Shown here in pieces: positions 1 to 64,000 of a stretch of 64,000 nt of DNA. The stretch covers positions 77,791 to 141,790 of the forward strand of contig JACPBG010000003.1 in NCBI GenBank assembly GCA_016180435.1, in the 5' to 3' direction. The position numbers were made by a program, and so were the translations under genes. Below the pieces are notes generated by a model. The model did no database searches. It had not been told where the DNA came from and saw nothing but the letters and a program-made list of their open reading frames with translations. This DNA comes from Candidatus Sungiibacteriota bacterium (GTDB lineage: Bacteria; Patescibacteriota; Minisyncoccia; Sungbacterales; HO2-52-23). Position 1 is the stretch's first letter. Every line of letters starts with the position of its first letter.

Positions 1-114
1 CCCAATATTGTGGCGCGTGCCGAGGAATTTATCCCCCGGATTGCCAAGACCAACGATAAGAATCATGGTTTTATTCTACGAAATTACCTGCCCGCCATAT
101 GCCTGTCTAATTAG
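1..114 (+). CDS. 3' end of an unidentified upstream gene (partial)
   Basis: Frame 1 is open from the window edge to TAG at 112-114; family A repeat follows. No recognisable motifs. Confidence 0.25.
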   Translation, partial: PNIVARAEEFIPRIAKTNDKNHGFILRNYLPAICLSN

Positions 115-194
115 TAAAGATGCTGTTCCAATCCCCACAGAGTATGGAGCTTTATCCTTACTTCCGGCACAGGCGTATGGCAGGCGGGCGAACA

Positions 195-279
195 AATACG
201 AAAATACGAAAAACTATTACACTTGTTTAAAACTCATCTTAACTGTTCGTATTTTCGTACACTTTCGTACTTTCGTAGG
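195..279. repeat. Family A ('tacgaa' iteron) palindromic element
   Basis: aatacgaaaatacgaaaaac ... gttcgtattttcgtacactttcgtactttcgtagg; inverted arrays of TACGAA iterons. Confidence 0.7.
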
Positions 280-328
280 AAATATTTAGTATTTGCCTAT
301 CGCTTTTTTTTCAAGTATAATCCAAATT

Positions 329-934
329 ATGGTTGAAAGCAATGAAGAAGAGAAGTTTGGCGAATTTACGCCAGATGCGCATGGCGTGGGCGGGGGGCTT
401 TGGGATGTTACCAAGGTTATTATAACCTCGATTTTAATTGTCCTTCCTATTCGATATTTCATAATCCAGCCTTTTATTGTGCGCGGAGCGTCTATGGATC
501 CAAATTTTGAGGATCGGCAATACCTGATTGTAGACGAGGTGTCATATTATTTTCGCGAACCCGAGCGGGGAGAAGTTATTATTTTTCATTATCCCCGCGA
601 CCCCCGACAATATTTCATTAAGCGAATTGTCGGCCTGCCCGGAGACACTCTGGAATTTACCGGCGGCCGGGTTAAGATTACTAATAAGGCGTATCAAGAG
701 GGATTTACGTTTGAAGAACCGTATCTTATGCCCCCCGATCGCCCCACCGGACCATATATGCGTATAACTCTTGGCGAAGATGAATATTTCGTGTTAGGCG
801 ATAACCGGGACGCAAGTTCTGATTCAAGAGTCTGGGGAGTTTTGCGGCGTGAGCTTATTGTCGGACGCGCCTTTTTCCGGGCACTGCCCCCCAAGAAGTT
901 CGGATTTGTGCCGGACTATTCCGTGGCGTATTAA
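329..934 (+). CDS. lepB: Signal peptidase I (S26 family)
   Basis: GASMDPNF (catalytic Ser box) and GDNRDASSDSRVWG (box E); N-terminal TM segment. ATG at 329; the ORF track alternative is 293. Confidence 0.85.
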   Translation: MVESNEEEKFGEFTPDAHGVGGGLWDVTKVIITSILIVLPIRYFIIQPFIVRGASMDPNFEDRQYLIVDEVSYYFREPERGEVIIFHYPRDPRQYFIKRIVGLPGDTLEFTGGRVKITNKAYQEGFTFEEPYLMPPDRPTGPYMRITLGEDEYFVLGDNRDASSDSRVWGVLRRELIVGRAFFRALPPKKFGFVPDYSVAY

Positions 935-1098
935 GCAATGATGCCAATCCCATGCGAATTTAATGCTAATCTACAAATTGCTAATAATTATTCTTCGAGT
1001 TAAATCGAGAAGATACCTTAAATGTATATTCTCGACAAGCTCGAATAGTAACGATTCGCAATTCGCCAGATTGGCATTAGATTTGTAGATTGGCATCG
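935..1098. repeat. Family B ('gccaatc') palindromic element, long variant
   Basis: gcaatgatgccaatcccatgcgaatttaatgc...ttcttcgagttaaatcgaga...gattggcatc; terminal inverted repeats tgatgccaatc/gattggcatca. Confidence 0.8.
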
Positions 1099-1104
1099 CT
1101 GCAC

Positions 1105-2472
1105 ATGTCTAAACAAAAATCATCGGAAAAAGATATCATCGCTTCTTTGGACCGTTTGCCGGCGCGTGAGGAGATTTATGAAAATCTGCAAAAAAAATTC
1201 GGATCTTTGGCGGAATATTACGGGTTTGAATTGATTTTTACTCCGCCCATCGAGCATTATCGTCAGTATCTGCCTTTGATAAGGGGAGGGTATATGGATG
1301 AGCGAATTCCGGTACAGTGCCGTTGCCGTCCCGGTAGTGATTATGTGCTTCGTGTGTCCGGCATTCTTTCGGCTCTTCGCGCCTATATTTCCCATAAGAT
1401 GAGTGATGGGCCGCAGCCGGTTAAGCTTGTTTTTGAGGGAGATGTTTTTTTTGCCGAATCCAAGCGCGAGGACGCTATCAAGTCGCGCTACGAATGCGGT
1501 TTGCTGATAGCGGGCGAGGAGGGGCCGGTTGCCGCCGCCGAGATAGTGCAGATTTTCTGGAAGATTTTAGACGGTATCGGTGTTGATCTGCGAGAGCTTG
1601 AACTTCGGGTAAATGCCATTGGCTGCGCATCTTGTTATCCGTCTTTTCGTTCCTCGCTGGCATCTTATTTCCGTTCGCGCGCTTCGCGTCTTTGCCGCAG
1701 TTGCCGCAAAGCCGCCAAATCGCATCCGGTGAGGGCCTTGTCGTGTGCGGATGAAAAATGCAAGATGTTTGCAAAACATGCCCCGCAAGTTCTTGATTTT
1801 TTGTGCGACCAGTGCAAAAAACAGTTGCGCGGATTCCTTGAATTTTTGGATGAGCTGAAAGTCCCTTATTATCTGGATCCGCGTTTTTTCCGGGATGGAC
1901 TTTGGTTCAATACCTTGATTTTTGAATTTTCCGGAAAGGCCAAGGAAAAACCGGTTAGTGCCGTTGCGGTCGAAGGCGGCGGCGCCGAAGATGTGGCGGG
2001 CGGTGATAATAATGATGTATCTGCCGAGGAGCACGAAGGCGCGATTGTAATTGGCGAGGGCGGAGGATGCACCAAAGCCGCCGAACTTCTTTCCGGCAAA
2101 CGGGTTGAGGCAGTCGGGTTTGAACTGTATATTGATCGTTTAATAATGTTTTTATCGCGCCGCCGGCTGGTTGATTCCAAAAAACCCATGGTGTTTCTTA
2201 CGCATCTTGGTGATTTGGCCAAGCGTAAAAGCCTGGCTTTAATGGAGACCTTGCGCGGCGGAGGGATAGAAGTAAAGGAATCGTTGGGCCGCGATTCTAT
2301 CAAATCACAGCTTAAACTTGCGGAAAAAGCCGAGGCGAAATTCGCGCTTATTATGGGACAGAAAGAGGCGCTGGACGATACGATTATTGTGCGGGAAGTC
2401 GGGTCCGGTATTCAGGAAACGATTCCGCAGGAAAAATTGATAGAATTTTTGAAAGCCAAGTTAAAAAAGTAA
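1105..2472 (+). CDS. Histidyl-tRNA synthetase-like class II aaRS (divergent, with Cys-rich insertion)
   Basis: Class II core; GGG...AVGFELYIDRL (HisRS motif-3-like); C-terminal HisRS-type anticodon-binding domain (MVFLTHLGD...ALIMGQKE). Four CxxC pairs inserted at aa 180-245. Confidence 0.6.
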   Translation: MSKQKSSEKDIIASLDRLPAREEIYENLQKKFGSLAEYYGFELIFTPPIEHYRQYLPLIRGGYMDERIPVQCRCRPGSDYVLRVSGILSALRAYISHKMSDGPQPVKLVFEGDVFFAESKREDAIKSRYECGLLIAGEEGPVAAAEIVQIFWKILDGIGVDLRELELRVNAIGCASCYPSFRSSLASYFRSRASRLCRSCRKAAKSHPVRALSCADEKCKMFAKHAPQVLDFLCDQCKKQLRGFLEFLDELKVPYYLDPRFFRDGLWFNTLIFEFSGKAKEKPVSAVAVEGGGAEDVAGGDNNDVSAEEHEGAIVIGEGGGCTKAAELLSGKRVEAVGFELYIDRLIMFLSRRRLVDSKKPMVFLTHLGDLAKRKSLALMETLRGGGIEVKESLGRDSIKSQLKLAEKAEAKFALIMGQKEALDDTIIVREVGSGIQETIPQEKLIEFLKAKLKK

Positions 2473-2562
2473 AACACACGAATCCACAAATGTTTACACT
2501 AATCCACGAATCACGAATAGTTTATTCGTGGATTCGTATGAGTCGTTTGTGGATTAGTGTGA
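2473..2562. repeat. Family C ('atccacaaat/cgtggatt') palindromic element
   Basis: aacacacgaatccacaaatg...cacgaatcacgaat...attcgtggattcgt...ggattagtgtgac. Confidence 0.75.
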
Positions 2563-2568
2563 CGGCGC

Positions 2569-2916
2569 ATGCCTAATTGTCTTTTCTGTAAAATCGCATC
2601 CGGTGAAATTCCGTCCGAAACATTCTATGAAGACAAGGATGTCCGTGTTTTTAAAGATATAAACCCCAAGGCCCCGGTGCATTTACTGGTGGTTCCCAAA
2701 GTGCATATTCAGTCAATCGCCCATCTGGAAACAAACCATAGCGATGTTATTACCAAAATAATTTATATTGCCAAACGTACGGCCGCAGATAGGGGCTTGA
2801 CCGGATATAAATTAGTGTTTAATGTCGGTAAAGAAGGAGGGCAGGTGATTGACCATTTGCATCTGCATCTGCTTGGCGGGTGGGGAAGTAAGGAGGAGAA
2901 AAAAGTTGACGTATAG
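2569..2916 (+). CDS. HIT-family (histidine triad) hydrolase
   Basis: HLHLHLLGG histidine triad motif. Confidence 0.85.
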   Translation: MPNCLFCKIASGEIPSETFYEDKDVRVFKDINPKAPVHLLVVPKVHIQSIAHLETNHSDVITKIIYIAKRTAADRGLTGYKLVFNVGKEGGQVIDHLHLHLLGGWGSKEEKKVDV

Positions 2917-2984
2917 TTTTACGAAATACGGATCAGTACGAATGTACGAATTCGTAAATTCGTAAAAATTCGTATTTCGTAAAG
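2917..2984. repeat. Family A element
   Basis: ttttacgaaatacggatcagtacgaatgtacgaattcgtaaattcgtaaaaattcgtatttcgtaaag, followed by tc + ATG of rpsU. Confidence 0.8.
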
Positions 2985-2986
2985 TC

Positions 2987-3211
2987 ATGGTGGAGATCCG
3001 TAAAAAAGAAGGAGAAACTCAAGGCGCATTTTTGCGCAGGTTTTCGCGTTCCATGCAGCGCTCCGGGGTTTTGATCCGCGCGCGGGGAAATCAGTTTTAT
3101 GAAGCCAAGCCCACGAAGCGCGTGATGAAAGAGAGGGCTTTAAGGAGAATTGCGGCTGGTAAGGAAAGAGAACGGCTGGATAAATTGGGAAAGTTGACGA
3201 AGGAGGAATAA
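2987..3211 (+). CDS. rpsU: 30S ribosomal protein S21
   Basis: GAFLRRFSRSMQRSGVLIRARGNQFYEAKPTKRVMKERA matches the S21 family signature. Confidence 0.85.
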   Translation: MVEIRKKEGETQGAFLRRFSRSMQRSGVLIRARGNQFYEAKPTKRVMKERALRRIAAGKERERLDKLGKLTKEE

Positions 3212-3645
3212 TTTGTCGGGGCGGTTTTCGTCCCGACTTTAAAAAAGACGCTCAGCGGAATAATCCTTAAATTTTTAAACCCTCGCTTCGCTAAGCGTAC
3301 GGGCCGCAACAAATTTTAGAATATTACATACTTCGTATTATCAGCGGCCCTCCCGATTCTTTTTAAAAGTCGGGACTCAACCGCGCATTCATGATGGGTG
3401 AGTATGGGGTTTGCTCATTGTATACGCTTTACTCCGCACCAAATTTTGACTGCCGTTTTAGTTTCAATCAAAGCAAGATGAACATCCATTCATGATATGA
3501 AATATTTACCGGTGGTTAAGCTTTAAGTACAGAAACTGTCAAAATTTTAGTGACGGGGCTTGCGGCGTTTTTTGTTTGTTTGACTTTTAGGGCCGTGACT
3601 ATATACTTAAAATAGTTTTTTTATTTTTCAAACAGAGGTGTTTTT

Positions 3646-4206
3646 ATGAATAGGAAAGTTCTTGGAATGCTTTGCGCTGTAATGGTTTTGGCCTTTGCAC
3701 CGTTGGCATACAGCCAGAATGTAGTGGAGATGAAGGGCGAGCAAGATTTCATGACCTGGGTAAGCGGTTTAAAGCTTGAGGCCGGGGGAGATGTGTATAA
3801 CCCAGCACTTAAAGAAACTAAACTAATTTATCCTGTTAAAATGAAAGTTATTATCGTACCCCAATTGATACGTGCCTCATTCAGTACCCAGGTATCATTT
3901 CAGAGTCATTCGGAACGATATACAGTAATTCTTACTGGTTTCGGCATGAACATCCCTTTTGAGGGGTCAGAACTAAGGGGACAAATAAACCCGCTTTTTT
4001 TCTTAGAGCTTGAAACATCACTTTTGAAATCCGAACATTTTGACTCATTACTTGAATCAAGTCGGAAGTTTATACCCATAGAAATTCAAGGGTATGTGGG
4101 TTTACAAGATCAGTTGAAGTTGGAAAAAAGCAAGGACTATCCGGGGAGTTTTGAGATACGAGTAAAGCTTCGTCCTACATTAATAAACGGCAAACCGTTG
4201 CCGTAA
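3646..4206 (+). CDS. Hypothetical secreted protein
   Basis: N-terminal signal peptide MNRKVLGMLCAVMVLAFAPLAYSQ; GAGGTG 8 nt upstream. Confidence 0.5.
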   Translation: MNRKVLGMLCAVMVLAFAPLAYSQNVVEMKGEQDFMTWVSGLKLEAGGDVYNPALKETKLIYPVKMKVIIVPQLIRASFSTQVSFQSHSERYTVILTGFGMNIPFEGSELRGQINPLFFLELETSLLKSEHFDSLLESSRKFIPIEIQGYVGLQDQLKLEKSKDYPGSFEIRVKLRPTLINGKPLP

Positions 4207-4247
4207 TCATAATCTCGGAGGAATTACGCATTCCTTCGTTTTTTTGT

Positions 4248-4829
4248 TTGACAAAAATAAACGGATTTGATATAAGGTTATCAGGTCTTAATAAAGGAAT
4301 ACCGATGAATTTGACCGATATGACAATGAATTGGCTTATCTGGCTGGTAGCACAGTGGTGGTTTTATCCCGCAGCGTTTTATTATCTGTTTTTCGGCGCT
4401 TTGTTTGGGTCGTTGAATTACTGGGTCGCGCAGGAAACAGACCAATATCCTTACTGGCTGCGATTCCTTTTGTATCCCGTGGCAACTGTTTTACGCGAGG
4501 GTTGGTGGGATGGCGCGGTAGCTCCTTCCCATAAGCCAATTGTCAGAACATACGTTAATTTTGCCTCGGCGACTACGGTGAGTTATACTAATCATTCAGA
4601 GGCCATATGCATAGTCGTGTATAGTCTTTTCTGGACGCTAAAGGTTCTGTTTAATTTATCTGTTTTGGTAGTCATATTCACGGTGGGTATACTGGTATGT
4701 GTGTATGCGTTCATCGCGATTGGTGTTTGTAAAGCTTTGGACGGCATTGCAGATATTATGATGACTGGCATATCAGTCGCATTTCGGGCTGTCCGCCCGA
4801 CCTCTGAAGTTGATAAAAACGCGCCATAA
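4248..4829 (+). CDS. Hypothetical integral membrane protein
   Basis: Several hydrophobic helices; followed by a rho-independent terminator. Confidence 0.4.
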   Translation: MTKINGFDIRLSGLNKGIPMNLTDMTMNWLIWLVAQWWFYPAAFYYLFFGALFGSLNYWVAQETDQYPYWLRFLLYPVATVLREGWWDGAVAPSHKPIVRTYVNFASATTVSYTNHSEAICIVVYSLFWTLKVLFNLSVLVVIFTVGILVCVYAFIAIGVCKALDGIADIMMTGISVAFRAVRPTSEVDKNAP

Positions 4830-4843
4830 CGTCGGTTCCATTT

Positions 4844-4869
4844 GCCGGAATTTTCTTCCGGCTTTTTTA
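4844..4869 (+). terminator. Rho-independent terminator
   Basis: gccggaattttcttccggc followed by tttttt. Confidence 0.7.
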
Positions 4870-4895
4870 ATCCAAAGCTGTTTATTATTTGTATA

Positions 4896-4929
4896 CTGTA
4901 GAGCAATTTTCACTAATTCGCGATCGCGA
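4896..4929. repeat. Perfect 34-bp palindrome
   Basis: ttttcactaattcgcgatcgcgaattagtgaaaa. Confidence 0.6.
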
Positions 4930-4972
4930 ATTAGTGAAAATTGATGGAAATCAAAATAGTGTTCGGCGCAAA

Positions 4973-4999
4973 TAAAAAAAATCCGAGGAAAGGTCCTCG
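4973..4999 (-). terminator. Rho-independent terminator for the minus-strand gene 5006..5611
   Basis: Minus strand reads caccgaggacctttcctcgg followed by tttttttt. Confidence 0.7.
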
Positions 5000-5005
5000 G
5001 TGTGA

Positions 5006-5611
5006 TTATGATTTGGTTTTTCGCGGTTTGTGAGTGCGAAATACTACCGTGGGGCGCAGTGCCAAGTAAAGCTCTTTTGCTTTTTTGCCGCGCGGGTTCA
5101 GGCGGTAATATTTATGGAATGCCGTGGCTGACAAAAATACTCGCCAGAGAAGGAATGCCTGTAAGAGCTTGTCTTTGGATTTATCTTCAGTAAAGATTTT
5201 CAGGTCTTTATACGCCCACTCCGCATATTGGCAGAGTTTGAGATAGGAGCGCACGAATTTTTGCACCGCTCGGCGAGTTTCTGGAGGATACGTCTCGCCC
5301 AGAATAAGATTTTTCGTATCCCGCGTAGTTTTTGAATCAGCGAGACGTTTTTTTGCTTCGTCTAGCCATTTTCCGGTCTCGAGTGAATAATCGACTCCAT
5401 CCCGTTTCGCCTGCCGAAGGATTCTTTTCTCGAATTCTTCGATCTTCATACGGACGGGTGTGGTTTTCATTTCGTTCCACGCTTCCTCAATATTGCGGAG
5501 TGCTTTTTGAATCACTGTCAGTTTCGTCGCATATACAACCTGCCCCTCGCCACTTCCTATTCCCATGATTCCCCCCCTTATTTTTTGGATGTTATCAGGA
5601 TCTATGTGCAT
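5006..5611 (-). CDS. Hypothetical protein
   Basis: 201-aa ORF bracketed by terminators; no recognised motif. Confidence 0.5.
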   Translation of the reverse strand: MHIDPDNIQKIRGGIMGIGSGEGQVVYATKLTVIQKALRNIEEAWNEMKTTPVRMKIEEFEKRILRQAKRDGVDYSLETGKWLDEAKKRLADSKTTRDTKNLILGETYPPETRRAVQKFVRSYLKLCQYAEWAYKDLKIFTEDKSKDKLLQAFLLWRVFLSATAFHKYYRLNPRGKKAKELYLALRPTVVFRTHKPRKTKS

Positions 5612-5692
5612 AGTATATAATCACCGGAAATAAGTCAATTGTTTGTTGGGGTTTGTTTTGACTTTTTGGTATTTATTATGTATCAAGAAGAT

Positions 5693-6172
5693 ATGTTGGA
5701 AAAAATTCAAAATGATATTAAAGATGCGATGCGGGCGCATGATGAACTTAAATTATCGGTTCTGCGGATGTTATCGGCTGCGATTCATAACCGCGAAATT
5801 GAGAAGAAATCCAGGGGCGGGGAGGCAGTTTTAACTGATGACGAAATTATCGCGGTTATCCGTTCTGAAGTGAAAAAACGGCGCGACGCGGTTGAGGGTT
5901 TTACTAAAGGCGGGAGAATGAATATGGCGGAGAAAGAGCAGATGGAGTCAAAAATTTTGGAAAGTTATATGCCGCAGGAATCGGCGGATGAGGAAATAGA
6001 AAAAATAGTGAAAGAGGTTATCGCATCAATGAGTGAGGATATAATAAAGCCCTTCGACCAGGCTCAGGGTAAAAATTTTGGTAAAATAATGGGTGCGGTG
6101 ATGAAAAAAATCGGGGGATTGGCATCGGGAGACAAGGTCAAGGCGGTGGTAGAAAAATTTTTGGTAAAATAG
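5693..6172 (+). CDS. GatB/YqeY-domain protein
   Basis: MLEKIQNDIKDAMRAHD...SVLRML; C-terminal GatB_Yqey-like region. Confidence 0.7.
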   Translation: MLEKIQNDIKDAMRAHDELKLSVLRMLSAAIHNREIEKKSRGGEAVLTDDEIIAVIRSEVKKRRDAVEGFTKGGRMNMAEKEQMESKILESYMPQESADEEIEKIVKEVIASMSEDIIKPFDQAQGKNFGKIMGAVMKKIGGLASGDKVKAVVEKFLVK

Positions 6173-6177
6173 AATTT

Positions 6178-6549
6178 ATGTCGAATAAACTGTTGCAAAG
6201 GATAAAAAAAAATCTTCCGGCCGCTGTTCGCATTAAGCTACCCCGTAAGGTAGCTATTATTAGCATCGAAGAAAAAGAATCCAGGGAATTAAACCTGGCT
6301 TATCGTGATAAAAATAAACCCGCCAATGTTTTATCCTTCCTTTATAGCCCTGAATATGGTGAAATAATTGTATGTCCGGCGGTTATCCGAAAAGAGGCAA
6401 AAGAGCAAAGAAATACGTATAGATACCAGATGACATGGATGATTGTGCATGGTATTATACATCTTGCGGGGATTCACCATGAGAAATCAGAAATTATGCG
6501 TAAAAAATTTGAGCGTATCGAAAGAAGTGCTCTCGGCAAATTATTCTAA
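6178..6549 (+). CDS. ybeY: rRNA maturation endoribonuclease YbeY
   Basis: HGIIHLAGIHHE zinc-binding H..H.....H motif. Confidence 0.8.
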   Translation: MSNKLLQRIKKNLPAAVRIKLPRKVAIISIEEKESRELNLAYRDKNKPANVLSFLYSPEYGEIIVCPAVIRKEAKEQRNTYRYQMTWMIVHGIIHLAGIHHEKSEIMRKKFERIERSALGKLF

Positions 6550-6667
6550 TTGTTCTAATTATTCTAATTGATCCAAATAAATCTACAATTTTCAATGTCC
6601 AAATTAGACATTAGTCATTGAGTATTGATTAGAATAATTAGGTCAATTAGGTTAATTAGAATAATTT
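6550..6667. repeat. Family D ('ctaatt/aattag') palindromic element
   Basis: ttgttctaattattctaattgatcc...attagaataattaggtcaattaggttaattagaataatt. Confidence 0.75.
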
Positions 6668-6672
6668 TGAAC

Positions 6673-7914
6673 GTGTCTCGTAACATCATCACAGCTTTAG
6701 ATGTCGGTACATCCACGGTGCAGGCCGTGATTGCCGAGAAACGCCGCGGCGAAGACAGCCCGCGTATTTTGGGCATTGGTATTTCTCCATCGCACGGGGT
6801 AAGGCGCGGAGTGGTGGTGGATTGCGATGATGCAAGTGCCGCAATCCAGGCCGCCATGGAAGATGCCCGAAAGGCAGCCGGAGTCCAAACGCGCTCGGTT
6901 TGGGTGACTGTGGGCGGCGCGCATGTTTCCGTTTCTTCTTCCCGTGGAATTATTGCGGTGTCGCGCGCGGACGGCGAAATTTCGCCCGAGGATGTGGGAC
7001 GCGCCATTGCCGCGGCCGAGACCTTTATCCCTAAAAATCCGAACCGTGAAATTTTGCATATGATTCCACGCGATTTCAGGGTGGATGCGGAGGCGGGTAT
7101 TAAAGATCCTATTGGAATGCATGGCGTGCGGCTGGAGGTGGATACCCTGATTATTGATTGTTCTCGGCCGTTTTTAAAAAATCTATTCAAATGTGTGGAG
7201 GGCGCCGGACTTAAAATCGTAGATTATGTGTTTTCGCCATTGGCCGCCGCTGAAGTTGTGCTTACCAAAAGGCAGAAAGAACTTGGATCAATGGTGCTGG
7301 ATATCGGAGGAGGTACCGCAAGCTTTATGGTGTTTGAGGAGGGGGTGCCGATACATGCCGGCGTTTTGCCGATTGGAGGCGGGCATATTACCAATGATGT
7401 TGCGATTGGGTTTCGTACAGATGTGGATGTGGCCGAAAAAATAAAGTTGGTATACGGGTCATGCCTTTCGGTGGAACTTCCCAAGCGCGAGAATATACGG
7501 CTGGCCGAATTTGTGGAGGGGGAATCGGCGCTTTATTCGCGTCGGGAACTTGCCGAGATTATAGAAGCCCGGCTCCGGGACATTTTTGAACTTCTGCAAA
7601 AGGAGCTTCGTAAAATTAATCGTGCAGCGCTTCTTCCGGGAGGAGTGGTGGTGGTGGGCGGATCAGCCGCCACCCGGGGCTTGATTGATTTGACCAAGCG
7701 CGAGATGAAACTGCCGGTTGCTATTGGTGTTCCGCAGGGATTTGAGATATCGGATGAAGAAAAGGCGTCCGCATTTTCCGCGGCTTTGGGTGTTGTGCGC
7801 TGGGCATATGCTAAAGGAGGCGGGGGCGATGGAGGGATTTGGTTGCGGGGCCGTAAATTAGGCGATTTTTCCGGAGACAAAATAATGAGCTGGTTTAAAT
7901 CGTTTTTACCATAG
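6673..7914 (+). CDS. ftsA: Cell division protein FtsA
   Basis: Actin-like ATPase: ITALDVGTS, LDIGGGTASF, GGGHITNDVA; C-terminal amphipathic helix. Start probably GTG/TTG at 6667-6673; the track ATG at 6625 lies inside the family D repeat. Confidence 0.8.
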   Translation: MSRNIITALDVGTSTVQAVIAEKRRGEDSPRILGIGISPSHGVRRGVVVDCDDASAAIQAAMEDARKAAGVQTRSVWVTVGGAHVSVSSSRGIIAVSRADGEISPEDVGRAIAAAETFIPKNPNREILHMIPRDFRVDAEAGIKDPIGMHGVRLEVDTLIIDCSRPFLKNLFKCVEGAGLKIVDYVFSPLAAAEVVLTKRQKELGSMVLDIGGGTASFMVFEEGVPIHAGVLPIGGGHITNDVAIGFRTDVDVAEKIKLVYGSCLSVELPKRENIRLAEFVEGESALYSRRELAEIIEARLRDIFELLQKELRKINRAALLPGGVVVVGGSAATRGLIDLTKREMKLPVAIGVPQGFEISDEEKASAFSAALGVVRWAYAKGGGGDGGIWLRGRKLGDFSGDKIMSWFKSFLP

Positions 7915-8083
7915 ATCATGAACAGAACGTCTTAGCAATTTTTGTCAGCTGCCTGGTTTTTCTGGGCGGTTTTGAATTATCTCGGACTCTTGTTGTTTAA
8001 ACTATGTGGATAAGGGGTGGAATATATGTGTTTTTGTCAACTTGCCAGAGAAATAAGTGTGTGCTACCTTGAGGGCGGAAATG

Positions 8084-8196
8084 CAATGATGCCAATCCAC
8101 AAATTTTATGCCAATTTAGCGAATTGCGAATAAATTTTAACAGATGTATATTCGCAATTTGTAGATTAGCATTAAATTCGCATCGGATTGGCATCA
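8084..8196. repeat. Family B element
   Basis: caatgatgccaatccacaaattttatgccaatttagcgaattgcgaat...gcattaaattcgcatcggattggcatca. Confidence 0.8.
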
Positions 8197-8201
8197 CATT
8201 T

Positions 8202-9305
8202 ATGCCTCAATTAAAACCCGACATAGAGTCATACGCGCGTATCAAGGTGGTTGGAGTCGGAGGCGGTGGAGGAAAAGCCATAACGCGCATGATTGACCAT
8301 AAAACCAATGGGGTTGATTTTATTAGCATAAATACCGACGCGCAGGATCTTCATTTCACTAAAGCCAAAACCAAAATTCATATCGGAAAAAATCTCACCA
8401 AAGGACTTGGCGCGGGCATGAATCCGGAAATCGGCAGGCAGGCGGCCGAGGAAAATCGCGATGAGATCCATGAGATATTGAAAGGCGCGGACATGGTGTT
8501 TTTAACCTGCGGTCTGGGAGGAGGAACCGGAACCGGAGCATCTCCCATTGTGGCTGAAGTTGCGCAGGATGCCGGTGCGCTGGTGATAGGAGTTGTAACC
8601 AGGCCCTTTAGTTTTGAGGGCGCGCAGCGCGGAAAAATAGCGGAAGAGGGATGGCATAAATTAAAAGATCGCGTGGATGCGCTGATCACAATACAAAATG
8701 ATCGCCTGCTTAATGTAATTACCAAAGACACCTCGCTTTTGAATGCGTTTGTGATTTGTGATGATGTATTGCGCCAGGCCGTGCAGGGAATTGCGGATTT
8801 GATCATTACTCCCGGAGTGATTAATGTGGATTTTGCGGATGTCCGAGCCATTATGCAGGATGCCGGATCCGCGCTTATGGGCGTGGGATTCGGAACTGGA
8901 GAGGACCGAGCGGTTACTGCGGCTAAATCCGCAGTCGGATCGCCTTTGCTTGAACTTTCCATAAACGGCGCGCGCGGGGTATTATTCAATATTTCGGGCG
9001 GATCGGATCTTACTATGTGGGAGATCAATGAGGCAGCCAAAGTGATTACCGAATCCATTGATCGCGAGGCCAAAGTTATTTTCGGGGCGGTGGAGGACGA
9101 GCGCCTGAAAAAAGGGGAAATTAAAATTACCGTGATTGCCACCGGATTTAATCCGAACAACGGAAACAATAATAATTTGCGCCTGCCTTTGCATCGGGAT
9201 GAAAAACAAGAGCCAAAAAAAACAGGGCAGGCGGAGAAACAACCGCAGTTGGAGGATAATGAATGGGATGCCGTGCCGGCCTTTTTGCGGAGAAAAGGGA
9301 AGTGA
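8202..9305 (+). CDS. ftsZ: Cell division GTPase FtsZ
   Basis: GVGGGGGKA and the tubulin signature GGGTGTGASP; ATG at 8202 immediately after the B element. Confidence 0.9.
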   Translation: MPQLKPDIESYARIKVVGVGGGGGKAITRMIDHKTNGVDFISINTDAQDLHFTKAKTKIHIGKNLTKGLGAGMNPEIGRQAAEENRDEIHEILKGADMVFLTCGLGGGTGTGASPIVAEVAQDAGALVIGVVTRPFSFEGAQRGKIAEEGWHKLKDRVDALITIQNDRLLNVITKDTSLLNAFVICDDVLRQAVQGIADLIITPGVINVDFADVRAIMQDAGSALMGVGFGTGEDRAVTAAKSAVGSPLLELSINGARGVLFNISGGSDLTMWEINEAAKVITESIDREAKVIFGAVEDERLKKGEIKITVIATGFNPNNGNNNNLRLPLHRDEKQEPKKTGQAEKQPQLEDNEWDAVPAFLRRKGK

Positions 9306-9317
9306 TACTCGGTACTA

Positions 9318-17661: not shown

Positions 17662-18894
17662 TCATCGGACACCGAGCGTTGTGCCGGAATACTCGAGACC
17701 TTTCGGTTTGATGACGACTTTCTTTTCGTCGCTTCGTTCGATATGTCCAGCGCGGAGCGCACCGATGTTGTGCGAGGTGGCGACTTCGAGAACCGCATCT
17801 GCGTCGGCTTCCGAAATATAGAGCGCGAAGCCCGCGCCCATATTGAAGTTGCCGTACGCCTCTGTGTCGTCCACTGGCCCGTGCTTCTGCAGAAAATCGA
17901 AGATCGGGAGTTGCTTCGGTAGATGCTCGACGATGTAGGCGAACGATTGCGTTGCCCGCATAAGCTTGCGCCAGCCATGACCCGTGATGTTCACGGCGTA
18001 GTGAATGCTCACGCCGCGATTGAGGCAGTCTTCGACGAGACCGACGTAGATGTGCGTAGGGTCGAGAAGCGTCTCGCCGTATGTTCGCCCATCGCCGAGC
18101 CTAGTTAGGTAGCCGTCAGACAGCGCGCGTAACGGAAATTGTTCTGGAATAAAAAGATGCGCCAGCCGCCGCCAGAATCCATCCTTCCTGTCGGCGATTT
18201 TCCGCGCCATCGTGAGACCGTTCGCGTGAATACCGGAGCTCTCGATGAGAACGATTACGTCGCCATGTTGGATGTTGTCCGCGGTGATGAGTCGCTCCTT
18301 CGGCTTCACGAGGCCCATCGCCGAACCGGAAAGCACGATTGCCTCTGGCACAACAACACCTTTGAGTGTCGGGGTTTCTCCGCCACCCCAAACGCATCGC
18401 GCGAGGTTACATGCATTCTTCCAACCCTCGACGAGATCGCGGCATCGCTTCTCATCGTTGAACCAGCTCGAGTCGCCGACGGCGAGGTGCATTGCCACCG
18501 AAAGCGGCAGCGCGCCGAGCGTAATCATGTCGTTCACGATCATCGCCACAGTATCCTGCGCGATGTGGTTGTAATACGATTTGCCGCTAAGGCGATACAT
18601 CGCGTCGGCGACGAGGTTCTTCGTGCCGAGTCCTTCCTCGACATGCGCGAAATAGCTCTTGGCCGCTTCGATGAGGTAGGCGCTTTCACCACGGCTCATC
18701 TCGACTTCTTGAAATTCGCCGTTGTTGAGTCGTCTGATGTTACTTGCGGTTTCGCGACCTGTGAGTTGCGCCATCCGCTTGAACGGATCCATTGCGTCGT
18801 CGTAGTTCACGCCGACGCCAGCGTAGGTCATCTTTATTTGTTGCATTCGCATGCGAATGAAGAGCGGGTAATCGTCCCGCGAAATGATTAGCAA
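17662..18894 (-). CDS. PurM-like (AIR synthase-related) protein, GC-rich
   Basis: VNITGHGWRKL and NFNMGAGFALYISEADADAV resemble PurM N- and C-terminal domains. Local GC is clearly above the window average. Confidence 0.55.
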   Translation of the reverse strand: MLIISRDDYPLFIRMRMQQIKMTYAGVGVNYDDAMDPFKRMAQLTGRETASNIRRLNNGEFQEVEMSRGESAYLIEAAKSYFAHVEEGLGTKNLVADAMYRLSGKSYYNHIAQDTVAMIVNDMITLGALPLSVAMHLAVGDSSWFNDEKRCRDLVEGWKNACNLARCVWGGGETPTLKGVVVPEAIVLSGSAMGLVKPKERLITADNIQHGDVIVLIESSGIHANGLTMARKIADRKDGFWRRLAHLFIPEQFPLRALSDGYLTRLGDGRTYGETLLDPTHIYVGLVEDCLNRGVSIHYAVNITGHGWRKLMRATQSFAYIVEHLPKQLPIFDFLQKHGPVDDTEAYGNFNMGAGFALYISEADADAVLEVATSHNIGALRAGHIERSDEKKVVIKPKGLEYSGTTLGVR

Positions 18895-19037
18895 TCATTT
18901 CGCCCCCGGCTACCCTGCTACATAACTTTAGTTATGATACGGGGCGGGCAAGACCTTTACCCCGCATTAAATTTTCGGCAGTCGGGCCATCCGGAATCGG
19001 ACCGGAGACATACCCACCCCAAGGGTACGTATTACCA

Positions 19038-19898
19038 CTATACTATGGCCCGTTTTATCCAGTTTATTATTTCGCGTGCAAGTTCTTTTTCTTTTCCGCG
19101 GAAACTATGATTCGTGCCTTTTATGACTATGCCCGAAAATGATTTTGCGTTAGGCGCATTTTTGTGGAAGACCTCTATGAGTTTTTTAGCGGGACGATCT
19201 AGGTGTTCGTCACGCGATCCAAAAATTACCGCAAGCGACGTGCGAATTGAATTCAGGGCGCGCCACGGAGCATTCGGATGATAATAAGGAAAAGTGTCTT
19301 CGGCTCTTCCTGGCGTAAATAAGCTCAAATTTCGTCCGGCGGAGAATAGATAACCATTGGATGTAAATATGGCTGAAGGATCTTTTTTGCATAATCTTTT
19401 GGCGAGTTGGAAATTTTTTTCAAATTTTCGTCTTCCAATACGTTTTATCTCGGCAACAATATCGCTTACTGCCCCAAGAAGCATTAATCCTTTTATGCGC
19501 TTATCCCCGGTTTTATGCATATAATATACGATTTTGTTTGCGCCGGTAGAGTGTCCGGCAAGAATGATATTTTTATAGCCCATCCGCTCGGCCTCATTTA
19601 TCATGGCGCGGACATCTAAAATGCAGTCCTCGAATTTTTCAAATACCGTTCCAAGAAATCTTTTGGGTCCTCGGGCGACAATATCGTGGCCTCTGTTGTT
19701 GAATTTAAAGTATCCGATGCCCAGTTTTTGGCAGCGGGAAGATAATCCCGAGATTAATTTTTGCGAAGAATAAAAAGAGGATGTTAGTCCGTGAACCCAT
19801 ATAAGCGCGGTCCTGCTTTTTCGTTTAGGCGGAACATAAATCCCGTCCAGCGTTACGCCGTCCGAGGTTTTGATTTGGGTTAAGAGAACGGGAATCAT
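19038..19898 (-). CDS. Alpha/beta hydrolase (esterase/lipase-like)
   Basis: GHSTG nucleophile elbow (ILAGHSTGANKIV). Confidence 0.7.
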   Translation of the reverse strand: MIPVLLTQIKTSDGVTLDGIYVPPKRKSRTALIWVHGLTSSFYSSQKLISGLSSRCQKLGIGYFKFNNRGHDIVARGPKRFLGTVFEKFEDCILDVRAMINEAERMGYKNIILAGHSTGANKIVYYMHKTGDKRIKGLMLLGAVSDIVAEIKRIGRRKFEKNFQLAKRLCKKDPSAIFTSNGYLFSAGRNLSLFTPGRAEDTFPYYHPNAPWRALNSIRTSLAVIFGSRDEHLDRPAKKLIEVFHKNAPNAKSFSGIVIKGTNHSFRGKEKELAREIINWIKRAIV

Positions 19899-19906
19899 GT
19901 AACCAA

Positions 19907-19985
19907 ATCAACGAATAACGAATCTTATTCGAATTTACGAATAAACAAGTTCGTATATTCGTAAGCCATTCGTTATTCGCTGATG
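19907..19985. repeat. Family A' ('cgaataacgaat' subfamily) element
   Basis: atcaacgaataacgaatcttattcgaatttacgaataaacaagttcgtatattcgtaagccattcgttattcgctgatg; it includes the pepA stop TAA. Confidence 0.7.
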
Positions 19986-21526
19986 AAATGCGGATATTCT
20001 TTCGCCAGTTCCACAATATATCGTACTCCTGTTCCCGCTGCGCCTTTGCCTAAGTAGTCCGCCTCAACCGCAGTCATGCGCGGCGCAATATCTATGTGGG
20101 CAAAGTGAGTTTCGCCGGCAAATTGTTCCAGAAATTTTGCTCCATGTGTTGCTCCGCCGTATTTGTCTTTGGCGCCGATATTGGCAAGATCGCCGAATGT
20201 GCCTTTGATTTCCGGAAGAAATTCATCCCATAAGGGCAGAGGCCAGACATAGTCCCCGGATTTTTTTCCAACATCAATCATTGCGCGTTCGAGTGATTCA
20301 TCCCCGTCTTTGGTGAAAAGCGCGGAGCAGTGGCTTCCGAGCGCCACATGCGCGGCTCCGGTAAGCGTGGCAAAATTCACCATAAGCCCTGGTTTATACT
20401 TTGTTGCTCCGTAATAAAGCGCATCCGCCAAAATTACGCGTCCCTCGGCGTCAGTATTCAAGACCTCAATGGTTTTTCCGGACATGGTTTTAAGAAGATC
20501 TCCCGGATGATAACTCGAACCCGACGGCATATTTTCTACGGCGGGAATAAGGCCCACGACATTTATTGGGAGTTTGAGCCGTGCGACTGCAGCCATTCCG
20601 TGAATCACTGCCGCACCTCCGGACATATCCATGTGCATTTCATATATATAGTCGGATGGTTTCAAGTTAAGCCCCCCGGTGTCAAAGGTGACACCTTTTC
20701 CGGTAAGAACCAGGGGTTTTTGCTCTTGGGGACCATGAAAATATTCTAAAATTATAAATTGCGGCTTTTCTGAAGATCCGCGCGCAACTCCAAGCACTCC
20801 GCCCATGTTAAGCCGTTGCATGTCTTTTTCATTGAGAATTTTTACGAGAATCCCGTATTTTTTAGCGGTTTGCACCGCTTCATCGGCAAGGCGTTTTGGC
20901 GTCATATCGCCACCCGGAGTATTGGCAAGCGCGCGGCAGGAATTTACCTCCTCTCCGATAATCATGCCATCCCGAATTCCGTCTCTCGCTGATTTAAATG
21001 CGTCTTTCGGCGCCGTCCACTCCGATTGCGATCGGAGCGAGGCTCGCCCCTCGTGGGCGGCAAGATTTACTGTTCTTATTTCCGGCCAGCCGGTTTTGGG
21101 CCTTTCTTTATATTTATTGAATTCAAAATCAGCCATTAGCGCATTGGTCGTGAATAACGAAGCGTCTCTTCGAGCATCGTCGGAAGAAGACGGAAGTTCT
21201 GCGGCAAACTCTTTTATGCGCTCTGATTTTGCGTATCGTGTAAACATGCGTGCAAGCAAGTGTTCTTTGCGGTAGTTCCATTTGGATTTATCGCCAAGTC
21301 CGAAAAGCCGGACGCGTTTTATATTGCCCTTGGGAAACCAAATTGATTTTGTTTCTCCGGCCTCGCCCATGAATTCTTCTTTGGCAAGTTTCCGTACGGC
21401 TGTTTGCACTGATTTTGGCAAATACGAAAAAAGCTCGGCACTTTCGATCCTTTGTTTTTCAAACAGGGCAAAGAAGATATTCGGGGAGCGCGCCGCGGAT
21501 TTATATGTGACAGGAATTATTTTCAC
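19973..21526 (-). CDS. pepA: Leucyl aminopeptidase (M17)
   Basis: NTDAEGRVILADAL M17 signature; GTG start directly abutting a family B end. Confidence 0.85.
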   Translation of the reverse strand: MKIIPVTYKSAARSPNIFFALFEKQRIESAELFSYLPKSVQTAVRKLAKEEFMGEAGETKSIWFPKGNIKRVRLFGLGDKSKWNYRKEHLLARMFTRYAKSERIKEFAAELPSSSDDARRDASLFTTNALMADFEFNKYKERPKTGWPEIRTVNLAAHEGRASLRSQSEWTAPKDAFKSARDGIRDGMIIGEEVNSCRALANTPGGDMTPKRLADEAVQTAKKYGILVKILNEKDMQRLNMGGVLGVARGSSEKPQFIILEYFHGPQEQKPLVLTGKGVTFDTGGLNLKPSDYIYEMHMDMSGGAAVIHGMAAVARLKLPINVVGLIPAVENMPSGSSYHPGDLLKTMSGKTIEVLNTDAEGRVILADALYYGATKYKPGLMVNFATLTGAAHVALGSHCSALFTKDGDESLERAMIDVGKKSGDYVWPLPLWDEFLPEIKGTFGDLANIGAKDKYGGATHGAKFLEQFAGETHFAHIDIAPRMTAVEADYLGKGAAGTGVRYIVELAKEYPHFISE

Positions 21527-21530
21527 GGGT

Positions 21531-21639
21531 GTGATGCCAATCTACAAATCTAATGCCAATATAGCGAATTGCGAATCGATTTATGTATAAGCATTCGCAA
21601 TTTGTAGATTAGCATTAAATTCGCATCGGATTGGCATCA
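21531..21639. repeat. Family B element
   Basis: gtgatgccaatctacaaatctaatgccaatatagcgaattgcgaat...gcattaaattcgcatcggattggcatca. One end gives the TGA of rpmB; the other abuts the GTG of pepA. Confidence 0.8.
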
Positions 21640-21852
21640 TTGCTGGTGTAGTTTTTTTAAACACTTCACGCAAATTTTTGCGCGTTTCCCGGCCACCTGT
21701 GGCGAGTCTCGCCCTGCGGTGCGGGATTCTAATCTAGCCCATTGTAAATTGGGGTATTTTCTTATGGTTTTTGCTGGGTTATAATGGCTGCGGAGGAAAG
21801 CGCGTTTACCGGCAATAGAGGATCCTTTGTGGCAAAGAAAACAAGTTTTCAT
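21637..21852 (-). CDS. rpmB: 50S ribosomal protein L28
   Basis: CFLCHKGSSIAGKRAFLRSHYNPAKTIRKYPNLQ resembles L28 (C.vtGKR...SHa.NaTKRrf.PNLq). Confidence 0.7.
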   Translation of the reverse strand: MKTCFLCHKGSSIAGKRAFLRSHYNPAKTIRKYPNLQWARLESRTAGRDSPQVAGKRAKICVKCLKKLHQQ

Positions 21853-22383
21853 GTCTTTACGAAATACGAATAGTTACGAATTTACGAATAATGTGCTATT
21901 TTATGTTTACTATACGTTTGAAATGGACATTTCGTGGCGCAAAATACGCAAGTATGCCCAATTTTAGTCCGCCCACCACGAGATATTGATATACTTGCTC
22001 GATGTGATTTTTCACGAATCTATCACCTTTTTTGATCTCTAATATTATCTTATCTTCAATTAGAAAATCCAGGAAGTTACTGCCGATTCGTTCATTCTGA
22101 TACTTGATGGGAAAATACGCTTGTTCTCGAAATTTTAATCCCGCATTTTTTAATGCAATCGCTACTGCGCGTTGATATACTTTTTCGCTGTTGCCAAATC
22201 CCAATTTATTGTATACGTCAAACAATATGCCTATTATTTGATAACTTAACTCCGGGTATACGAGATCTTCTCGTTTAAGCATGTGTCCCGCGTCCATTTT
22301 ATGAGATTATCATGGTTCGGAGATTTTTACAATAGTTAAGCGAGGATTCGTACATTCGTATTTAATTCGTATTTCGTAAAGAA
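21853..22383 (-). mobile_element. Putative autonomous family A element: TIR + GxxExxY/PD-(D/E)xK nuclease gene + TIR
   Basis: Left TIR tttacgaaatacgaatagttacgaatttacgaataat; right TIR (reverse complement) ctttacgaaatacgaattaaatacgaatgtacgaat; 133-aa nuclease ORF 21896..22297 in between. Confidence 0.6.
21896..22297 (-). CDS. GxxExxY-type PD-(D/E)xK nuclease-like protein
   Basis: GNSEKVY (G-x-x-E-x-x-Y) and ...FLDFLIEDKIILEIKKGD (D ... E-x-K). Paralog of 26509..26907. Confidence 0.7.
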   Translation of the reverse strand: MDAGHMLKREDLVYPELSYQIIGILFDVYNKLGFGNSEKVYQRAVAIALKNAGLKFREQAYFPIKYQNERIGSNFLDFLIEDKIILEIKKGDRFVKNHIEQVYQYLVVGGLKLGILAYFAPRNVHFKRIVNIK

Positions 22384-22384
22384 C

Positions 22385-23029
22385 ATGGAAAACGTGATAG
22401 AACCATTTTTTTATATCGCGGTTTTGATTTTTTCCGTAGTGATACACGAGGTATCGCACGGTTTTGTGGCGCTGGCTTTGGGGGACAGAACCGCCAAATA
22501 CGCCGGGAGATTAACTTTAAATCCAATTCCGCATCTTGATCTTTTTGGATCAATTCTTCTGCCCGCCCTGCTCATTATTACGCAAAGTCCGTTTTTGATA
22601 GGTTGGGCCAAGCCGGTTCCGTATAACCCGTATAATTTGCGGAATAAGCGGTGGGGTCCGGCCTGGGTTGGCGCGGCGGGACCCTTGGCGAATCTTTCGC
22701 TTTCTTTGGTTTTCGGGCTGGCAATCCGATTTTTACCGTCAACTCTTGGTATTTTCCCCGGCGCATTTCTTATGAATTTTATGTCCATCGCAAGCTCTAT
22801 TGTATTCATCAACGTTATGCTCGCTGTTTTTAATTTGGTGCCGATTCCGCCGCTGGACGGATCAAAAGTCCTCTTCTCTGTATTACCGTATCAATGGCGC
22901 GGGGTGGAGGCATTTCTGGAGCAATACGGATTTATGATCCTGCTATTTTTTATATTTTTCTTTTCGCACTGGCTATTACCCATTGTTCTATTACTCTTTC
23001 GTTTGATTACCGGAGGATATCCGTTTTAA
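22385..23029 (+). CDS. M50-family (site-2 protease-like) zinc metallopeptidase
   Basis: HEVSHG (HExxH) in a TM helix; GWAKPVPYNP motif; polytopic membrane protein. Confidence 0.75.
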   Translation: MENVIEPFFYIAVLIFSVVIHEVSHGFVALALGDRTAKYAGRLTLNPIPHLDLFGSILLPALLIITQSPFLIGWAKPVPYNPYNLRNKRWGPAWVGAAGPLANLSLSLVFGLAIRFLPSTLGIFPGAFLMNFMSIASSIVFINVMLAVFNLVPIPPLDGSKVLFSVLPYQWRGVEAFLEQYGFMILLFFIFFFSHWLLPIVLLLFRLITGGYPF

Positions 23030-23040
23030 CCGTAAATCAC

Positions 23041-23517
23041 ATGAAATATATAAATTATCAAGAATTGAGCGAATTGCAGAAAAAAGCGTTGGATGAAGCA
23101 GCGAATGTTTTGGAGAACTCCTATGCGCCGTATTCAAAATTTCATGTTGGGGCGGCTCTTATTTCTGCGGATGGAACGATAATCACCGGAACTAATTTTG
23201 AAAATGCGGCATATAGCTTGACGGTTTGTGCGGAACGCGCCGCGGTGGTTCGGGCTAATGCGATGGGGATCAAAAAAATTCGAAGTATAGCAGTTATCGC
23301 CCGGGGCGATACTTTTGATACGGTTGAGGTAACTGGTCCTTGTGGCGATTGCCGACAGGTATTATATGAAACCTCGCAAATTTCCAATTGCGATACAGAA
23401 GTTATTCTCTCCACTACAAAAAAAGATAAGATTATCGTTACGTCAATCAAGGAATTGTTACCGCTCGGATTAGGACCCGATGATATTGGGATGGATATTT
23501 CCCGATATCGGCAATAA
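23041..23517 (+). CDS. cdd: Cytidine deaminase
   Basis: CAERAA and PCGDCRQVL zinc-binding motifs; ATG at 23041. The track ORF 22894 overlaps the previous gene. Confidence 0.8.
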   Translation: MKYINYQELSELQKKALDEAANVLENSYAPYSKFHVGAALISADGTIITGTNFENAAYSLTVCAERAAVVRANAMGIKKIRSIAVIARGDTFDTVEVTGPCGDCRQVLYETSQISNCDTEVILSTTKKDKIIVTSIKELLPLGLGPDDIGMDISRYRQ

Positions 23518-23593
23518 GGCGAATTTTGTTTTGACAATTTTATGAGGAGGAGTTATTCTTGTTCCAGATCACACTATCTATCAGGATCTGAAA

Positions 23594-24259
23594 ATGGATC
23601 ATAAGGAAATGCATCTATATGATGCTTTCGCGCTCATGCGAGATCTTCTCGATACCCATGATGCGCTTGATCTTCTTATAAAAACAGGCCATGCGCGGTT
23701 TGTGGATAAAAGCCAACTTTTTTGGGTCGTGGGATCACCATCACTATTTGAGATAAACGGTAGTCGCATACGGAATGAAGATATTCTGGAATTGGTGCAA
23801 AAAGCTCGAGAGGGGCAAGAAAACTCATATGCTCCGCATTCTCATTTTAATGTGGGGGCGGCAATTCTTGCTGAGAATCGGCTCCGGGATCAAAAAATAT
23901 TTTCCGGCTGCAATATCGAGAATGCGGCTTACAGTCCTACACTCTGCGGTGAAATTACTGCTGCAGCGAAGGCGGTGAGTGCGGGATATCGAAGGTTTCT
24001 GGCATACGCCACGGTCGGCGGTTTTGATGATTCGATGAGTGATGAGCTCCGTGCGAAAACCGTCGGTACTTATGTGACGCCGTGTGGCCGTTGCCGGCAG
24101 TTTACCAAAGAATTCGACGCAGATCCTTGCATGGTGATTGTCGCTCCCGATGAAGGACCGTTTCTTATCTCCACGCTTGAATTTTTACTTCCCGCAGGAT
24201 TCGGTCCGAAAAATCTTGGTGTTGATCCATCTTTATATGACAGACATGCAGTGAAGTAA
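23594..24259 (+). CDS. Cytidine-deaminase-family paralog with N-terminal extension
   Basis: HSHFNVGAA...CGEITA...PCGRCRQF; CGE replaces the usual CAE. Confidence 0.6.
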   Translation: MDHKEMHLYDAFALMRDLLDTHDALDLLIKTGHARFVDKSQLFWVVGSPSLFEINGSRIRNEDILELVQKAREGQENSYAPHSHFNVGAAILAENRLRDQKIFSGCNIENAAYSPTLCGEITAAAKAVSAGYRRFLAYATVGGFDDSMSDELRAKTVGTYVTPCGRCRQFTKEFDADPCMVIVAPDEGPFLISTLEFLLPAGFGPKNLGVDPSLYDRHAVK

Positions 24260-24376
24260 TATAAATTCGCTCCGGTTTACCGCGAGCGGTTTTTTATTTG
24301 TCTGAAATTTTATCTTTAACGGGGTTGACATTGGAAATATCCGTTATATGCTTAACACGAGTCCTTTGCTTTATTC

Positions 24377-24826
24377 GTGCCGGAGGATTTTATGTGGGAA
24401 TTTTTCCTGGAACATTGGGTTGCATTTGTATTGTCGTGGGTCGCGATCGGATACTTCATTGGTGTTTTCTCGCTCGAGGTTTACGAAAAGTGGGACCTGC
24501 CGGACGGCTCTAAATTCGATAATTTTTTTGGAAACCGGCTTTTTCTTTTTCCGGTTAATTATTTAGATGGTGATGAAAGGAAGTGTGGCATTTGGCCCAT
24601 GGTTCAAACGTCCTTTGAAAAAAATATGAAAGGCCGATACGTCTTGAGTATGATCGTGGGCGGGCCGTTGCGTATTTTGTGGCTTTTGTTTGTCATGGCG
24701 GTGATGATATTAGTGGCAACTTCGTTTTTTTTATTGAGCGCTGTGTCAAGAATGATATCGGCGGGAATGCATCTTTTCCGATTCCCGGCGGACACTGCCG
24801 AAGAAAAATCAGAGCATATTTCTTAA
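24377..24826 (+). CDS. Hypothetical membrane protein
   Basis: Two or three TM helices; terminator immediately downstream. Confidence 0.4.
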   Translation: MPEDFMWEFFLEHWVAFVLSWVAIGYFIGVFSLEVYEKWDLPDGSKFDNFFGNRLFLFPVNYLDGDERKCGIWPMVQTSFEKNMKGRYVLSMIVGGPLRILWLLFVMAVMILVATSFFLLSAVSRMISAGMHLFRFPADTAEEKSEHIS

Positions 24827-24848
24827 CCCCTCGGGGTTATTTTTTGTG
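24827..24848 (+). terminator. Rho-independent terminator
   Basis: aacccctcggggtt followed by atttttt. Confidence 0.7.
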
Positions 24849-24852
24849 CCAT

Positions 24853-24957
24853 TGACCCCGTTAGAGATGCGGAACGAAATCACGTCAAAGTTTATATATG
24901 ATTAAAGAATACTCTCAGTATGTGTTTAGATGTAACCCAAATCTCTAACGCGGGGTT
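24853..24957. repeat. Family G ('ccccgttaga') element, copy 1 of a tandem pair
   Basis: tgaccccgttagagatgcgg ... atctctaacgcgggg. Confidence 0.7.
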
Positions 24958-25070
24958 GACCCCGTTAGAAAGAAACAGAGAATGCTTTTAATGCGGGAAT
25001 TGTTTGTTTTTACGAATAAAAATGGATTGCTGTTGCTACTATATTTGTTTCTCTCTAACGGGGTTGACCG
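24953..25070. repeat. Family G element, copy 2 of the tandem pair
   Basis: ggttgaccccgttagaaagaaacag ... tttctctctaacggggttgac. Confidence 0.75.
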
Positions 25071-25079
25071 TTTAAACCG

Positions 25080-25430
25080 GGCTTGGTATACTTTTTTTAT
25101 TCGGAATTTAGTATTTTGCTTTTGAGGCAATGAGAGGCGCGAAGCGCTACAATAAGCAACCCCCCCAAAGTGAGCACTGGCCGACAAAATTTTCCATTAC
25201 GGAGCTTGAAAATAAGCCGCAGAGCGGCTTCATTCAGAAAATAAAAGAGTGAGTATATAGGCGGTTGAGACCGTTACAATTTGAGATAATGGGAGGCGCG
25301 AAGCGCTACAATAAGAAAATACTAAAGTGAGTATACACGCGGTTTTGGCAATATGATTTTGAAACAATCAGGAGGCGCGATAGCATGGTTTCTCCGCCCG
25401 GGGCGGAGAATATCGCGCCGGATGCTTAGT
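25080..25430 (+). repeat. Tandem degenerate 'aaagtgag...aatgggagg-cgcgaagcgc-aataag' units (L1), leader of the str operon
   Basis: ttttgcttttgaggcaatgagaggcgcgaagcgctacaataag; gataatgggaggcgcgaagcgctacaataagaaaat; aaagtgagtatacacgcggttttggcaatatgattttgaaa. Related to the region at 45342-45557. Confidence 0.55.
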
Positions 25431-25500
25431 GAGGTTTGTCGCTGGACAAACCGAACGTGTTTCGAAATTATGTTGCCGAAACCGCTATAGCGAGCAAATC

Positions 25501-25911
25501 ATGCCTACAATTCAACAACTAATCAAACACGGCCGGCACGCCAAAATATATAAAACCCGATCCCCGGCGCTCGGGCGGGGATTTAATGTGCTCAAAAATA
25601 GGCCCGTGTATTATTCTTCGCCTTTCAAGCGCGGCGTTTGCATCAAGGTAACCACCATGACTCCTAAGAAACCAAACTCGGCTTTGCGTAAAGTAGCAAG
25701 GGTGCGCTTGACCAATGGCATGGAGATTACGGCCTATATTCCGGGAGAGGGACATAATTTGCAGGAGCACTCGGTGGTGGTAGTAAGAGGAGGGCGCGTA
25801 AAAGATCTGCCCGGAGTGCAATATCATATTGTAAGGGGGGTGTTGGATACTACGGGGGTGGAGGGCCGCAAACAGCAAAGGTCAAAATATGGAGCAAAGC
25901 GTCCTAAATAG
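25501..25911 (+). CDS. rpsL: 30S ribosomal protein S12
   Basis: [19 protein letters not shown]...[12 protein letters not shown]...KYGAKRPK. Confidence 0.92.
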
Positions 25912-25994
25912 TTTTACGAAATACTAATCATTACGAATATACGGATTATTTGAAGACGTATTCGTAAATTCGTACTCATTCGTATTTCGTAAAG
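25912..25994. repeat. Family A element
   Basis: ttttacgaaatactaatcattacgaatatacgg...attcgtaaattcgtactcattcgtatttcgtaaag, then atc + ATG of rpsG. Confidence 0.8.
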
Positions 25995-25997
25995 ATC

Positions 25998-26465
25998 ATG
26001 CGTAGAAAAAGGAAATTCACCAGAGAAATAATTCCGGATGCAAAATACAGCAATGTCGCGATTGCCAAATTTATCAACTATGTAATGCGCAAAGGGAAAA
26101 AGTCCACGGCGCAAAAAGTGGTGTATCGCGCCTTTGATGTGATTGAGAAAAAACATCAGCAGGATCCGCTGGCGGTTTTTGATCTGGCTATGAAAAATGC
26201 ATCTCCTTTGATGGAAGTGCGGCCGCGCCGGATTGGCGGAGCTACATATCAGGTGCCGCGTGAAGTCCGGCCCGGGCGTAAAATGGCCCTTACCTATCGC
26301 TGGATTATCGCGGCGGCGCGTTCCAAGAAAGGCAAACCCATGCATGTAAAATTGGCGGAGGAATTGATCGCGGCTTCCAAAAACGAGGGGATGGCGATTA
26401 AAAAGCGGATGGATATGCATAGGATGGCCGAGGCCAATAAAGCGTTTGCGCATTTCGCCTGGTAA
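25998..26465 (+). CDS. rpsG: 30S ribosomal protein S7
   Basis: MRRKRKFTREIIPDAKY...KKSTAQKVVYRAFD... Confidence 0.9.
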   Translation: MRRKRKFTREIIPDAKYSNVAIAKFINYVMRKGKKSTAQKVVYRAFDVIEKKHQQDPLAVFDLAMKNASPLMEVRPRRIGGATYQVPREVRPGRKMALTYRWIIAAARSKKGKPMHVKLAEELIAASKNEGMAIKKRMDMHRMAEANKAFAHFAW

Positions 26466-26938
26466 AATTACTACGAAGGTACGAATTTTTACGAACGTAC
26501 GAATAATTATGCGGGAAATAAAAAAGAAAGATTTATTATATCCTGATTTAAGCTATCAAGTGGTTGGTATTTTATTTGAAGTATTTAATGAACTCGGTTA
26601 TCAGTATCAGGAAAAATATTACCAAAGAGCGATCAGCAAAAGTTTGCATCTGGTAGGCATTCCTTTTCAGGAACAAATTATTTTTCCAATAGAATTTAAG
26701 GGTCAGAAGATTGGCCGGTATATCTTTGATTTTTTAGTTGATAATAAAATTGTTTTAGAAATAAAACGTGGTGACACTTTTTCACCTCAAGATATCCGAC
26801 AAACGATCGCCTACTTAAAAAGATCAAATTTACGACTAGGAATCCTTGCTCGTTTTTCAAGCAAGGGTCTTAAGTTCAAAAGAATAGTAAATATAATTGA
26901 TTCGTAATTTTCGTATTTATTCGTAACTTCGTAGTAAA
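26466..26938 (+). mobile_element. Putative autonomous family A-type element (TIR-nuclease-TIR) inserted between rpsG and fusA
   Basis: Left attactacgaaggtacgaatttttacgaacgtacgaataatt; right (reverse complement) tttactacgaagttacgaataaatacgaaaattacgaatc. The nuclease ORF stop lies inside the right TIR; the fusA ATG follows immediately. Confidence 0.6.
26509..26907 (+). CDS. GxxExxY-type PD-(D/E)xK nuclease-like protein
   Basis: YQYQEKYYQRA (GxxExxY region) and IFDFLVDNKIVLEIKRGD (D ... E-x-K). Paralog of 21896..22297. Confidence 0.7.
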   Translation: MREIKKKDLLYPDLSYQVVGILFEVFNELGYQYQEKYYQRAISKSLHLVGIPFQEQIIFPIEFKGQKIGRYIFDFLVDNKIVLEIKRGDTFSPQDIRQTIAYLKRSNLRLGILARFSSKGLKFKRIVNIIDS

Positions 26939-29071
26939 ATGCCAAGAGAATATCCTTTAGAGAGTACCAGAGATATCGGCATTATTGCCCATATTGATGC
27001 CGGAAAAACGACCGTAACCGAGCGGGTGCTTTTTTATACCGGCGTATCGCATAAAATCGGCGAGGTGCATGAGGGCGATACGGTGATGGATTGGATGGAG
27101 CAAGAGCGCGAAAGGGGAATTACTATTACGGCGGCCGCAACGAATGTGTTTTGGGTGCCGACGCATGTCGGAGAACTTAGAACTGAGAACTTAGAACTTA
27201 GAAAAAAGAACGAATACAGAATAAATATCATAGATACTCCGGGACATATTGATTTTACCGTGGAGGTTCAGCGCTCACTTCGGGTATTGGATGGCGCGGT
27301 GGTGGTTTTTGACGGAGTGGCCGGAGTTGAGCCGCAATCCGAAACCGTCTGGCGCCAAGCCGATAAATTTAAAGTTCCGCGCATGTGTTTTATAAATAAG
27401 CTTGACCGCATGGGCGCGTCATTTGAGCGCTCGCTCAATTCCATTTATGAGCGACTAACCCCGAATGCGGTTTCGGTGGCAATACCCATAGGACACGAAC
27501 AGGAACACGAAGGCGTGATTGACCTTATGCGCATGAAGTCCGTGAAGTTTCTGGGAGATAAAGGAGAAAAACTTGAATTTGTTGAGATACCCGAGAATTT
27601 GAAATCCTATGCCGAGGAATGGCGCCATAAAATGGTTGAAAAAATTTCGGAAACGGATGACGCGCTTACGGATAAATATCTGGAAGGCAAAGAGATGACT
27701 GTCGAGGAACTGCGTGGCGCTTTACGCCGCGCGACCATTGGATATCGGCTGGTTCCGGTATTTTGCGGATCGGCGCTTAAAAATAAAGGCGTGCAGTTGA
27801 TGCTGGACGGTGTGGTTGATTATCTGCCCTCTCCTTTGGATATGCCGCCGGTAAAAGGAACTCATCCCAAAACCGGTGCGGAAGAAATTCGCGAAGCGAA
27901 AGATGATGCGCCATTTGCCGCGCTTGCTTTTAAATTGCAAACCGATCCTTATGTGGGACAACTTACATATTTTAGGGTTTATTCGGGCATGCTTAAAGCC
28001 GGATCTTATGTTTTAAATTCGGTAAATGGAGATCAGGAGAGGGTGGGGCGGATTTTGCGCATGCATGCCAATACCCGCGAGGAACTGAAAGAAATCGGCG
28101 CCGGAAATATCGGTGCGATTGTCGGTCTTAAAAATACCCGTACCGGAGATACGCTTTGCGATCCGGAGCATCCGGTTGTGCTTGAAAAAATCGTATTTCC
28201 CGAGCCGGTGGTATCTTTGAAAATTGAGCCCAAGACCAAGGCTGACCAGGAAAAAATGGGACTGGCCCTGCGGCGTCTGGGCGAGGAGGACCCGACATTT
28301 CGCATTAAAGGCGACATTGAGACCGGTGATACCATTATTTCGGGTATGGGTGAACTTCATTTGGAAATTATTGTGGATCGCATGAAGCGCGAATTTTCCG
28401 TGGAGGCCAATGTGGGCCGGCCGCAGGTGGCTTATAAAGAAACCATTAAAAAAACCGCGGAAGCGGAAGGAAAATATATTCGTCAATCAGGCGGACGCGG
28501 ACAGTACGGACATGCGTGGCTTCGGGTTGAGCCGCGCGAGCGCGGAAAGGGATTTGAATTTCTTGACGAGATCAAAGGCGGTATAATTCCGCAAGAATAC
28601 ATTCCGGCGATTGAAAAAGGGATTAAGGAGGCCATGGAAAAAGGTGTTTTGGCGGGGTACCCACTGGTTGATATGGCGGTCGCGGTTTATGACGGATCAT
28701 ATCATGAAGTGGATTCGTCCGAGGCCGCATTCAAAATCGCGGGTTCCATGGCTTTGCAGGAGTGCGTTAAGCGCGCGGGACTTGTGCTGCTTGAGCCGAT
28801 TATGAAAGTGGAGGTTGTGACTCCGGAGCAGTTTCTGGGCGAGGTTACCGGGGATTTGAATTCCAAGCGTGCGCGGATTGAAGAAATGTCCGAGCGCGGC
28901 CTGGGAATTAAGGTGATTGACTGCAAAGTTCCGCTTTCGGAAATGTTCGGATATGTTACGACTCTTCGTTCCTTGACGCAAGGCAGAGCCAGTTTTACTA
29001 TGGAATTTGATCACTACGAGGAAGTCCCGAATAATATTGCGCAGCTTATAATTGAAGGGAAGCGGCAGTGA
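26939..29071 (+). CDS. fusA: Elongation factor G
   Basis: [23 protein letters not shown] and all five EF-G domains. Contains a family F-encoded insertion ([15 protein letters not shown]) between G2 and G3. Confidence 0.95.
27172..27212. repeat. Family F heptad-repeat half-element, in-frame inside fusA
   Basis: gagaacttagaactgagaacttagaacttagaaaaaagaac. Confidence 0.7.
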
Positions 29072-29278
29072 TGCCAATCCAATGCGAATTTAATGTTTAC
29101 CCCGTTAGATAATAACCTTTTTTAAAAAGATGTGCTGTTGTTGTAAAAACCCTTTTAAAAATTTTATTGGTTGTCAAGAGATATCTAACGGGGCGAGTCT
29201 GGCGAATTGCGAATACTAAACACAAGATTTTATTAGCAATTTGTAGATTAGCATTTCATTTGTAGATTTGCATCATTG
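29066..29278. repeat. Family B element interrupted by a nested family G element
   Basis: cagtgatgccaatccaatgcgaatttaatg | G insert | tctggcgaattgcgaat...gcatttcatttgtagatttgcatca. Confidence 0.75.
29098..29193. repeat. Family G element nested in the B element
   Basis: tttaccccgttagataataacc ... agatatctaacggggcg. Confidence 0.7.
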
Positions 29279-29566
29279 CGTGCGAAGCACAAATAAAAAA
29301 TAGCGGCGTGGGACCGCATTAAGGCAAAAAGAGCGAGTCAATTTTAAACTTTAGTATATACACCCAACCGGCGCCTGCCACAATAATTGCAATAAAAATA
29401 AGAAAAGCGCCCCAGTCGAATTCGTAGATAAAACGTACGAGCGAAAATAAAATTTCAGAGATAGGACCTCGATCCGGCAGGGTGGGTAAAGAATATTCGT
29501 GCATAGCATTCTTTGTAATATATTATAGAGATCTATATTATGGACATATCAAAACTAAAAAATCTT

Positions 29567-29679
29567 GTCAACCCCGTTAGAGAGAAACAAACACATCAGT
29601 TATTGGGGAAAAGGTTATGTGTTAAAATAAAGGCGCTGTTTGCATGATTATCATTCCCTGTTTCTTTCTAACGGGGTCA
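29567..29679. repeat. Family G element (inserted after a promoter-like ttgtcaa)
   Basis: gtcaaccccgttagagagaaacaaac ... ctgtttctttctaacggggtcaa. Confidence 0.75.
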
Positions 29680-29723
29680 AGGCGAATCTTGACTTTATAT
29701 CAAAGATGGGATAAGTTTTTAAT

Positions 29724-29942
29724 ATGTCAATGGTCATAGAAAAAAAATATCACAAAAGTATTAGTGAGGTTTCGCGAAAGATGGGAATTAGAGAAAATGA
29801 TCTAGTGGGTCGTGCACTCGCTCTTTATTTAGATAGCGCAAAAAAAATTCTTGATGTAGAAAAAGAATTTAAGGCATGGGACGTTTTGAGCGATGAGTCG
29901 TTGGTTGGACTCGCTAAGCGTGTTCCAAGGCGGTCAATATGA
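29724..29942 (+). CDS. Putative antitoxin (partner of the MazF/PemK-like toxin)
   Basis: 72-aa ORF overlapping the toxin start by 4 nt (ATGA). Confidence 0.45.
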   Translation: MSMVIEKKYHKSISEVSRKMGIRENDLVGRALALYLDSAKKILDVEKEFKAWDVLSDESLVGLAKRVPRRSI

Positions 29943-30265
29943 AAAAGGGTGAAATTTGGTTGGTAGAAATTCCGGGCATTGACGGCCATGAACAGCGGGG
30001 ATTCCGCCCCGCGATTTTTATTGCGGACACCAAGACGGGCGTGGCCATAATTATTCCATGCACTTCTAATTTGCAAGCGCTTCGTTTCCCATTTACTATT
30101 CGTATTGAATCATCTCGCAGTAATGGATTAAATGAATTATCGGTTGCCCTGGTTCTTCAGCTTCGTGCTATTGATAAAAAGAGATTATTGAGAAAAATAG
30201 GACAACTTGATAATTCAGTTCTTAAAGAACTTGACGTGGTGATACGTAATCTTTTAGATTTATAG
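29939..30265 (+). CDS. MazF/PemK-family toxin endoribonuclease
   Basis: MKKGEIWLVEIPGIDGHEQRGFRPAIFIA has the typical PemK/MazF N-terminal signature. Confidence 0.75.
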   Translation: MKKGEIWLVEIPGIDGHEQRGFRPAIFIADTKTGVAIIIPCTSNLQALRFPFTIRIESSRSNGLNELSVALVLQLRAIDKKRLLRKIGQLDNSVLKELDVVIRNLLDL

Positions 30266-30382
30266 AGGACCAGTTTCGCGTACCCAAATAAAAATAGCGG
30301 CACGAGTCGAGGTAACCCATCGTGCATTCATTCTCGCTCTCCAATAAATAAGAACTACTATGGATATATCAAAATTAAAAAA

Positions 30383-30412
30383 TCTTGTCAAATATATATA
30401 GGAGATGGTATA
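30383..30412 (+). promoter_or_regulatory. Sigma70-like promoter for the hicBA cassette
   Basis: TTGTCA-N18-TATATT (cttgtcaaatatatataggagatggtatatt). The same ttgtcaa motif precedes the mazEF cassette. Confidence 0.4.
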
Positions 30413-30420
30413 TTGAAGAT

Positions 30421-30675
30421 ATGAAAAAACGACAAAAAATTAAAAAAGAAATCGCCACTTTTAATGCGGTATTTTTGGAAGAAAGCGATGGAGGATACAG
30501 CGTAAGTGTGCCTGCTTTGCCGGGCTGTTTTTCACAGGGTGATACCTTTGAAGCGGCCGTGGAAAATATAAAAGAGGCCATAGAACTTTATCTTGAAGAT
30601 GAATCTAAAGAGATTGATTTTTTGAAAGTTCGCCCTAAAAAAGAATTCATGGTACCAGTTGAACTTTATGCCTAA
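30421..30675 (+). CDS. hicB: HicB-family antitoxin
   Basis: FLEESDGGYSVSVPALPGCFSQGDTFEAAVENIKEAIELYLE matches the HicB/UPF0150 signature. Confidence 0.7.
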   Translation: MKKRQKIKKEIATFNAVFLEESDGGYSVSVPALPGCFSQGDTFEAAVENIKEAIELYLEDESKEIDFLKVRPKKEFMVPVELYA

Positions 30676-30895
30676 ATTGCCGCAGATTTCGGGAAAAGAG
30701 ATGGGGCGGGTTTTGGCTCGCCTCGGTTTTATATTCAAAAGCCAGAAAGGAAGTCATATGAAATTCATTCGCTTGCATGACGGCGCAAAAGAAATTATAG
30801 TAGTACCAAATCATAAAACGCTTCGTAAAGGAACATTTAGCGGCATATTAAAGCAGCTTAACATCACCTTTGAAAAATTACGCGAGCTGATGTAA
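30668..30895 (+). CDS. hicA: HicA-family toxin
   Basis: MPKLPQISGKEMGRVLARLGFIFKSQKGSHMKF matches the HicA/YcfA signature. Confidence 0.7.
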   Translation: MPKLPQISGKEMGRVLARLGFIFKSQKGSHMKFIRLHDGAKEIIVVPNHKTLRKGTFSGILKQLNITFEKLRELM

Positions 30896-30927
30896 TAAAA
30901 AATAGCGGTGCGGGTTCGTACACACAT

Positions 30928-31230
30928 ATGAGTGAAAAAATGGAAAAATTGAAAAGCGAAATATCTCCCGAAGAATATAAAAAAAAGCTTCTCACTGTTG
31001 CCGGCGAACTTTTCAAAGGGAAAGTCCCAAATTATTTCCTTGAATATCTTGATAATGATGAAATTGAAAGTGCCAGAGTATCACTTTTAGGCGCGATTGA
31101 TGCGTTCGTTTTTGGAAAAAATATATCAGATGAAGAAGCAAAAACAAAATATGAAATTCTGGGTTTTGATCCGGAGGAAGCAAGTAGGATCAGAAACTTA
31201 AGCAAAGCCAATAAAAGAAGATCTCAATAA
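30928..31230 (+). CDS. Hypothetical protein
   Basis: 100-aa ORF preceded by the same aaataaaaaatagcgg leader repeat. Confidence 0.4.
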   Translation: MSEKMEKLKSEISPEEYKKKLLTVAGELFKGKVPNYFLEYLDNDEIESARVSLLGAIDAFVFGKNISDEEAKTKYEILGFDPEEASRIRNLSKANKRRSQ

Positions 31231-31293
31231 TCAAATTTATTTTGCATTTTATTTTTTACGTTTTGTAGCAGAACAGCGATAAATTTTAAAAAT

Positions 31294-31593
31294 ATGGAGT
31301 GGGTAAAACTCAAAAATTTGGTAAAACAAAATGGAGATAAGTTTGTGTTGGTTGAAAATGGGGAGCCGGAAATTGTGATGATGTCTTTTCATGAATATCA
31401 GAAACTCGCTAATCATAATGCGAATACGGCGAATTTGCGTACGAATGTCACGAATCGCGAAGACGACAACTATTATATGGATGTATCCGCGGGCCGTTTG
31501 CCGGAAACCGAATTTGTATCACCCCACGAGTTAGAAGCGCCCGGACTTCCGGTGCGGCTTGAGGATATCCGGCTGGATGATCTGCCCATTTGA
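31294..31593 (+). CDS. Phd/YefM-like antitoxin-domain protein
   Basis: NGEPEIVMMSFHEYQKL resembles the Phd/YefM N-terminus; C-terminal extension; no toxin partner found. Confidence 0.45.
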   Translation: MEWVKLKNLVKQNGDKFVLVENGEPEIVMMSFHEYQKLANHNANTANLRTNVTNREDDNYYMDVSAGRLPETEFVSPHELEAPGLPVRLEDIRLDDLPI

Positions 31594-31605
31594 GGCATTT
31601 TTTTC

Positions 31606-31635
31606 GGCATTTGACAATGAACCGGCTATTTTGCT
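31606..31635 (+). promoter_or_regulatory. Sigma70-like promoter upstream of tuf
   Basis: TTGACAatgaaccggctattttgcTAAACT (-35 TTGACA, 18-nt spacer, -10 TAAACT). Confidence 0.45.
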
Positions 31636-31791
31636 AAACTTAATTTTGTATTGTGAATTTTATCAATAGACCTACTGCACAAAGATTTTCGTCACGAAAT
31701 TTAAGAATTTCGAGGCAAAATCGCTGAACAAACTTTGCGGCCTATCGCTTAGATAAGCCAAAAAGTAATGTGCGGGTATATAAAAGAAAAT

Positions 31792-32991
31792 ATGGCAGAA
31801 GCCAAAAAATTCGAGCGGACCAAGCCGCATTTAAACGTGGGTACCATAGGGCATGTGGACCATGGTAAAACCACCCTAACCGCGGCCATAACCAAAGTAT
31901 TGAGTTTAAAAGGACTTCCTTCGCGCGTGGAGTCGGTGGATCAGATTGATAATGCTCCCGAAGAAAAAGCGCGTGGAATCACGATCGCGCTTCATCATTC
32001 CGAATACGAATCGGAAAAGCGGCATTACGCCCATATTGATGCCCCCGGACACGCCGACTATATTAAAAACATGATTACCGGCGCTGCCCAGATGGACGGC
32101 GCTATTCTGGTCGTGTCCGCAACTGACGGCCCCATGCCGCAAACCCGCGAGCACATACTTCTTGCTCGCCAAGTAGGAGTGCCGGCTGTTGTGGTGTTTT
32201 TGAACAAATGCGATGCCGTGGAAGATAAAGAACTGATTGATTTGGTTGAAGCCGAAGTTCGCGAACTTTTAAAAAAATATGAATTCCCAGGAGATCAGAC
32301 TCCCATTATACGCGGCTCGGCATTAAAAGCCCTGGACGCAAAATCAGCCGATGATGAATGGGCCAAACCGATAATAGAACTGGTTAGTGTGCTTGATTCT
32401 TATGTTCCGGAGCCTGTGCGCGAAGTTGACAGGCCGTTCCTCATGCCGGCCGAAGACGTTTTTTCAATCGAGGGCCGCGGTACGGTGGTTACCGGCAGGA
32501 TTGAGCGCGGCAAAGTTAAATTGAATGAAGAAGTAGAAATTATCGGTATGCGCGATACGCAAAAGACGATTGTTACCGGAATTGAAATGTTTAATAAATC
32601 GCTGGATGAAGGTATTGCGGGAGATAATGCCGGCATACTTTTGCGCGGACTCAAAAAAGAAGATGTGGAGCGCGGACAAGTGCTTGCCAAGCCGGGATCC
32701 GTAACGCCGCACACGGATTTTGAATCAGAGGTCTATATTTTGACCAAAGAAGAAGGAGGACGCCATACCCCGTTTTTCTCGGGATATAAGCCGCAATTTT
32801 ATATCCGCACCACCGATGTTACGGGGGAGGTTACGCTTGCCCAGGGAACCGAAATGGTAATGCCCGGAGATACTGTTAAATTCATAGTAAAACTCATTGT
32901 GCCGGTGGCTTTAGAGGAAAAACAGCGTTTCGCCATCCGGGAGGGAGGGAAAACAGTTGGAGCCGGAGTGGTTACGAAAATAGTGAAGTAA
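31792..32991 (+). CDS. tuf: Elongation factor Tu
   Basis: [22 protein letters not shown]; ATG at 31792. Confidence 0.95.
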
Positions 32992-32993
32992 TA

Positions 32994-33098
32994 AGCAGTG
33001 ATGCTAATCCGATGCGAATTTAATGCCAATTTAGCGAATTGCGAATGCGTTATCATTAGCAATTTGTAGATTGGCATAAGATTTGTAGATTGGCATCA
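32994..33098. repeat. Family B element
   Basis: agcagtgatgctaatccgatgcgaatttaatgccaatttagcgaattgcgaat...attagcaatttgtagattggcataagatttgtagattggcatca. Confidence 0.8.
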
Positions 33099-33109
33099 TA
33101 TGTGGTTCC

Positions 33110-33442
33110 TTGGCATCTAAAAAAACAGAAGAAATTAAAACCCGTTTGCGCATCAGAGTTCGGGCTTATGACGCGAAGATTATTGATAATTCCGTAAAGC
33201 AAATTGTGGAGACCGCGATCCGGAATGGCGCGGAGATCGTGGGTCCGGTGCCGCTGCCTACCGAGACCCATAAATATACCGTAAACCGTTCAAGTTTCGT
33301 GCATAAAAACGCGCGCGAGCAGTTTGAGATGCGGGTGCACAAGCGCATGATAGATATTATGAATCCCACACCGCGGACGATTAATGCGCTTACGAATCTG
33401 AATTTGCCGGCGGGAGTGGATATTGAAATAAAAATGATGTGA
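33110..33442 (+). CDS. rpsJ: 30S ribosomal protein S10
   Basis: [22 protein letters not shown]...GPVPLPT...[18 protein letters not shown]...; TTG start. Confidence 0.85.
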
Positions 33443-33466
33443 TTTCCGCTCGCTGATGCGGTTTCT

Positions 33467-33588
33467 GCCATTTCATTTTTTCCAAGGCTTCGGCCGCTCC
33501 TGCGGCGGCCTGCAGGGTCGGCGAGACACTCGCGCGTTTCGCGCGAGACCAAGCTGTCTCGCCTCCCATTGCAAAAAATGAAATGCAA
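33467..33588 (+). repeat. Family E structured element (copy E2)
   Basis: Outer stem atttcatttttt/aaaaaatgaaat; ggccgctcctgcggcggcc; tgcagggtcgg; stem cgagaca/tgtctcg; inner hairpin ctcgcgcgtttcgcgcgag; accaagc; cctcccattg. Confidence 0.75.
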
Positions 33589-33681
33589 AAACCGTTTTGG
33601 CTCGCTTAGGGGTTTTTAGCGTAGCGCTTCGTCGAGCCAAGTTCGATTTCGCGCCGTTTACGTTAATAAGATGTAATAAAC

Positions 33682-33852
33682 ATGAATTTAGCCAAATGTG
33701 ATAGATGTAAAAAAGTAATCCGAAAGCCTTTGGAAAAAGGAAACATTTCAGTGCGGACTTACGGTATTCAGTGGGAAGGTGTAGATCTGTGTTCTCGCTG
33801 TTCTCCCGCATTTTTGCGATTTTTTAATAAATATGCTAAGGTAAAAAAATAG
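33682..33852 (+). CDS. Small zinc-ribbon protein (56 aa, below track threshold)
   Basis: MNLAKCDRCKKVIRKPLEKGNISVRTYGIQWEGVDLCSRCSPAFLRFFNKYAKVKK; CxxC...CxxC. Confidence 0.3.
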   Translation: MNLAKCDRCKKVIRKPLEKGNISVRTYGIQWEGVDLCSRCSPAFLRFFNKYAKVKK

Positions 33853-33889
33853 AAGCAAAGGTCGCAAGAAAATATAATTTTTCAAAAAT

Positions 33890-34135
33890 ATGCCAGGAGA
33901 AGGAGCACCGAAAAAATCAAAACAGGATTTACTTGATGAATATCGTATATTGATGGAGGTGTTATTAAAAGATCAGCCTGGAGCAGATTATCATCCTCTC
34001 GATGTTTATGAATTGACGGCTCGACAAGCTGAGTTGCAGAAAGAATTAGGAGAGGAGGCGCGTCCTATAGATGAGGAGTTTGCTGCCAAGAGAAGTGCGT
34101 TTATTGAAACTCTTTCTAAAGAAGGTGAGAAATGA
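33890..34135 (+). CDS. Hypothetical protein
   Basis: 81-aa acidic ORF in the gap between rpsJ and rplC. Confidence 0.35.
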   Translation: MPGEGAPKKSKQDLLDEYRILMEVLLKDQPGADYHPLDVYELTARQAELQKELGEEARPIDEEFAAKRSAFIETLSKEGEK

Positions 34136-34365
34136 TTTTGTTGAAGATCTGAATCTTTCAAGCCGTGTCCATTTAGAAGTGGGCATCCTTGAGCGATTCA
34201 CTCCACATATAACTTTCGTTGAATCTTGCGTACGAAAAATCGGCAATAACGAAAATTATGTGTGGGGTTCAAATCGTTCACTCCCAAGTTGTCAGGGATA
34301 GCTTTAGTTGTAAAGCATGGAATTAAATACTTTTTAGTCCTTTCGTTAAAAAATTTAATCCCATT

Positions 34366-34392
34366 TCGGTGCAGACCGGGGGATCCGGTTTT
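34366..34392 (+). terminator. Hairpin + T-run
   Basis: gaccgggggatccggtttttgttt. Confidence 0.5.
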
Positions 34393-34402
34393 TGTTTACC
34401 TT

Positions 34403-34543
34403 TACCCCGTTAGAACGCCGCCGACTCCTGCTCGCCTCGCTAAAGCTACGGCGAAGCGGGTCGGTGGTAACGAACGATAGAGATAGCCAATGGGAGTGTA
34501 ATGCTCCCATTGGCGGATCGTGAAGCGCCCGTTCTAACGGGGT
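34403..34543. repeat. Family G element with GC-rich interior
   Basis: tttaccccgttagaacgccgccgactcctgctcgcc...gcgcccgttctaacggggt. Confidence 0.7.
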
Positions 34544-34624
34544 TTACGAAATACTAATTGTTACGAATATACGAATCCAAATCGGTTTTATTAGTAAATT
34601 CGTACTGATTCGTATTTCGTAAAG
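34543..34624. repeat. Family A element
   Basis: tttacgaaatactaattgttacgaatatacgaatcc...attagtaaattcgtactgattcgtatttcgtaaag, then ttt + ATG of rplC. Confidence 0.8.
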
Positions 34625-34627
34625 TTT

Positions 34628-35251
34628 ATGAAGTTTATCTTAGGTGAAAAAATAGAAATGTCGCAGATTTTTGATAAAGACGGCAATGTGGTACCGGTAA
34701 CTTTGGTGCGGGCAACTCCTAATGTGGTTTTGCGGGTAAAAACCAAAGAAAAAGACGGATATGAAGCGATGCAGGTTGGGTTTGGAATTAGAAAAGCGAA
34801 GAATATAAAAAAATCACAGCTCGGGCATTTCAAAGATTTAGGAAATTTCAGATATGTTCGTGAATTTCGAAAGCTACCAGCTACAAGCTACCAGCTGCCA
34901 GCTCGCGGGGAAAAGATTGATATCTCTATATTTCAAGAGGGAGATAGCGTAAAGGTGAGTGGTATTTCCAAGGGCAAAGGATTCCAGGGCGTGATGAAAC
35001 GGCACGGATTTCATGGGGCTCCGGCGTCGCACGGAACCAAGCATGCGCATCGCGAGCCGGGGTCCATTGGTGGTGCCGGGCGCGCCGGAGGAAGGGTTGC
35101 TAAAGGAATGCGAATGGCGGGACGTATGGGAAGCGATAGGGTTACGGTGAGAAATTTGAAAATCGCGAAAATTGATTTAGAGAATAATATGTTGGCGATA
35201 AAAGGGGCAATTCCCGGAAGAAGAGGAACATTGTTGGAAATTAGAGGGTAA
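34628..35251 (+). CDS. rplC: 50S ribosomal protein L3
   Basis: MKFILGEKIEMSQIFDKDGNVVPVTLV ... GKGFQGVMKRHGF. Confidence 0.9.
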   Translation: MKFILGEKIEMSQIFDKDGNVVPVTLVRATPNVVLRVKTKEKDGYEAMQVGFGIRKAKNIKKSQLGHFKDLGNFRYVREFRKLPATSYQLPARGEKIDISIFQEGDSVKVSGISKGKGFQGVMKRHGFHGAPASHGTKHAHREPGSIGGAGRAGGRVAKGMRMAGRMGSDRVTVRNLKIAKIDLENNMLAIKGAIPGRRGTLLEIRG

Positions 35252-35257
35252 AACAAT

Positions 35258-35372
35258 AGATTACCACAGATTAATATACAGATTATCACAGATCACAGAT
35301 TTACGTCGTAACGTATTTTTTATCATCTGTGATCGGTGTATATCTGTGAGATATCTGTGAAAATCTGTTGGT
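35258..35372. repeat. Family H ('cacagat/atctgtg') palindromic element
   Basis: gattaccacagattaatatacagattatcacagatcacagat ... catctgtgatcggtgtatatctgtgagatatctgtgaaaatctgttgg. Confidence 0.8.
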
Positions 35373-35376
35373 AAGG

Positions 35377-36015
35377 ATGAAAATCAAAGTTTACAACCAA
35401 GAAGGAAAAGAAGCAGGAACTGCGGATTTGCCGGACGGTGTGTTTGGGTTGAAGTGGAACGCGGATTTGGTGCATCAGGTGGTAACTGGCCAGGCCGCGA
35501 ATTTGCGTAGAGGCACGGCGCATGCTAAAGGCAGAAGTGAAGTTCGCGGAGGCGGGAGAAAACCCTGGCGGCAAAAAGGCACCGGTCGCGCGCGCCATGG
35601 CTCTATCCGTTCTCCCATTTGGATCGGAGGAGGGGTTACGCATGGCCCCTTGAAAGAAAAAAGTTATCATAAAAAAATCAACAAAAAGATGGCAAAAAAA
35701 GCCCTTTTTACGGCACTTTCCGCCAAAGCGCGGGACAATGAAATTGTTATTTTGGAGGACTTGAAATTCTCGGAAGCTAAAACCAGGTATGCCGCAGAAA
35801 TTTTCAGGAATTTATCGCAAGTTGACGCGCTCAAAGACATTGTAAAAGCCAAAACTCTGCTTGCGTTTCCGGAAAAAAGCCATGATTTAAAGCGCGCATT
35901 TCGTAATTTGCCGCGAGTCGGCATGGACGAGGCCAGGAATTTGAATGCGCATGAAGTATTGCAGTACCGTTATATTCTTATGTCCAAAGCTGTGTTAGGA
36001 ATATTTAAGCAGTGA
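35377..36015 (+). CDS. rplD: 50S ribosomal protein L4
   Basis: GGGRKPWRQKGTGRARHGSIRSPIWIGGGV. Stop TGA is contributed by the family B element. Confidence 0.9.
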   Translation: MKIKVYNQEGKEAGTADLPDGVFGLKWNADLVHQVVTGQAANLRRGTAHAKGRSEVRGGGRKPWRQKGTGRARHGSIRSPIWIGGGVTHGPLKEKSYHKKINKKMAKKALFTALSAKARDNEIVILEDLKFSEAKTRYAAEIFRNLSQVDALKDIVKAKTLLAFPEKSHDLKRAFRNLPRVGMDEARNLNAHEVLQYRYILMSKAVLGIFKQ

Positions 36016-36172
36016 TGCCAATCCTATGCGAATTTAATGCCAATCTGGCGAATTGCCAATAAATATTCTTCGAGTGAAATCGAGATGATACCTTAATGTA
36101 TATTCTCGACAAGCTCGAATAGTAACGATTCGTAATTTGTAGATTAGCACTTCATTTGTAGATTCGCATCAT
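36009..36172. repeat. Family B element, long variant
   Basis: agcagtgatgccaatcctatgcgaatttaatgcc...ttcttcgagtgaaatcgagatgatacc...gattcgcatca. Confidence 0.8.
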
Positions 36173-36176
36173 ATTG

Positions 36177-36587
36177 ATGTCTTTACTCAATTTATTAAAA
36201 AGAAAAAAGGAGCCCGTAGTTAAAGAGAAAGAAGATAAATCTTTCGCTAAGCCAGTTTTAGTTGAACCAAAAGATTCTGTTCAGGATGAAACGGTAGAAA
36301 AAAAATCCGGGAAAGCGGTTTGGGGAGTTATAATCCGCCCGCATGTGACTGAGAAATCTTCCGATGCCGGAGGAGAAAATAAATATATGTTTATTGTGTC
36401 GCAAGGATCAAATAAGCGCTCAATTAAACAGGCGGTAGAGGGGCGTTATGGCGTCTCTGTTAAAAAGGTCGGGGTTCTAACCATGCCGGAAAAGAAACGC
36501 ATGCGTGGACGGCAAACCGGGTGGAGGCAGGGATTCAAGAAAGCAGTGGTAACGCTGAAAGAAGGGCAAGCCATAGAATTGCAGTGA
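36177..36587 (+). CDS. rplW: 50S ribosomal protein L23 (N-terminal extension)
   Basis: VIIRPHVTEKSSDAGGENKYMFIVSQGSNKRSIKQAVEGRYGVSVKKV. Confidence 0.8.
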   Translation: MSLLNLLKRKKEPVVKEKEDKSFAKPVLVEPKDSVQDETVEKKSGKAVWGVIIRPHVTEKSSDAGGENKYMFIVSQGSNKRSIKQAVEGRYGVSVKKVGVLTMPEKKRMRGRQTGWRQGFKKAVVTLKEGQAIELQ

Positions 36588-36684
36588 TGCCAATCCAATG
36601 CGAATTTAATGCCAATCTGGCGAATTGCGAATACGTTATCATTAGCAATTTGTAGATTAGCATAAGATTTGTAGATTGGCATCA
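36581..36684. repeat. Family B element
   Basis: gcagtgatgccaatccaatgcgaatttaatgccaatctggcgaattgcgaat...gcataagatttgtagattggcatca. Confidence 0.8.
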
Positions 36685-36702
36685 TGTTGTGCGAAGCACG
36701 AT

Positions 36703-37533
36703 ATGAAAAAGTACAATCCCACATCATCCGCGCGGCGGCAAATGGAGACAGCGGAATATAAATCCGTACTTACCCGTACGGAGCCGTTGAAATCGCTTGC
36801 ATACGGAAGGAAGCGGGATGTGGGCAGGAATTCGTTTGGCCGCATAACCACGCGCCATAAAGGCGGCGGCGAGAAGCGTCTTTGGCGCGAAGTAGATTTT
36901 TTATATGATAAGCGCGATGTCCCGGCGAATGTAGAATCAATTGAATACGATCCGAATCGCTCGGCTTTTATTGCACTGCTTTCGTATCGCGACGGTGAAA
37001 AGCGTTATATTCTTGCTCCGCAGAATTTGCGTGTCGGAAATAAAGTCATAACATCCGAGCGCGCGCCGGTTGAAGTCGGGAATCGCATGCCTTTGAAGAA
37101 TATACCCGTAGGAACATTCGTATATAATGTTGAACTTGCTGAAGGTCGCGGAGCGCAATTAGTTCGTTCGGCCGGCGCGTATGCAACCGTTCTTGCCCAA
37201 GAGGGAGAATATACCCACCTTTCATTTCCGTCCAAGGAAATTAGAATGGTGCGAAGCGGCAATTGGGCTTCTGTCGGCGCGCTTTCCAATGAAGAGCATG
37301 GCAAAGTGATCTGGGGCAAAGCCGGAAGAATGCGCCATAAGGGGGTGCGGCCAACCGTACGGGGATCGGCCATGAATCCGGTGGATCATCCGCATGGCGG
37401 AGGCGAGGGCCGGACGCTGATCGGGCGCAGGCGAGGCCCGGCAACTCCGTGGGGAAAACCGGCTAGGGGTGTGAAAACCCGTAAGAGAAACAAGAAGTCG
37501 AGTAAATTTATTTTACATAAAAGAAGGAAGTAG
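36703..37533 (+). CDS. rplB: 50S ribosomal protein L2
   Basis: RNIPVGTFVYNVEL...GRGAQLVRSAG...VRGSAMNPVDHPHGGGEGR. Confidence 0.92.
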   Translation: MKKYNPTSSARRQMETAEYKSVLTRTEPLKSLAYGRKRDVGRNSFGRITTRHKGGGEKRLWREVDFLYDKRDVPANVESIEYDPNRSAFIALLSYRDGEKRYILAPQNLRVGNKVITSERAPVEVGNRMPLKNIPVGTFVYNVELAEGRGAQLVRSAGAYATVLAQEGEYTHLSFPSKEIRMVRSGNWASVGALSNEEHGKVIWGKAGRMRHKGVRPTVRGSAMNPVDHPHGGGEGRTLIGRRRGPATPWGKPARGVKTRKRNKKSSKFILHKRRK

Positions 37534-37652
37534 CCACAGATTATCACAGATTTCACTACAGATTGCCACAGATCACAGATAAGATTTCATTCTTCCGTTC
37601 CATCATCTGTGATCTGTGGACATCTGTGTAGCATCTGTGCGCATCTGTTGGA
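37534..37652. repeat. Family H element
   Basis: ccacagattatcacagatttcactacagattgccacagatcacagat ... catctgtgatctgtggacatctgtgtagcatctgtgcgcatctgttgg. Confidence 0.8.
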
Positions 37653-37655
37653 ATT

Positions 37656-37985
37656 ATGTCAAGATCATTAAAGAAGGGTCCATACGTTCATCCGTCTATA
37701 TTAAAACATATGTCCCGCATCCGAGCGGGTTCTAAAACCGTAATTAAAACCTGGGCTCGTGATTCTACGATTACCCCCGATATGGTGGGATATCTTTTTG
37801 GAGTACATAATGGTAGAAATTTTGTGGAATTTTACGTGTCCGAAGATATGGTCGGACATCACCTTGGAGAATTTTCTCCCACCCGGAAATTTGTCCGCCA
37901 TGGCGGAAGGATGCAAAAAGAGATGGAACAAAAAGCCGCAACGGCCGAAGCGGAAAAGGCTAAAGCAGCCACCGAGAAGAAATAG
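37656..37985 (+). CDS. rpsS: 30S ribosomal protein S19 (C-terminal extension)
   Basis: MSRSLKKGPYVHPSILK...GHHLGEFSPTRKF. Confidence 0.9.
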   Translation: MSRSLKKGPYVHPSILKHMSRIRAGSKTVIKTWARDSTITPDMVGYLFGVHNGRNFVEFYVSEDMVGHHLGEFSPTRKFVRHGGRMQKEMEQKAATAEAEKAKAATEKK

Positions 37986-38091
37986 AGCAGTGATGCCAAT
38001 CCCATGCGAATTTAATGCCAATCTACCAATTGCGAATATTCACATAATTCGCAATTCGCCAGATTAGCATTTCATTTGTAGATTTGCATCA
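37986..38091. repeat. Family B element
   Basis: agcagtgatgccaatcccatgcgaatttaatgccaatctaccaattgcgaat...agcatttcatttgtagatttgcatca. Confidence 0.8.
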
Positions 38092-38110
38092 TTGCAGTGC
38101 GAAGCACGAT

Positions 38111-38641
38111 ATGGAGATAAAAGCCAGTTTAAAAAATTTACATATTGCTCCGCGGAAAGTCCGGCTGGTTGCGGGACTGATAAAAGGCAAGGATATCGGA
38201 CGCGCCGAAGTGGAACTTGTTAATCTTGTGAAGCGATCTTCCAATCCGATTTTAAAACTTTTACGGTCCGCCGCTGCGAACGCCGCGCACAATTTTGGAT
38301 TACCCCGAGAATCATTGTATATCAAAGAAATAAAAGTAGATGCCGGACAAGTGTTTAAACGCTTTCGTGCTCGAGCTTTCGGCCGCGCCGCCCCTATACG
38401 AAAGCGAACAAGTCATGTATCATTAATTCTTGAATCTCGCGAGCACAACACTGCTCGTAAGCCAGGGCCCCGGTCAAATAGCGGGGCTGAGTTCCAAGGA
38501 GGCGTGGCAGAGCGGGAAATTTCGGCGGCACCTGAAAAAGAACGTAAATATGAGCGGGATTTAGGCGCAAGAAGGGGCCGGCCTTGGAAAACCAAACCGT
38601 TGAATTTTGTGAGAAGAGTGTTTAATAGAAAAGCAATTTAA
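38111..38641 (+). CDS. rplV: 50S ribosomal protein L22 (long C-terminal extension)
   Basis: MEIKASLKNLHIAPRKVRLVAGLIKGKDIGRAEVEL... Confidence 0.85.
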   Translation: MEIKASLKNLHIAPRKVRLVAGLIKGKDIGRAEVELVNLVKRSSNPILKLLRSAAANAAHNFGLPRESLYIKEIKVDAGQVFKRFRARAFGRAAPIRKRTSHVSLILESREHNTARKPGPRSNSGAEFQGGVAEREISAAPEKERKYERDLGARRGRPWKTKPLNFVRRVFNRKAI

Positions 38642-38725
<84 letters not shown>

Positions 38726-39463
38726 GTGACTCATCGAGTTCATCCATACATATTTCGGATTGGGCATACGACGAATTGGAAGTCGCGTTGGTTTAGGGCG
38801 CATAAATTTTCTGAATATTTGCGTGAAGATGCCATATTGCGCGAGTTGCTGGAGAAAAAATTGCGCAAGAATCATATTGAGGCGATTGAAATTGAACGAG
38901 CTCCCAATGTTGTGCGGATATTTGTAAGAACTGCGCGCCCCGGAATGATTATAGGACGCGGAGGAGAGGGATCCGAAAAATTAAAAAATGAGATTACCGC
39001 ATATCTTGCCAAAATACGTAAGAGATTCAATAGCCCCGTGGTTCAAAAAGAGGATCTGAAGCTTACCATTGAAGAGGTGCGCGCTCCGGAGACCCATGCC
39101 CTAATCGCAGGGCAGATGATCGCAGATGAGATTGAAAAGCGTATTCCATTTCGCCGCGTGTTAAAACAGGCCGTTGAGAGGATTTTTGGATCAAAGGGCG
39201 TTGAGGGCGTTAAAATAATGATAAAAGGGCGTCTGGACGGCAATGAAATTGCGCGCACCGAATGGCTGAAAAGAGGACGGATTCCGCTGCAAACCATTCG
39301 TGCCAACATAGATTTTGCGCATCGTACTGCCTATACCACATATGGGACGATTGGGATAAAAGTATGGATTTATAAAGGAGATATATTTGATAAGAACTTA
39401 GATCTTAGAACTAAGAACTTAGACAAGCATTTAGAACTTAGAACCAAGAACTTAGAAAATTAA
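38726..39463 (+). CDS. rpsC: 30S ribosomal protein S3 with repeat-encoded C-terminal tail
   Basis: KH and S3_C domains (IGRGGEGSEKLKNE...). The last 24 aa (DKNLDLRTKNLDKHLELRTKNLEN) are encoded by the family F element. Confidence 0.9.
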   Translation: MTHRVHPYIFRIGHTTNWKSRWFRAHKFSEYLREDAILRELLEKKLRKNHIEAIEIERAPNVVRIFVRTARPGMIIGRGGEGSEKLKNEITAYLAKIRKRFNSPVVQKEDLKLTIEEVRAPETHALIAGQMIADEIEKRIPFRRVLKQAVERIFGSKGVEGVKIMIKGRLDGNEIARTEWLKRGRIPLQTIRANIDFAHRTAYTTYGTIGIKVWIYKGDIFDKNLDLRTKNLDKHLELRTKNLEN

Positions 39464-39515
39464 ACTATTTACTAAGTTCTAAACGCTAAGTTCTGAGATC
39501 TTTTGCGAAGCAAAC
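39392..39515. repeat. Family F element overlapping the rpsC 3' end and the intergenic gap
   Basis: taagaacttagatcttagaactaagaacttagacaagcatttagaacttagaaccaagaacttagaaaattaaactatttactaagttctaaacgctaagttctgagatcttttgcgaagcaaac, then ATG of rplP. Confidence 0.8.
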
Positions 39516-39920
39516 ATGTTTCAGCCCAAAAAAGTAAAACATAGGAAGTGGCATAAAGGCAGGACCAAAGGCCTTGAATATAGATCCAATAATATAGCGT
39601 TTGGATCTTACGGTCTAAAAGGGCTTGAGGCCCGTTGGATTACTGCGCGTCAGATTGAGGCGGCGCGCCGCGCCATGACGCGATATGTCGAGCGCGGGGG
39701 AAAAATTTGGATCCGTATTTTTCCGGATAAGCCGGTTACTAAAAAACCCCCCGAGGTGACGCTGGGAGGAGGAAAAGGCGCGGTGGATCATTATGTGGTT
39801 CCGGTGCGGCCCGGCAAAATACTTTTTGAAATAGACGGCGTGTTACCGGATATTGCGGAGGAGGCATTGCGTTTGGCTGCTCATAAGATGCCGATAAAGA
39901 CAAAGATTATAAGGAAATAA
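39516..39920 (+). CDS. rplP: 50S ribosomal protein L16
   Basis: [19 protein letters not shown]...[28 protein letters not shown]. Confidence 0.9.
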
Positions 39921-40020
39921 ACCCTGTACACAAATCCACAAATGAGCACACAAATCCACAAATGGAATAAGTATTCGTGATTCGTGGATTGGTGTAAACA
40001 TTCGTTGATTAGTGTGTTTT
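39921..40020. repeat. Family C element
   Basis: accctgtacacaaatccacaaatgagcacacaaatccacaaatgg...cgtgattcgtggattggtgtaaacattcgttgattagtgtgtttt, then ATG. Confidence 0.8.
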
Positions 40021-40200
40021 ATGAAAATTGCAGAACTGCGTCAAAAAACAAAGGAGGAGTTACAGGAGCTGTTGCACGAGAAGTGCGCCCGGATTGATGA
40101 ATTAAGGCCGCTTTTGCATCAAAAAAAGGTGAAAAATGTTAAAGAATTATCCAGAGTTAAAAAAGATATAGCGAGAATAATGACATTATTACATTTGTGA
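40021..40200 (+). CDS. rpmC: 50S ribosomal protein L29
   Basis: MKIAELRQKTKEELQELLHEKCARIDELR. Confidence 0.85.
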   Translation: MKIAELRQKTKEELQELLHEKCARIDELRPLLHQKKVKNVKELSRVKKDIARIMTLLHL

Positions 40201-40202
40201 TA

Positions 40203-40303
40203 TCAACGAATAACGAATCTTGCGCGAATTTACGAATAAACGAATTTATGGTGAGTAGAGTCGAACCATTCGTATATTCGTAATAAATTCGTTATTCGAT
40301 GAT
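40203..40303. repeat. Family A' element
   Basis: atcaacgaataacgaatcttgcgcgaatttacgaataaacgaattt...ccattcgtatattcgtaataaattcgttattcgatgat. Confidence 0.75.
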
Positions 40304-40317
40304 AGAGCGAAGCGATC

Positions 40318-40608
40318 ATGAGGAAACTTAAAGGTATTGTCACATCCGATAAGATGCAAAAGACCGTCGGAGTGCGAGTAGATCGGTTAAAAAAACACCC
40401 AAAATACGGGAAATATTTTCGTACAACGCAAAAGTTTAAAGCACATGACGAAAAAGGGGAATATAAAATTGGCGATCTGGTTATTATTCAGGAAACAAGG
40501 CCGCTGTCCAAAGATAAAAGATGGCGTGCAGTTTCTTTAGTAAAACGCGGGATTGTGGAAACAGATGAGAAGGAAGAAAGCAGTGATGCCAATCCGATGC
40601 GAATTTAA
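40318..40608 (+). CDS. rpsQ: 30S ribosomal protein S17, C-terminus extended into the B element
   Basis: KGIVTSDKMQKTVGVRVDRLKKHPKYGK. The final SSDANPMRI* is encoded by family B sequence. Confidence 0.85.
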   Translation: MRKLKGIVTSDKMQKTVGVRVDRLKKHPKYGKYFRTTQKFKAHDEKGEYKIGDLVIIQETRPLSKDKRWRAVSLVKRGIVETDEKEESSDANPMRI

Positions 40609-40743
40609 TGCCAATCTGGCGAATTGCCAATAATTATTCTTCGAGTGTAATCGAGAAGTACCTTAGGGTATTATTCTCGACAAGCTCGAATGATAACCGA
40701 TTCGCAATTTGTAGATTAGCATAAGATTTGTAGATTGGCATCA
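40579..40743. repeat. Family B element, long variant
   Basis: agcagtgatgccaatccgatgcgaatttaatgccaatctggcgaattgccaat...ttcttcgagtgtaatcgagaag...gattggcatca. Confidence 0.8.
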
Positions 40744-40750
40744 TATTAAA

Positions 40751-41116
40751 ATGATCCAGCTTCGTTCTATGGTAAAAGTGGCAGATAATTCTGGGGCTGT
40801 TTTGCTCCAAGTTTTTCAGGTATCGCGCGGATCCCGCCATCGTTATGCGCGTATTGGCGATATGGTTGTTGCTTCGGTAAAAATTGCCGAACCTGGCAAG
40901 GCGGTTAAGAAAAAAGACGTTGTACACGCAGTGATTGTGCGAACGCGATCCCCGTATCGTCGCAAGGATGGGACCTATGTGCGTTTTGATGATAATGCCG
41001 CAGTAATACTTGACGGGACAGAACCCAAAGGAGGAAGGATTTTTGGTCCGGTAGCCCGGGAATTGCGCGATAGAGGATTTACAAAAATTGTTTCATTGGC
41101 GTCAGAAGTCGTATAA
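40751..41116 (+). CDS. rplN: 50S ribosomal protein L14
   Basis: [16 protein letters not shown]...[11 protein letters not shown]. Confidence 0.9.
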
Positions 41117-41280
41117 AGCAGTGATGCCAATCCTATGCGAATTTAATGCCAATCCGGCGAATTGCCAATAATTATTCTTCGAGTGAAATCGAGATGATAC
41201 CTTAATGTATATTCTCGACAAGCTCGAATAGTAACGATTCGTAATTTGTAGATTAGCATAAGATTTGTAGATTGGCATCA
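41117..41280. repeat. Family B element, long variant
   Basis: agcagtgatgccaatcctatgcgaatttaatgccaatccggcgaattgccaat...gattggcatca. Confidence 0.8.
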
Positions 41281-41287
41281 TATTAGA

Positions 41288-41596
41288 ATGAAAATAAAAA
41301 AAGGCGACACCGTAAAAATAACTTCGGGTAATGATAAAGGGAAGACCGGCAAGGTCATCCGGGCTTTCGGGAATGCAGGAAAAATCGTAGTGGAGGGTGT
41401 GAATATCCGCAAGAAACACGTCCGTCCGAAGCGCCAGGGACAGAAAGGAGAAATAGTCCGAATCCCGGCGCCATTTTTAGTATCAAGGGCCATGTTGCTT
41501 TGTCCCAAATGTGGGAAGCTCATTCGTCCGGGGATGATATTGCATGAAGACTCCGTAAAGGTCCGTATATGCAAAAAATGCAGTGCGGAGATTTAA
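41288..41596 (+). CDS. rplX: 50S ribosomal protein L24 with C-terminal zinc-ribbon extension
   Basis: MKIKKGDTVKITSGNDKGKTGKV (KOW motif); CPKCG...CKKC tail. Confidence 0.85.
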   Translation: MKIKKGDTVKITSGNDKGKTGKVIRAFGNAGKIVVEGVNIRKKHVRPKRQGQKGEIVRIPAPFLVSRAMLLCPKCGKLIRPGMILHEDSVKVRICKKCSAEI

Positions 41597-41606
41597 ATTT
41601 TAAATT

Positions 41607-42149
41607 ATGCCGATCCAATCTTTACAAGAGCGATATAATAAAGACATTGTGCCGGCAATGGTGAAGCGATTCGGATATAAAAATATAATGGCCGTTCCAC
41701 GGATCCAAAAGGTTGTTTTGAATTGCGGAGTTGGGAAATTGCGCGACGAGAAACAGCGGGAAGAAGTGATCAAGTTTTTGACTTTAATTGCCGGTCAAAA
41801 GCCTTCGCCGCGCTCTGCGAAAAAAGCCATAGCGTCATTTAAAACGCGTAAAGGTCTTGTTATAGGATATCAAGTGACATTACGGGGAAGGCGCATGTAT
41901 GATTTCATTTCCAGGTTCACAGATATAGCGCTCCCGCGCACCCGTGATTTTAGGGGAATTGATGCAAAATCGTTTGATAGCGGCGGGAATTTGACAATTG
42001 GAATTAAAGAGCATATAGTATTTCCTGAAATGATCGGAGAGGATTACCATTTTTTGTTCGGCCTTGAAGTTACGATAGTGACCACGGCTCCAAGGCGAGA
42101 AGAGGGGGTTGAATTATTAAAGTTGATGGGATTCCCAATAAAGCAGTGA
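41607..42149 (+). CDS. rplE: 50S ribosomal protein L5
   Basis: NIMAVPRIQKVVLNCGVG...GMDITIVTTA-like core. Stop TGA is contributed by the B element. Confidence 0.9.
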   Translation: MPIQSLQERYNKDIVPAMVKRFGYKNIMAVPRIQKVVLNCGVGKLRDEKQREEVIKFLTLIAGQKPSPRSAKKAIASFKTRKGLVIGYQVTLRGRRMYDFISRFTDIALPRTRDFRGIDAKSFDSGGNLTIGIKEHIVFPEMIGEDYHFLFGLEVTIVTTAPRREEGVELLKLMGFPIKQ

Positions 42150-42256
42150 TGCCAATCCGATGCGAATTTAATGCCAATCTGGCGAATTGCGAATACCAAA
42201 TAAAGGAGTTTATTAGCAATTTGTAGATTAGCATAAGATTTGTAGATTGGCATCAT
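42141..42256. repeat. Family B element
   Basis: agcagtgatgccaatccgatgcgaatttaatgccaatctggcgaattgcgaat...gcataagatttgtagattggcatca. Confidence 0.8.
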
Positions 42257-42257
42257 A

Positions 42258-42446
42258 TTGATGGCTAAACAATCTGTCATAGCAAGGGCCCTAAAAAAAC
42301 CCAAATACAAATCCCGCTTAGTGCGCCGGTGTTTCCGTTGTGGCCGTAAACGCGGATATATGAGGGCGTTTGACGCGTGCCGGATTTGTTTCAGAGAAAT
42401 GGCAAACAGAGGGGAAATACCCGGAATAAAGAAAAGCAGCTGGTAA
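42258..42446 (+). CDS. rpsZ: 30S ribosomal protein S14 type Z (zinc-binding)
   Basis: 62 aa; [20 protein letters not shown]. Confidence 0.85.
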
Positions 42447-42453
42447 CTGATAA

Positions 42454-42538
42454 CTTTACGAAATACGAATCATTACGAATGTACGAATACATTTTATCAG
42501 ATTATTCGTAAATTCGTATATATTAGTATTTCGTAAAG
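42454..42538. repeat. Family A element
   Basis: ctttacgaaatacgaatcattacgaatgtacgaatac...attcgtaaattcgtatatattagtatttcgtaaag. Confidence 0.8.
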
Positions 42539-42547
42539 ATAAAGATT

Positions 42548-42934
42548 ATGGATCCTATTTCAGATATGTTCATCCGCATAAAAAATGCGCAAAAAGCGGG
42601 GCATGAAACTGCCTCCGTTCCTTATTCTAAATTCAAGTTTGAATTGATTAAAGTTCTTGAGCGAAGCGGATATATAAATAGTGCGGAACGTCGCGGGAAA
42701 CGTATAAAACGTTTTATAGAAGTTGGTTTAAAGTACCATAACGGATCTCCTGCTGTTTCCGGAATCCGTCTGCTTTCACGCCCGAGCAGGCGCGTATATG
42801 CAAGCGCCAAAGAACTGTTGGGAATTGCGCGTCACGGCGGGGTTGTAGCGGTGAGTACTTCTAAGGGCGTTATGTCCCATAAAGATGCGTTGAAGGGAAA
42901 GGTCGGAGGACAGCTGATAGCGGAAATATGGTGA
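42548..42934 (+). CDS. rpsH: 30S ribosomal protein S8
   Basis: MDPISDMFIRIKNAQKAGHETASVPYSK. Confidence 0.9.
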   Translation: MDPISDMFIRIKNAQKAGHETASVPYSKFKFELIKVLERSGYINSAERRGKRIKRFIEVGLKYHNGSPAVSGIRLLSRPSRRVYASAKELLGIARHGGVVAVSTSKGVMSHKDALKGKVGGQLIAEIW

Positions 42935-42943
42935 GATCTCTCG

Positions 42944-43170
42944 TTGCAGCGTTTTTAGATATTTTGCTTTCTCGACAAGTCCTCGGCCGCTCCTGCGGCG
43001 GCCTGCGGGGTCGGGCAAACACCGAGCACTGAATTTGTTCTAAAAATAGTTCCAGAGTTTGTCGAGGGACTACCTTGAAAGAAATCGGCATTGTATTGTG
43101 GGTTGAGTGCTCGGACCAAGCTGTTTGTCCTCCCATTGTCTCGAAAGTAAAATATCCAAAACGCATATAT
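42944..43170 (+). repeat. Family E structured element (copy E3, long variant)
   Basis: ~30-bp outer stem gcgtttttagatattttgctttctcgacaa / ttgtctcgaaagtaaaatatccaaaacgc; ggccgctcctgcggcggcc; stem gggcaaaca/tgtttgtcc; internal aaatagttccagagtttgtcgagggactacc insert shared with E1. Confidence 0.75.
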
Positions 43171-43197
43171 ACTCAATTAATAAGTTTAATATAATGT

Positions 43198-43740
43198 ATG
43201 AGTAGAATCGGTAAAAAACCAATTTTAATACCGCCTGGCGTTGAGGTGTCAATTCGTGATAATGTAGTTACGGTTAAGGGGCCCAAAGGAGAACTTTCAC
43301 GGATATTACATTCGGAAATTTCAGCCGATATAAATGATAAAACTATAGTTGTTTCTACGGCTGGAGTTAGTAAAAAATCATCTGCACTTTGGGGTCTTTC
43401 TCGATCGCTGATAGCCAATATGGTTGAAGGAGTAACTAACGCCTTTCGAAAAAAACTGGATTTTGAGGGTATTGGATTCAGGGCGAGTATTGATGGCGGC
43501 GCTTTGCAGATGCAACTTGGTTTCTCGCATCCGGTGCGAATCGAACCGCCTGAAGGCATTGCGTTTTTAGTTGAAAAAAACGTGATTACTATTTTAGGAA
43601 TTGATAAGGAGGCGGTAGGTAATACGGCGGCGCGCATTAGGCGGCTGAAGCCAGTAGAGCCGTATAAAGGGAAGGGCATTAAGTATCAAGGGGAGATAGT
43701 GAAAAGAAAAGCCGGAAAAAAAGCGGTCGCGTCTGCATAA
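43198..43740 (+). CDS. rplF: 50S ribosomal protein L6
   Basis: MSRIGKKPILIPPGVEVSIRDNVVTVKGPKGEL. Confidence 0.9.
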   Translation: MSRIGKKPILIPPGVEVSIRDNVVTVKGPKGELSRILHSEISADINDKTIVVSTAGVSKKSSALWGLSRSLIANMVEGVTNAFRKKLDFEGIGFRASIDGGALQMQLGFSHPVRIEPPEGIAFLVEKNVITILGIDKEAVGNTAARIRRLKPVEPYKGKGIKYQGEIVKRKAGKKAVASA

Positions 43741-43862
43741 TGCGAGATTTTAGAACTTAGAACCAAGAACTTAGACAAGCATTTAGAACTTAGAACCAAG
43801 AACTTAGAAAATTAAACTATTTACTAAGTTCTAAGATCTAAGATCTAAGTTCTCGTGCGAGA
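43741..43862. repeat. Family F palindromic element
   Basis: tgcgagattttagaacttagaaccaagaacttagacaagcatttagaacttagaaccaagaacttagaaaattaaactatttactaagttctaagatctaagatctaagttctcgtgcgagatc. Confidence 0.8.
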
Positions 43863-43870
43863 TCAAATTT

Positions 43871-44236
43871 ATGGGATTGAAACAGGAAAAAAGAGATCGT
43901 CGACACAAGCGTGTACGAAGTCGAATCCGAGGAACGAGCACGCGGCCGCGCCTTTCGGTCTTTCGCTCTAACCGCCATATTGCGGCCCAGCTTATTGATG
44001 ATGAAGCCGGCAGGACGCTTTTATCCGTTAGCGATATGGATATCGGTACGGGCAAGAAAAAAAATTCCCAATCCGGATCATTATACGTCCGCGCCGAAAA
44101 AGTCGGTACTCTGCTGGCAGAAAAAGCTCAGAAACTTTCTATGGCGTCGGTTGTGTTTGACCGCGGGGGATATGCGTATCATGGCGCCGTTAAAGCCTTG
44201 GCGGATGGAGCAAGGAAAGGAGGATTACAATTTTAA
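43871..44236 (+). CDS. rplR: 50S ribosomal protein L18
   Basis: RPRLSVFRSNRHIAAQLIDDEAGRTL...VFDRGGYAYHGAVKALADGARKGGL. Confidence 0.85.
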   Translation: MGLKQEKRDRRHKRVRSRIRGTSTRPRLSVFRSNRHIAAQLIDDEAGRTLLSVSDMDIGTGKKKNSQSGSLYVRAEKVGTLLAEKAQKLSMASVVFDRGGYAYHGAVKALADGARKGGLQF

Positions 44237-44239
44237 TTG

Positions 44240-44326
44240 ATTTTACGAAATACGAATCATTACAAATATACGAATACGTTTTGGTAAGTTGATTCGTAAA
44301 TTCGTACCTATTCGTATTTCGTAAAG
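44240..44326. repeat. Family A element
   Basis: ttttacgaaatacgaatcattacaaatatacgaatacgttttggtaagttgattcgtaaattcgtacctattcgtatttcgtaaag. Confidence 0.85.
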
Positions 44327-44328
44327 GC

Positions 44329-44826
44329 ATGGCAAGACCCCGAGAGCGAAAATTGAATTCGGAGTTTGAACGTGAGCGGTCGGAATTCGACCAGCGCGTT
44401 TTAGATATCAGGCGGACGGCCCGTGTGGTTGCGGGCGGCCGGCGTTTTAGTTTTCGGGCAGCCGTCATTGTGGGTAATCGCAAGGGCCGAATCGGGTTTG
44501 GGATGGGAAAGGGAATTGATGTATCCGCTGCCGTGGAAAAAGCCGTTCATCGGGCCAAAAAAGAATTGATAAATATTCCGCTCACCAAGAGCTTTTCAAT
44601 ACCTCACGGAGTCAGCGGCAAGGCGGCCGCCGCTCGGGTAATTTTGAAGCCGGCGGTTGAAGGCCGGGGACTTGTGGCTGGCGGCCCGGTACGGGCGATC
44701 GCGGACCTCGCAGGGATTAAGAATCTTACCGCCAAAATTCTTGGCCGTACTCCGAATAAATTGAACAATGCTAAAGCGGTGATAGAAGCGTTAAAACACT
44801 TGAAGAATTTAGAACAGAGAACTTAA
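44329..44826 (+). CDS. rpsE: 30S ribosomal protein S5
   Basis: RTARVVAGGRRFSFRAAVIVGNRKGRIGFGMGKG. Confidence 0.9.
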   Translation: MARPRERKLNSEFERERSEFDQRVLDIRRTARVVAGGRRFSFRAAVIVGNRKGRIGFGMGKGIDVSAAVEKAVHRAKKELINIPLTKSFSIPHGVSGKAAAARVILKPAVEGRGLVAGGPVRAIADLAGIKNLTAKILGRTPNKLNNAKAVIEALKHLKNLEQRT

Positions 44827-44829
44827 TTG

Positions 44830-44916
44830 ATTTTACGAAATACGAATCATTACAAATATACGAATACGTTTTGGTAAGTTGATTCGTAAATTCGTACCTA
44901 TTCGTATTTCGTAAAG
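44830..44916. repeat. Family A element; near-identical duplicate of 44240-44326 including the left flank ttaattgat
   Basis: Same sequence as the previous copy. Confidence 0.85.
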
Positions 44917-44918
44917 GT

Positions 44919-45341
44919 ATGCAACTTCACCAACTTTCATCCAAAACAAAATCACATCGCGAACGGCGCATTGGCCGGGGCGGTAAGCGCGGCACCTATT
45001 CGGGTCGCGGCATTAAAGGCCAGGGCGCGCGAGCGGGCGCCAAATTTCGTCCGGCCGAACGCGAAATTTTAAAAAAGATACCCAAACTCCGCGGTCGCGG
45101 GAAGCACTCTTTTAAATCCTTTCGTTTGAAACCGGTCGTTGTCAATCTGGGTCATATTGAAAAAAGATTTAAGAGCGGAGATACAGTAACCCCGGAAAGT
45201 TTGTTAAAATCCGGATTAATTACTAAAATAAAGGGGAGAATGCCTAAAGTGAAGATTTTGGGACAGGGAGAATTAAAAAAGAATTTGATATTTAAAGACG
45301 TGCAGTTTTCGAAATCCGCAGCGGTCAAGTTAAAACACTAA
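44919..45341 (+). CDS. rplO: 50S ribosomal protein L15
   Basis: MQLHQLSSKTKSHRERRIGRGGKRGTYSGRGIKGQ. No L30 gene precedes it. Confidence 0.85.
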   Translation: MQLHQLSSKTKSHRERRIGRGGKRGTYSGRGIKGQGARAGAKFRPAEREILKKIPKLRGRGKHSFKSFRLKPVVVNLGHIEKRFKSGDTVTPESLLKSGLITKIKGRMPKVKILGQGELKKNLIFKDVQFSKSAAVKLKH

Positions 45342-45557
45342 CAATCCGAACAGTATTTATAGATTTGTGCCGAAGGCACACACCTTAAAAAATTGCTAAA
45401 GTGAGTATACACGCGGTTTCGGCAATATGGTTTTGAAAAAGCTACCAAGTGAGTGACTGCGTTTTCGTATATTGTAATTTCAGATAATGGGAGGACGCGA
45501 AATAAGATATTCGCCGCAGGCGGATTCAATAAGAAAATTCTCCAAGCGAGTCACAGG
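45342..45557 (+). repeat. Tandem degenerate 'aaagtgag...aatgggagg' units (L2), leader of secY
   Basis: aaagtgagtatacacgcggtttcggcaatatggttttgaaa; gataatgggaggacgcgaaataag; aagcgagtcacaggcgg. Shares blocks with 25080-25430. Confidence 0.5.
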
Positions 45558-45693
45558 CGGAATTTAGCATTTTGCTTTTGAGGCAATGGGAGGATAAACA
45601 GCTTGGTCTTCCGCGAGGCGGAAGTGTTTATCCGACCCCGCAGGCCGCCGCCGGAGCGGCCGAGGACTTGCCGAAAAAGTAAAATACTAAAGT
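45558..45693 (-). repeat. Family E structured element (copy E4, reverse orientation, E3 subfamily)
   Basis: Reverse complement: gtcctcggccgctccggcggcggcctgcggggtcgg-ataaaca-cttccgcctcgcggaag-accaagc-tgtttatcc-tcccattgcctcaaaagcaaaat. Confidence 0.7.
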
Positions 45694-45711
45694 CCGCTAT
45701 GATGAGTAATC

Positions 45712-46983
45712 ATGTTTAATAAATTATCATTATTATTCACTATCCCCGATCTTCGCAAGAAGGTGATTTTTGTATTGGCGATGCTGGTGGTGTTTCGTCT
45801 GGCGTCTTCCATACCCGTGCCCGGCGTGGACGCGGAACGTCTGCGCGCATTTATCGGCGGAAATCAGTTTTTCGGCCTTTTGAATATCTTCTCGGGTGGC
45901 GCGCTTGATAATCTTTCGGTTGTAATGCTGGGTGTCGGTCCTTATATTACGGCAACAATTATAATGCAGCTTTTAACCATGATTTTTCCGCGCCTTAAAG
46001 AGATGTATCAGGAGGAGGGTGAAGCCGGCCGAACGAGGTTTAACCAATATGCGCGTATTCTTACGATTCCCCTGGCGCTTTTGCAGTCATATGGCCTTTT
46101 GGTGTTGCTGGCGCGGCAACAAGTGCTTCCCGAACTTACCGCATTTGGATTTACGGTGAATATGATAGTGGCCACAGCCGGATCTTTGCTTTTAATGTGG
46201 ATCGGTGAGCTTATTACTGAAAAAGGCATAGGAAATGGCGTATCTTTAATGATTTTTGCCGGAATTGTGGCTGGTTTGCCAACCTCCATACGCCAGGAGT
46301 TTTTTACGTTTAGCGTGGACAAATTGCCCAATTATTTGTTGTTTATCGCGGTGGGTATTTTGGTTATCGCCGGAGTAATTATCATATCCGAGGGCCAGCG
46401 CAATGTTCCGGTATCATATGCCAAACGCATACGAGGCGGCAGAGTTTATGGCGGAGTATCCACGCATCTTCCTTTGCGGGTAAATCAAGCCGGGGTGATT
46501 CCGATTATTTTTGCCATATCCATAATTCTTTTCCCCGGCCTTATCGGAAGTTTTCTGGCAGGTGTTCCCAATACTTACGTTCAGTATCTCTCACAATTTC
46601 TTATCTCGCTTTTTAATAACCAGCTTATATACGGCATCATTTATTTTCTTTTGGTATTTATTTTTACTTATTTTTACACCGCAGTTACTTTTGATCCGCA
46701 GGCGATTGCCGATAATATCCAGAAACAGGGTGGATTTATTTTGGGGATAAGGCCCGGACGCCCTACCTCCGAGTTTTTATACAAAATCCTAAATAGGATT
46801 ACGCTGGCGGGAGGATTGTTTTTGGGAGCGGTTGCGGTTTTGCCGCTTATTGTGCAGGGCGCGTTGGGGGTGCAAGCGCTCACTATCGGAGGAACTGCGC
46901 TTTTGATCGCGGTGTCGGTGGTGCTTGAGACCATGAAGCAGATAGAGGCGCAGTTGGTGATGCGGGAATATGAGAATATTTGA
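45712..46983 (+). CDS. secY: Preprotein translocase subunit SecY
   Basis: 10-TM topology; GIMPYITA-like GVGPYITATIIMQLL. Confidence 0.9.
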   Translation: MFNKLSLLFTIPDLRKKVIFVLAMLVVFRLASSIPVPGVDAERLRAFIGGNQFFGLLNIFSGGALDNLSVVMLGVGPYITATIIMQLLTMIFPRLKEMYQEEGEAGRTRFNQYARILTIPLALLQSYGLLVLLARQQVLPELTAFGFTVNMIVATAGSLLLMWIGELITEKGIGNGVSLMIFAGIVAGLPTSIRQEFFTFSVDKLPNYLLFIAVGILVIAGVIIISEGQRNVPVSYAKRIRGGRVYGGVSTHLPLRVNQAGVIPIIFAISIILFPGLIGSFLAGVPNTYVQYLSQFLISLFNNQLIYGIIYFLLVFIFTYFYTAVTFDPQAIADNIQKQGGFILGIRPGRPTSEFLYKILNRITLAGGLFLGAVAVLPLIVQGALGVQALTIGGTALLIAVSVVLETMKQIEAQLVMREYENI

Positions 46984-47280
46984 CTCATTGATGCGCCTTT
47001 TGCTCAAGAGTTACGGCGCGGAAAAAATAGAGCCAAAAATGCCATAGGATTCCTCCGCGTTCTCCGCTATCATTCTTTACCAACCCCTTATTATCCCTTT
47101 AAAAAAGTCATTCTGAACTCTGTGAAGAATCCCGTTATGTATGGGGCGGAGCCGCGGTTTCCTTTATGGCATTTTTTCACCATTTTTTATCCGCGCCTCC
47201 ACAATTTCGCAAATAGGCGCATCAACTCGTCTTTAAAAGAGAAAGTGCATCACATGTTTTAAGGGAAGAGTTTTAAATGT

Positions 47281-47306
47281 ATCCGCCATCGGCGGCTTTT
47301 GTTTTA
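47281..47306 (+). terminator. Hairpin + T-run
   Basis: atccgccatcggcggcttttgtttta. Confidence 0.5.
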
Positions 47307-47334
47307 TAAAAAAGTGTAGTATTATAATAAAATA

Positions 47335-48051
47335 ATGAACGAACCTATTTCATCAAAAAATAAATTTGCTATTAGTGTAATGGGTCCGCCGGGCTCCGGA
47401 AAAGGAACACAGGCGCAGATACTTGCCGGCGGACTTGAGGCCTTTCATTTTGTCACGAGTGTCGAGGGCAAAAAATATATTGCCGCCCATGACGATCCCG
47501 AAACAAAACGTCAAGAAGTCAGATATAAAAAAGGACTGCTTTTTGAATCTCCCTGGACACTCCGCGTGGTACAAGAAAAAACGCAGCGTGTTTTTGAGGA
47601 CGGGCTGAGTATTGTTTATGACGGTTCACCGCGTACCCCGCTTGAAGCAGAAAAACTGATCCCGTTTCTCATTAAACTTTTCGGCAAAGAGTGTGTCGTG
47701 GCCGTGGAACTTAAAGTCGGTGAAGCCGAATTGAGATCGCGTCTTTCCAAAAGGCGGGTATGCAGTCTTGATCATTCCCACGCTTTTATTGACTCGGAAA
47801 ATCATCATATTGGAGATTTATGTCCCAAGATGGATGGGGGAGTGTTGCAAAAAAGGGAGATTGACGAATCGGCGCTTTTTGAAACACGCATGGGAGAATT
47901 TAGAAATTTGACTATACCGGCCATTGAATTTTTTCATAAGGAGGACGTGCTTATTGTTATCAATGGCGAGCAGTCGATTGAAAATGTGCGGCGCGATATT
48001 GATGAGGCGTTTGCCAAAAGATTCGGTAAGCGGTGGCCCCGTGGAGTATGA
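47335..48051 (+). CDS. adk: Adenylate kinase
   Basis: MGPPGSGKGTQAQIL P-loop. Classic secY-adk-map order; stop overlaps the map start (ATGA). Confidence 0.8.
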   Translation: MNEPISSKNKFAISVMGPPGSGKGTQAQILAGGLEAFHFVTSVEGKKYIAAHDDPETKRQEVRYKKGLLFESPWTLRVVQEKTQRVFEDGLSIVYDGSPRTPLEAEKLIPFLIKLFGKECVVAVELKVGEAELRSRLSKRRVCSLDHSHAFIDSENHHIGDLCPKMDGGVLQKREIDESALFETRMGEFRNLTIPAIEFFHKEDVLIVINGEQSIENVRRDIDEAFAKRFGKRWPRGV

Positions 48052-48857
48052 TTACGATTAAAACTACAGAAGAAATTGCTATATTGCGAGAAGGAGGCAG
48101 ACGGCTCGCAGAAATTTTGCAAAAGCTGGTTGAGGCGTCTTGTCCCGGCGTATCGGATTTTGAGCTTGATGTTCTGGCGGAGGAACTTATTTTAGCATGC
48201 GGAGGAAAACCGGCATTTAAGGGATACAGGATCAAGGAAACGCGCGTTGCGTTTCCCGCTTCCATTTGCGTGTCGATTAATGACGAGGTGGTGCACGGGA
48301 TCCCGCGCAAAAACCGGATCTTAAAAGATGGTGATATTGTCGGGATTGATATAGGAATGCAGTGGCCGAATCAAGAACTTAGAACTAAGAACTTAGAACT
48401 TAGAAATATAAGAGGAATGTATACGGATATGGCGGTAACTATCGGGGTGGGTAAAATTTCGGCAGAAGCCGAACGGCTGATTCAAACAACCCGATCTGCA
48501 TTAGATGTCGGTATTCGGACGGTACGTCCGGGTGCGCATGTCGGAGATATAGGATGCGCCGTGGAGGAGGTTCTAAAACGCGAAAAACTCGGGATTATAA
48601 GGGATCTTGCCGGACACGGCGTGGGGCATGATCTTCATGAAGAGCCGCTTATTCCGAATTACGGAATGCGCGGCGCCGGAGTAGAATTAAAAGAGGGCAT
48701 GGTTATTGCTATTGAACCCATGGCAACTTTGGGGGGATGGCGGATTAAGCTTGATCGAGATGAGTGGACGATCCGTACCGCTGATCGGAGTTTGGCGGCG
48801 CATTTTGAGCATACTTTAGTTGTTACAAAAAGCGGAGCGGAGATATTGACGAAATAG
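48048..48857 (+). CDS. map: Methionine aminopeptidase type I with repeat-encoded insertion
   Basis: Pita-bread fold with metal ligands (DIGMQ ... HGVGHDLHEEP ... AIEPM). Family F insert QELRTKNLELRN lies after DIG. Confidence 0.85.
   Translation: MITIKTTEEIAILREGGRRLAEILQKLVEASCPGVSDFELDVLAEELILACGGKPAFKGYRIKETRVAFPASICVSINDEVVHGIPRKNRILKDGDIVGIDIGMQWPNQELRTKNLELRNIRGMYTDMAVTIGVGKISAEAERLIQTTRSALDVGIRTVRPGAHVGDIGCAVEEVLKREKLGIIRDLAGHGVGHDLHEEPLIPNYGMRGAGVELKEGMVIAIEPMATLGGWRIKLDRDEWTIRTADRSLAAHFEHTLVVTKSGAEILTK
48373..48406. repeat. Family F heptad-repeat half-element, in-frame inside map
   Basis: caagaacttagaactaagaacttagaacttagaaat. Confidence 0.7.
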
Positions 48858-48889
48858 TTGTTTGGTGAATTGTGTGTTATTATTATGAG

Positions 48890-48985
48890 GTAGATGCAAT
48901 ATTAAACGCCACTGTTACGCAAAATTAGACGCAAATTGCGTTTAGATATTGCGTAAATTAGTTTGCGTTTGAAGTTGCTTCTAAA
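48890..48985. repeat. Family K ('acgcaaa/ttgcgt') iteron element
   Basis: ttacgcaaaattagacgcaaattgcgtttagatattgcgtaaattagtttgcgtttgaag. Confidence 0.5.
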
Positions 48986-48987
48986 AT

Positions 48988-49377
48988 ATGAAATACATGG
49001 GTCTTGATTATGGAGAAAGGCGGATCGGGGTTGCGGTTTCTGACGCCCAAGGCCGGGTGGCTTTTCCAAAGAAATTGGTTTTTAACCGGGGCAATTCCCA
49101 GATGATGGAGCAATTGCAGGCCGTGGTTAAGGATGAGCATATTTCCCGGATCGTAGTGGGTCTTCCGGTAGGATTGGATGGCAATGAAACGGCGCAAACA
49201 TCAGCCACGCGTGAATTTGCCGATGCGCTCCGTAATGTTACTGGAGTTGCGGTAGAGTTTGAAAATGAGATGCTGACAACGCACATGGTGCAGGGCCTGG
49301 GAGTTCCCCGCGAGCATACGGACGAGGCCGCGGCAGCCGTGATTTTACAATCATACCTTGATAAAATAAATCACTAA
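48988..49377 (+). CDS. ruvX: Putative Holliday-junction resolvase/pre-16S rRNA nuclease YqgF (RuvX)
   Basis: MGLDYGERRIGVAVSD...RIVVGLPVGLDGNE. Confidence 0.75.
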   Translation: MKYMGLDYGERRIGVAVSDAQGRVAFPKKLVFNRGNSQMMEQLQAVVKDEHISRIVVGLPVGLDGNETAQTSATREFADALRNVTGVAVEFENEMLTTHMVQGLGVPREHTDEAAAAVILQSYLDKINH

Positions 49378-49461
49378 TTTACACGAATTTGGTCACGAAT
49401 TTCACGAATTACGTAAATTTATTCGTGATATCTGTGTTCAAATTTGTGAATATTCGCGAAA
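49378..49461. repeat. Family J ('cacgaatt/attcgtg') iteron element
   Basis: ttacacgaatttggtcacgaatttcacgaattacgtaaatttattcgtgatatctgtgttcaaatttgtgaatattcgcg. Confidence 0.5.
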
Positions 49462-50202
49462 ATGTTTTTAAGTTGGATCATCCCCGCCTATAACGAAGAA
49501 AAGCGTATCGAAAAAACTCTTTTTGAAGTGGATGCTTATTTGATGTCCAAAAATTTTCCCGGCGGATATGAAATTATAGTGGTTGATTCGTCCTCAACTG
49601 ATAACACGGCGGATTTGGTGAGGAAACTTTCATCGCGCATACCCCGGTTATCGCTTAGGATAGTAGATAATAAAGGCAAGGGCTGGGCTGTGCATGAGGG
49701 AATGTTAAATTCCTCCGGGGATATGCGTATTTTTTCCGATGCGGATAACTCCGTATCGCCGGATCAGCTTAATGGCTTCATTCCGTTTTTGTGTGCCGGC
49801 GCCAAGAAAGACACGTGTTTTGACGTGGTCATCGGTTCTATCGAGGCGGGTGGAGCGACTATTGAAGAAAATGCCCAATGGTATCGGCGGGCTCTCGGCA
49901 GGATATCAAAACTAATTATACGCATTGTTTCCGGTCTTTGGGAAATTCGCGATACCCAGCGCGGATTCAAGTTATTTTCAAAACGAGCGGCTGAGGCGGT
50001 TTTTACGCGCCAAACCATTTTTGCCTGGGGCTTTGATATTGAGGTACTGCTCGTTGCCAAGCGGCGCAATTTTGCCATAAAAGAAGTGCCGGTAAAATGG
50101 ATAAATGCCGGTGATTCCAAAGTGAGTATTGGCGCTTATGTCAGCACATTCAAGGAATTATTGCAGATAAAATGGAACGATACCCGTGGAAAATATAAAT
50201 AA
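49462..50202 (+). CDS. Family 2 glycosyltransferase (dolichyl-phosphate sugar transferase-like)
   Basis: IIPAYNEE...EIIVVDSSSTDNT...DAD motif. Confidence 0.7.
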   Translation: MFLSWIIPAYNEEKRIEKTLFEVDAYLMSKNFPGGYEIIVVDSSSTDNTADLVRKLSSRIPRLSLRIVDNKGKGWAVHEGMLNSSGDMRIFSDADNSVSPDQLNGFIPFLCAGAKKDTCFDVVIGSIEAGGATIEENAQWYRRALGRISKLIIRIVSGLWEIRDTQRGFKLFSKRAAEAVFTRQTIFAWGFDIEVLLVAKRRNFAIKEVPVKWINAGDSKVSIGAYVSTFKELLQIKWNDTRGKYK

Positions 50203-50255
50203 ATTGTTAAAAAACTCATAAAACCCAGATATGCACAAAACCCAAACAGCGGCCT

Positions 50256-50493
50256 CAATTCCTAATTGCCTAATTGTCTAATTTCTAATAAAATGCCCAA
50301 TAAAGAAATTAAGAATTAAGGCCTTAGAAATTTTATTAGGTTCACCCCGTTAGAAAGAAACAGAAGGTATTTTTAGTGCAGAAATTATCTATTTTTATGA
50401 ATAAAAACGAGTTGCAGTTGCTACTATATTTGTTTATTTCTAACGGGGTAAATTAGGAATTAGGTGAATTTGGAATTTTAGTTCTTGCTCGCG
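50256..50493. repeat. Family D element containing a nested family G element
   Basis: caattcctaattgcctaattgtctaatttctaataaaatgcc...ttttattaggt | G insert | aaattaggaattaggtgaatttggaattttag. Compare the intact D copy at 55030-55145. Confidence 0.8.
50343..50458. repeat. Family G element nested in the D element
   Basis: caccccgttagaaagaaacag ... tttatttctaacggggt. Confidence 0.75.
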
Positions 50494-50551
50494 TTTGGTT
50501 CCTGTGTTTTGTGTGTTTATATGGCGATTATAGTACTGGTTTACTAGGGAT

Positions 50552-51589
50552 ATGTTTTACGAAGCATCTGACAATGATCATAAGCATGGTTCTTTTTCCG
50601 AGGTCCGGCAGGATCTGGTATCCGGCGACTGGGTGGTTATTGCAACCGGGCGCGCCAAGCGTCCGCACGATTTTTTGCAGGAGGGGAAAAAGGCATTCCG
50701 TCAGCCGAAACGCACTTGTCCTTTTGAGAATCTGCATGAAAATGCGTTACTCTCTTTATCACTTGGCGCAGAGCGCGGGAAAAATATCAAACCATGGGTA
50801 AAAGTTGTTGTGAATAAATTTCCGGCTTTTCAACGCGGGGTTTGCAGTATATTTCACAAAACCGGGCCATATCAGTGGACTGATGGCGTTGGACAGCATG
50901 AGGTTGTTATAACACGCGACCACGAACGCTCTCTTGGTCAGATGGCGGATTTGGAGGCGGAATTGGCGGTGCGGGCGTATCAAGAACGGTATCGCGCCAT
51001 TAAACAGGATGAATGCGTGCGCTATATTTCAATTTTTCATAATCACGGTCGGGGATCCGGCGCTACGCTTTCTCATCCGCACTCGCAAATTATCGGGATT
51101 CCCGTAATACCGTCTGATATTGCCCGCAGCATCCGCGGATCAGCCGTTTATTATGAGGAACACAAGGAATGCGTTCATTGCGTGATGCTGAAATTCGAGA
51201 AAAATGATAAAAAGCGTTTGATTTACGAAAATGACCATTTTTTGGTTTTTGCGCCGTTTGCTTCTCGCCTGGCGTTTGAGATAAGAATTTATCCCAAAAA
51301 TCACGTTTCACATTTTGAAGATGCGTCCGAGGCAGAAATTGTTTCTGTGGCCAATGCCCTGCGCGTTTCCCTCGGCAAGATTTTTAAGGGCCTGAATAAT
51401 CCCGATTACAACTTTTTTTTGCATACGTCCCCAATTGATAAATTAAACAGTTTCCGGCATTATCACTGGCATTTTGAAATTCTGCCTAAGACCTCTATTT
51501 GGGCCGGGTTTGAAATCGGAACGGGTATTGAGATTTCCACCATCACGCCCGAGAATGCGGCAGAGTTTTTGAGAAATATAAAAGTATAG
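50552..51589 (+). CDS. galT: Galactose-1-phosphate uridylyltransferase (HIT superfamily)
   Basis: HPHSQIIGIP (H-x-H-x-Q) and CPFENLHE zinc site. Confidence 0.75.
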   Translation: MFYEASDNDHKHGSFSEVRQDLVSGDWVVIATGRAKRPHDFLQEGKKAFRQPKRTCPFENLHENALLSLSLGAERGKNIKPWVKVVVNKFPAFQRGVCSIFHKTGPYQWTDGVGQHEVVITRDHERSLGQMADLEAELAVRAYQERYRAIKQDECVRYISIFHNHGRGSGATLSHPHSQIIGIPVIPSDIARSIRGSAVYYEEHKECVHCVMLKFEKNDKKRLIYENDHFLVFAPFASRLAFEIRIYPKNHVSHFEDASEAEIVSVANALRVSLGKIFKGLNNPDYNFFLHTSPIDKLNSFRHYHWHFEILPKTSIWAGFEIGTGIEISTITPENAAEFLRNIKV

Positions 51590-51595
51590 GTTGAT

Positions 51596-51680
51596 TTTAC
51601 GAAATACGAATCATTACGAATGTACGAATATGGCATGGCAAATTAATTCGTAAATTCGTATATATTCGTATTTCGTAAAG
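51596..51680. repeat. Family A element
   Basis: ttttacgaaatacgaatcattacgaatgtacgaatatggc...attaattcgtaaattcgtatatattcgtatttcgtaaag, then at + ATG of tpiA. Confidence 0.8.
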
Positions 51681-51682
51681 AT

Positions 51683-52441
51683 ATGCATAGGCCCTTAATT
51701 ATCGCTAATTGGAAATCAAATCCTTTAACGCTGAAAGAGGCGCTGGATTTGGCGCGCGGAGCCGAAGAAGCCGCGCGGCGTTTTCGCGGTGCGGAAATTG
51801 TTGTGGCGCCACCGTTTCTTTTTGCGATAGAGGTTTCTAAATTATTGAAATATGCAAAACTCGGAGCGCAAGACGCATTCTGGTCCGATGGCCCTTATAC
51901 CGGCGAGGTTTCATGGCGGCAGCTTAAAAAAATTGGCGTGTGTTATGTAATTCTGGGACATTCTTCGCGGCGCGCGGAGTTGGGAGAAACGGATGACGTG
52001 GTGAATAAAAAATTAAAGGCGGTTCTGGGCGGCGGATTGTTGCCGGTTTTATGCATCGGAGAGTTCAGGCGTAAAGGGAATACTGTTCCGCCGATAGTAG
52101 GTCTGCAATTAAAAAAAGCCCTTAAAGGCATTAAAAAATCGCAATTGAAAAATCTGGTTATTGCTTATGAGCCGGTTTGGGCAATTTCCACCATGCCGGG
52201 CGCCCGGGCCGATACGCCCCAGAGCGCGGAACGCGCCATAAAATATCTAAGGGATGCGATTTCTCGCATCTATGGACGTAAAGCGGCGCATGAGATACGG
52301 ATGTTATACGGAGGGTCGGTGAGTTCAAAAAACGCCCGCGATTTTTTATCGCATCCTGGAATAGACGGCGCGTTGGTCGGCGGCGCCAGTTTGCGTCCGC
52401 AAGAATTCGGAGAAATTATTTCGCGGGCGTTTAAGGGCTAG
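51683..52441 (+). CDS. tpiA: Triosephosphate isomerase
   Basis: IAYEPVWAIST and GGASL motifs. Confidence 0.85.
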   Translation: MHRPLIIANWKSNPLTLKEALDLARGAEEAARRFRGAEIVVAPPFLFAIEVSKLLKYAKLGAQDAFWSDGPYTGEVSWRQLKKIGVCYVILGHSSRRAELGETDDVVNKKLKAVLGGGLLPVLCIGEFRRKGNTVPPIVGLQLKKALKGIKKSQLKNLVIAYEPVWAISTMPGARADTPQSAERAIKYLRDAISRIYGRKAAHEIRMLYGGSVSSKNARDFLSHPGIDGALVGGASLRPQEFGEIISRAFKG

Positions 52442-52564
52442 CAAAATTCGCAGGTATTATCTTTTTTGTCTTGATGTTCTCCGGTTCTCGGATCGCCACA
52501 ACACTCTTTACAGCAAAAAGTAGTTCCTTCAAGAACGTAGACCCCGTCTTTGTGCCTTTTTTCT

Positions 52565-53818
52565 TTACCGCATTTTGTGCATTTGAATAATTTTTATACT
52601 ATTATACCATGTGCGCAACGCTTTATGAATCGGCAGGATAAAAAGAAAATAGCGAAGTTCTATAAGCTCCTTGGCAATCCAACCGAATATTCCGGAGAAG
52701 TGTATGATAATAAGATCGGCAATCGCGTATTTTTTACCCACTGCCAGAATAAAAGGATAGTGCGCGAGGGGAGTAAATTTTTTGGGCGGTTTTCCCTCTA
52801 TGGCGCGGATTATATTTCGGGCCGCAAGCCTGCCTTCAGTTTTGGCTATTGGAACACTCCCGGGGAGCGCTTTCCCCGTTTTTGGATTTATAAACATAGC
52901 ATTATCGCCTACGGCAAAGATATTTTCAAAATCTATTGTTTGCAGGCATTGGTTTACTTCAGCCGAGTTTTTTTCGGATAGCGTTAGCCCCGATTTTTTA
53001 AGTATAGTGGGTCCGACAACGCCACCGGTCCAGATTAGGACGTCAAATTTTTCTTTATGTCCGTTTTGAAGCGTCGCCTCATTTTTTTGTACACCAATGA
53101 TTGGCGATCCGGTTAAAATTTGTACGCCGAGAGCCCGCAGTCTAATCCCGGATTTTTTAATTATGGAGGCGGAAAATCCAGGGAGAATTTGCGGCGACGC
53201 TTCGATCAGAACCAGTTCCATTTCGCAGACGCGCTTTTTTGTGAATTTTTCCGCTATATGGCAGATGAACCCCACAAATTCGGCGGCAAGTTCCACTCCG
53301 CTTGCTCCGCCGCCTCCAATCGTAATTTTAATTGAGGACTTGGTTTTGAAGTTTTCCTCAATTACATTGCGCAGGCGCAGGGCGTCATCAAAGGTCTTTA
53401 AGGGAAAACTGTATTCTTTCAGTCCGGGTATATCATAGTAGGCGGTTTCGGCGCCAAGCGCCAGTACGAGAAATTCATATGGGAGTTGTCCGAATGAGCG
53501 TAGCGCCAGTTTTTTATTATGAAACTCAAATCCTATTATTTCGTCGGTTATGAGGAGCACCGGTTTGTTTTTGAATATGTCGGCCAGGGGAATAAGTATG
53601 GATGATTTAAGGGAGGAGGTAGTGGCATCTTCTAAGGCGATTGCGGCGATCTGATATAGAGACGGGGTATAGAGCTGGTGATGATGACGGTCAATCAGGA
53701 TGATTTCGTGCGTGTCGCGATGCGGCCCGATGCGTTTGGCAAGTGTTAAGGCGGCGGTTATGCCGCCAAATCCCGCGCCCGAAATAACTATATTTTTTTT
53801 CGAATTAGACATAGCCAT
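52565..53818 (-). CDS. FAD-dependent pyridine nucleotide-disulfide oxidoreductase (NDH-2-like)
   Basis: NIVISGAGFGGITAAL GxGxxG and a second dinucleotide fold GGGGASGVELAAE. Confidence 0.7.
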   Translation of the reverse strand: MAMSNSKKNIVISGAGFGGITAALTLAKRIGPHRDTHEIILIDRHHHQLYTPSLYQIAAIALEDATTSSLKSSILIPLADIFKNKPVLLITDEIIGFEFHNKKLALRSFGQLPYEFLVLALGAETAYYDIPGLKEYSFPLKTFDDALRLRNVIEENFKTKSSIKITIGGGGASGVELAAEFVGFICHIAEKFTKKRVCEMELVLIEASPQILPGFSASIIKKSGIRLRALGVQILTGSPIIGVQKNEATLQNGHKEKFDVLIWTGGVVGPTILKKSGLTLSEKNSAEVNQCLQTIDFENIFAVGDNAMFINPKTGKALPGSVPIAKTEGRLAARNIIRAIEGKPPKKFTPLAHYPFILAVGKKYAIADLIIIHFSGIFGWIAKELIELRYFLFILPIHKALRTWYNSIKIIQMHKMR

Positions 53819-53840
53819 CTCTACATTATACTATAGAATA

Positions 53841-54965
53841 ATGCGGATAAAAACATTATCAGATGTGCGGATTTCTCGCGGCACGCGAGTTCTTCTGCGG
53901 GGTGATTTTGACGTTGCGGTACGCGCTGGGAAAATTAAGGATGATTTTCGTCTGCGGGCGATTATTCCCACCATTGAATTTATCATCGGGCACGGAGGAT
54001 GCCCGCGCCTAATGGGGCATATGGGACGACCGCACGGAAAAAAAACGGCACAGGCCTCTCTTAAGCCGGTGGCTGAATATATTTCTCGGGCGTTGAGGCG
54101 CAGGGTCCTTTTTGTCGGCGATCCCCGGATATTTGATAAAAATATGGATGGCCGGCAGGAAATTCTTTTTTTTGAAAATCTTAGATTTTTCAAGGGCGAA
54201 GAAGAAAACAGCTCTTTGTTTGCGCGGCGTTTGTCCCGGTGGGGGGATTTATATATTGATGATGCGTTTGCCAATGCGCATCGCGCGCATGCTTCGGTAG
54301 ATAAGATTGCGCGTTTGTTGCCATCCGCCGCCGGTCTAAGATTTATCGAGGAAGTAAAAGCCCTGGGGCGCCTGCTTCAAGGTCCGCGCCGTCCCGCGGT
54401 TGCGGTTTTGGGCGGAGCCAAACTTGAAACCAAGCTGCCGCTGATTGAAAGGTTTTTAAAAATAGGATATGAGGTGTTGGTGGGCGGGGCTTTGGTTAAT
54501 CCTGCCCTTCCATTTATTATTAACAAGCGTAATCTTTCTCCGTTACGCCGAATTATTTCAAGCCCGCGTTTGCATCTCCCGGTTGATCTTCGGGTCGCAC
54601 GCAGTGTCAGGTCTCGTACGCGGATATCCGGAATAGGTGCGGTTAGAGCAGGTGAAATTAATTATGATATTGGACCGGAAACCATCCAAAGTTTTTGCGC
54701 ATCAATCCGCCGCGCCAAAACAATTGTATGGAACGGGCCGCTTGGGTTTGCCGAATATCGTAAATTCGCAAAAGGCACGGTTGCTATTGCGCGCGCGATT
54801 GCCGGTAGCGGCACATTTAGCGTTATGGGGGGAGGGGATACGATTGCCCTTCTTTCGCAATACGGAGTACTTAAAGGATTTTCGCATATATCCATAGGCG
54901 GAGGAGCAATGTTGGAATTTTTGGCGGGGAAGAAACTGCCCGGAGTGGAGGTGTTGAGAAAATGA
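53841..54965 (+). CDS. pgk: Phosphoglycerate kinase
   Basis: RVLLRGDFDVAV...; C-terminal GGGDT and GGGAMLEFL. Confidence 0.85.
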   Translation: MRIKTLSDVRISRGTRVLLRGDFDVAVRAGKIKDDFRLRAIIPTIEFIIGHGGCPRLMGHMGRPHGKKTAQASLKPVAEYISRALRRRVLFVGDPRIFDKNMDGRQEILFFENLRFFKGEEENSSLFARRLSRWGDLYIDDAFANAHRAHASVDKIARLLPSAAGLRFIEEVKALGRLLQGPRRPAVAVLGGAKLETKLPLIERFLKIGYEVLVGGALVNPALPFIINKRNLSPLRRIISSPRLHLPVDLRVARSVRSRTRISGIGAVRAGEINYDIGPETIQSFCASIRRAKTIVWNGPLGFAEYRKFAKGTVAIARAIAGSGTFSVMGGGDTIALLSQYGVLKGFSHISIGGGAMLEFLAGKKLPGVEVLRK

Positions 54966-55029
54966 CGTATGATGAATTTAAATAACTGAAAGTATAAAAC
55001 TCAAACATGTACAAAACCCATTAAGATAA

Positions 55030-55145
55030 ATTTCTAATTACCTAATTGCCTAATTTCTAATAAAATGTCCAATAAAGAAATTAAGAATTTAGGCCTTAGA
55101 AATTTTATTAGGTGAATTAGAAATTAGGTGAATTTGGAATTTTAG
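55030..55145. repeat. Family D element (intact)
   Basis: ttctaattacctaattgcctaatttctaataaaatgtcc...aattttattaggtgaattagaaattaggtgaatttggaattttag. Confidence 0.8.
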
Positions 55146-55152
55146 TGCTTGT

Positions 55153-55983
55153 TTGTGCTCTGGTTTATGTGCTTTGCATTTTTTACTTATGCGTTATAAA
55201 GATATTAATCATTTCAAATCTGAATGCGGTTATGAAGTCAACGGAGCATGGCTGCCGCGAGTTACCAAGATTCTGGATATAAAGGCTAAACCCGGCCTGG
55301 ATATTTTTTTTAAAGAAGTCGGGGATTATTCGTCTGCCGAAGACATTAAAAATAAGTCAGCGGAAGAAGGAACCAAACTTCATCGGGCGATCCAGGGCCT
55401 TTTTACCGGCAATACCGATCCTATTCCAGGGGAGGTGCGGCCGGCTGTAGATGCTTTTCAAGAGTTTAATGAAGCAAGAAAAATAGAATTGCATCCGGAA
55501 TTTGTGGAGCGGCTTATTTGGTCCGGGCGGTATAAATATGCCGGAACCGTGGATGCGCTGGCCGTGGTTGATGGGAAATTCGGCGTGCTGGATATAAAAA
55601 CCTCAACCGGATTTTGGCCGGAATATAATTTGCAAACCGCGGCTTACATTTCGGCTTTGCAGGAGTTTGAGATTAAAAAAACATTAGCTCTTCCGCAGGA
55701 TGTCCAGACGCGTTGGATTTTAAGAATAGATCAGAATAAAATATGTAAACGCTGTAAAGCCGTGCTTCGTGAAAAAGGAGGAAGGGCAAAGGTCCGTAAT
55801 GGTAAGTCGGGCGGCGTCGCGCCTTGTCCCGCAGATCTGCATGAATGGGGAGAATTACGGGGCGAGGTAGAAATTCGGGAATTCCCGTATTTTTATAACG
55901 ACACCCGGGCCTTTATAGCTGCCAAGATATTGTGGGAATGGGAAAATGGATATTGGTTAAGGCAAATCGGATATTTGAAATAA
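55153..55983 (+). CDS. Cas4/RecB-like PD-(D/E)xK nuclease family protein (stand-alone)
   Basis: GTVDAL (motif II), LDIKT (motif III), QTAAY (QxxxY); one N-terminal Cys plus C-terminal CKRC...C suggests Fe-S. No CRISPR array nearby. Confidence 0.55.
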   Translation: MCSGLCALHFLLMRYKDINHFKSECGYEVNGAWLPRVTKILDIKAKPGLDIFFKEVGDYSSAEDIKNKSAEEGTKLHRAIQGLFTGNTDPIPGEVRPAVDAFQEFNEARKIELHPEFVERLIWSGRYKYAGTVDALAVVDGKFGVLDIKTSTGFWPEYNLQTAAYISALQEFEIKKTLALPQDVQTRWILRIDQNKICKRCKAVLREKGGRAKVRNGKSGGVAPCPADLHEWGELRGEVEIREFPYFYNDTRAFIAAKILWEWENGYWLRQIGYLK

Positions 55984-56107
55984 ATCCTGTACACAAATCC
56001 ACTAATGAGCACACAAATCCACAAATGGGATAAGTAGTCGTGATTCGTGGATTGGTGTATCAATTCGTGGATTGGTGTATCAATTCGTGGATTGGTGTGT
56101 TTGTTTT
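55984..56107. repeat. Family C element with triplicated right-arm iteron
   Basis: atcctgtacacaaatccactaatgagcacacaaatccacaaatggg...cgtgattcgtggattggtgtatcaattcgtggattggtgtatcaattcgtggattggtgtgtttg. Confidence 0.8.
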
Positions 56108-56108
56108 T

Positions 56109-56543
56109 ATGGAAAAAATAATTGTCTATACCGATGGCGGCGCCCGGGGAAATCCTGGTCCGGCGGCTATCGGGGTTGTTATTAAGGATTTAAATGGCCA
56201 TACTATTAAAAGTTATGGCGAAGCAATTGGGAATACGACTAATAATGAAGCGGAATACCGGGCGGTGGTTTTGGCATTGCAGAAACTTAAACTTATTTTT
56301 GGCGGAAAGAAAACAGAAAAACTATCGGTAGAGTTTCGAATGGACAGCGAACTGGTGGCGTGCCAGCTTAAGGGAGAATATAAGATTGAAGAAGAGCGCC
56401 TGTTTCCGCACTTCATAAAAATATGGAATCTAAAGATGGATTTTCGCGAAATTGTATTTAATCACATCCCCCGGGAAAAAAATAAAGAGGCAGACCGGTT
56501 AGTGAATGAGGCGCTGGATAAAGAGCAGGAAAAATTATTTTAA
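56109..56543 (+). CDS. rnhA: Ribonuclease HI
   Basis: IVYTDGGARGNPGPAAIGVV...NNEAEYRAVVLAL...NHIPREKNKEADRL. Confidence 0.8.
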   Translation: MEKIIVYTDGGARGNPGPAAIGVVIKDLNGHTIKSYGEAIGNTTNNEAEYRAVVLALQKLKLIFGGKKTEKLSVEFRMDSELVACQLKGEYKIEEERLFPHFIKIWNLKMDFREIVFNHIPREKNKEADRLVNEALDKEQEKLF

Positions 56544-56576
56544 CAAAAACCCGCGTAGGCGGATTTTTGTTATCCT

Positions 56577-56600
56577 TGATGCATCTATAAGCCGAATTCT
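56577..56600. terminator. Bidirectional hairpin terminator (rnhA on plus, rnpB on minus)
   Basis: aaaaacccgcgtaggcggatttttg. Confidence 0.6.
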
Positions 56601-56603
56601 GTT

Positions 56604-57093
56604 CCGCATTTTTTTATATTTTTGCGGAGATGATCATTTATCTAGGCCAAAGATTTCTCATTTGGCTCAAGCGGATTTTCCGCAATTGCGGATTACCTTG
56701 CACCGGATAGGAGTTTTTCACCGCGTATTGTTGCCAGTACGCGCTGTGAGCTTTTACTTTTACCTCGCCGAAGCGAAGCTTATCCCGCGCGAAGGCGGGC
56801 TCACTCTTTTCACCCTTACCTCCTCCACCATAAAAACCTTTAGAGTTTTTTTGATGACGATCGGCGGTATTGTTTCTGTGACACTTTCCCGGTCATGGCG
56901 GCCGTTAGCCGCTATCTCTAACGCTGCATAGCAGCGTAGAACTTAGAACCAAGATCTTAGAACTTAGAAAAACGACTAAGATCTAAGTTCTAATACTCTA
57001 AGTTCTGCGTTGCTATGCAACGCTGGTGTTCGGACTTTCCTCCCCCCAGTAATGTTTTGCATTAATGGGAGCGATCATCCAATGCATCAAGGT
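56604..57093 (-). ncRNA. rnpB: RNase P RNA (bacterial type), interrupted by a family F palindromic insertion
   Basis: Minus strand shows ggaggaaagtccgaacacc (P4 5' strand), gtcacagaaac, ggtaagggtgaaaagagtgagcc, ggtgcaaggtaatccgc, gcttgagccaaatgag...ggcctagataaatgatc...gcggaacagaattcggcttatagatg (E. coli M1-like 3' third). P1 pairs ccttgatgcat/atgcatcaagg. Confidence 0.75.
56935..57004. repeat. Family F palindromic element inserted inside rnpB
   Basis: tagaacttagaaccaagatcttagaacttagaaaaacgactaagatctaagttctaatactctaagttct, flanked by hairpins acgctgcatagcagcgt and gcgttgctatgcaacgc. Confidence 0.75.
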
Positions 57094-57126
57094 ACGTTTA
57101 TAATAATACTCCTAAAAAATTAAAAT

Positions 57127-57238
57127 GTCAACCCCGTTAGAGAGAAACAGGGATTCTCATTTATTTTCAAATATCTCTGTGTTTATAAAAACCTTTTGTG
57201 TGCAAATCACCGTGTTTGTTTCTTTCTAACGGGGTCAA
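57127..57238. repeat. Family G element
   Basis: gtcaaccccgttagagagaaacaggg ... gtttgtttctttctaacggggtcaa. Confidence 0.75.
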
Positions 57239-57340
57239 ATAAAAATCGTCCTGATTAGTTCGGGACGATTTCAGTATAAAATCTCCATCAAGCGAGCCCG
57301 ATATGCGTTTCTACGAAATTAGTGGAGGCGAAAATTCCAA

Positions 57341-57476
57341 GGGCGAGGTAATGCTGTTTTGAGACAATGGGAGGCGAGATTTGCTTGGTTCCGACGTCAG
57401 TCGGAAAATTTCGTCGACCCTTAGCGAGCGCGCCGCCGGAGCGCGCGAGTCGTGTCTCAAAACAGCATTGCCGAGT
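57341..57476 (-). repeat. Family E-like structured element (copy E5, reverse orientation)
   Basis: Outer stem gctgttttgagaca/tgtctcaaaacagc; reverse complement holds gcgcgctccggcggcgcgc hairpin, ccgactgacgtcgg hairpin, accaagc, cctcccattg. Confidence 0.6.
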
Positions 57477-57533
57477 AAGTATTATTTGTCTCTGCCGTAA
57501 CTTTTGAGTGGAGCGTGTATCGGGCAAGCGATT

Positions 57534-57758
57534 TTATACCACCATTGATATATCTATTTTTTTTCCGCTACGGCGGTTTTTTGAATTTTCTATTTTACGC
57601 AAGAAAAGTTCAATTTGATCCAGGCGATAAACCCGGTAATTATTTACCGGATTGCGATATGCGGAAAGCGTCCCTTTCTTGTCCCAATTGCGGAGTGTCA
57701 AGGGGGTGACACTTAAAATTTCGGCGGCTTGCTGTATGGTAAGGTATTTTTTCTCCAT
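57534..57758 (-). CDS. MerR/excisionase-type HTH DNA-binding protein
   Basis: YLTIQQAAEILSVTPLTLRNWDKKGTLSAYRNPVNNYRVYRLDQI has the HTH_17/excisionase-like signature. Confidence 0.6.
   Translation of the reverse strand: MEKKYLTIQQAAEILSVTPLTLRNWDKKGTLSAYRNPVNNYRVYRLDQIELFLRKIENSKNRRSGKKIDISMVV
57560..57586. terminator. Hairpin with T-runs on both sides
   Basis: ttttttttccgctacggcggttttttg. Confidence 0.5.
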
Positions 57759-58172
57759 ATTATAACATATATAAACCTTAATAATTTATCGCATAGTACT
57801 ATTAAAGTTTATCAAATGATACATATCATTATCAATGCGTTTTTTATCCTGTATTTATTTTGTTCTATCGCGGTTGTATCGTCAACGCGGGGTTATCCAC
57901 ATTTATCTCAATAAATATCAACATGTCATGCTAAACTTAATAATAGGTTATCCCCAGCATCCGATATGCTATTGGATGCATCCGATACCGCACAAGTATT
58001 AAAAAAATCGGGCGAAAATTTTTACAAGACCGTTGATTGGTTATCAAAAATATTTTGTTTTAGCGGAGCAAAATGTAATCGAGAACAAATTCGGGCGGAT
58101 AAAAAAATTTTCCTGTCGGTCGGCAAGTAGATCGACTTCGCCCAGCCGAGTGCGGTTTTACCCGGAGAATAA

Positions 58173-59513
<1,341 letters not shown>

Positions 59514-59665
59514 GCAGTGATGCCAATCCGATGCGAATTTAATGCCAATCTGGCGAATTGCGAATAATTATTCTTCGAGTGAAATCGAGAAGATACCTTA
59601 AATGTATATTCTCGACCCGCTTCGCTCTCGCTACAGCGAGGCGAGCAGGCTTGTAGATTGGCATC
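59514..59665. repeat. Family B element, long variant with rearranged right arm
   Basis: gcagtgatgccaatccgatgcgaatttaatgccaatctggcgaattgcgaat...ttcttcgagtgaaatcgagaag...gattggcatcacacc, then tATG. Confidence 0.75.
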
Positions 59666-59671
59666 ACACCT

Positions 59672-60397
59672 ATGTTTTTCGAAACCCCATCATTCATCGT
59701 TTCCCCCTATCTTTTTATTTTAGTAATTTTGGTAAACATTGGTTTGCTTTCGTTTTTGATTTTATGGGGAACCAGATTTTTCAGGCGGACTTTCCAGTCC
59801 CGGGATCAGGCGCGTTTGCGCCTGGAGCGCGCGGAGCGCGAGGCGGAGGAAATTGTAAACCGGGCCCGCCAAGAGTCGCTTGCCATAATCGGAAAGGCCC
59901 ATGAGTCATCTGCCGAAATTATGAAGGAGGCCGCCGTGTCGCGTGGGGATTTTCAAAAAGAATTTGAAAAAGTCATGAGGGAATTTTCGAGGGGAGAAAC
60001 CGAGCGGCTTTTGAAAATATCCGAAGGATTTTTGAAATCGTATCAGGCCTACACCGAGGAGGCGCGCAAGACCTATCTGAAAAATCTGGACGCGCTTTAT
60101 CAGCATTTAACTGATCGCGCGCGGGAAGGCGCGGGGCGATTTGAAAAATTCATGCAGGATGAAGTCGGGCAGTTTGAGGGCATTGCCAAATCCCAGTTTG
60201 AGCGCCTGCAATCCAGCGTGGTCCTGGAGGTAGAAGCATATAAACAGGATTTGATAAAACGCGTGGAGCGCTCCATATTTCGCATTATTTATCTTGTTTC
60301 AACCAATGTTTTGGGTAAAACCATTGATTTGGAGGGTCATCGGGAGCTGGTTTTGAAAGCGTTGGAAGAAGCCAAGCGGGAAGGATTCTTTGATTAA
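59672..60397 (+). CDS. atpF: F-type ATP synthase subunit b
   Basis: N-terminal TM helix followed by a long charged coiled coil (RLRLERAEREAEEIVNRARQES). Confidence 0.7.
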   Translation: MFFETPSFIVSPYLFILVILVNIGLLSFLILWGTRFFRRTFQSRDQARLRLERAEREAEEIVNRARQESLAIIGKAHESSAEIMKEAAVSRGDFQKEFEKVMREFSRGETERLLKISEGFLKSYQAYTEEARKTYLKNLDALYQHLTDRAREGAGRFEKFMQDEVGQFEGIAKSQFERLQSSVVLEVEAYKQDLIKRVERSIFRIIYLVSTNVLGKTIDLEGHRELVLKALEEAKREGFFD

Positions 60398-60503
60398 ATC
60401 CTGTACACGAATCCACTAATGAGCACACTAATCCACAAATAACTAAAAAGTATTCATGATTCGTGGATTAGGGTAAACATTCGTTGATTAGTGTGTTTAA
60501 TTG
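60398..60503. repeat. Family C element
   Basis: atcctgtacacgaatccactaatgagcacactaatccacaaat...catgattcgtggattagggtaaacattcgttgattagtgtgtttaattgtt. Confidence 0.8.
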
Positions 60504-60505
60504 TT

Positions 60506-61030
60506 ATGCAAGAAAAAAATTCTATCAATGAAATAATCAAACAGATTCGGACGCAGGAAGACGCAGGTGCGTTTAGCGAAGGCGCGGATATTTTGGAGGA
60601 AGGGATATATTATCGTGATCCTTCGGCGTTGCGCGATAAATTGCGAAGCCGCCTGCCGCAAAGGATTGATCTTGCGTTAGGGGGCGAGGCGGACAAATTT
60701 TTGTCTAAAAAGGATGCGGACGGCTTAAGATCGTTCATAGCGTCTCTCCGCGGGGCCATCAAGAATTTGCGGATTTTGCGTCTTGAGCTTGCGTTTGATC
60801 CGACCGGAGAAACAATCGATTACATAAGTTCATGGGTAAAACGCGAGATAGGGCCGGATATGATTTTGGACTTAGGGCGCGACCTCTCGATTCGCGGCGG
60901 CGCGCGCATCATATTTCACGGAAAATTGGTGGAAAAAAGCCTGGGAACGATGATCGCATCCTGGATTGAGCGCGACAGAGAAAAAATAAAAGAGTCGTTG
61001 CGGCACGCCGTAACCGTGAGAAACCAGTAA
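60506..61030 (+). CDS. atpH: F-type ATP synthase subunit delta (OSCP)
   Basis: Position between atpF and atpA; OSCP-like helical N-domain. Start ATG at 60506; the track GTG at 60491 lies in the repeat. Confidence 0.65.
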   Translation: MQEKNSINEIIKQIRTQEDAGAFSEGADILEEGIYYRDPSALRDKLRSRLPQRIDLALGGEADKFLSKKDADGLRSFIASLRGAIKNLRILRLELAFDPTGETIDYISSWVKREIGPDMILDLGRDLSIRGGARIIFHGKLVEKSLGTMIASWIERDREKIKESLRHAVTVRNQ

Positions 61031-61123
61031 ACGAGAACTTAGAACCAAGAACTAAGAACTTAGAAAATTAAACTACTCGCTAAGTTCTAAGATCTATATG
61101 CTAAGTTCTTTTGCGAAGCAAAC
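61031..61123. repeat. Family F palindromic element with start-proximal tail
   Basis: cgagaacttagaaccaagaactaagaacttagaaaattaaactactcgctaagttctaagatctatatgctaagttcttttgcgaagcaaac, then GTG of atpA. Confidence 0.8.
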
Positions 61124-62602
61124 GTGGAGGATTTCAATTTCTATCTCAATCGTATCGGTGAAATCGGCTTTGTAAAAAAAGTCGTGCCGCCGATCATATA
61201 TGCCGAGGGTTTGCCGGGCGCCACGCCGGAAGAGGTTGTTTTAACCGAATCCGGCGAGATCTCCACCGTTACCGCCATACGTGAGGATGCGGTGGAGCTT
61301 TTAAGTTTTTCACGAACGCCTTTACGGGTGGGCACGCGCTTGGCGCGAAGCGCTGCGCGCTTTGAAATTCCCCTGGGTCCCGAACTTCTGGGGTCAATTA
61401 TTGACCCCCTGGGGCATTCGCTTGATCCATCGCATCCCCTGCCGCTTCGCGGCGAGCGCCGTCCGGTGGATATTGTTCCATCCGGAATCCAGTCGCGGGC
61501 GCGCATACGCCGGCCGTGCGAAACCGGCAGCACCGCCATTGATCTTATGATCCCTTTGGGAAAGGGCCAGCGGGAACTTGTGATCGGCGATCAAAAAACC
61601 GGGAAATCAAGATTTCTTTTGCGCTCGTTACTCACGCAGGTTCGTCAGGGCGCGATTGGAGTATATGCGGCTATTGGGAAACCGCAAATCACGGTCAAAC
61701 AAGTTGAGGGGTTTTTGCGGGAGAATAAGATATTTGAAAAAGCAGTTATGGTTGTTTCCGAATCGGACGATCCGGCAAGTTTGGCGTACCTGACGCCTTA
61801 TGTCGCCATGACCATTGCGGAGTATTTTCGGGATGCGGGGAATGATGTTTTTCTTGTGCTGGACGATTTGTCTCTTCACGCCAAGGCCTATCGCGAGATT
61901 TCTCTTCTGGGGCGCAGATATCCCGGCAGAAATTCATATCCGGGCGATATATTTTACGCGCATGCGCGTTTGCTTGAGCGTGCCGGAAATTTTAAGCACG
62001 CGCGCGGTGAGCGGGCGATAACCTGCCTTCCGGTGATTGAAACCGTGGAGGGGGATTTGACCGGGTACATTCAAACTAACCTCATGTCTATGACCGATGG
62101 CCATCTTTTTTTCGATCACCGCCTATTTGTGGAAGGGCGGCGGCCAGCCGTGGATCCATTTTTATCGGTAACCCGCGTGGGGCATCAGGTACAATCCGCA
62201 TTGAAACTTGAAATCGGCCGGGCGCTTATATCATTTTTGCGCGAGGCCAATGCGCTGCATAATTTTGCGAGTTTCGGCGCAGAGCTCGGGGAGCATGTCA
62301 GAAAAATTTTTGCCAAAGAAGAACGCGTTATGCAGTTTCTCGATCAGACCGTATACGATTCTCTCGCATCCAATTTGCAGCTTCTGTTATTCGGCATGGC
62401 TTGGGGCGATATGTGGGAAAATATGTCTTCCCTGGAGATGCGTTCCACAATTCAGAAAAACGTTTTTTTACATGAGACCAACCGGGATTTTCGTAATCGC
62501 GTTGAGCAGGTAATCGGCGGCGCAAATAGCCTGCCGGCGCTCTTGGAAAGAGTAAGGGATTTTGGCGTATCGGTCTCGCCAGTAGAGGCTAAACCTCGAT
62601 AG
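61124..62602 (+). CDS. atpA: F-type ATP synthase subunit alpha
   Basis: P-loop GDQKTGKS, DDLS... (Walker B), ~500 aa; GTG start. Confidence 0.85.
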   Translation: MEDFNFYLNRIGEIGFVKKVVPPIIYAEGLPGATPEEVVLTESGEISTVTAIREDAVELLSFSRTPLRVGTRLARSAARFEIPLGPELLGSIIDPLGHSLDPSHPLPLRGERRPVDIVPSGIQSRARIRRPCETGSTAIDLMIPLGKGQRELVIGDQKTGKSRFLLRSLLTQVRQGAIGVYAAIGKPQITVKQVEGFLRENKIFEKAVMVVSESDDPASLAYLTPYVAMTIAEYFRDAGNDVFLVLDDLSLHAKAYREISLLGRRYPGRNSYPGDIFYAHARLLERAGNFKHARGERAITCLPVIETVEGDLTGYIQTNLMSMTDGHLFFDHRLFVEGRRPAVDPFLSVTRVGHQVQSALKLEIGRALISFLREANALHNFASFGAELGEHVRKIFAKEERVMQFLDQTVYDSLASNLQLLLFGMAWGDMWENMSSLEMRSTIQKNVFLHETNRDFRNRVEQVIGGANSLPALLERVRDFGVSVSPVEAKPR

Positions 62603-62639
62603 TTTACTATCGAGGTTTAGCCTCAATGGCACAAACCGC

Positions 62640-63527
62640 ATGATTCGAAGAAACATTTTTGAAGAAACAGAGCGTCTTTCAGTACTTCGTATTCTTATCG
62701 AAACGTATGAGGGCATTGCCGCCATGACCATACGCCGAATTCGAAATTCAGTTCTGCAAAACCGCGAATTTTATGCCGGCCTGTCTGATCTTTTTGCCGA
62801 AATAAAATCAGCTTACGCAAAAGATCTGCGCTCCCTTATGGTCAAGCGGGGAATAAAACAGGCGTTGGCCGACGGAGCTAAAGCCAAATCTTTATCGCTG
62901 ATCCGGAGAAACGGCAAAACCGTTTATGTCCTGCTTTCGTCTAACACCGGACTTTACGGGGAAATTATCGGCAAGACATTCGCTTTATTTGTTAAGAACA
63001 TCCGCTGGAGCGATGCGGATTGCGTGATAGTCGGCAGGGTGGGCAGGATGTTATTTGAATCCGCCATGCCGCAAAAGAAATTTTCGTATTTTGATTTTCC
63101 CGACACCCATGTTTCGCGCGCCGATTTGGAGGAAATTACAAAATTTCTCCATCAGTATGAGAATGTCGTGGTATTTCACGGAGCATTTCGCAGTTTTATT
63201 GATCAGCATCCGGCATTATCGCGTGTTTCGGGGGACGAGCGTCTGTTGGGGGAAGAGGCTTCGGGGTCGGTGTCCTACATCTTTGAGCCATCGCTTGAGG
63301 ATATAATGGTTTTTTTCGAAAGTGAGATTTTTGCATCGCTTCTGGGGCAGGTTTTTTATGAGTCGCGTCTTGCTAAAGTGGCAAGCCGTTTAATGGTACT
63401 TGATCGCGCATCCACAAATGTTGATGATGCCTTGCGCCGCTCGTTTTTTAAGCAGCGTCAAGCCGGACATCAGCTTTCCAATAAAAAGCAGATAAATGCC
63501 ATGAGCGGCGTAGCTCTTTGGGGGTAA
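62640..63527 (+). CDS. atpG: F-type ATP synthase subunit gamma
   Basis: Position and size; N- and C-terminal coiled-coil helices. Confidence 0.75.
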   Translation: MIRRNIFEETERLSVLRILIETYEGIAAMTIRRIRNSVLQNREFYAGLSDLFAEIKSAYAKDLRSLMVKRGIKQALADGAKAKSLSLIRRNGKTVYVLLSSNTGLYGEIIGKTFALFVKNIRWSDADCVIVGRVGRMLFESAMPQKKFSYFDFPDTHVSRADLEEITKFLHQYENVVVFHGAFRSFIDQHPALSRVSGDERLLGEEASGSVSYIFEPSLEDIMVFFESEIFASLLGQVFYESRLAKVASRLMVLDRASTNVDDALRRSFFKQRQAGHQLSNKKQINAMSGVALWG

Positions 63528-63615
63528 CATCAGCGAATAACGAATCCTTCGCGAATTTACGAATACTGGAATTCGTAATTCGTATATTCGTACGAGATTC
63601 GTTATTCGACGATGT
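63528..63615. repeat. Family A' element
   Basis: catcagcgaataacgaatccttcgcgaatttacgaatactggaattcgtaattcgtatattcgtacgagattcgttattcgacgatg. Confidence 0.75.
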
Positions 63616-63642
63616 TTTACCGTTATTCGTTGATAAATTTAA

Positions 63643-63757
63643 TCATGAATCCCGTTAGAAGTTTATGTCTAAATATTTCACGGGATTGGTTAATAGTCAA
63701 AGTTCTCAATTTCAAATTTGATTTTGGAGTTAAAGGACTTCTAACGGGATGAATACA
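63643..63757. repeat. Family G-variant element ('tcccgttagaag') whose right TIR contains the atpD start codon
   Basis: atgaatcccgttagaagtttatg ... ggacttctaacgggATGaat. Confidence 0.65.
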
Positions 63758-64000
63758 AATTACGGGACAATTATAGGCGTTGAGGGGCAGATCGCGGAAG
63801 TCGAATTTTTGACTGCCAAGCCGTCTTTGCATGACATTCTGGTTTTGGAGGACGATCCCTCGGTTCGTCTGGAAGTCCGCGTTTCATCCCGCGAAGATGC
63901 TTATTTTTGTTTTGTATTCGGATCTTCTTTAAAGTTGCGCCGCGGCGCGCGAGCCCTTAATTCCGGAGAGCAGTTGTCCATTCCGGTGGGGCGCGGCTTT
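63749..64000 (+). CDS. atpD: F-type ATP synthase subunit beta (5' part; runs off the window)
   Basis: MNTNYGTIIGVEGQIAEVEF... has the beta N-terminal beta-barrel signature. Confidence 0.8.
   Translation, partial: MNTNYGTIIGVEGQIAEVEFLTAKPSLHDILVLEDDPSVRLEVRVSSREDAYFCFVFGSSLKLRRGARALNSGEQLSIPVGRGF

What the first reader, a model, noticed from the sequence alone, without database searches (positions are those of the whole stretch)
29279..31600. Toxin-antitoxin cassette island inserted inside the str operon (between fusA and tuf), each cassette with a repeated leader
fusA and tuf are normally adjacent. Here 2.3 kb intervenes, holding a mazE-like/MazF-PemK pair, HicB/HicA, a 100-aa ORF and a Phd-like antitoxin domain. 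Each cassette is preceded by the same leader: aaataaaaaatagcgg(c/t)(g/a)cg(g/a)g at 29289, 30284 and 30897, then tatgga(c/t)atatcaaaa(c/t)taaaaaatcttgtcaa carrying a -35-like TTGTCA. The first leader is ~180 bp longer and includes a small membrane ORF. The unit structure resembles cassette arrays or serial duplication. tuf then has its own TTGACA-N18-TAAACT promoter.
Basis: partly seen in the sequence, partly recalled or inferred. Interest (0 to 1): 0.65.

Follow-up and report, generated by a model that had tools for sequence, protein, structure and literature searches.

The report
Variable toxin-antitoxin array between fusA and tuf
In this tiny-genome (Sungbacteria) bacterium, the gap between two core translation genes holds a strain-variable stack of toxin-antitoxin pairs and small genes, and the "repeated leader" is the cut-off start of a resident gene left at the same base next to each unit, so new DNA has repeatedly been joined at one fixed point.

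Summary
The sequence observation largely holds. MazF/PemK, HicB and HicA pass Pfam. Block X (AAATAAAAAATAGCGG plus a hairpin) occurs three times. Block Y (33 nt) occurs twice, not three times.

The interpretation needs revision. Y is not a cassette leader. It is the first 32 nt, plus upstream bases, of the resident Phd-like gene: intact genes in relatives begin with exactly this DNA. About 12 such stubs from at least 7 arrays all end at the same bond (…CTTGTCAA|) and are followed by at least 7 unrelated sequences. On the opposite strand the same 32 nt form TTGACA-17-TATATC, a promoter-like site for divergent small ORFs. X is the terminator-like end of those ORFs.

The Phd-like gene is not a cassette. 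It sits between fusA and tuf across many Patescibacteria.

Close relatives carry different cargo between the same junctions, or no cargo apart from a 10-nt scar. Part of the extra sequence between stub 1 and mazE is a 105-nt MITE with a TCAA duplication.

Best reading: an accretion array built by repeated joining at position +32 of the resident gene, plus cassette swaps between Y and X. No recombinase was found in the window, so the enzymology is inferred.

Verdict: a new variant of a known kind, of moderate to high interest.

The parts
26939..29071 (+). fusA (EF-G), the left core flank
   Evidence: 710-aa ORF. 60-72% identical to EF-G of other bacteria. The C-terminal 220 aa are 96-97% identical to the closest relatives, lineage T.
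29100..29193 (.). MITE-like hairpin element, copy without flanking duplication
   Evidence: Inverted ends CCCCGTTAGATA/TATCTAACGGGG (I13). Member of an 8-copy family in the window.
29291..29317 (-). Block X1: intrinsic-terminator-like site of the minus-strand 61-aa ORF
   Evidence: Terminator scan on the minus strand: GCGGTCCCACGCCGC followed by TATTTTTTAT. The X1-orf61-Y1 block is conserved in relative R (79% over 276 nt).
29319..29504 (-). 61-aa small ORF with a hydrophobic (membrane-helix-like) C-terminal stretch, divergent from the stub
   Evidence: ORF. A 72%-identical 61-aa homologue lies at the same position, just downstream of fusA, in relative R. No Pfam or NCBIfam family.
29525..29571 (+). 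Block Y1: stub of the Phd-like gene (upstream bases plus ATG at 29540 to +32). On the minus strand it reads TTGACA(29571-29566)-17-TATGTC.
   Evidence: 1 mismatch in 32 to the intact gene start of L104/L105. Homology with R ends exactly at 29571.
29572..29680 (.). MITE-like insertion (105 nt) plus the second copy of the TCAA target duplication
   Evidence: 18-bp inverted ends. Folds at z = -4.8. Relative S has the uninterrupted Y|mazE junction.
29724..29942 (+). Putative MazF antitoxin (72 aa, no family assignment)
   Evidence: 4-nt overlap with mazF. Co-inherited with MazF in S at 86% amino-acid identity. No Pfam, NCBIfam or PDB match.
29939..30265 (+). MazF/PemK toxin
   Evidence: PF02452, E 2e-22, full length. 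271 homologues at E <= 1e-10. The 100% hit is named Candidatus Sungbacteria.
30286..30326 (-). Block X2: terminator-like hairpin of an almost completely deleted minus-strand module (orf85 type)
   Evidence: A-run plus GCACGA…TCGTGC hairpin. By eye, the GCGGCACGAGTCGAG core matches the X next to orf51/orf85 in T and R (sequences). The MAFFT alignment places the W copy poorly.
30345..30391 (+). Block Y2: second stub of the Phd-like gene (ATG at 30360 to +32). Its TTGTCA also serves as the -35 of a TTGTCA-18-TATATT match in front of hicB.
   Evidence: 1 mismatch in 32 to the intact L104/L105 start. Promoter scan scores 10/12. Homology with the T-occupied allele starts here.
30421..30675 (+). HicB antitoxin
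   Evidence: PF15919, E 1e-12. 83-84% identical in T-occupied and L105.
30668..30895 (+). HicA toxin
   Evidence: PF07927, E 2e-15. 80-84% identical in T-occupied and L105.
30893..30925 (-). Block X3: terminator-like site overlapping the hicA stop codon
   Evidence: Minus-strand terminator scan hit at 30925-30908. 15/15 identity with X1.
30928..31230 (+). 100-aa ORF of unknown function, travelling with hicBA
   Evidence: 54% identical ORF at the same place in T-occupied. No Pfam, NCBIfam, PADLOC or PDB assignment.
31294..31593 (+). Resident Phd-like gene (the target gene), intact, with a divergent 5' end (MEWVKLKNLVKQ)
   Evidence: Weak PF02604 match. Family alignment shows a conserved N-terminus and an invariant C-terminal tail. 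Syntenic between fusA and tuf in at least 12 Patescibacteria loci plus the Sungbacteria relatives. The model's best structural matches are YefM/Phd/RelB antitoxins, though none is significant.
31611..31640 (+). Promoter-like site upstream of tuf
   Evidence: TTGACA-18-TAAACT, 10/12, with TG.
31792..32991 (+). tuf (EF-Tu), the right core flank
   Evidence: ORF. N-terminal 203 aa are 94% identical to lineage T.

Best explanation
The fusA-tuf spacer of this Sungbacteria genome holds an accretion array.

The resident gene next to tuf encodes a small Phd-like protein. In simple relatives it is paired head-to-head with a small opposite-strand ORF. That ORF's promoter-like site (TTGACA-17-TATATC) lies inside the first 32 nt of the Phd-like coding sequence, and its terminator-like site is block X.

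New DNA has been joined again and again at one fixed bond, right after nt +32 (…AAAAATCTTGTCAA|). Each incoming unit carries cargo: a type II TA operon, usually with X and a small ORF. Each incoming unit also ends with its own copy of the gene's upstream region and first 32 nt. The gene is therefore rebuilt, and the previous 5' end is left behind as a stub. Stubs pile up to the left, each in front of a cassette, which is why they look like a shared 'leader'.

In the window the order is: X1-orf61(-)-stub1 | MITE, mazEF, X2, deleted ORF, stub2 | hicBA, X3, orf100 | intact Phd-like gene.

Cargo between a stub and the next X can also be swapped.

Shown: the anatomy, the identity of Y with the gene start, the common break point, the polymorphism and the TA domain calls.

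Inferred:
- Joining is site-specific or Campbell-type.
- The stub region transcribes the cargo.
- The TA pairs stabilise the array or defend against phage.
- The enzyme acts in trans and is encoded elsewhere.
For: 1. Y equals the gene start. Intact Phd-like genes in L104/L105 begin ATGGATATATCAAAACTAAAAAATCTTGTCAA and continue ACAGAACGGTGATAAG. The family consensus N-terminus is MD(I/L/F)SK(I/L)KNLVKQNGDKF.

2. Common break point. About 12 stubs all end after GTCAA: window x2, R x2, S x2, T-occupied x2, L105 (a 20-nt remnant), L082/L084, and two lineage-specific stubs in L101. They are followed by at least 7 unrelated sequences: mazEF, hicBA, DUF4258-like/DUF2283, a ParE/RelE-like pair, orf137, an 11-nt linker plus a new start, and an unknown sequence. 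No stub is longer than +32. Left ends vary.

3. Homology between genomes breaks at X and Y.
- W 29297-29571 matches R and ends at the last base of Y1.
- W 29688-30304 matches S, from just after Y to inside X2.
- W 30355-31593 matches T-occupied, starting at Y2.

4. Clean comparisons.
- R has orf85-stub|linker-phd, whereas T-occupied has orf85(truncated)-stub|hicBA-X-orf99-stub|linker-phd. This is a unit of 'cargo plus one stub' inserted at the junction.
- Between orthologous orf61-stub and X-orf85 modules, R carries DUF4258-like/DUF2283 and W carries mazEF. This is a cassette swap.

5. Population polymorphism. The same Phd-like protein (P0122, 92% identical to the window's) occurs with no cargo (fusA-72/146 nt-phd-tuf, L092-L095 and L097) and with hicBA plus orf99 (L098/L099). 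The cargo-free allele keeps a ~10-nt scar matching the stub end.

6. The minus-strand ORFs look like complete transcription units.
- Their start codons lie 56-72 nt from the -35 hexamer.
- Shine-Dalgarno-like motifs are present upstream of the start codons, by my reading of the sequences.
- X scores as a minus-strand terminator.

7. The array is not an assembly artefact. An identical 2437-nt contig (window 29260-31696) was assembled independently, and that contig is recorded in 11 samples.
Against: - No integrase, transposase or other recombinase was found among 40 window ORFs scanned with Pfam, and none appears in the fetched relatives' loci.
- No circular or excised form was seen.
- The fixed break point coincides with the outer edge of the minus-strand -35 hexamer. 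Selection to keep that promoter could therefore explain why stubs are never shorter, although it does not explain why they are never longer.
- In R and T the last stub is followed by only an 11-nt linker and a complete new gene start. This requires a cargo-less unit or a later deletion.
- The window's own Phd-like gene has no recognisable stub directly upstream.
- X is also conserved, and it is found next to plus-strand orf100 (and orf99 in T). A pure 'replacement 5' end' model does not predict this.
- All relatives are metagenome contigs, so the order of events is inferred from a few genomes.
Confidence: 0.6

Rival explanations
1. Homologous recombination only. After DNA uptake, modules are shuffled between strains by RecA-type crossovers in the short conserved blocks (Y about 32-60 nt, X about 25-40 nt) and in fusA, phd and tuf. 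All stubs descend from a few ancient accidents, and no site-specific activity exists.
For: - ComEC (10220-11770) and a PilB-like ATPase (16330-17541) are encoded in the window.
- Homology breakpoints fall inside X and Y.
- The R/W cargo swap between orthologous flanks is what a double crossover in Y and X would give.
- No recombinase was found.
- Most array-bearing genomes have an intact-gene 5' end that differs from the stubs at 9-10 of 32 bases, or a stub trimmed to 20 nt. This is the pattern expected if stub-gene recombination deletes arrays.
Against: - At least 7 unrelated sequences are joined to the stub at exactly the same bond, including lineage-specific stubs in L101.
- Homologous recombination can move existing junctions but cannot create new ones at one nucleotide.
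- No stub extends beyond +32, although longer stubs should be neutral.
Confidence: 0.25
2. X plus Y is a common regulatory leader (promoter with a -35 TTGTCA) that belongs to each TA cassette, as in a cassette array whose cassettes each bring their own leader.
For: - In front of hicB the stub's TTGTCA pairs with TATATT at 18 nt, a 10/12 match with TG.
- In R the DUF4258-like gene starts 17 nt after the stub and has no promoter of its own. Transcription from the stub region or from further upstream is therefore needed.
Against: - Y is 32/32 identical to the start of intact Phd-like genes.
- X lies downstream of the preceding gene and scores as a terminator on the minus strand only.
- The -10 partner is absent or differently placed at the other junctions.
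- The mazEF upstream region, including a TTGACT -35-like box, is conserved between W and S, which suggests mazEF has its own promoter.
- The third unit has no Y.
- The same X…Y pair brackets unrelated minus-strand ORFs.
Confidence: 0.1
3. Local serial duplication. The X-ORF-Y unit was duplicated in tandem in this genome, and TA genes later landed between the copies.
For: There are two Y copies (31 of 33 bases identical) and three X copies within 1.6 kb, and none elsewhere in the 64-kb window.
Against: - Unit 2 is not a copy of unit 1. Its X core matches the orf85/orf51-type module of R and T (by eye; sequences), and its Y-proximal part matches S.
- The stubs are as similar between genomes as within one.
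- Relatives carry the same junctions with other cargo.
Confidence: 0.04

Closest known systems
Tandem accretion of integrative elements and their decayed remnants (CIMEs) at one att site in the end of a conserved gene (ICESt1/ICESt3-type; reviewed in PMC5704250)
   Same: - Successive elements sit in tandem at one site inside the end of a conserved gene.
- Each junction carries a copy of that gene end.
- The gene stays intact because the incoming element supplies a replacement end.
- Decayed elements lack integration genes.
- TA genes are typical cargo.
   Different: - Here the target is the 5' end of a protein-coding gene (32 nt plus upstream bases) rather than a 3' end or a tRNA.
- Units are only about 0.05-1 kb.
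- No integrase was seen in any array or in the 64-kb window.
- A second conserved boundary (X, a terminator-like hairpin) also delimits modules.
- The host is a Patescibacteria genome and the site lies inside the str operon.
Chromosomal integron cassette arrays with TA cassettes (abstract of PMC13108822; other details from general knowledge)
   Same: - Ordered, strain-variable arrays of small gene cassettes at one insertion point.
- The insertion point lies next to a promoter-bearing region.
- TA pairs are interspersed and are thought to stabilise the array.
   Different: - No intI gene in the window.
- The junctions are not imperfect-palindrome attC sites, and no GTTRRRY core is present.
- Modules alternate in orientation, and several appear to carry their own promoter and terminator.
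- The repeated element is a piece of a resident coding sequence.
Type II toxin-antitoxin modules MazEF (PemIK) and HicAB
   Same: - The toxin domains are clearly recognised (PF02452, PF07927), as is the HicB antitoxin domain (PF15919).
- Each pair is a compact two-gene operon with overlapping genes.
   Different: - The MazF partner (72 aa) matches no known antitoxin family.
- Activity is untested.
- The pairs are embedded between essential translation genes.
Phd/YefM antitoxins
   Same: - The N-terminal 50 residues of the resident protein give a weak PF02604 match.
- The structure model is α-β-β-α, and its best structural matches are YefM, Phd and RelB-type antitoxins, though none is significant.
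   Different: - No Doc/YoeB-type toxin partner is adjacent.
- The gene is fixed between fusA and tuf across Patescibacteria.
- It has an invariant acidic-hydrophobic tail (…RLEDIRLEDLPI) behind a disordered linker.
- It behaves like a housekeeping gene of unknown function, not like a TA component.
MITEs that sit next to promoters (for example Correia elements of Neisseria; from general knowledge)
   Same: - About 100-nt elements with terminal inverted repeats and short target duplications.
- Many copies in intergenic regions.
- Several copies abut -35-like TTGAC boxes.
   Different: - The terminal sequence is different (CCCCGTTAGA…).
- The duplication is 4 nt (TTGA/TCAA/TTTA/TGAA).
- The interiors are very variable.
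- No parent transposase was identified.

Membership tests
MazEF/PemIK type II TA | Toxin with a PemK/MazF domain | tested here: met
   PF02452, E 2e-22, covering residues 2-105 of 108.
MazEF/PemIK type II TA | Small antitoxin gene immediately upstream in the same operon | tested here: met
   The 72-aa ORF at 29724-29942 overlaps mazF by 4 nt. The same pair is present in relative S at 86-87% identity.
MazEF/PemIK type II TA | Antitoxin belongs to a recognised antitoxin family (MazE/AbrB, RHH and so on) | tested here: not met
   No Pfam, NCBIfam, PADLOC or PDB sequence match.
MazEF/PemIK type II TA | Toxin is an endoribonuclease neutralised by the antitoxin | not testable with these tools
   Needs expression and rescue assays.
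HicAB type II TA | HicA toxin domain and HicB antitoxin domain in adjacent genes | tested here: met
   PF07927 at E 2e-15 and PF15919 at E 1e-12. The genes overlap by 8 nt, with hicB first.
Phd/YefM antitoxin of a TA pair | Phd_YefM domain above the family threshold | tested here: inconclusive
   PF02604 at 21 bits against a cut-off of 29.8. The model's N-domain has pLDDT 71-78. The top Foldseek hits are YefM/Phd/RelB, but E >= 0.26.
Phd/YefM antitoxin of a TA pair | Cognate toxin (Doc, YoeB or RelE type) encoded next to it | tested here: not met
   The downstream gene is tuf. The upstream 100-aa ORF has no toxin domain and is absent in most relatives.
Phd/YefM antitoxin of a TA pair | Patchy, mobile distribution typical of TA loci | tested here: not met
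   It holds the same position between fusA and tuf in at least 12 diverse Patescibacteria loci and in all Sungbacteria relatives examined.
Integron | intI integrase gene next to the array | tested here: not met
   No Phage_integrase or other recombinase family among 40 window ORFs. None appears in the gene calls of the relatives' loci.
Integron | attC sites (imperfect palindromes with R''/L''…L'/R' and a GTTRRRY core) after each cassette | tested here: not met
   - X and Y are not inverted repeats of each other.
- Both are A-rich on the same strand.
- The junction TTGTCAA (reverse complement TTGACAA) does not fit GTTRRRY.
This is my inspection of the sequences; no attC covariance model was run.
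Tandem accretion array (CIME-like) | [quoted passage not shown] | tested here: met
   The stubs are 26-32 of 32 bases identical to the start of intact Phd-like genes.
Tandem accretion array (CIME-like) | Target gene remains intact after insertion | tested here: met
   Full-length Phd-like ORFs are present in W, R, T-occupied and L105; the S contig ends inside the gene, so only its 5' part is seen.
Tandem accretion array (CIME-like) | A site-specific recombinase of matching specificity (in cis or in trans), with excision as a circle | not testable with these tools
   Only 64 kb of this genome is available, and no read-level data are available.
pdif/Xer module arrays | Modules bounded by 28-bp XerC/XerD sites in alternating orientation | tested here: not met
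   The two junction types are different sequences and have the same polarity.
MITE | Terminal inverted repeats, small size, no ORF, multiple copies | tested here: met
   8 copies of 94-138 nt with ends CCCCGTTAGA(R)AGAAACA. 17 matches to the 10-mer against 3 expected by chance.
MITE | Target-site duplication and an empty site in a relative | tested here: met
   Identical 4-nt flanks in 7 of 9 copies. S has TTGTCAA|GCGTTG… with no element where W has the MITE.

The most novel reading that the evidence does not exclude
The 5' end of the Phd-like gene is the capture site of a previously undescribed, integron-like gene-acquisition system of Patescibacteria. In this reading a trans-acting recombinase, or a nicking enzyme that cuts 3' of TCAA, joins small self-contained modules (TA pairs, small secreted or membrane ORFs) at position +32. 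This places them behind a resident promoter inside the most highly expressed operon, with a second hairpin site (X) acting as the other module boundary.
Probability: 0.2. Interest if true: 0.85.

Novelty: new variant of a known kind. Interest (0 to 1): 0.6.

Why it matters
Patescibacteria have tiny, streamlined genomes, and little is known about how they gain and lose genes. Here a core, highly expressed operon contains a hot spot that differs between strains whose EF-G C-terminal region (220 aa compared) is at least 95% identical. The junction anatomy is unusually legible: truncated copies of one gene start are all cut at one bond.

- The 32-nt stub is a concrete handle for finding more such arrays.
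- Arrays found this way can be used to look for the responsible enzyme by phylogenetic profiling.
- Read-level data could then show whether excision and integration actually occur.

The work also reclassifies a supposed antitoxin as a conserved resident of the str operon. Its invariant acidic tail suggests a housekeeping partner that could be tested.

Tried and rejected
- Known RNA. Rfam found nothing in or near the island, either with gathering thresholds over the whole window or at E <= 5 on 28900-31900 and on L082.
- Y as a purely non-coding promoter element. I considered this when copies lacking the ATG turned up (L082, S copy 2). I rejected it as the origin of Y once intact genes with the identical 32 nt were found.
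- Y as a translated leader peptide. The ATG is lost in 2-3 copies, so it is not conserved as an ORF.
- A type I TA (small hydrophobic toxin plus antisense RNA). Most of the minus-strand ORFs are unrelated to each other, and some are soluble, 108-147 aa.
- attC or pdif sites. The junctions do not fit either.
- An exact look-up of EF-G, EF-Tu and the 99-aa Phd-like protein found nothing.
- A viral-contig scan for Y found nothing.
- Stubs in distant Patescibacteria, searched with each locus's own gene start (up to 9 mismatches in 33), were not found.
- PADLOC, NCBIfam and PDB sequence searches added nothing for the 72-aa, 100-aa and 61-aa ORFs.
- Multiple alignments of whole X…Y units were uninformative outside the two blocks.
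- I could not derive a clean core or target duplication from the T empty and occupied junctions.


Full report
**Setting**

The window is a Patescibacteria chromosome segment. The MazF protein is 100% identical to one named Candidatus Sungbacteria. The gene order is rpsL, rpsG (25998-26465), a PDDEXK_3 ORF (26446-26907), fusA (26939-29071), the island, tuf (31792-32991) and rpsJ. The island has lower G+C (about 0.31-0.45) than fusA and tuf (about 0.47-0.54). An independently assembled public contig is identical to window 29260-31696 and is recorded in 11 samples, so the island is not an assembly artefact.

**Checking the observation**

Pfam confirms MazF/PemK (E 2e-22), HicB (1e-12) and HicA (2e-15). 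The last ORF is only weakly Phd-like (E 3e-4, below the cut-off). The 72-aa, 100-aa and 61-aa ORFs match nothing.

Block X (AAATAAAAAATAGCGG followed by a short G+C hairpin) occurs at 29291, 30286 and 30894 and nowhere else in this form in 64 kb. Block Y (TATGGAYATATCAAAAYTAAAAAATCTTGTCAA) occurs twice, at 29539 and 30359. The weak third match, at 31290, is the true start of the Phd-like gene.

The X1-to-Y1 interval is 175 nt longer than X2-to-Y2 and contains a 61-aa ORF with a hydrophobic, membrane-helix-like C-terminal stretch, on the minus strand. The tuf promoter-like match is present.

**What X is**

On the minus strand, X1 and X3 score as intrinsic terminators: a hairpin followed by TATTTTTT. 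X2 has the same layout with a longer loop. On the plus strand there is no T-run after any of them, and no plus-strand terminator-like site lies in an intergenic part of the island. Read-through from fusA towards tuf is therefore not obviously blocked. This is an inference.

**What Y is**

This is the key result. A 26-nt core of Y was found in three metagenome contigs of another organism that share no other DNA similarity with the window. That first suggested a mobile or strongly selected element.

Relatives were then reached through proteins of the island:
- The 61-aa ORF has a 72%-identical homologue. It lies at the same place, just after fusA and on the opposite strand, in lineage R (L085-L090).
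- An 87%-identical MazF leads to lineage S (L091).
- The Phd-like protein has a 92%-identical relative in lineage T (L092-L099), and further relatives in L100-L108.

The alignment of 40 family members gives the consensus N-terminus MD(I/L/F)SK(I/L)KNLVKQNGDKF. That is what Y encodes (MDISKLKNLVK). In L104 and L105 the intact gene starts with exactly the Y sequence and runs on into …GTCAA|ACAGAACGGTGATAAG. Y is therefore a truncated copy, a stub, of the resident gene's upstream bases plus its first 32 nt.

**The common break point**

A search with the 32-mer across all held sequence lists intact genes and stubs. The stubs are:
- window x2, R x2, S x2 and T-occupied x2;
- a 20-nt remnant in L105;
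- L082/L084;
- two lineage-specific stubs seen by eye in L101.

Every one stops after …GTCAA. What follows is unrelated from case to case:
- the mazEF upstream region (W and S);
- hicBA (W, T and L105);
- a DUF4258-like/DUF2283 pair (R; DUF4258 is weak at E 0.017, and DUF2283 comes from the collection's own annotation);
- an antitoxin-like ORF plus a ParE/RelE-like gene with an in-frame stop (S);
- orf137 (L101);
- an 11-nt linker followed by a complete new gene start (R and T);
- an unknown sequence (L082).

No stub runs beyond +32, whereas the left ends of the stubs vary.

**The other strand**

The reverse complement of the stub reads TTGACA, 17 nt, then TATATC (or TATGTC, or TATATT). In every array a minus-strand ORF starts 56-72 nt from that hexamer and ends at an X block, and a Shine-Dalgarno-like motif precedes most of the starts (my reading).

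In the simple relatives L104 and L107 this ORF is the head-to-head neighbour of the intact Phd-like gene, only 26-38 nt away. Its promoter-like site must therefore lie inside the first codons of that gene.

The minus-strand ORFs are diverse:
- orf61 in W and R;
- orf85 in R, truncated to orf51 in T and almost wholly deleted in W;
- a fast-evolving orf108/109/110 group in S, L105 and L104 (29-43% identity);
- orf115 and orf147, which look lipoprotein-like by eye;
- orf144.

**Arrays, in fusA-to-tuf orientation**

| Lineage | Order of elements |
|---|---|
| W (the window) | MITE, X1-orf61(-)-stub \| MITE, mazEF, X2, deleted ORF, stub \| hicBA, X3, orf100(+) \| phd |
| R | X-orf61(-)-stub \| DUF4258-like, DUF2283, X-orf85(-)-stub \| 11 nt, phd |
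| S | X-orf108(-)-stub \| mazEF, X-orf115(-)-stub \| relBE-like, X-orf147(-) \| phd |
| T-occupied | X-orf51(-)-stub \| hicBA, X-orf99(+)-stub \| 11 nt, phd |
| T cargo-free | fusA, 72 or 146 nt, phd |
| L105 | orf67, 20-nt stub \| hicBA, X-orf109(-) \| phd |
| L104 | X-orf110(-) \| phd |

Homology between genomes starts and stops at the blocks:
- W 29297-29571 matches R at 79% and ends at the last base of the stub.
- W 29688-30304 matches S at 86%, from just after the stub into X2.
- W 30355-31593 matches T-occupied at 76%, beginning at stub 2.

Two comparisons are especially clean:
- Relative to R, T-occupied has 'hicBA-X-orf99-stub' inserted exactly between the orf85 stub and the 11-nt linker.
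- Between orthologous orf61-stub and X-orf85 modules, R and W carry different TA pairs.

The cargo-free T allele retains about 10 nt (AAATCTTACA) that align with the end of a stub. It is probably a deletion derivative rather than a virgin site.

**The extra sequence after stub 1**

Directly after stub 1 lies a 105-nt element with 18-bp inverted ends (CCCCGTTAGAGAGAAACA), flanked by TCAA on both sides. It belongs to a family with 8 copies in the window; the 10-mer gives 17 matches against 3 expected by chance. Seven of 9 copies have identical 4-nt flanks, and the element folds well (z = -4.8). S has the uninterrupted stub|mazE junction, so this copy is an insertion.

**The Phd-like gene**

It is not a cassette. 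A homologous small gene lies just upstream of tuf in at least 12 diverse Patescibacteria loci, where the fusA-tuf gap ranges from 71 to 6641 nt and holds assorted cargo. In the non-Patescibacteria loci of the same search the gap is 12-225 nt.

A profile of the family finds 546 cluster representatives at E <= 1e-3. The model shows an α-β-β-α N-domain (pLDDT 71-78), a disordered linker, and a better-ordered invariant tail GLPVRLEDIRLEDLPI. The best structural matches are YefM, Phd and RelB-type antitoxins, but none is significant. No toxin partner is adjacent.

**Mechanism**

The anatomy matches tandem accretion at an att-like site in the end of a conserved gene, as described for integrative elements and their decayed remnants (PMC5704250). 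There are differences:
- The target is a 5' end.
- The units are very small.
- No recombinase is present in the arrays, nor among 40 window ORFs scanned.

I infer that joining happens at or next to +32, and that each unit carries one copy of the gene start. A Campbell-type crossover in the 32-60-nt stub would give the same product. X and Y then also serve as short portable homologies for cassette swaps after DNA uptake; ComEC and a PilB-like ATPase are encoded in the window.

The creation of at least 7 different junctions at one bond is the main argument that homologous recombination alone is not enough. The main caveat is that the break point coincides with the outer edge of the minus-strand -35 hexamer.

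In four of the five array-bearing genomes the intact gene's 5' end differs from the stubs at 9-10 (S not counted) of 32 bases. In L105 the stub is trimmed to 20 nt. Either would reduce array loss by stub-gene recombination. This is an inference.

The function of the TA pairs, whether array stabilisation or phage defence, is also inferred, by analogy with TA cassettes in chromosomal integrons (abstract of PMC13108822).

**Literature**

Full-text searches found no description of TA arrays between fusA and tuf in Patescibacteria, and nothing linking Sungbacteria with toxin-antitoxin systems.

**Verdict**

- What is there is a strain-variable accretion array at a fixed point in the 5' end of a conserved resident gene.
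- It is a new variant of known accretion or cassette systems, and the joining activity is unidentified.

Noticed in passing
window 24856-24953, 24960-25063, 29100-29193, 29572-29676, 34405-34542, 50345-50448, 57132-57234, 63650-63749: A MITE-like family, 94-138 nt long, with inverted ends CCCCGTTAGA(R)AGAAACA and very variable interiors. Seven of 9 copies have 4-nt direct flanks (TTGA, TCAA, TTTA or TGAA). Several copies abut -35-like TTGAC boxes. Copies also sit right after the Phd-like gene in lineages T and R. No parent transposase was seen.
   Followed up: partly
window 31294-31593; L065, L016, L011, L007, L053, L041, L008, L037, L020, L048, L004, L022, L009, L039: A small Phd-like protein is a conserved resident between fusA and tuf across Patescibacteria. 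In Sungbacteria it has an invariant tail, GLPVRLEDIRLEDLPI; more distant members end in …EDLPF. A profile of the family finds 546 50%-identity clusters. The tail resembles short acidic-hydrophobic docking tails (general knowledge), so a translation-related partner is conceivable.
   Followed up: partly
window 26446-26907 and 21896-22297 (minus strand): A PD-(D/E)XK_3 ORF is wedged between rpsG and fusA (G+C 0.33), and a 50%-identical paralogue lies 4 kb upstream. Relatives have a different ORF (129 or 196 aa) or nothing at the rpsG-fusA junction, so this is a second variable spot in the same operon.
   Followed up: partly
window 57343-57430, 3223-3384, 14178-14388; L085 (reverse complement) 7856-7935; L091 1-94; L098 309-475; L104 about 690-800: A second repeated palindromic element (…CGCTCACTAAGGGTCGG…) occurs several times in the window. 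In R, T-occupied and L104 it lies directly downstream of fusA, at the left edge of the array; in S it lies at the left end of the contig, where fusA is not covered.
   Followed up: no
L101 540-700 and L100 about 6990-7130: The last 19 codons of fusA are duplicated after an insertion of about 90 nt. This appears to be an insertion into the 3' end of fusA that carries a replacement gene end, mirroring what is seen at the 5' end of the Phd-like gene.
   Followed up: no
window 33443-34627: The rpsJ-rplC gap is 1.2 kb. It holds small ORFs (56 and 81 aa; the 81-aa ORF has no Pfam family, the 56-aa ORF was not scanned) and a MITE copy. Relatives have other small ORFs there. This is a third variable spacer in the ribosomal gene cluster.
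   Followed up: no
L018 8001-13374; also L004, L007, L008, L011, L015, L016, L023, L032: In L018 the fusA match spans 5.4 kb instead of 2.1 kb, which suggests a large insertion (an intein or intron?) inside fusA. The long matches in the other eight loci (about 2.9-3.1 kb) are explained by the tblastn match running on into tuf.
   Followed up: no
window 29218-29236 and 29239-29273: Left of X1 there is a tandem direct repeat, ATTTGTAGATT(A/T)GCAT x2. There is also an inverted 10-nt match (ACAAGATTTT) to the stub core. This may be a decayed inverted stub or chance.
   Followed up: no
L082 340-660, L084 8320-8640 (minus strand): In another organism, an X-like terminator, about 120 nt without an ORF, and a stub (ATG lost) cut at the same bond lie between a small ORF and a PIN-TRAM/radA cluster. 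No fusA or tuf is in view, so stub-bearing modules also occur away from the str operon.
   Followed up: partly

Follow-up and report, generated by a model that had tools for sequence, protein, structure and literature searches.

The ribosomal protein S3 gene (rpsC) of an uncultivated Candidatus Sungbacteria bacterium has no stop codon after its conserved core, and its reading frame continues into a palindromic heptamer repeat, here called family F, of which it traverses the left arm. We propose that the resulting S3 tail is a tolerated by-product of repeat colonisation rather than an adaptation, and that it comes from the family F element that fills the rpsC-rplP spacer; we put the probability of this reading at roughly 80%.

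The window, by which we mean the whole 64-kb stretch of DNA analysed here, belongs to a Candidatus Sungbacteria (CPR/Parcubacteria) MAG contig with the str-S10-spc ribosomal gene cluster. Its S3 is 100% identical to the NCBI 30S ribosomal protein S3 of Candidatus Sungbacteria, and the gene order on both sides of rpsC is the canonical S10-spc order that is also found in relatives. The Pfam domains KH_2 and Ribosomal_S3_C span S3 residues 38-215, and the core ends at F221, which is nearly invariant among 45 relatives. Past the conserved ...GIKVWIYKGDIF (F221), 24 further codons are read via the family F left arm as DKNLDLRTKNLDKHLELRTKNLEN, then comes TAA at 39461-39463, and the ORF terminus reads ...GDIFDKNLDLRTKNLDKHLELRTKNLEN*. 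The features of the locus are as follows.

38726-39463, plus strand: rpsC (ribosomal protein S3), 245 aa including the repeat-encoded tail (ORF listing, NCBI identity).
39386-39394, plus strand: end of the conserved S3 core at F221 (TTT, 39386-39388), followed by GAT AAG (D222 and K223, probably native; relatives and solved chains).
39393-39424, plus strand: family F left-arm module 1 (AGAACTT AGATCTT AGAACTA AGAACTT AGAC), translated and without right-arm pairing (Tandem Repeats Finder (TRF), alignment with the rplF-rplR copy, fold).
39425-39432, plus strand: junction AAGCATTT, read from the sequence and also present in the rplF-rplR copy.
39433-39460, plus strand: family F left-arm module 2 (AGAACTT AGAACCA AGAACTT AGAAAAT), translated and paired with the right arm (fold).
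39461-39466, plus strand: apical loop TAAACT with the rpsC stop TAA (39461-39463; sequence, fold).
39467-39500, plus strand: family F right arm (ATTTACTAAGTTCTAAACGCTAAGTTCTGAGATC), non-coding (inverted repeats I1, I7 and I8, fold, Logan contig).
39500-39515, plus strand: 3' flank CTTTTGCGAAGCAAAC, which adjoins the rplP start, has GCGAAGC and lacks a Shine-Dalgarno motif (recurrence elsewhere, start-codon survey).
39516-39920, plus strand: rplP (ribosomal protein L16; ORF listing, tblastn to the L16 of a relative, Pfam Ribosomal_L16 on the identical Logan gene).

TRF identified 39393-39457 as a period-7 array of 9.6 copies with the consensus AGAACTT. The two left-arm modules are joined by AGAC plus AAGCATTT, a link of 12 nt that therefore keeps the frame. 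Folding paired the left arm at 39427-39460 with the right arm at 39467-39500 (MFE -38.5 kcal/mol, z = -5.7 against shuffles). The flank at 39500-39515 recurs 3' of the F copies before rpsC (38711-38725) and atpA (61109-61123), so the element at rpsC-rplP extends to the rplP ATG. Arm pairing and recurring flank thus agree with the preliminary description of this DNA, which held that the palindrome passes the rpsC stop and runs to the rplP ATG. Its further claim that the element is fused to the end of rpsC is borne out by the ORF, the TRF array and the missing stop after the core. It had also attributed a 24-aa tail to family F, quoting 39392-39463; the quoted sequence is correct, but only about 22 of the 24 codons appear to be element-derived, because several relatives end their S3 with ...FDK* or ...FDKG*, which makes D222 and K223 probably native.

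We then considered how a heptamer array behaves when translated. Since 7 and 3 are coprime, whichever of the three frames of an AGAACTT array is translated, the cyclic peptide is ELRT*NL. A perfect array carries TAG every seven codons in each frame, and its longest open stretch is six codons. At rpsC the two would-be TAG sites are AAG, through one AGAACTA and one AGAACCA unit; in translated F arrays generally, the TAG-avoiding replacements are AAG or GAG, from AGAACTA, AGAACCA and AGAACTG units. Non-coding F copies have the AGAACCA unit as well, as an internal loop in their hairpin, and it is therefore better taken as a subfamily trait that opens the frame by chance than as a sign of coding selection. 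The preliminary description had stressed that the rpsC frame is the one used in fusA and map. The peptide phase does match, but this is largely automatic for a 7-nt period and is not an independent coincidence, since that period gives one peptide in all frames. After F221 the two alternative frames stop at 3 and 0 codons. When the 127-nt segment was shuffled with its composition kept, 12% of the shuffles had an open run of at least 24 codons, so the length of the tail is by itself unremarkable and was discarded as a statistical oddity.

Family F is a hairpin of about 125 nt whose arms are tandem AGAACTT and its complement. The 11-mer AGAACTTAGAA, allowing at most one mismatch, had 44 matches in the window, whereas shuffles predict 0.78 and none of them attained 44; the matches group at about 10 loci, and TRF reported period 7 at 10 loci, with 4.3-9.6 copies. 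The copies besides that at rpsC-rplP are given below.

12768-12799, minus strand: single-arm F array in opposite orientation, in frame in a metallo-beta-lactamase-fold (MBL-fold) gene beside comEC, read as SLSSKFFVLSS, with TAA replaced (motif matches, translation).
27172-27203, plus strand: single-arm F array (4.6 units), in frame in fusA, with TAG changed to GAG (motif matches, TRF, translation).
38644-38725, plus strand: F copy filling the rplV-rpsC spacer, with four perfect AGAACTT units, loop, right arm and flank up to the rpsC GTG (z = -5.7).
43741-43870, plus strand: non-coding F copy in the rplF-rplR spacer, whose left arm aligns column for column with the rpsC copy.
44804-44826, plus strand: degenerate F array that provides rpsE with its final 7 codons and its stop (KNLEQRT*; motif matches, comparison with relatives).
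48374-48405, plus strand: single-arm F array (4.6 units), in frame in map (methionine aminopeptidase, MetAP), read as QELRTKNLELRN, with TAG changed to AAG (motif matches, TRF, relatives).
56938-57006, no strand assigned: F hairpin within the RNase P RNA gene (rnpB, 56572-57090, minus strand), where a 119-nt insert stands against 15 Rfam model positions.
61034-61123, plus strand: F copy in the spacer before atpA (motif matches, alignment).

Five F copies of the window are hairpins of about 70-125 nt; four copies are in frame within coding sequence, and one copy lies in rnpB. Intergenic copies share one layout, in which about 4.5 heptamers make up the left arm, followed by a loop rich in A, a complementary right arm and the flank TTTTGCG(A/G)AGCAA(A/G)C up to the next start codon. 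The arrays in fusA and map translate as ELRT(E/K)NLELR. F copies end 14-17 nt before the starts of rpsC, rplP, rplR and atpA, and the right arms of the spacer repeats end 2-15 nt from start codons; a Shine-Dalgarno-like motif was seen at 4 of the 46 start codons in the window. As to the features of a MITE, the F arms are inverted arrays, the rplF-rplR copy alone is flanked by an 8-nt direct repeat, TGCGAGAT, and no clear target-site duplication was found around the F copies of the window. Among its 40 non-ribosomal ORFs we identified no transposase, RAYT or IS.

Domains found in the non-ribosomal ORFs of the window were MazF/PemK, HicB and RNase H/RVT_3. Two assignments of the F hairpins were tried and rejected. 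As intrinsic terminators they fail, since a consensus scan of 37500-44500 called none, the stems are A+T-rich and only TTTT follows. As a known RNA family they fail as well, Rfam 15 finding only RNase P RNA and two tRNAs in the window at the gathering threshold.

Including the non-repetitive junction and loop, the rpsC and rplF-rplR copies align column for column with three differences, all in the first module. The rplF-rplR copy, which is non-coding, lies in frame with rplF with one TAA between them (43738-43740), and without that stop the rplF frame would read CEILELRTKNLDKHLELRTKNLEN* through it.

The preliminary description had suggested comparing S3 C-termini among relatives. We used the 119 most similar S3 proteins of a 5.8-billion-protein collection and counted the tail after KG(D/E)(I/V)F. 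Their tails were 1-19 aa long with a median of 7, so that the 24 aa of the window is the longest, and an LRT or NLE motif occurred in 0 of the 119 tails. The two nearest lineages, with 87-88% S3 identity, end SKTT* and EKSEIRNPKF*. Judged by these sequence comparisons, the tail is young and repeat-derived.

In 55 of 55 solved S3 chains, homology to the query ended at residues 215-229, mostly at 220-224. S3 proteins in nature can be as long as 275 aa, and many of the chains deposited comprise only about 206 residues. The C-terminal tails of E. coli and Thermus S3 are disordered and lie on the solvent side of the 30S head. The tail peptide of the window is hydrophilic, has a 7-residue periodicity and is predicted to be helical; AlphaFold2 (45 homologues) modelled residues 222-244 as a single helix with pLDDT 56-74, projecting from a well-predicted core. 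The tail sits on a variable part of S3 that is often unmodelled in solved ribosomes, where length variation is tolerated.

The orthologous rpsC-rplP locus was compared in seven related lineages. Three of them (L130, L128 and L178) have compact, element-free junctions, that of L178 reading ...GDVFDKG* TAAAGGAGGATG. The other four carry an unrelated palindromic short-period repeat in the spacer, with the S3 tail and stop inside its left arm: CCAAAACTACCTAAATTTTCT gives SKTT* in L001, (TCCGAAA)3 gives EKSEIRNPKF* in L007, (CCTAATT)n gives QKMPNS* in L129, and TTCAAAG-type units contain the S3 end in L131. Within the window, a second family, AGCAGTGATGCCAATCC..., gives the final Q* of fusA, rplD, rplW and rplE and, in another frame, the last nine residues of S17. 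Besides S3, the elements of the window supply the ends of S5, S17, L4, L23, L5 and EF-G. Elsewhere, one rpsE of Harrisonbacteria (L052) ends in an AGAACTT hairpin, and the related GW2011_GWA2_45_30 lineage (L022) has an in-frame F array in an unrelated gene. The S3 case is the longest example of a general pattern of these genomes in which spacer repeats adjoin gene cores and supply their last residues and stop.

Nearly all operon spacers carry such elements, in the window and in an 87%-identical relative, and the family in a given spacer often differs between the two. Between strains with identical S3, the element was swapped wholesale in two spacers and a 19-nt unit difference was seen in a third, this being a copy-number difference between L002 and L001. 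An apparent 180-nt insertion in L001 relative to L002 at rplF-rplR was dismissed, as it is a scaffold gap of Ns.

Wider searches were also conducted. A contig scan for AGAACTTAGAACTTAGAA returned at least 120 genomes of many phyla among the matches listed and is too unspecific for a census, although the arrays of L022 and L052 came from it. A metagenome scan for the exact loop gave 0 matches, and a looser hairpin pattern gave 46 metagenome loci, mostly on rumen contigs of 45-55% G+C, which bear comparable heptamer hairpins and do not belong to relatives of the genome studied here. A protein search with synthetic (KNLELRT)n yielded two weak matches with E above 1 and was uninformative. Literature searches found no CPR-specific description of such repeats.

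Based on these results, we propose that the rpsC-rplP spacer would have received its F element as a copy, through either insertion or recombinational replacement. With the element adjoining the S3 core right behind D222-K223, that event would have cost rpsC its short native tail and its stop. As no native stop remains, the rpsC frame enters the left arm. Because AGAACTA and AGAACCA occupy the would-be TAG sites and the 12-nt junction keeps the phase, the first in-frame stop is the TAA of the apical loop, where the frame ends. The tail would then be translated and nearly neutral.

Four other explanations were weighed against this proposal. The hairpin or the tail might have a selected function, coupling S3 and L16 expression, marking a site of mRNA processing or stability, or aiding initiation without a Shine-Dalgarno motif. 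The scarcity of Shine-Dalgarno-like motifs together with the closeness of spacer right arms to start codons speaks for it, as do the flank with GCGAAGC before three start codons, the position and register of the MetAP array, which are conserved across lineages (see below), and the likeness to TAACTGA arrays, which have been proposed to bind a post-transcriptional regulator (PMC4679880). However, the element-free junctions of L130, L128 and L178 argue that the rpsC-rplP copy is dispensable, elements are exchanged wholesale between strains with identical S3, and nothing links the protein tail itself to any function; we therefore regard selection as unlikely. That the array grew in place, a seed heptamer at the 3' end of rpsC being multiplied by replication slippage in the manner of a microsatellite, seems to us quite improbable. 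Between related genomes, one and the same spacer or protein loop does hold arrays of different heptamers, L002 and L001 differ by a 19-nt unit, and heptanucleotides have been reported as the commonest long simple repeats of bacteria, with polymerase slippage proposed (PMC4679880). But the junction AGACAAGCATTT, the loop AAAATTAAACTATTTACT and the 3' flank TTTTGCGAAGCAAAC are common to the rpsC copy and three other loci, which requires copying between loci, and such shared non-repetitive parts disfavour local slippage as the origin.

It is conceivable, with odds a shade lower again, that the array is misassembled. Each unit shifts the frame by one, so a wrong number of heptamers could hide a real S3 that ends a few codons after F221, as the early stops in the other two frames would have it. 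Most of the tail-coding DNA is nearly exactly duplicated at rplF-rplR, a classic assembly problem, and this S3 comes from a single assembly (a cluster of one sequence on one contig). An independent Logan contig, occurring in 6 samples, starts inside the array and is identical from 39455 onward, covering the loop, the right arm and rplP; it confirms the right side and does not span the heptamer count that sets the rpsC frame. Against an artefact stand the canonical S10-spc order on both sides of the array, this identical right side, the F arrays cleanly in frame inside the essential fusA and map, where an error would break the gene, and the independent assemblies of relatives, whose S3 proteins end in other repeats. 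Finally, the direction could be reversed, the tail being an older S3 extension from whose 3' end in rpsC the non-coding F copies derive. The rplF-rplR copy has the same open frame and is one stop codon from giving L6 that tail, which means that one was copied from the other. We consider this direction extremely unlikely, since no such tail exists in the S3 of the two closest lineages (87-88% identity), F arrays also lie in rnpB, fusA, map, the MBL-fold gene, other spacers and the unrelated gene of L022, and over most of its length the tail has not diverged from the non-coding copy. Tolerated repeat colonisation thus remains our preferred reading.

The in-frame array of map was followed into relatives. 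Among the 120 nearest MetAPs, the MetAP loop (DIGMxWP...TDMA) is 6-9 residues long in 15 and 18-21 residues long in 53, and the inserts fall into many unrelated families with a 7-residue periodicity. The loop DNA reads AAGAACTT AGAACTA AGAACTT AGAACTT AGAAAT in the window, AAGAATTT AGAATTA AGAATTT AGAATTT AGAAAT in L179 and AAAAATTT AGAATTA AGGATTT AGAATTT AGAAAT in L178. The three arrays share one register and keep the stop-avoiding A of unit 2, whereas all four units have C in the window and T in the other two. Other units are found elsewhere, with (AAGTATC)4 in L001, (GGCAAAT)4.5 in L129 and further arrays in L131, and the EF-G loop of L129 carries (AGCAAAT)3 at the F site of the window. 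As slippage of a single unit would frameshift the essential map gene, the concerted change in MetAP needs another cause, for example ectopic conversion or a factor that recognises the unit. The positional conservation of the MetAP array and its concerted units misfit a purely selfish, ephemeral element, and the arrays may have a function.

We tentatively raise a broader possibility, which we hold to be rather doubtful, that the S3 tail is a side effect of an undescribed system of Sungbacteria and related CPR, in which arrays of about 32 nt (about 4.5 heptamers) sit in fixed slots, with genome-specific units that change in concert. The slots would, on the same speculative footing, be the spacers just before starts without a Shine-Dalgarno motif, plus the surface loops of MetAP and EF-G. 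Equally conjecturally, the concerted change could be due to a factor acting in trans that would recognise the heptamer or rewrite it, or to genome-wide conversion, with a possible role in mRNA processing or non-Shine-Dalgarno initiation.

The new C-terminal sequence of this core ribosomal protein was taken straight from non-coding repeats, and the lineage concerned has so small a genome that one would not expect clutter of this sort. For annotation there is also a warning, namely that CPR gene ends and some internal loops can be repeat-encoded and assembly-sensitive. The wider pattern is a more interesting lead than the tail: repeats set stops and adjoin non-Shine-Dalgarno starts, and orthologous loops of essential proteins carry arrays whose units vary from genome to genome. 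Should an active mechanism lie behind this pattern, it would be relevant to the organisation of polycistronic expression and to the concerted evolution of repeat families.

We also compared the S3 tail and family F with known systems. Mycobacterial uS3, present at 274-275 aa among the solved structures, resembles the S3 of the window in having extra residues past the ...VWIYKG core, at a C-terminus that tolerates length variation. Such mycobacterial-type extensions are lineage-wide protein features, whereas one genome only has the tail of the window, whose nucleotides are identical to those of a non-coding repeat. REP/REPIN elements, which are mobilised by RAYT transposases (PMC3116915), are like F short, form hairpins as inverted pairs and are abundant in spacers, and the family found in a given spacer varies among related genomes. 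Unlike F, they are strictly extragenic imperfect palindromes without heptamer periodicity, and we rejected this assignment because F also has coding copies and a copy in rnpB.

Rickettsia palindromic elements (RPE) are in-frame palindromic repeats in housekeeping genes (Ogata et al. 2000, as given in PMC10969869). RPE resemble F in being palindromes of about 100-150 nt in many copies, placed in frame in conserved genes, between genes and in RNA genes, and in adding surface peptides that the host protein tolerates. In-frame insertion with an added peptide, as in RPE, was found in fusA, map, the MBL-fold gene and the rpsC tail, with translation judged from the essentiality of the genes. F differs in that its arms are tandem heptamer arrays and not unique sequence, its internal coding copies are single 32-nt arms and not whole palindromes, and its host is a CPR bacterium. 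RPE are defined by homology to RPE-1 to RPE-10 and by occurrence in Rickettsiales; as the host here is Candidatus Sungbacteria, we do not place F among them. At S3, moreover, F replaces the C-terminus and gives the stop, as opposed to the internal insertion of RPE.

The cyanobacterial STRR heptamers (units CCCCAGT, TTGGTCA and CAACAGT) were reportedly described by Mazel and colleagues in 1990. TAACTGA arrays occur in Beggiatoaceae, cyanobacteria and Bacteroidetes, and some overlap ORF ends (PMC4679880); in forward orientation they overlap only ORF ends, because they have stop codons in all frames (PMC4679880). Both are like F lineage-specific families of 2-6 heptamer units that lie mostly just before starts without a Shine-Dalgarno motif and have stops in all frames, some overlapping the end of the upstream ORF and a few lying inside ORFs. 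Unlike them, F has the unit AGAACTT, inverted pairs that form a long hairpin, and in-frame copies in essential genes with the stop mutated away, and its overlap with the ORF at S3 is 22 codons as compared with one or two units in the published TAACTGA cases. Since unit, paired-arm architecture and host differ, we count F neither among RPE nor among the TAACTGA arrays; with AGAACTT as its unit, in place of TAACTGA or the STRR units, it is a different family of the same kind as these heptamer arrays.

Repeat sequence also forms, or lies in frame with, the ends of other genes in the window, at the following positions:

44804-44826: degenerate AGAACTT array forming the end of ribosomal protein S5 (KNLEQRT, then stop).
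43738-43812: family F copy following rplF and in frame with it.
29065-29071, 36009-36015, 36581-36587, 42143-42149 and 40579-40608: copies of a second repeat family, AGCAGTGATGCCAATCC...

If the single TAA at 43738-43740 were lost, L6 would gain the tail CEILELRTKNLDKHLELRTKNLEN before a stop, which is close to identical to the tail of S3. At least 13 copies of the second repeat family are present. fusA, rplD, rplW and rplE take their closing CAG TGA (glutamine and stop) from this family, and in another reading frame it constitutes the last nine residues of S17 (SSDANPMRI, then stop). We also observed that a Harrisonbacteria rpsE likewise enters an AGAACTT hairpin, its product ending in the tail TKNLELRTKDGEAGKVETKVISS before the stop codon (motif-scan locus L052, 2200-2460).

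Heptamer arrays were further identified inside two conserved proteins, methionine aminopeptidase (MetAP) and EF-G, in the window and in loci from related lineages:

Window 48374-48405, L179 1900-1945, L178 10340-10385, L001 20540-20580, and the map genes of L129 and L131: in-frame heptamer arrays in the same MetAP surface loop.
Window 27172-27203: family F array in EF-G, in the loop flanked by RGITI and DTPGH.

The units in the MetAP loop vary from genome to genome. Between the window and L178/L179, a C/T difference was found in all four of four units, and both the register and the A of unit 2, which avoids an in-frame stop, are kept. Two length clusters of this loop, 6-9 and 18-21 aa, were seen in the 120 nearest MetAPs. 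The same EF-G interval carries (AGCAAAT)3 in L129 and is without an array in L130; the L129 units are alike in its two loops, being GGCAAAT in MetAP and AGCAAAT in EF-G.

Family F was also found within an RNA gene:

56938-57006: complete family F hairpin inside the RNase P RNA gene (rnpB, 56572-57090, minus strand).

The insert holding this hairpin is 119 nt long, as compared with 15 positions in the Rfam class-A model, and rnpB nevertheless scores 131 bits against that model.

We also compared the rplC-rplD, rplE-rpsN and rplW-rplB spacers of the near-identical strains L001-L006, which share an identical S3. The element was fully replaced at two spacers, and at the third the difference was one 19-nt repeat unit. 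One rplC-rplD allele carries a CACAGAT-type hairpin family, as does the rplC-rplD spacer of the window.

The spacer repeats of the window end 2-15 nt short of the start codons. In the 25 nt before 46 start codons, GGAG, GAGG or AGGA was present for only four genes. GCGAAGC lies immediately 5′ of the rplP, rplB, rpsQ and atpA starts, with GCGGAGC instead at rpsC; AGGAGG precedes rplP in the relative L178.

Other features of the window were as follows:

29072-31347: about 2.3 kb from fusA to the next conserved gene (126 nt in a relative).
29939-30265: PemK/MazF toxin gene within this interval, 3′ of fusA.
30385-30675: HicB-like antitoxin gene, likewise within it and 3′ of fusA.
56043-56098: 2.8 perfect tandem copies of the 20-nt unit ATTCGTGGATTGGTGTATCA at the 5′ terminus of an RNase H/RVT_3-domain ORF (56040-56543).

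Inverted repeats of the CCCCGTTAGA type were also observed within 29072-31347.

Beyond the window, an in-frame (AGAACTT)4 array encoding QNLELRIQNLA lies within a conserved enzyme-like ORF of Parcubacteria GW2011_GWA2_45_30 (L022 4380-4440), which belongs to the lineage of L001, indicating that this 87%-identical relative has family F at another site. AGAACTT/AGAGCTT and AGTTGGY heptamer-array hairpins were also observed in unrelated, non-CPR bacteria, namely on metagenome contigs (L132-L177), many from rumen and with 45-55% G+C, and, among the matches listed (L008-L087), in several Fibrobacter and Acidobacteriota genomes. Hairpins of the AGAACTT-array architecture thus extend beyond Sungbacteria.

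Follow-up and report, generated by a model that had tools for sequence, protein, structure and literature searches.

Nearly all junctions of the S10-spc operon in a Sungbacteria genome carry a hairpin element that lies flush between the stop codon of one gene and the start codon of the next. The DNA analysed (the window) is a stretch of 64,000 nt from Candidatus Sungiibacteriota bacterium (GCA_016180435.1, JACPBG010000003.1, positions 77,791-141,790, forward strand), a CPR bacterium (Parcubacteria, Sungbacteria). It encodes ftsA/ftsZ, comEC, pepA, rpmB, rpsL-rpsG-fusA, tuf, the S10-spc-alpha ribosomal protein genes, secY, adk, map and the atp operon, and the elements are densest in the ribosomal protein and ATP synthase operons. 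At least ten families are present (70-207 nt, AT-rich, with arms built from short motifs of 7-11 nt). The original prediction, made at 40579-40743, was that such repeats supply stop codons and sit at a fixed distance before start codons. This observation is confirmed as real and extends past the window.

Hairpin elements at stop and start codons

Repeat finding and a listing of all spacers gave 12 copies of family B in the window (100-207 nt). The terminal inverted repeats are TGATGCCAATC...GATTGGCATCA, with some copies extending to (A)GCAG; the end sequence can also be given as AGCAGTGATGCCAATC. With at most one mismatch allowed, 34 occurrences of GATTGGCATCA were counted in the window (1.45 expected). 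The arms are not mirror images, with an alpha arm (TGATGCCAATCCNATGCGAATTTA) on the stop side and a beta arm on the start side. The element closes all three reading frames, with TAA 4-5 nt upstream (-7/-8), the TGA of the repeat at 0 and TAA at +22. Two copies (36007-36175 and 41116-41284) are 96% identical. Because their common sequence runs from AAGCAG to CATCATATT, the approximately 4 nt on the 3' side of GATTGGCATCA (TATT or CATT) are part of the element. The copy between rpsQ and rplN (40578-40746) is predicted to fold as a single long hairpin (-73.1 kcal/mol, z = -9.5). The family B copies are as follows.

934..1103, plus strand: long form, lepB to hisS-like gene; the TAA stop overlaps the first A of AGCAA, and the ATG (1105) is 6 nt past the terminal repeat
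8082..8201, minus strand: short form upstream of ftsZ and opposite to ftsZ transcription; ftsZ ATG (8202) 5 nt off, ftsA stop 172 nt off
21527..21644, minus strand: short form at the junction of rpmB and pepA, both minus-strand genes; the TGA is the rpmB stop, and the pepA GTG is 5 nt past the other end
29064..29298, plus strand: copy after fusA; the TGA is the fusA stop, followed by a nested ACCCCGTTAGA element and a GTGCGAAGCAC mini-hairpin; the downstream gene is convergent, so no start follows
32994..33103, plus strand: short form, tuf to rpsJ; stop 7 nt before the terminal repeat, rpsJ TTG 11 nt after it
36007..36175, plus strand: long form, rplD to rplW; gives L4 a Gln and TGA; the site is empty (TAA TTTT ATG) in the relatives L037 and L041
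36580..36702, plus strand: short form with GTGCGAAGCAC mini-hairpin (36689-36699), rplW to rplB; the TGA is the rplW stop
37986..38110, plus strand: short form with mini-hairpin (38097-38107), rpsS to rplV; the L037 orthologue is a long-form B
40578..40746, plus strand: long form, rpsQ to rplN; rpsQ reads 9 codons in, to TAA 40606-40608; rplN ATG at 40751
41116..41284, plus strand: long form, rplN to rplX; TAA followed directly by AGCAG, ATG 7 nt past the terminal repeat
42141..42259, plus strand: short form, rplE to rpsN; gives L5 a Gln and TGA; ATG 5 nt past the terminal repeat
59513..59671, plus strand: hypothetical gene to atpF; inner beta arm replaced, ATG 5 nt past the terminal repeat

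As predicted, the TGA of (A)GCAGTGATGCC is the stop codon of rplD, rplW, rplE, fusA and the minus-strand rpmB. Also as predicted, rpsQ runs 9 codons into its element (SSDANPMRI*) and ends at the TAA 22 nt on; this tail is missing in 25 homologous S17 proteins. At five other window copies, the stop codon ends 4-7 nt before the terminal repeat. The far end of the element had been placed just before start codons, and it is found there: the distance from GATTGGCATCA to the start is 5 nt for ftsZ, pepA, rplW, rpsN and atpF, 6 nt for hisS, 7 nt for rplN and rplX, 11 nt for rpsJ (a TTG start) and 18-19 nt for rplB and rplV.

Two collection scans (genome and metagenome) with a 21-nt B pattern identified 17 further complete copies outside the window, at unrelated junctions in other groundwater Parcubacteria (including those of rplK, dnaJ, mraZ, rpmJ, atpA and a site-2 protease gene). 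In these scans, true B elements were restricted to a few groundwater Parcubacteria MAGs. Matches to the pattern in a Planctomycete and elsewhere lie inside conserved parA-like coding sequence and are attributed to chance. The metagenome scan mostly recovered the same few aquifer genomes. When complete copies are pooled with those of the window, the start lies 4-11 nt past GATTGGCATCA in 21 of the 27 that have a downstream gene and 15-22 nt past it in the other 6, mostly behind a separate GCGAAGC mini-hairpin. The repeat's TGA is the stop codon in 9 pooled copies; in 15 others, 3-9 nt separate the end of the stop codon from the repeat. The positional preference is thus the same in other genomes, and the prediction stands beyond the window.

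Family A has 9-10 copies in the 64 kb, with terminal inverted repeats TTTACGAAATACGAAT...ATTCGTATTTCGTAAA. Four half-copies (three in the window and one in the relative L039) all retain the start-side arm. Family A was predicted to end just before ATG. This is true of all nine start-side ends, which have an ATG 2-9 nt past ...TTTCGTAAAG, but the number of such ends is 9 and not 13. Family A members in the window are as follows.

2917..2984, plus strand: HIT gene to rpsU
21855..21893, minus strand: 3' arm only, adjoining the rpmB start
22345..22381, plus strand: 3' arm only, next to the site-2 protease gene start, within a divergent spacer
25912..25994, plus strand: rpsL to rpsG
34542..34624, plus strand: adjoining the rplC start, at the 3' end of a 492-nt spacer
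42447..42547, plus strand: rpsN to rpsH; identical at 99/101 positions to the orthologous spacer of the relative L038, with flanking coding DNA 74-84% identical
44237..44328, plus strand: rplR to rpsE; 93% identical to the L038 orthologue and 99% to 44827-44918
44827..44918, plus strand: rpsE to rplO; a recent copy that fills the junction precisely between TAA and ATG; a relative has a different element there
51595..51680, plus strand: galT to tpiA

Family F (AGAACTT heptamers) and hairpins of other motifs occupy further junctions.

35252..35376, plus strand: CACAGAT-motif hairpin, rplC to rplD; 90% identical to the L043 orthologue, with a 313-nt cassette in its place in strains L038 and L045
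37534..37655, plus strand: CACAGAT-motif hairpin, rplB to rpsS
38642..38725, plus strand: F with TTGCGGAGCAA mini-hairpin, rplV to rpsC
39393..39515, plus strand: F, rpsC to rplP; the C-terminal tail of S3 is encoded by the 5' arm, and the mini-hairpin is 2 nt before the rplP ATG
39921..40020, plus strand: ACACAAATCCAC-motif hairpin, rplP to rpmC; further copies of the family at 2473-2568, 55984-56108 and 60398-60505
40201..40317, plus strand: CAACGAAT-motif hairpin with GAGCGAAGCGATC mini-hairpin, rpmC to rpsQ
61031..61123, plus strand: F with mini-hairpin, atpH to atpA; the relative L016 has a B element and the same mini-hairpin at this junction

The prediction that F ends directly before start codons is borne out in part. 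TTGCGAAGCAA followed by 2 nt precedes the starts of rpsC, rplP and atpA, but the GCGAAGC motif is not the end of F, since it also follows B. This mini-hairpin is a separate module that follows B at rplB, rplV and in two relatives, and another family at rpsQ. Both it and the A copies reduced to a 3' arm lie 2-4 nt before starts, whichever family is upstream.

All co-directional spacers of the window (37 junctions) were folded. In most of them, a single predicted hairpin bridges the two genes: the 5' base of the stem is placed -12 to +6 nt relative to the end of the stop codon, and the 3' base -2 to +9 nt relative to the start codon. This stop-to-start stem is common to B, A, F and the CACAGAT, ACACGAATCCAC and CAACGAAT motif hairpins, among others. 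All 39 short-motif hairpins in the window adjoin a coding sequence end (both ends in 30, start only in 7 and stop only in 2). By a rough count, approximately 14% of the residual non-coding DNA lies within 12 nt of a coding sequence end, which gives a roughly estimated P of about 1e-34. The long spacers of the window hold other kinds of repeat and none of these 39 hairpins. Elements that abut a start with no near upstream stop are found at ftsZ, rplC and the four 3'-arm-only A copies, and the fusA element abuts a stop with no downstream start.

The predicted fixed distance is mostly the residue of a tiny native spacer plus the approximately 4 element-owned nt past GATTGGCATCA. In the element-poor relative L041, native spacers measure -4 to 26 nt at most junctions (median approximately 9 nt), and the residual spacer beside the window elements has a median of 6 nt. 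As native spacers are this small, an element that replaces one must end beside both codons.

Supplied stop codons, native start codons and translation context

Comparison with a close relative (L037/L038; S17 identity 87%) indicates that the elements supply stop codons, as had been proposed: L4 ends ...FKQ* in the window and ...FK* in the relative, L5 ends ...IKQ* and ...IK*, and EF-G ends ...GKRQ* and ...GKK*, respectively. On this comparison, the element in rplD, rplE and fusA adds one Gln and a TGA that replaces the native stop. Element-derived C-terminal tails are found on S17, S3 and S5. The companion proposal that elements supply start codons does not hold. For rpsC, atpA, rplN, rplX, rplB and rplW, the position of the start codon is unchanged in relatives with a different element or none.

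The organism had been described as having almost no Shine-Dalgarno (SD) sequences, and this is the case. An SD core is found upstream of 5 of 62 starts (background: 14%), and four relatives, including L041, lack SD sequences equally. A Parcubacteria subgroup without the anti-SD motif has been described by Tsurumaki et al. (PMC9297842). It had also been suggested that the element ends may act as insulators between cistrons, processing sites or translation initiation leaders. Because L041 is SD-less yet almost free of elements, they are not required for initiation. For the same reason, element load is not tied to SD loss. The native system probably relies on the proximity of stop and start codons.

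Turnover and conservation

The elements are copied within genomes, take the place of native spacers of approximately 1-26 nt and are present, absent or swapped by family at the same junction in close relatives. Two A copies in the window are 99% identical. The rplD to rplW junction is filled in the window and empty (4 nt) in L037 and L041, and occupancy of the rplX to rplE and rplP to rpmC junctions also differs between the window and relatives. At the S10-spc junctions, the window and L037 have different families at 12 of 19 and the same family at only four. L039 and L040 carry families of their own, and unrelated families are interchangeable at one junction. Insertions are nested among the window elements, the RNase P RNA contains an F hairpin, and in-frame heptamer runs occur within fusA and map. 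Between strains that are 99.6% identical, the exact TAA-to-ATG interval of one spacer has been swapped, and diverged coding flanks have moved with it. This swap points to cassette exchange by homologous recombination. Apart from it, no insertion polymorphism was found among approximately 10 strain-level assemblies (99.4-99.9% identical).

Orthologous copies have diverged less than the ribosomal protein codons on either side of them. Between the window and L038, coding DNA is 77% identical and fourfold sites are 50% identical (near saturation), whereas A spacers are identical at 99/101 (98%) and 85/91 (93%) positions and a CACAGAT hairpin is 90% identical to its orthologue in L043. In the rpsN to rpsH copy of A, the loops and the -10 to -1 flank are also invariant. 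Recent transfer was rejected as the cause of the 98% identity, as divergence of the coding DNA reaches the stop codon on one side and resumes at the start codon on the other. The invariance of loop and flank at this junction exceeds what maintenance of a stem predicts.

Family B is also oriented. The alpha arm is 5' in the mRNA in approximately 25 of 28 scorable copies, including the rpmB/pepA copy, which is inverted on the chromosome. The difference between the B arms gives G-U pairs that are conserved across species, and because of these pairs the sense RNA is predicted to be 8-24 kcal/mol more stable than the antisense RNA at 8 of 10 B junctions. This folding bias is not a general rule. It is limited to the outer module of B; the inner module occurs in both flip-flop forms, and the other families are symmetric. 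Covariation among 16 B copies gave 1 compensatory pair in 33, with stems that are near-invariant and so provide no power. The orthologous conservation and the orientation bias show that some constraint on the elements exists. Chance and compactness are not enough to explain the placement of all 39 hairpins at coding sequence ends, the conservation, the orientation of B and the start-side arm kept by the A half-copies.

Origin and possible roles of the elements

Repeats within operons are known from other bacteria. Like the window elements, the REP/BIME sequences of E. coli and the MIRUs of mycobacterial operons are intercistronic. REPs are GC-rich palindromes of approximately 35 nt that are tied to RAYT transposases, and REP hairpins within approximately 15 nt of a stop codon have been reported to influence both translation and the decay of mRNA. 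MIRUs are tandem direct repeats with small ORFs, for which an overlap with the stop and start codons on either side has been reported. The B element differs from both in having stops in three frames and a single long palindrome. A REP/BIME (REPIN) assignment with RAYT was rejected, as the window elements are 70-207 nt, AT-rich and multi-motif, unlike a GC-rich palindrome of approximately 20-40 nt with a conserved tetranucleotide. A MIRU-type intercistronic ORF repeat was rejected because every frame meets a stop close to the 5' end of B, and because B is a palindrome and not a tandem direct repeat. Intrinsic terminators, with a GC-rich stem and a U tract, do not fit either: 17 terminator-like sites were found against 16 expected, and none coincides with the end of an element, where a start codon comes next. 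A promoter scan of the window gave no enrichment. An Rfam search (gathering and E-value thresholds) identified only the RNase P RNA and two tRNAs, and the elements gave sub-threshold matches to generic miRNA hairpin models.

The closest resemblance is to miniature inverted-repeat elements (MITEs) such as Correia/NEMIS, ERIC/IRU, RUP and YPAL (Delihas, PMC2229807, PMC3184786). The window elements are short, non-coding and dispersed, with terminal inverted repeats and with filled and empty orthologous sites. Like the known MITEs (100-200 bp), they are expected to lie in transcribed intergenic DNA and to give transcripts that fold as long stem-loops; in-frame 3' gene fusions, RNA gene insertions and TA at some termini are further shared features (long stem-loops, reading-frame fusions and RNA gene insertions of bacterial MITEs: PMC2229807). 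Unlike them, they show no sequence similarity to known MITEs, no Rfam match and inconsistent TA duplication, and a matching full-length transposase-coding insertion sequence was not found in 76 stretches (genome and metagenome scans). Their arms consist of short motifs in tandem, mismatched at regular intervals. Nearly every S10-spc junction is occupied, with each element flush from stop to start, and the host is an SD-less CPR bacterium. Pneumococcal BOX repeats are also modular; they are co-transcribed with their neighbours, encode the stop codon at the extreme 3' end of 36 genes and have a proposed effect on mRNA stability (Croucher et al. 2011, PMC3049150). They differ in their boxA-B-C architecture and sequence and are mostly at operon ends and not at each internal junction; a flush position relative to the following start codon has not been reported for them. 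The REP2 repeats of Neisseria and the inverted repeats of Borrelia (Delihas 2011, PMC3184786) are also directly upstream of genes. These carry a promoter, ribosome-binding site and ATG, whereas the window elements have no evident SD or promoter and the start is native. Stop-encoding repeats (BOX, PMC3049150), gene-adjacent repeats that carry ATG (REP2, PMC3184786) and the MITE syndrome (PMC2229807) are therefore already known. What stands out here is the density, the flush geometry, the conservation of copies and the SD-less host.

The best-supported model, for which the case is about evenly balanced, is that the elements are co-transcribed, non-autonomous MITE-like palindromes that persist only at sites where folding of the hairpin places stop and start next to each other. 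Such palindromes would have colonised the intercistronic operon junctions of Sungbacteria-like Parcubacteria, replacing tiny native spacers. Co-transcribed with the flanking genes, each would form one long stem-loop with stop and start a few nt apart at its base. In this SD-less host, translation of a downstream cistron probably relies on a stop and a start that lie close together (termination-reinitiation coupling). By halting at the stem's 5' base, a ribosome would open approximately the last 10-15 bp and so expose the 3' strand with the AUG. Insertions would be tolerated only if their geometry is flush. As the fixed hairpin would have to remain intact, copies would be better conserved than the adjoining ribosomal protein genes. 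An additional role as an RNA 3'-end stabiliser or RNase III site is possible.

Termination-reinitiation coupling cannot account for the elements that have only a start (ftsZ, rplC and the four A half-copies) or only a stop (fusA).

A somewhat improbable alternative to a tolerance filter is that insertion is targeted to the AT-rich stop/start junction, for example to the TA of TAA or TAG as in IS630/mariner-type MITEs, with cassettes then spreading by homologous recombination through the flanking genes. TA flanks both terminal repeats in L005 and L022 and is found at 11 of 27 start-side B ends. Insertion at the TA of the empty rplD site (between TTTTTA and AATAA) recreates the window's TTT AAG CAG TGA reading. 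The two near-identical A copies that run exactly from TAA to ATG, the TAA-to-ATG swap between the 99.6%-identical strains and the position of all 39 elements at coding sequence ends are also consistent with targeting. Against this, the window copies lack a consistent target duplication and their stop-side flank is GCAG or GCAA and not TA. No pair of B ends enclosing a transposase ORF, and so no autonomous partner insertion sequence, was found among the 76 stretches. Targeting alone also leaves the orthologous conservation and the orientation bias unexplained.

The elements could instead be purely selfish palindromes, which appears unlikely. The flush geometry would then be survivorship: palindromes in long spacers would be lost quickly by imprecise deletion, copies would be trapped at tight junctions where only precise deletion is viable, and terminal repeat stops in all frames would be happenstance. 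The short native spacers of L041 and residual spacers beside the window elements (medians of approximately 9 nt and 6 nt), the ability of SD-less L041 to manage almost element-free, the interchangeability of families at a junction, the insertions in RNase P RNA and in frame within genes, and the agreement with published MITE traits (PMC2229807) all favour this explanation. It is at odds with the 90-98% identity of orthologous copies (loop and flank bases included) compared with 50% at fourfold sites, with the strong bias in B orientation relative to transcription and with the start-side arm being the one retained in all four A half-copies.

A functional counterpart of the preferred model, for which there is equally little expectation, is that the elements act as stop-start clamps. 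In Parcubacteria that have lost the SD/anti-SD interaction, a long intercistronic stem with the upstream stop and downstream AUG at its base would gate initiation by upstream termination, or cleavage at that base would produce near-leaderless cistrons, and the domesticated palindromes would set ribosomal protein and ATP synthase stoichiometry.

It is more doubtful still that the elements are dedicated cis-acting RNAs (RNase III or 3'-end protection sites, or start-defining leaders) in which the sequence, and not the fold alone, would be selected. The conservation of the whole spacer, including the loop and the -10 to -1 flank, argues for this, as do the conserved G-U pairs, the orientation of B, the placement of the A 3' arms and GCGAAGC mini-hairpins before starts regardless of the upstream family and the concentration of elements in ribosomal protein and ATP synthase operons. 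RNase III and RNase E are also known to act on Correia and ERIC repeats (PMC3049150, PMC2229807). These points are opposed by the replacement of one family by an unrelated one at the same junction, the junctions that are empty in close relatives, the dispensability of the elements in SD-less L041 and the lack of an Rfam family or covariation support (16 B copies with near-invariant stems).

For the question of how internal starts are chosen on polycistronic mRNAs in bacteria without an SD/anti-SD interaction, these genomes, in which the same essential junction is empty or holds one family or another in close relatives, provide natural test material. If the elements are mere hitch-hikers, they show a way for a selfish palindrome to become indispensable, since an essential gene would be uncoupled when the stem breaks. 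Functional elements would represent a new mode of organizing operon translation or mRNA processing. The repeats also have practical effects on CPR genomes: they mislead gene callers about starts and C-terminal tails, and they break assemblies, with the contigs L001 and L002 both ending inside the element at 40578-40746.

Family F within genes

The hairpin elements built on AGAACTT heptamers (family F) are not confined to gene junctions. At 519 nt, the RNase P RNA gene exceeds the 367 positions of the Rfam model; near model positions 80-98 it carries an insertion of 119 nt. This insertion is an F-type AGAACTT hairpin, and belongs to one family with the intercistronic elements. Heptamer runs also occur in coding sequence: they lie in frame within fusA and map, and S3 and S5 have them as C-terminal tails.

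56572-57090, minus strand, RNase P RNA gene
about 56895-57014, minus strand, insertion
56922-57022, F-type hairpin
27172-27227, fusA (EF-G), encodes a 12-residue segment
48374-48429, map (Map), encodes ELRTKNLELRN
39393-39463, rpsC 3' end
44803-44826, rpsE 3' end

Variation within elements and at junctions

The inner module of family B exists in two forms that are mutual inversions, TGGCGAATTGC...GCAATTTGTAGA and TACAAATTGC...GCAATTCGCCAGA, as seen in alignment A2 (window 8082-8201, 21527-21644 and 37986-38096 versus 32994-33103, 36580-36689 and 42142-42260). From these sequences, the inversion looks like flip-flop recombination between the two arms of the element.

The rplC>rplD junction differs between strains that are 99.6% identical (relatives' DNA L038, 4798-5110, versus L043, 4983-5097): L043 has a CACAGAT hairpin and L038 a 313-nt segment with a 77-codon ORF on the minus strand. 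The limits of the swap are exactly TAA to ATG, and the codons on either side have diverged. The fusA-tuf interval holds a toxin-antitoxin gene block in the window (29319-31593; MazF-like, HicAB and a Phd-like antitoxin), whereas relatives have different small genes there.

In relatives, the arms of the hairpins consist of regular tandem units, and the two arms are not exact complements (L039, 13465-13543 and 10265-10364; L040, several junctions). For example, (GGCACTAGG)x4 stands opposite (CCTAAAGCC)x4, giving a 2-nt mismatch per 9-bp unit.

Mini-hairpins and start codons

A mini-hairpin (GYGCGAAGCRC or TTGCGAAGCAA in window copies) lies 2-3 nt upstream of six start codons, independent of the family of the upstream element. 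A further copy lies 3' of fusA, and no start codon follows it. The mini-hairpin is also found in relatives, upstream of atpA (L016) and of a gene in L023.

36689-36699, before rplB
38097-38107, before rplV
38713-38723, before rpsC
39503-39513, before rplP
40305-40317, before rpsQ
61111-61121, before atpA
29280-29290, after fusA

The rpsJ start codon appears to be TTG in the window (33110), in the close relative L037 (2894) and in another relative, L040 (3930). Both rplN and rplX start with TTG in L037 versus ATG in the window.

Further repeat families

A larger repeat of ~180 nt, with the pattern CTTCGGCCGCTCCTGCGGCGGCCTGCAGGGTCGGCGA ... CCAAGC..GTCTCGCCTCCCAT, is found in the long spacers, in either orientation. 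Conservation of the copy 3' of rpsJ is about 89% in L037/L043. This repeat may represent either a structured RNA or a further mobile family. A separate inverted-repeat family has the ends ACCCCGTTAGA...TCTAACGGGGT; one copy is nested within the B element after fusA, and related copies are present in L037 and L039.

about 9330-9520, 33480-33620, 42980-43140, 45640-45700 and 57330-57420, ~180-nt repeat
24860-25090, 29095-29200, 29560-29700, 34510-34540, 50340-50450 and 57090-57230, inverted-repeat family

Follow-up and report, generated by a model that had tools for sequence, protein, structure and literature searches.

How does a tandem repeat with a 7-bp unit come to lie in frame inside the catalytic domain of an essential enzyme, and is it kept there at the level of the DNA or of the protein? 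The question is raised by the map gene of a Candidatus Sungbacteria genome, which we analyzed within a stretch of 64,000 nucleotides (hereafter the window). The gene (48048-48857, plus strand) begins with an ATG that overlaps the adk stop codon in an ATGA and encodes a type I methionine aminopeptidase (MetAP) of 269 residues. The ORF is 100% identical to protein P0001, which is annotated as 'type I methionyl aminopeptidase, Candidatus Sungbacteria' and carries PF00557, the pita-bread catalytic domain of type I MetAPs (peptidase M24A). The product matched MetAPs of the PDB, the E-value reaching 3.5e-60 for the Thermotoga enzyme 1o0x, which was matched over its full length.

An array at the tip of a catalytic-domain hairpin

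The array (48374-48405, plus strand) is 32 bp long and corresponds to 4.6 copies of AGAACTT (TRF: period 7, 4.6 copies, 92% matches). It consists of AGAACTT, AGAACTA, AGAACTT, AGAACTT and a final AGAA, all in the frame of the gene, and its codons, CAA GAA CTT AGA ACT AAG AAC TTA GAA CTT AGA AAT, are translated as QELRTKNLELRN. The T-to-A change in the second unit turns an in-frame TAG into the lysine codon AAG. An earlier note on this DNA had recognized the repeated word after the DIG motif, and the word is present, although the quoted string, caagaacttagaactaagaacttagaacttagaaat, occupies 48372-48407, one base further out at each end than the 48373-48406 that had been noted. The peptide ELRTKNLELR, which the note placed between DIG and the next metal-binding region, is found there both in the translation and as part of an insertion between the two Asp ligands.

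Relative to 1o0x, the phmmer alignment and an AF2 model place QELRTKNLELRN within a clean 15-residue insertion, PNQELRTKNLELRNI (48366-48410, plus strand), at the tip of the beta-hairpin that joins both Asp metal ligands. In the model (mean pLDDT 89; strands at residues 96-105 and 123-132), the insert is a hairpin-tip excursion with a short predicted helix (residues 108-113; pLDDT 84-93). The first Asp, D100 in GIDIG (48348-48350), aligns to VDVG of 1o0x and is equivalent to E. coli D97; the second, D126 in YTDMA (48426-48428), likewise aligned, is equivalent to E. coli D108. The remaining ligands are H189 (48615-48617), E222 (48714-48716), and E253 (48807-48809), all on the plus strand. These five residues are invariant in 34 sequences and aligned to 1o0x, so that the ligands do remain in register, as the note had asked to be checked, and the insert lies wholly between D100 and D126. 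On the model, the MetAP core is untouched and the insert is confined to the hairpin tip.

Short repeats can mislead assemblers, and the absence of the insert from the data, or a misassembly, collapse, or chimera of the repeat, was the outcome that would have undone the earlier claim. We regard such an artefact as next to impossible: an independent Logan assembly of run SRR12113390 (contig L081, 2825 bp) is 100% identical to positions 47374-50198 of the window, array included; the ORF is intact and holds a compensating stop-repair base; many separately assembled relatives have arrays at this very site; and 32 bp is shorter than a read.

The AGAACTT family across the window

The map array is one of 16 arrays of the AGAACTT family in the 64 kb, and the word AACTTAGAACTTAGAA, allowing up to 2 mismatches, has 30 matches in the window against 0.06 expected, the maximum in 100 shuffles being 1. 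As in LSSR/STRR-type repeats, the 7-bp units stand head to tail beyond chance length, and the module copies share phase and length, (AGAACTT)4AGAA. The same 32-bp module is found in frame in the gene of EF-G (27172-27203, plus strand), where unit 2 is AGAACTG and TAG becomes GAG. Reversed, it is in frame in an ORF with a metallo-beta-lactamase (MBL) fold (array 12769-12799, minus strand; ORF 12128-13030); there it encodes SLSSKFFVLSS ahead of KVGHHGS, and one unit, TCTTCGT, removes an in-frame TAA.

A perfect array would place TAG in frame, or TAA when read from the opposite strand, and the coding copies that are fully internal are each changed at the one in-frame stop; on the AGAACTT strand the changes are an A in map, a G in EF-G, and TT>GA in the MBL-fold gene (TAA>TTC as read). 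Where the unit is free of stops in all frames, ortholog arrays are perfect (TTTCCAA in L003 and AAAATCA in L022, both 100%). The earlier note had stressed that the map and EF-G copies share a reading frame. The EF-G copy is indeed in frame and in the same unit phase, but the match of frames is partly automatic, because a 7-bp array encodes one and the same cyclic peptide of 7 residues whichever frame is read. It is more informative that the two arrays begin and finish at the same unit phase, AGAAC...TTAGAA, over 32 bp.

Five further copies form hairpins, four beside genes and one in an RNA gene (z from -4.4 to -10.5), as do the extragenic hairpin-forming repeats of the REP/REPIN type. One directly follows the L22 stop codon and has a perfect left arm of (AGAACTT)x4.6 (38644-38711, plus strand; -32.9 kcal/mol, z -7.3). 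In S3, two arrays encode the C-terminal tail, DKNLDLRTKNLDKHLELRTKNLEN up to the stop codon, and are followed by an inverted arm, giving a hairpin (39393-39501, plus strand; z -5.7); the hairpin after L6 (43750-43853, plus strand; z -4.4) nearly duplicates the S3 tail with its hairpin, the near-identical stretch being ~110 bp. Another lies between the ORF at 60491-61030 and atpA (61034-61109, plus strand; z -4.9). The fifth (56928-57022; -44.5 kcal/mol, z -10.5) is part of the RNase P RNA gene (56572-57090, minus strand), the P8/P9 region of which has, by the Rfam model, a 119-nt insertion that contains the hairpin. The cassettes have a common 3' module that holds the start codon of the next gene, and the right hairpin arms and the coding copies are complementary. 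S5 ends in KNLEQRT, encoded by a degenerate array resembling the family (44804-44825, plus strand). In map, EF-G, and the MBL-fold gene, the copy is one 32-bp arm and has no fold of its own (z +0.68, -0.91, and +0.69, respectively). Rfam recognized RNase P RNA and two tRNAs in the window and no known RNA family at the arrays themselves; the Pfam scan covered 10 ORFs.

The MetAP loop and heptad arrays in other genomes

In 660 kb of Sungbacteria-like loci, period-7 arrays occur at 14.7 per 100 kb and other periods at 2.3 or less, with the exception of period 14 (7.1 per 100 kb), which is mostly made of alternating heptads; one period therefore dominates in this lineage, as it does in LSSR/STRR-type repeats. 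Dozens of different heptad units coexist in one genome, and just over half of the arrays (50/97) fall in a length mode of 30-32 bp.

The loop that holds the map array is hypervariable, with a basal length of 8 residues versus 15-43 in many Sungbacteria. Arrays of ~31 bp with other 7-bp units (AGAATTT, AGAATTC, TTTCCAA, AAGTATC, and more) occupy exactly the map site in Sungbacteria orthologs; of the loci examined, at least 12-14 have such arrays (period 7, 29-36 bp, differing units), which start a few bases past the W-P codons. A homologous array in the same codon phase is present in three orthologs (L082, L021, and L019) that are 58-68% identical to map outside the loop, and we therefore consider the 7-bp array in the MetAP loop to be old within Sungbacteria; judged by these sequences, the map copy is probably not a recent insertion. 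In L082 the units are AGAATTT, AGAATTA, AGAATTT, AGAATTT, and AGAA, so that the A of unit 2 is common to both genomes and a C/T difference is found in 4/4 full units (in the protein, L>F, T>I, N=N, and L>F). Most units of L021 and L019 have come to carry the stop-killing base, and two other proteins (P0018 and P0010) differ by exactly 7 residues, or 3 units. These in-phase unit differences point to concerted evolution at the DNA level, as far as sequence comparison can tell. Unrelated inserts are found in the closest MetAP relatives (L031 at 77%, also P0002 and P0003), whereas the word is shared by more distant ones, and therefore wholesale replacement or lateral exchange must also occur. A neighbor-joining tree of loop-masked MetAPs shows this patchiness but is too crude to date gains and losses.

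The arrays could instead reflect adaptation of the protein, with the helical, charged ELRTKNLELR selected for a MetAP or EF-G function, for example for contact with the ribosome, and the periodicity being incidental. The short helix is modeled with fair confidence (the pLDDT of 84-93 given above), and the pattern E-x-R-x-x-N-x-E-x-R is common to the window, L082, and L021. We nevertheless judge this very unlikely. Third codon positions of the window and L082 are identical at 13/15 sites in the loop and at 32% outside it, and pairs with L021 give 13/15 versus 39-41%; the six-fold degenerate codons of Arg and Leu, and those of Glu, do not differ between lineages that are otherwise saturated at synonymous sites. 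Moreover, non-coding hairpins and an RNA gene contain the word as well, the reading of the MBL copy from the opposite strand yields another peptide, and the peptides at the map site of orthologs are chemically unrelated (FPISNFQ, KYQVSSI, PTTYNLQ, KSKIKNQ) or missing altogether.

The earlier note had argued for a mobile or expanding DNA motif rather than protein evolution. The part concerning DNA stands, being supported by a period that is not a multiple of three, by the identity of the word to that of the intergenic hairpin family, by single-base stop repair, and by the unrelated peptides of orthologs; that the map copy is a fresh insertion of a mobile element is not evident. Insertion by an element of the MITE, REP/RAYT, or Rickettsia-palindromic-element type that targets permissive sites would fit the dispersal of whole hairpin cassettes with their common 3' module and start codon, the duplicate at S3 and L6, the replacement of cassettes at the orthologous junctions of a relative whose EF-G is 92% identical, and the presence of both hairpin arms in frame in the MetAP loops of L015 and L027. 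For the map copy, however, we hold recent insertion of this kind to be unlikely, given the single unstructured arm, the age of the array, and the fact that neither target-site duplications nor terminal inverted repeats nor shared flanks surround the copies in map, EF-G, and the MBL-fold gene. For EF-G, sequence comparison does suggest a recent copy, because the loop differs in relatives whose EF-G is 92% identical.

That the word recurs in two essential genes is true of map and EF-G in this genome, but elsewhere the two loops have different words or none. A common word for map and EF-G in every genome was rejected because L003 and L004 have arrays in map and a plain or different loop in the EF-G of the same contig (P0132 and P0133), and because one EF-G with an array (P0129) comes from a genome whose map has none (P0067); proteins were matched to one another by the length of their contigs. 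A second candidate rule, that the genome-specific map word is also the intergenic hairpin word, as in DUS/USS-like systems, was likewise rejected in general, the window being an exception. In 13 other loci, the map unit was absent elsewhere within 10 kb on either side, and therefore conversion between loci cannot be general; a relaxed AGAAYTN scan of the other loci gave only two stray arrays, and in six genomes the syntenic hairpin after ruvX did not consistently match the map unit. The spread of the AGAACTT word thus appears, from the loci compared, to be limited to this genome.

A search of protein databases with an idealized (ELRTKNL)x6 returned only two matches, with E ~2.5, too weak to be informative. 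In a metagenome scan, the AGAACTT word was found in more than 120 contigs with GC contents of 0.21-0.71 and arrays of 32-132 bp. Scans of viral contigs gave 1 match for it versus 24 and 39 for two other heptads, one of which is a rotation of TAACTGA. Environmental DNA commonly contains heptad arrays with many different words, and we dropped the idea that AGAACTT is special there; the word is not specific, and no enrichment is claimed.

Origin and upkeep of the array

We think it on balance probable that the map array is a heptanucleotide simple-sequence module residing in a permissive MetAP loop, kept by slippage and conversion, with the peptide as a by-product. A module of ~4.5 units (32 bp), in frame at the tip of the hairpin between the Asp ligands, would have arisen and been maintained at the DNA rather than the protein level. 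Slipped-strand or template-switch copying within the array, together with conversion between arrays, would keep the units alike, and selection would only purge stop codons and intolerable peptides, the remainder being neutral. The 7-bp array at the map site would be ancestral to a group of Sungbacteria, its unit sequence drifting in concert or being replaced. In the present genome, the word would also have spread, either as a 32-bp module of discrete size or as a hairpin cassette, to the EF-G loop, the MBL-fold gene, the S3 tail, the RNase P RNA gene, and several intergenic spacers in operons for ribosomal proteins and ATP synthase. Slippage by a single unit is lethal in an essential ORF, so that only 3-unit steps or length-neutral patch conversion could homogenize a coding array; neither event was seen directly. 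Simple slippage does not predict the sharp length mode of 30-32 bp or the fixed phase.

Compared with synonymous sites, the unit consensus changes several-fold more slowly, which could instead mean a function at the nucleotide level; the sole counter-explanation that can account for it is that a homogenized 7-bp array has no truly synonymous unit positions. The array might then be a functional nucleic-acid site in coding sequence, bound by a protein or an antisense RNA that reads 7-nt units, with map, fusA, rpsC, rnpB, and the operon junctions in one post-transcriptional or chromosomal circuit and the peptide as its price. Such a site is conceivable, if doubtful. The conserved third positions, the discrete size and phase of the module, the concentration of copies in genes of the translation apparatus, RNase P RNA included, and the complementarity of right hairpin arms to coding copies would all suit it, and a regulatory role has been suggested for Nostoc heptamer repeats (bioRxiv 10.1101/2022.06.06.494920). 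Against it, the site is dispensable, because many orthologs have no insert or an unrelated one; dozens of units per genome would need many readers; the map and EF-G words mismatch within other genomes; and no candidate factor was identified. The fixed size of ~31 bp, the fixed phase, and the conservation above the synonymous background may still leave room for a real function. We would rate as rather improbable that the ~31-bp modules of 7-nt units form a functional code or are written at fixed sites by a dedicated enzyme. Under the former, also rather improbable, a heptad-reading factor or complementary RNAs derived from the hairpins would recognize mRNAs, RNase P RNA, and the junctions of translation operons. 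Nor do we give more weight to its corollary that the loops of MetAP, EF-G, and L3 are kept as landing pads whose word co-evolves genome by genome.

If the simple-sequence module is the right explanation, non-triplet microsatellites can last long in the catalytic domains of essential proteins (MetAP, EF-G, L3) and in RNase P RNA, the array dragging codons along in concert, and these minimal genomes offer a natural system in which repeat dynamics at the DNA level create and overwrite protein loops. The hypervariable 'lineage-specific inserts' of Patescibacteria marker proteins can be repeat DNA, and such inserts call for masking in phylogenies and for restraint when structure is related to function.

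Among known repeats, the map array is a fresh variant within the heptanucleotide LSSR/STRR class and the Rickettsia-type in-frame repeats. Cyanobacterial STRR heptamers, reportedly described by Mazel in 1990, are said to have been found by Vioque in 1997 inside the RNase P RNA gene of heterocystous cyanobacteria, in parallel with the hairpin at 56928-57022. The likeness to LSSR/STRR extends to tandem 7-bp units beyond chance length, many words per genome, a mostly intergenic location, and a proposed origin by slippage. Differences are the host, a member of the Patescibacteria (Candidatus Sungbacteria), the narrow array length of ~31 bp, the frequent pairing of arrays into hairpins between a stop and the next start codon, and the several arrays in frame in catalytic-domain loops of essential proteins, where orthologous arrays can be traced across genomes. 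According to the summary of Mrazek 2007 given in PMC4679880, heptanucleotides are the commonest class of long SSR in SSR-rich prokaryotes, and polymerase slippage has been proposed.

TAACTGA direct repeats are present in 2-6 copies in marine Beggiatoaceae, Cyanobacteria, and Bacteroidetes (MacGregor 2015, PMC4679880). In Beggiatoaceae they are abundant in ribosomal-protein operons, adjoining start codons, including near fusA and L3, and have been proposed as sites for regulators of the S1, Csp, or CsrA type (PMC4679880), a proposal that would favor a nucleic-acid site here as well. The sets lie just upstream of starts; those within ORFs are mostly found at the ends of proteins or in hypothetical proteins. 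Some are translated (LSVISYQ), and stops on one strand restrict their positions in ORFs (PMC4679880). Heptamer direct repeats, ribosomal-protein operons, and occasional translation are shared with our arrays, whereas the unit here is AGAACTT, arrays are found mid-domain in MetAP, EF-G, and L3, and hairpins are formed.

Rickettsia palindromic elements (RPEs), reportedly described by Ogata and colleagues in 2000 as selfish DNA in frame in protein-coding genes, are said to be palindromes of 100-150 bp that encode 30-50 residues and not tandem arrays. Like them, the AGAACTT family is dispersed over non-coding DNA and ORFs and reaches an RNA gene, and its in-frame copies lie at the surface of conserved or essential proteins, which they do not destroy. 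Unlike them, neither the map copy nor those of EF-G and the MBL-fold gene are themselves palindromes or hairpins of that size, and the map site is reused by different words across genomes. Borg tandem repeats are said to be pervasive, perfect, and fast-evolving, both intergenic and genic, and to add new peptide segments, the genic ones reportedly having unit lengths divisible by three; the unit here, unlike theirs, is 7 bp, which gives a peptide period of 7 residues that runs through all three frames. To our knowledge, no repeat-DNA origin has been reported for the insertion in streptococcal MetAP1, another bacterial type I MetAP with a lineage-specific insertion in its catalytic domain. That insert is said, from work by Arya and colleagues in 2013, to comprise 27 residues at a position different from that of the map insert and to leave the enzyme active.

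Translated repeat DNA within an intact enzyme

The insert in map, the gene for a type I methionine aminopeptidase (MetAP), consists of repeat DNA that the intact enzyme tolerates in a permissive loop and that, judging from orthologous loops, evolves in concert. The map ORF runs from an ATG at 48048 to 48857 (plus strand), with an ATGA overlap with the adk stop, and encodes a protein that matches an NCBI 'Candidatus Sungbacteria' MetAP at 100% identity. The string picked out in the earlier note occupies 48372-48407, and TRF delimits a period-7 array at 48374-48405 (4.6 copies, 92% matches) with codons that translate as Q-E-L-R-T-K-N-L-E-L-R-N, confirming an in-frame copy of the F word, the 7-bp unit AGAACTT. 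Misassembly, which the earlier note had named as the outcome that would overturn its reading, is very unlikely, because a Logan assembly of run SRR12113390, made independently, agrees with the window at every base of a 2825-bp stretch around map.

Against Thermotoga MetAP (PDB 1o0x, E=3.5e-60), the window enzyme shows a single clean 15-residue insertion, PNQELRTKNLELRNI, between the strand with Asp ligand 1 (GIDIG) and the strand with Asp ligand 2 (YTDMA). In an AlphaFold model (mean pLDDT 89), strands 96-105 and 123-132 form a hairpin from whose tip the insert projects, and residues 108-113 make a short helix (pLDDT 84-93). All five metal ligands, D100, D126, H189, E222, and E253, are in register and invariant in an alignment of 34 MetAP sequences, which answers a check proposed in the earlier note; the catalytic core is untouched by the insert.

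A perfect AGAACTT array contains one TAG per 21 bases whatever the frame, and a TAA on the other strand. In the map copy unit 2 is AGAACTA, which turns TAG into AAG; at the same place the copy in the EF-G gene has AGAACTG (TAG to GAG), and in a metallo-beta-lactamase-fold (MBL) ORF, TCTTCGT abolishes the TAA. The earlier note had stressed that the map and EF-G copies lie in the same reading frame. Both are indeed translated, but the identity of frame is largely automatic, since every frame of a 7-bp array gives the same cyclic heptapeptide; what is informative is their common phase and common repair position.

The F family in the window

With up to 2 mismatches allowed, AACTTAGAACTTAGAA matches 30 times in the window versus 0.06 expected, and this abundance is not due to chance. 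The 64 kb hold 16 F word arrays. All plus-orientation copies start with AGAAC, finish with TTAGAA, and measure ~32 bp; the copies represent one discrete module, (AGAACTT)4AGAA, whose phase and length are not random. Four are translated: those in EF-G (27172-27203), map, the MBL ORF (12769-12799, opposite orientation, reading SLSSKFFVLSS), and the C-terminus of ribosomal protein S3, where arrays at 39393-39457 encode the last 24 residues. A degenerate copy is found at the S5 C-terminus. The MBL ORF that hosts the reverse-orientation array (12128-13030, KVGHHGS motif) presumably resembles a ComEC-type C-terminal domain. In S3, two arrays make up the C-terminal tail, DKNLDLRTKNLDKHLELRTKNLEN, up to the stop codon; a ~110-bp near-identical copy of this tail region (S3 tail and hairpin, 39393-39501) lies after L6 at 43741-43853, open in the L6 frame past the L6 stop codon and with the same LEN-stop ending.

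The other copies are arms of long imperfect hairpins right after stop codons, namely behind L22, S3, and L6 and ahead of atpA, and these fold far better than shuffled sequence (z -4.4 to -10.5); the single-arm copies have neither partner arm nor structure (z +0.68 for map, -0.91 for EF-G, and +0.69 for MBL). Three F hairpins have in common a 19-nt 3' module, CTTTTGCGRAGCAARCRTG, at 38710-38728, 39500-39518, and 61108-61126, whose last bases are the start codon of the following gene (S3, L16, and atpA, respectively); as a whole, the spacer between stop and start codon resembles a cassette that can be reused. The module contains GCGAAGC, known as a very stable mini-hairpin. A further, apparently intergenic, AGAACTT hairpin at 56928-57022 actually lies within an RNase P RNA gene of bacterial class A (56572-57090, minus strand; Rfam, 131 bits), where it belongs to a 119-nt insertion in the P8/P9 region. 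This makes the plus-strand ORF 56506-56931, for which Pfam gives no match, probably spurious. Relatives have RNase P RNAs of 416 nt (locus L004), 437 nt (L008), and 548 nt (L014) with other insertions, and in L008 a GTTACxx heptad run lies near the RNase P RNA; cyanobacterial STRR heptamers were reportedly described within RNase P RNA by Vioque in 1997.

Concerted change and turnover of the loop

The map gene and its neighbourhood were retrieved from 80 GTDB genomes. The loop between the two Asp ligands has a basal length of 8 residues and reaches 15-43 in many Sungbacteria; in at least a dozen genomes a period-7 array of 29-36 bp, which begins a few bases past conserved Trp-Pro codons, accounts for the extra DNA, with units differing between genomes: AGAATTT (L082), AGAATTC (L021), AGAATTA (L019), AAAAATT (L018), AAAATCA (L022), TTTCCAA (L003), AAGTATC (L031 and L002), GGCAAAT (L004), GAAACTG (L015), TCACGAA (L027), and CACCGAC (L066). 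Units that are stop-free in all frames give perfect arrays (L003 and L022, both 100%), and the encoded peptides, e.g. FPISNFQ, KYQVSSI, PTTYNLQ, and KSKIKNQ, are chemically unrelated. The L015 and L027 loops also carry a degenerate inverted arm, so that an entire hairpin is read in frame. Two non-heptad insert types, SEALAKEAGGRK and SAKATAGKP, occur in the MetAP loop across scattered lineages (carriers include proteins P0002, P0008, P0013, P0015, and P0035 and loci L001, L043, L010, L032, and L034); presumably both result from translation of other repeat elements, richer in GC, that these genomes commonly carry.

The window array reads AGAACTT, AGAACTA, AGAACTT, AGAACTT, AGAA, and that of L082 reads AGAATTT, AGAATTA, AGAATTT, AGAATTT, AGAA. 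Codon phase, the flanking CAA and AAT codons, and the A of unit 2 are common to both, whereas position 5 is C versus T in 4/4 full units (protein L>F, T>I, N=N, L>F). A stop-killing C is found in 3/4 units of the L021 array and a stop-killing A in all units of that of L019, and homolog P0018 is longer than P0010 by exactly seven residues, i.e. three units. Outside the loop, map is 62% identical between the window and L082, with third positions essentially saturated (32%), whereas inside it third positions agree at 13/15; pairs with L021 give the same contrast (13/15 versus 39-41%). These in-phase changes and third-position contrasts suggest that the array evolves in concert as one DNA-level unit, and at a slower pace than silent sites. 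The slowness can be explained without a nucleic-acid function: once a 7-bp array is homogenised, each unit position would serve as codon positions 1, 2, and 3 in successive units, so that no unit change would be silent. A real sequence constraint is possible. Slippage by a single unit in a coding array would be lethal.

Within the genome set, L031 has the closest MetAP (77% identity outside the loop); its array is unrelated and agrees at 10/42 loop bases, and F-type words are common to the more distant MetAPs of L082 (68%) and L021 (58%). The EF-G loop (window 27154-27225, after ...FW), a second hypervariable repeat trap in Sungbacteria (homologs P0121-P0240), behaves alike: it spans 8-30 residues with other 7-residue-periodic inserts (TTNNQQPTTN, TSNQLPVT, TNYKLQTT), and EF-G proteins 92% identical to that of the window have a different 25-residue loop. 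By sequence comparison, loops thus appear to be replaced wholesale between close relatives. A recurrent EF-G insert, ARTDADxNADKRRKENE, is encoded by DNA with GCGGAC/GCGGAT words also present in intergenic arrays of other loci. In L203, a syntenic contig of a relative with such a 92% identical EF-G, a 9-mer-array hairpin replaces the F hairpin after L22 and the L3 loop also differs; the hairpin after L3 (ATCACAG/ATCTGTGA) is kept. Such hairpins from 10-mer arrays (CACAGATTAT / ATCTGTGA) stand in the window after L3 (35250-35375) and after the ORF ending at 37533 (37525-37655), and at 15834-15940 in L203; the one after L3 is conserved there, in contrast to the F hairpins.

In the other genomes, no second site with the map word was found in 20 kb, nor do the words of map and EF-G agree; that one word has spread over many sites is thus particular to this genome, in which the F word has expanded. 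The map array has probably long occupied its site and may be the progenitor of the family, and the EF-G copy is probably recent. The earlier proposal of a mobile or expanding DNA motif, not protein evolution, is partly supported: it holds for the repeat DNA, its stop repair, and its spread here, but less well for the map copy itself, given its probable age.

Heptad arrays in the lineage and beyond

In 660 kb of Sungbacteria-like loci, period-7 arrays reach 14.7 per 100 kb, versus at most 2.3 for other periods except 14 (7.1 per 100 kb, largely alternating heptads), and their lengths peak sharply at 30-32 bp (50/97 arrays). A solitary (AGCTACC)x4.6 array lies in frame in ribosomal protein L3 (34872-34903, encoding LPATSYQLPA); its word has no other occurrence in the window, and L203 has unrelated sequence of similar length in the same loop. 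Arrays of (AGAACTT)n, 32-132 bp long, occur in >120 metagenome contigs, many of them unrelated (including L083-L162; GC 0.21-0.71), often beside arrays of other heptads, and in scans of viral contigs (L207-L269) other heptads gave as many or more matches, e.g. TAACTGA-rotation arrays in 39 contigs and ATCAGTA arrays in 24 DNA stretches, several multi-copy. These counts mark out neither the AGAACTT word as special nor any enrichment of it; uncultured genomes seem to carry heptad arrays widely.

The map array has features in common with each system compared, and the broad heptanucleotide-SSR class is the only one to which it fully belongs. Rickettsia palindromic elements, reportedly described by Ogata in 2000, are said to be the classic in-frame selfish repeats; F coding arrays differ from them in size and in lacking palindromy. 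Genic Borg repeats are said, in the Borg paper, to have 3n units, unlike the 7-bp F unit. In SSR-rich prokaryotes, no class of long simple-sequence repeat is more abundant than heptanucleotides, with polymerase slippage and a ~7-nt footprint as the proposed cause (Mrazek 2007, via PMC4679880). Beggiatoaceae, Cyanobacteria, and Bacteroidetes have heptad repeats of the word TAACTGA, which differs from F; these lie inside ribosomal-protein operons near fusA and L3 and are translated occasionally, mainly at protein ends (PMC4679880); for Nostoc heptamer repeats near start codons, a regulatory role was proposed (bioRxiv 10.1101/2022.06.06.494920). The apparent novelties are the host lineage, a module of narrow size range, hairpin cassettes that fill the space from stop to start codon, sites in the middle of domains of essential enzymes, and orthologous arrays that can be traced and show concerted change.

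Other repeats are dispersed in the window. TACGAAT(A) 7-8-mer arrays lie at 2936-2983, 21857-21890, 42456-42493 (e.g. TTACGAATATACGAATACA at 42456), 51645-51679, and 63570-63612; the word also occurs in L031, L003, L004, and L203, with arrays of the same consensus at L031:3783 and L004:4945, so some words are conserved across Sungbacteria genomes. A second intergenic family of ~70 nt, AAGCAGTGATGCCAATCC-ATGCGAATTTAATGCCAATCTGGCGAATTGC-AATAATTATTCTTCGAG, has six copies, each beginning at a stop codon or just past it (32995-33050, 36000-36075, 40570-40645, 41105-41180, 42135-42205, and 59505-59580), and a perfect 20-mer tandem repeat, ATTCGTGGATTGGTGTATCA (x2.8, 100%), lies at 56043-56098, at the start of ORF 56040-56543.
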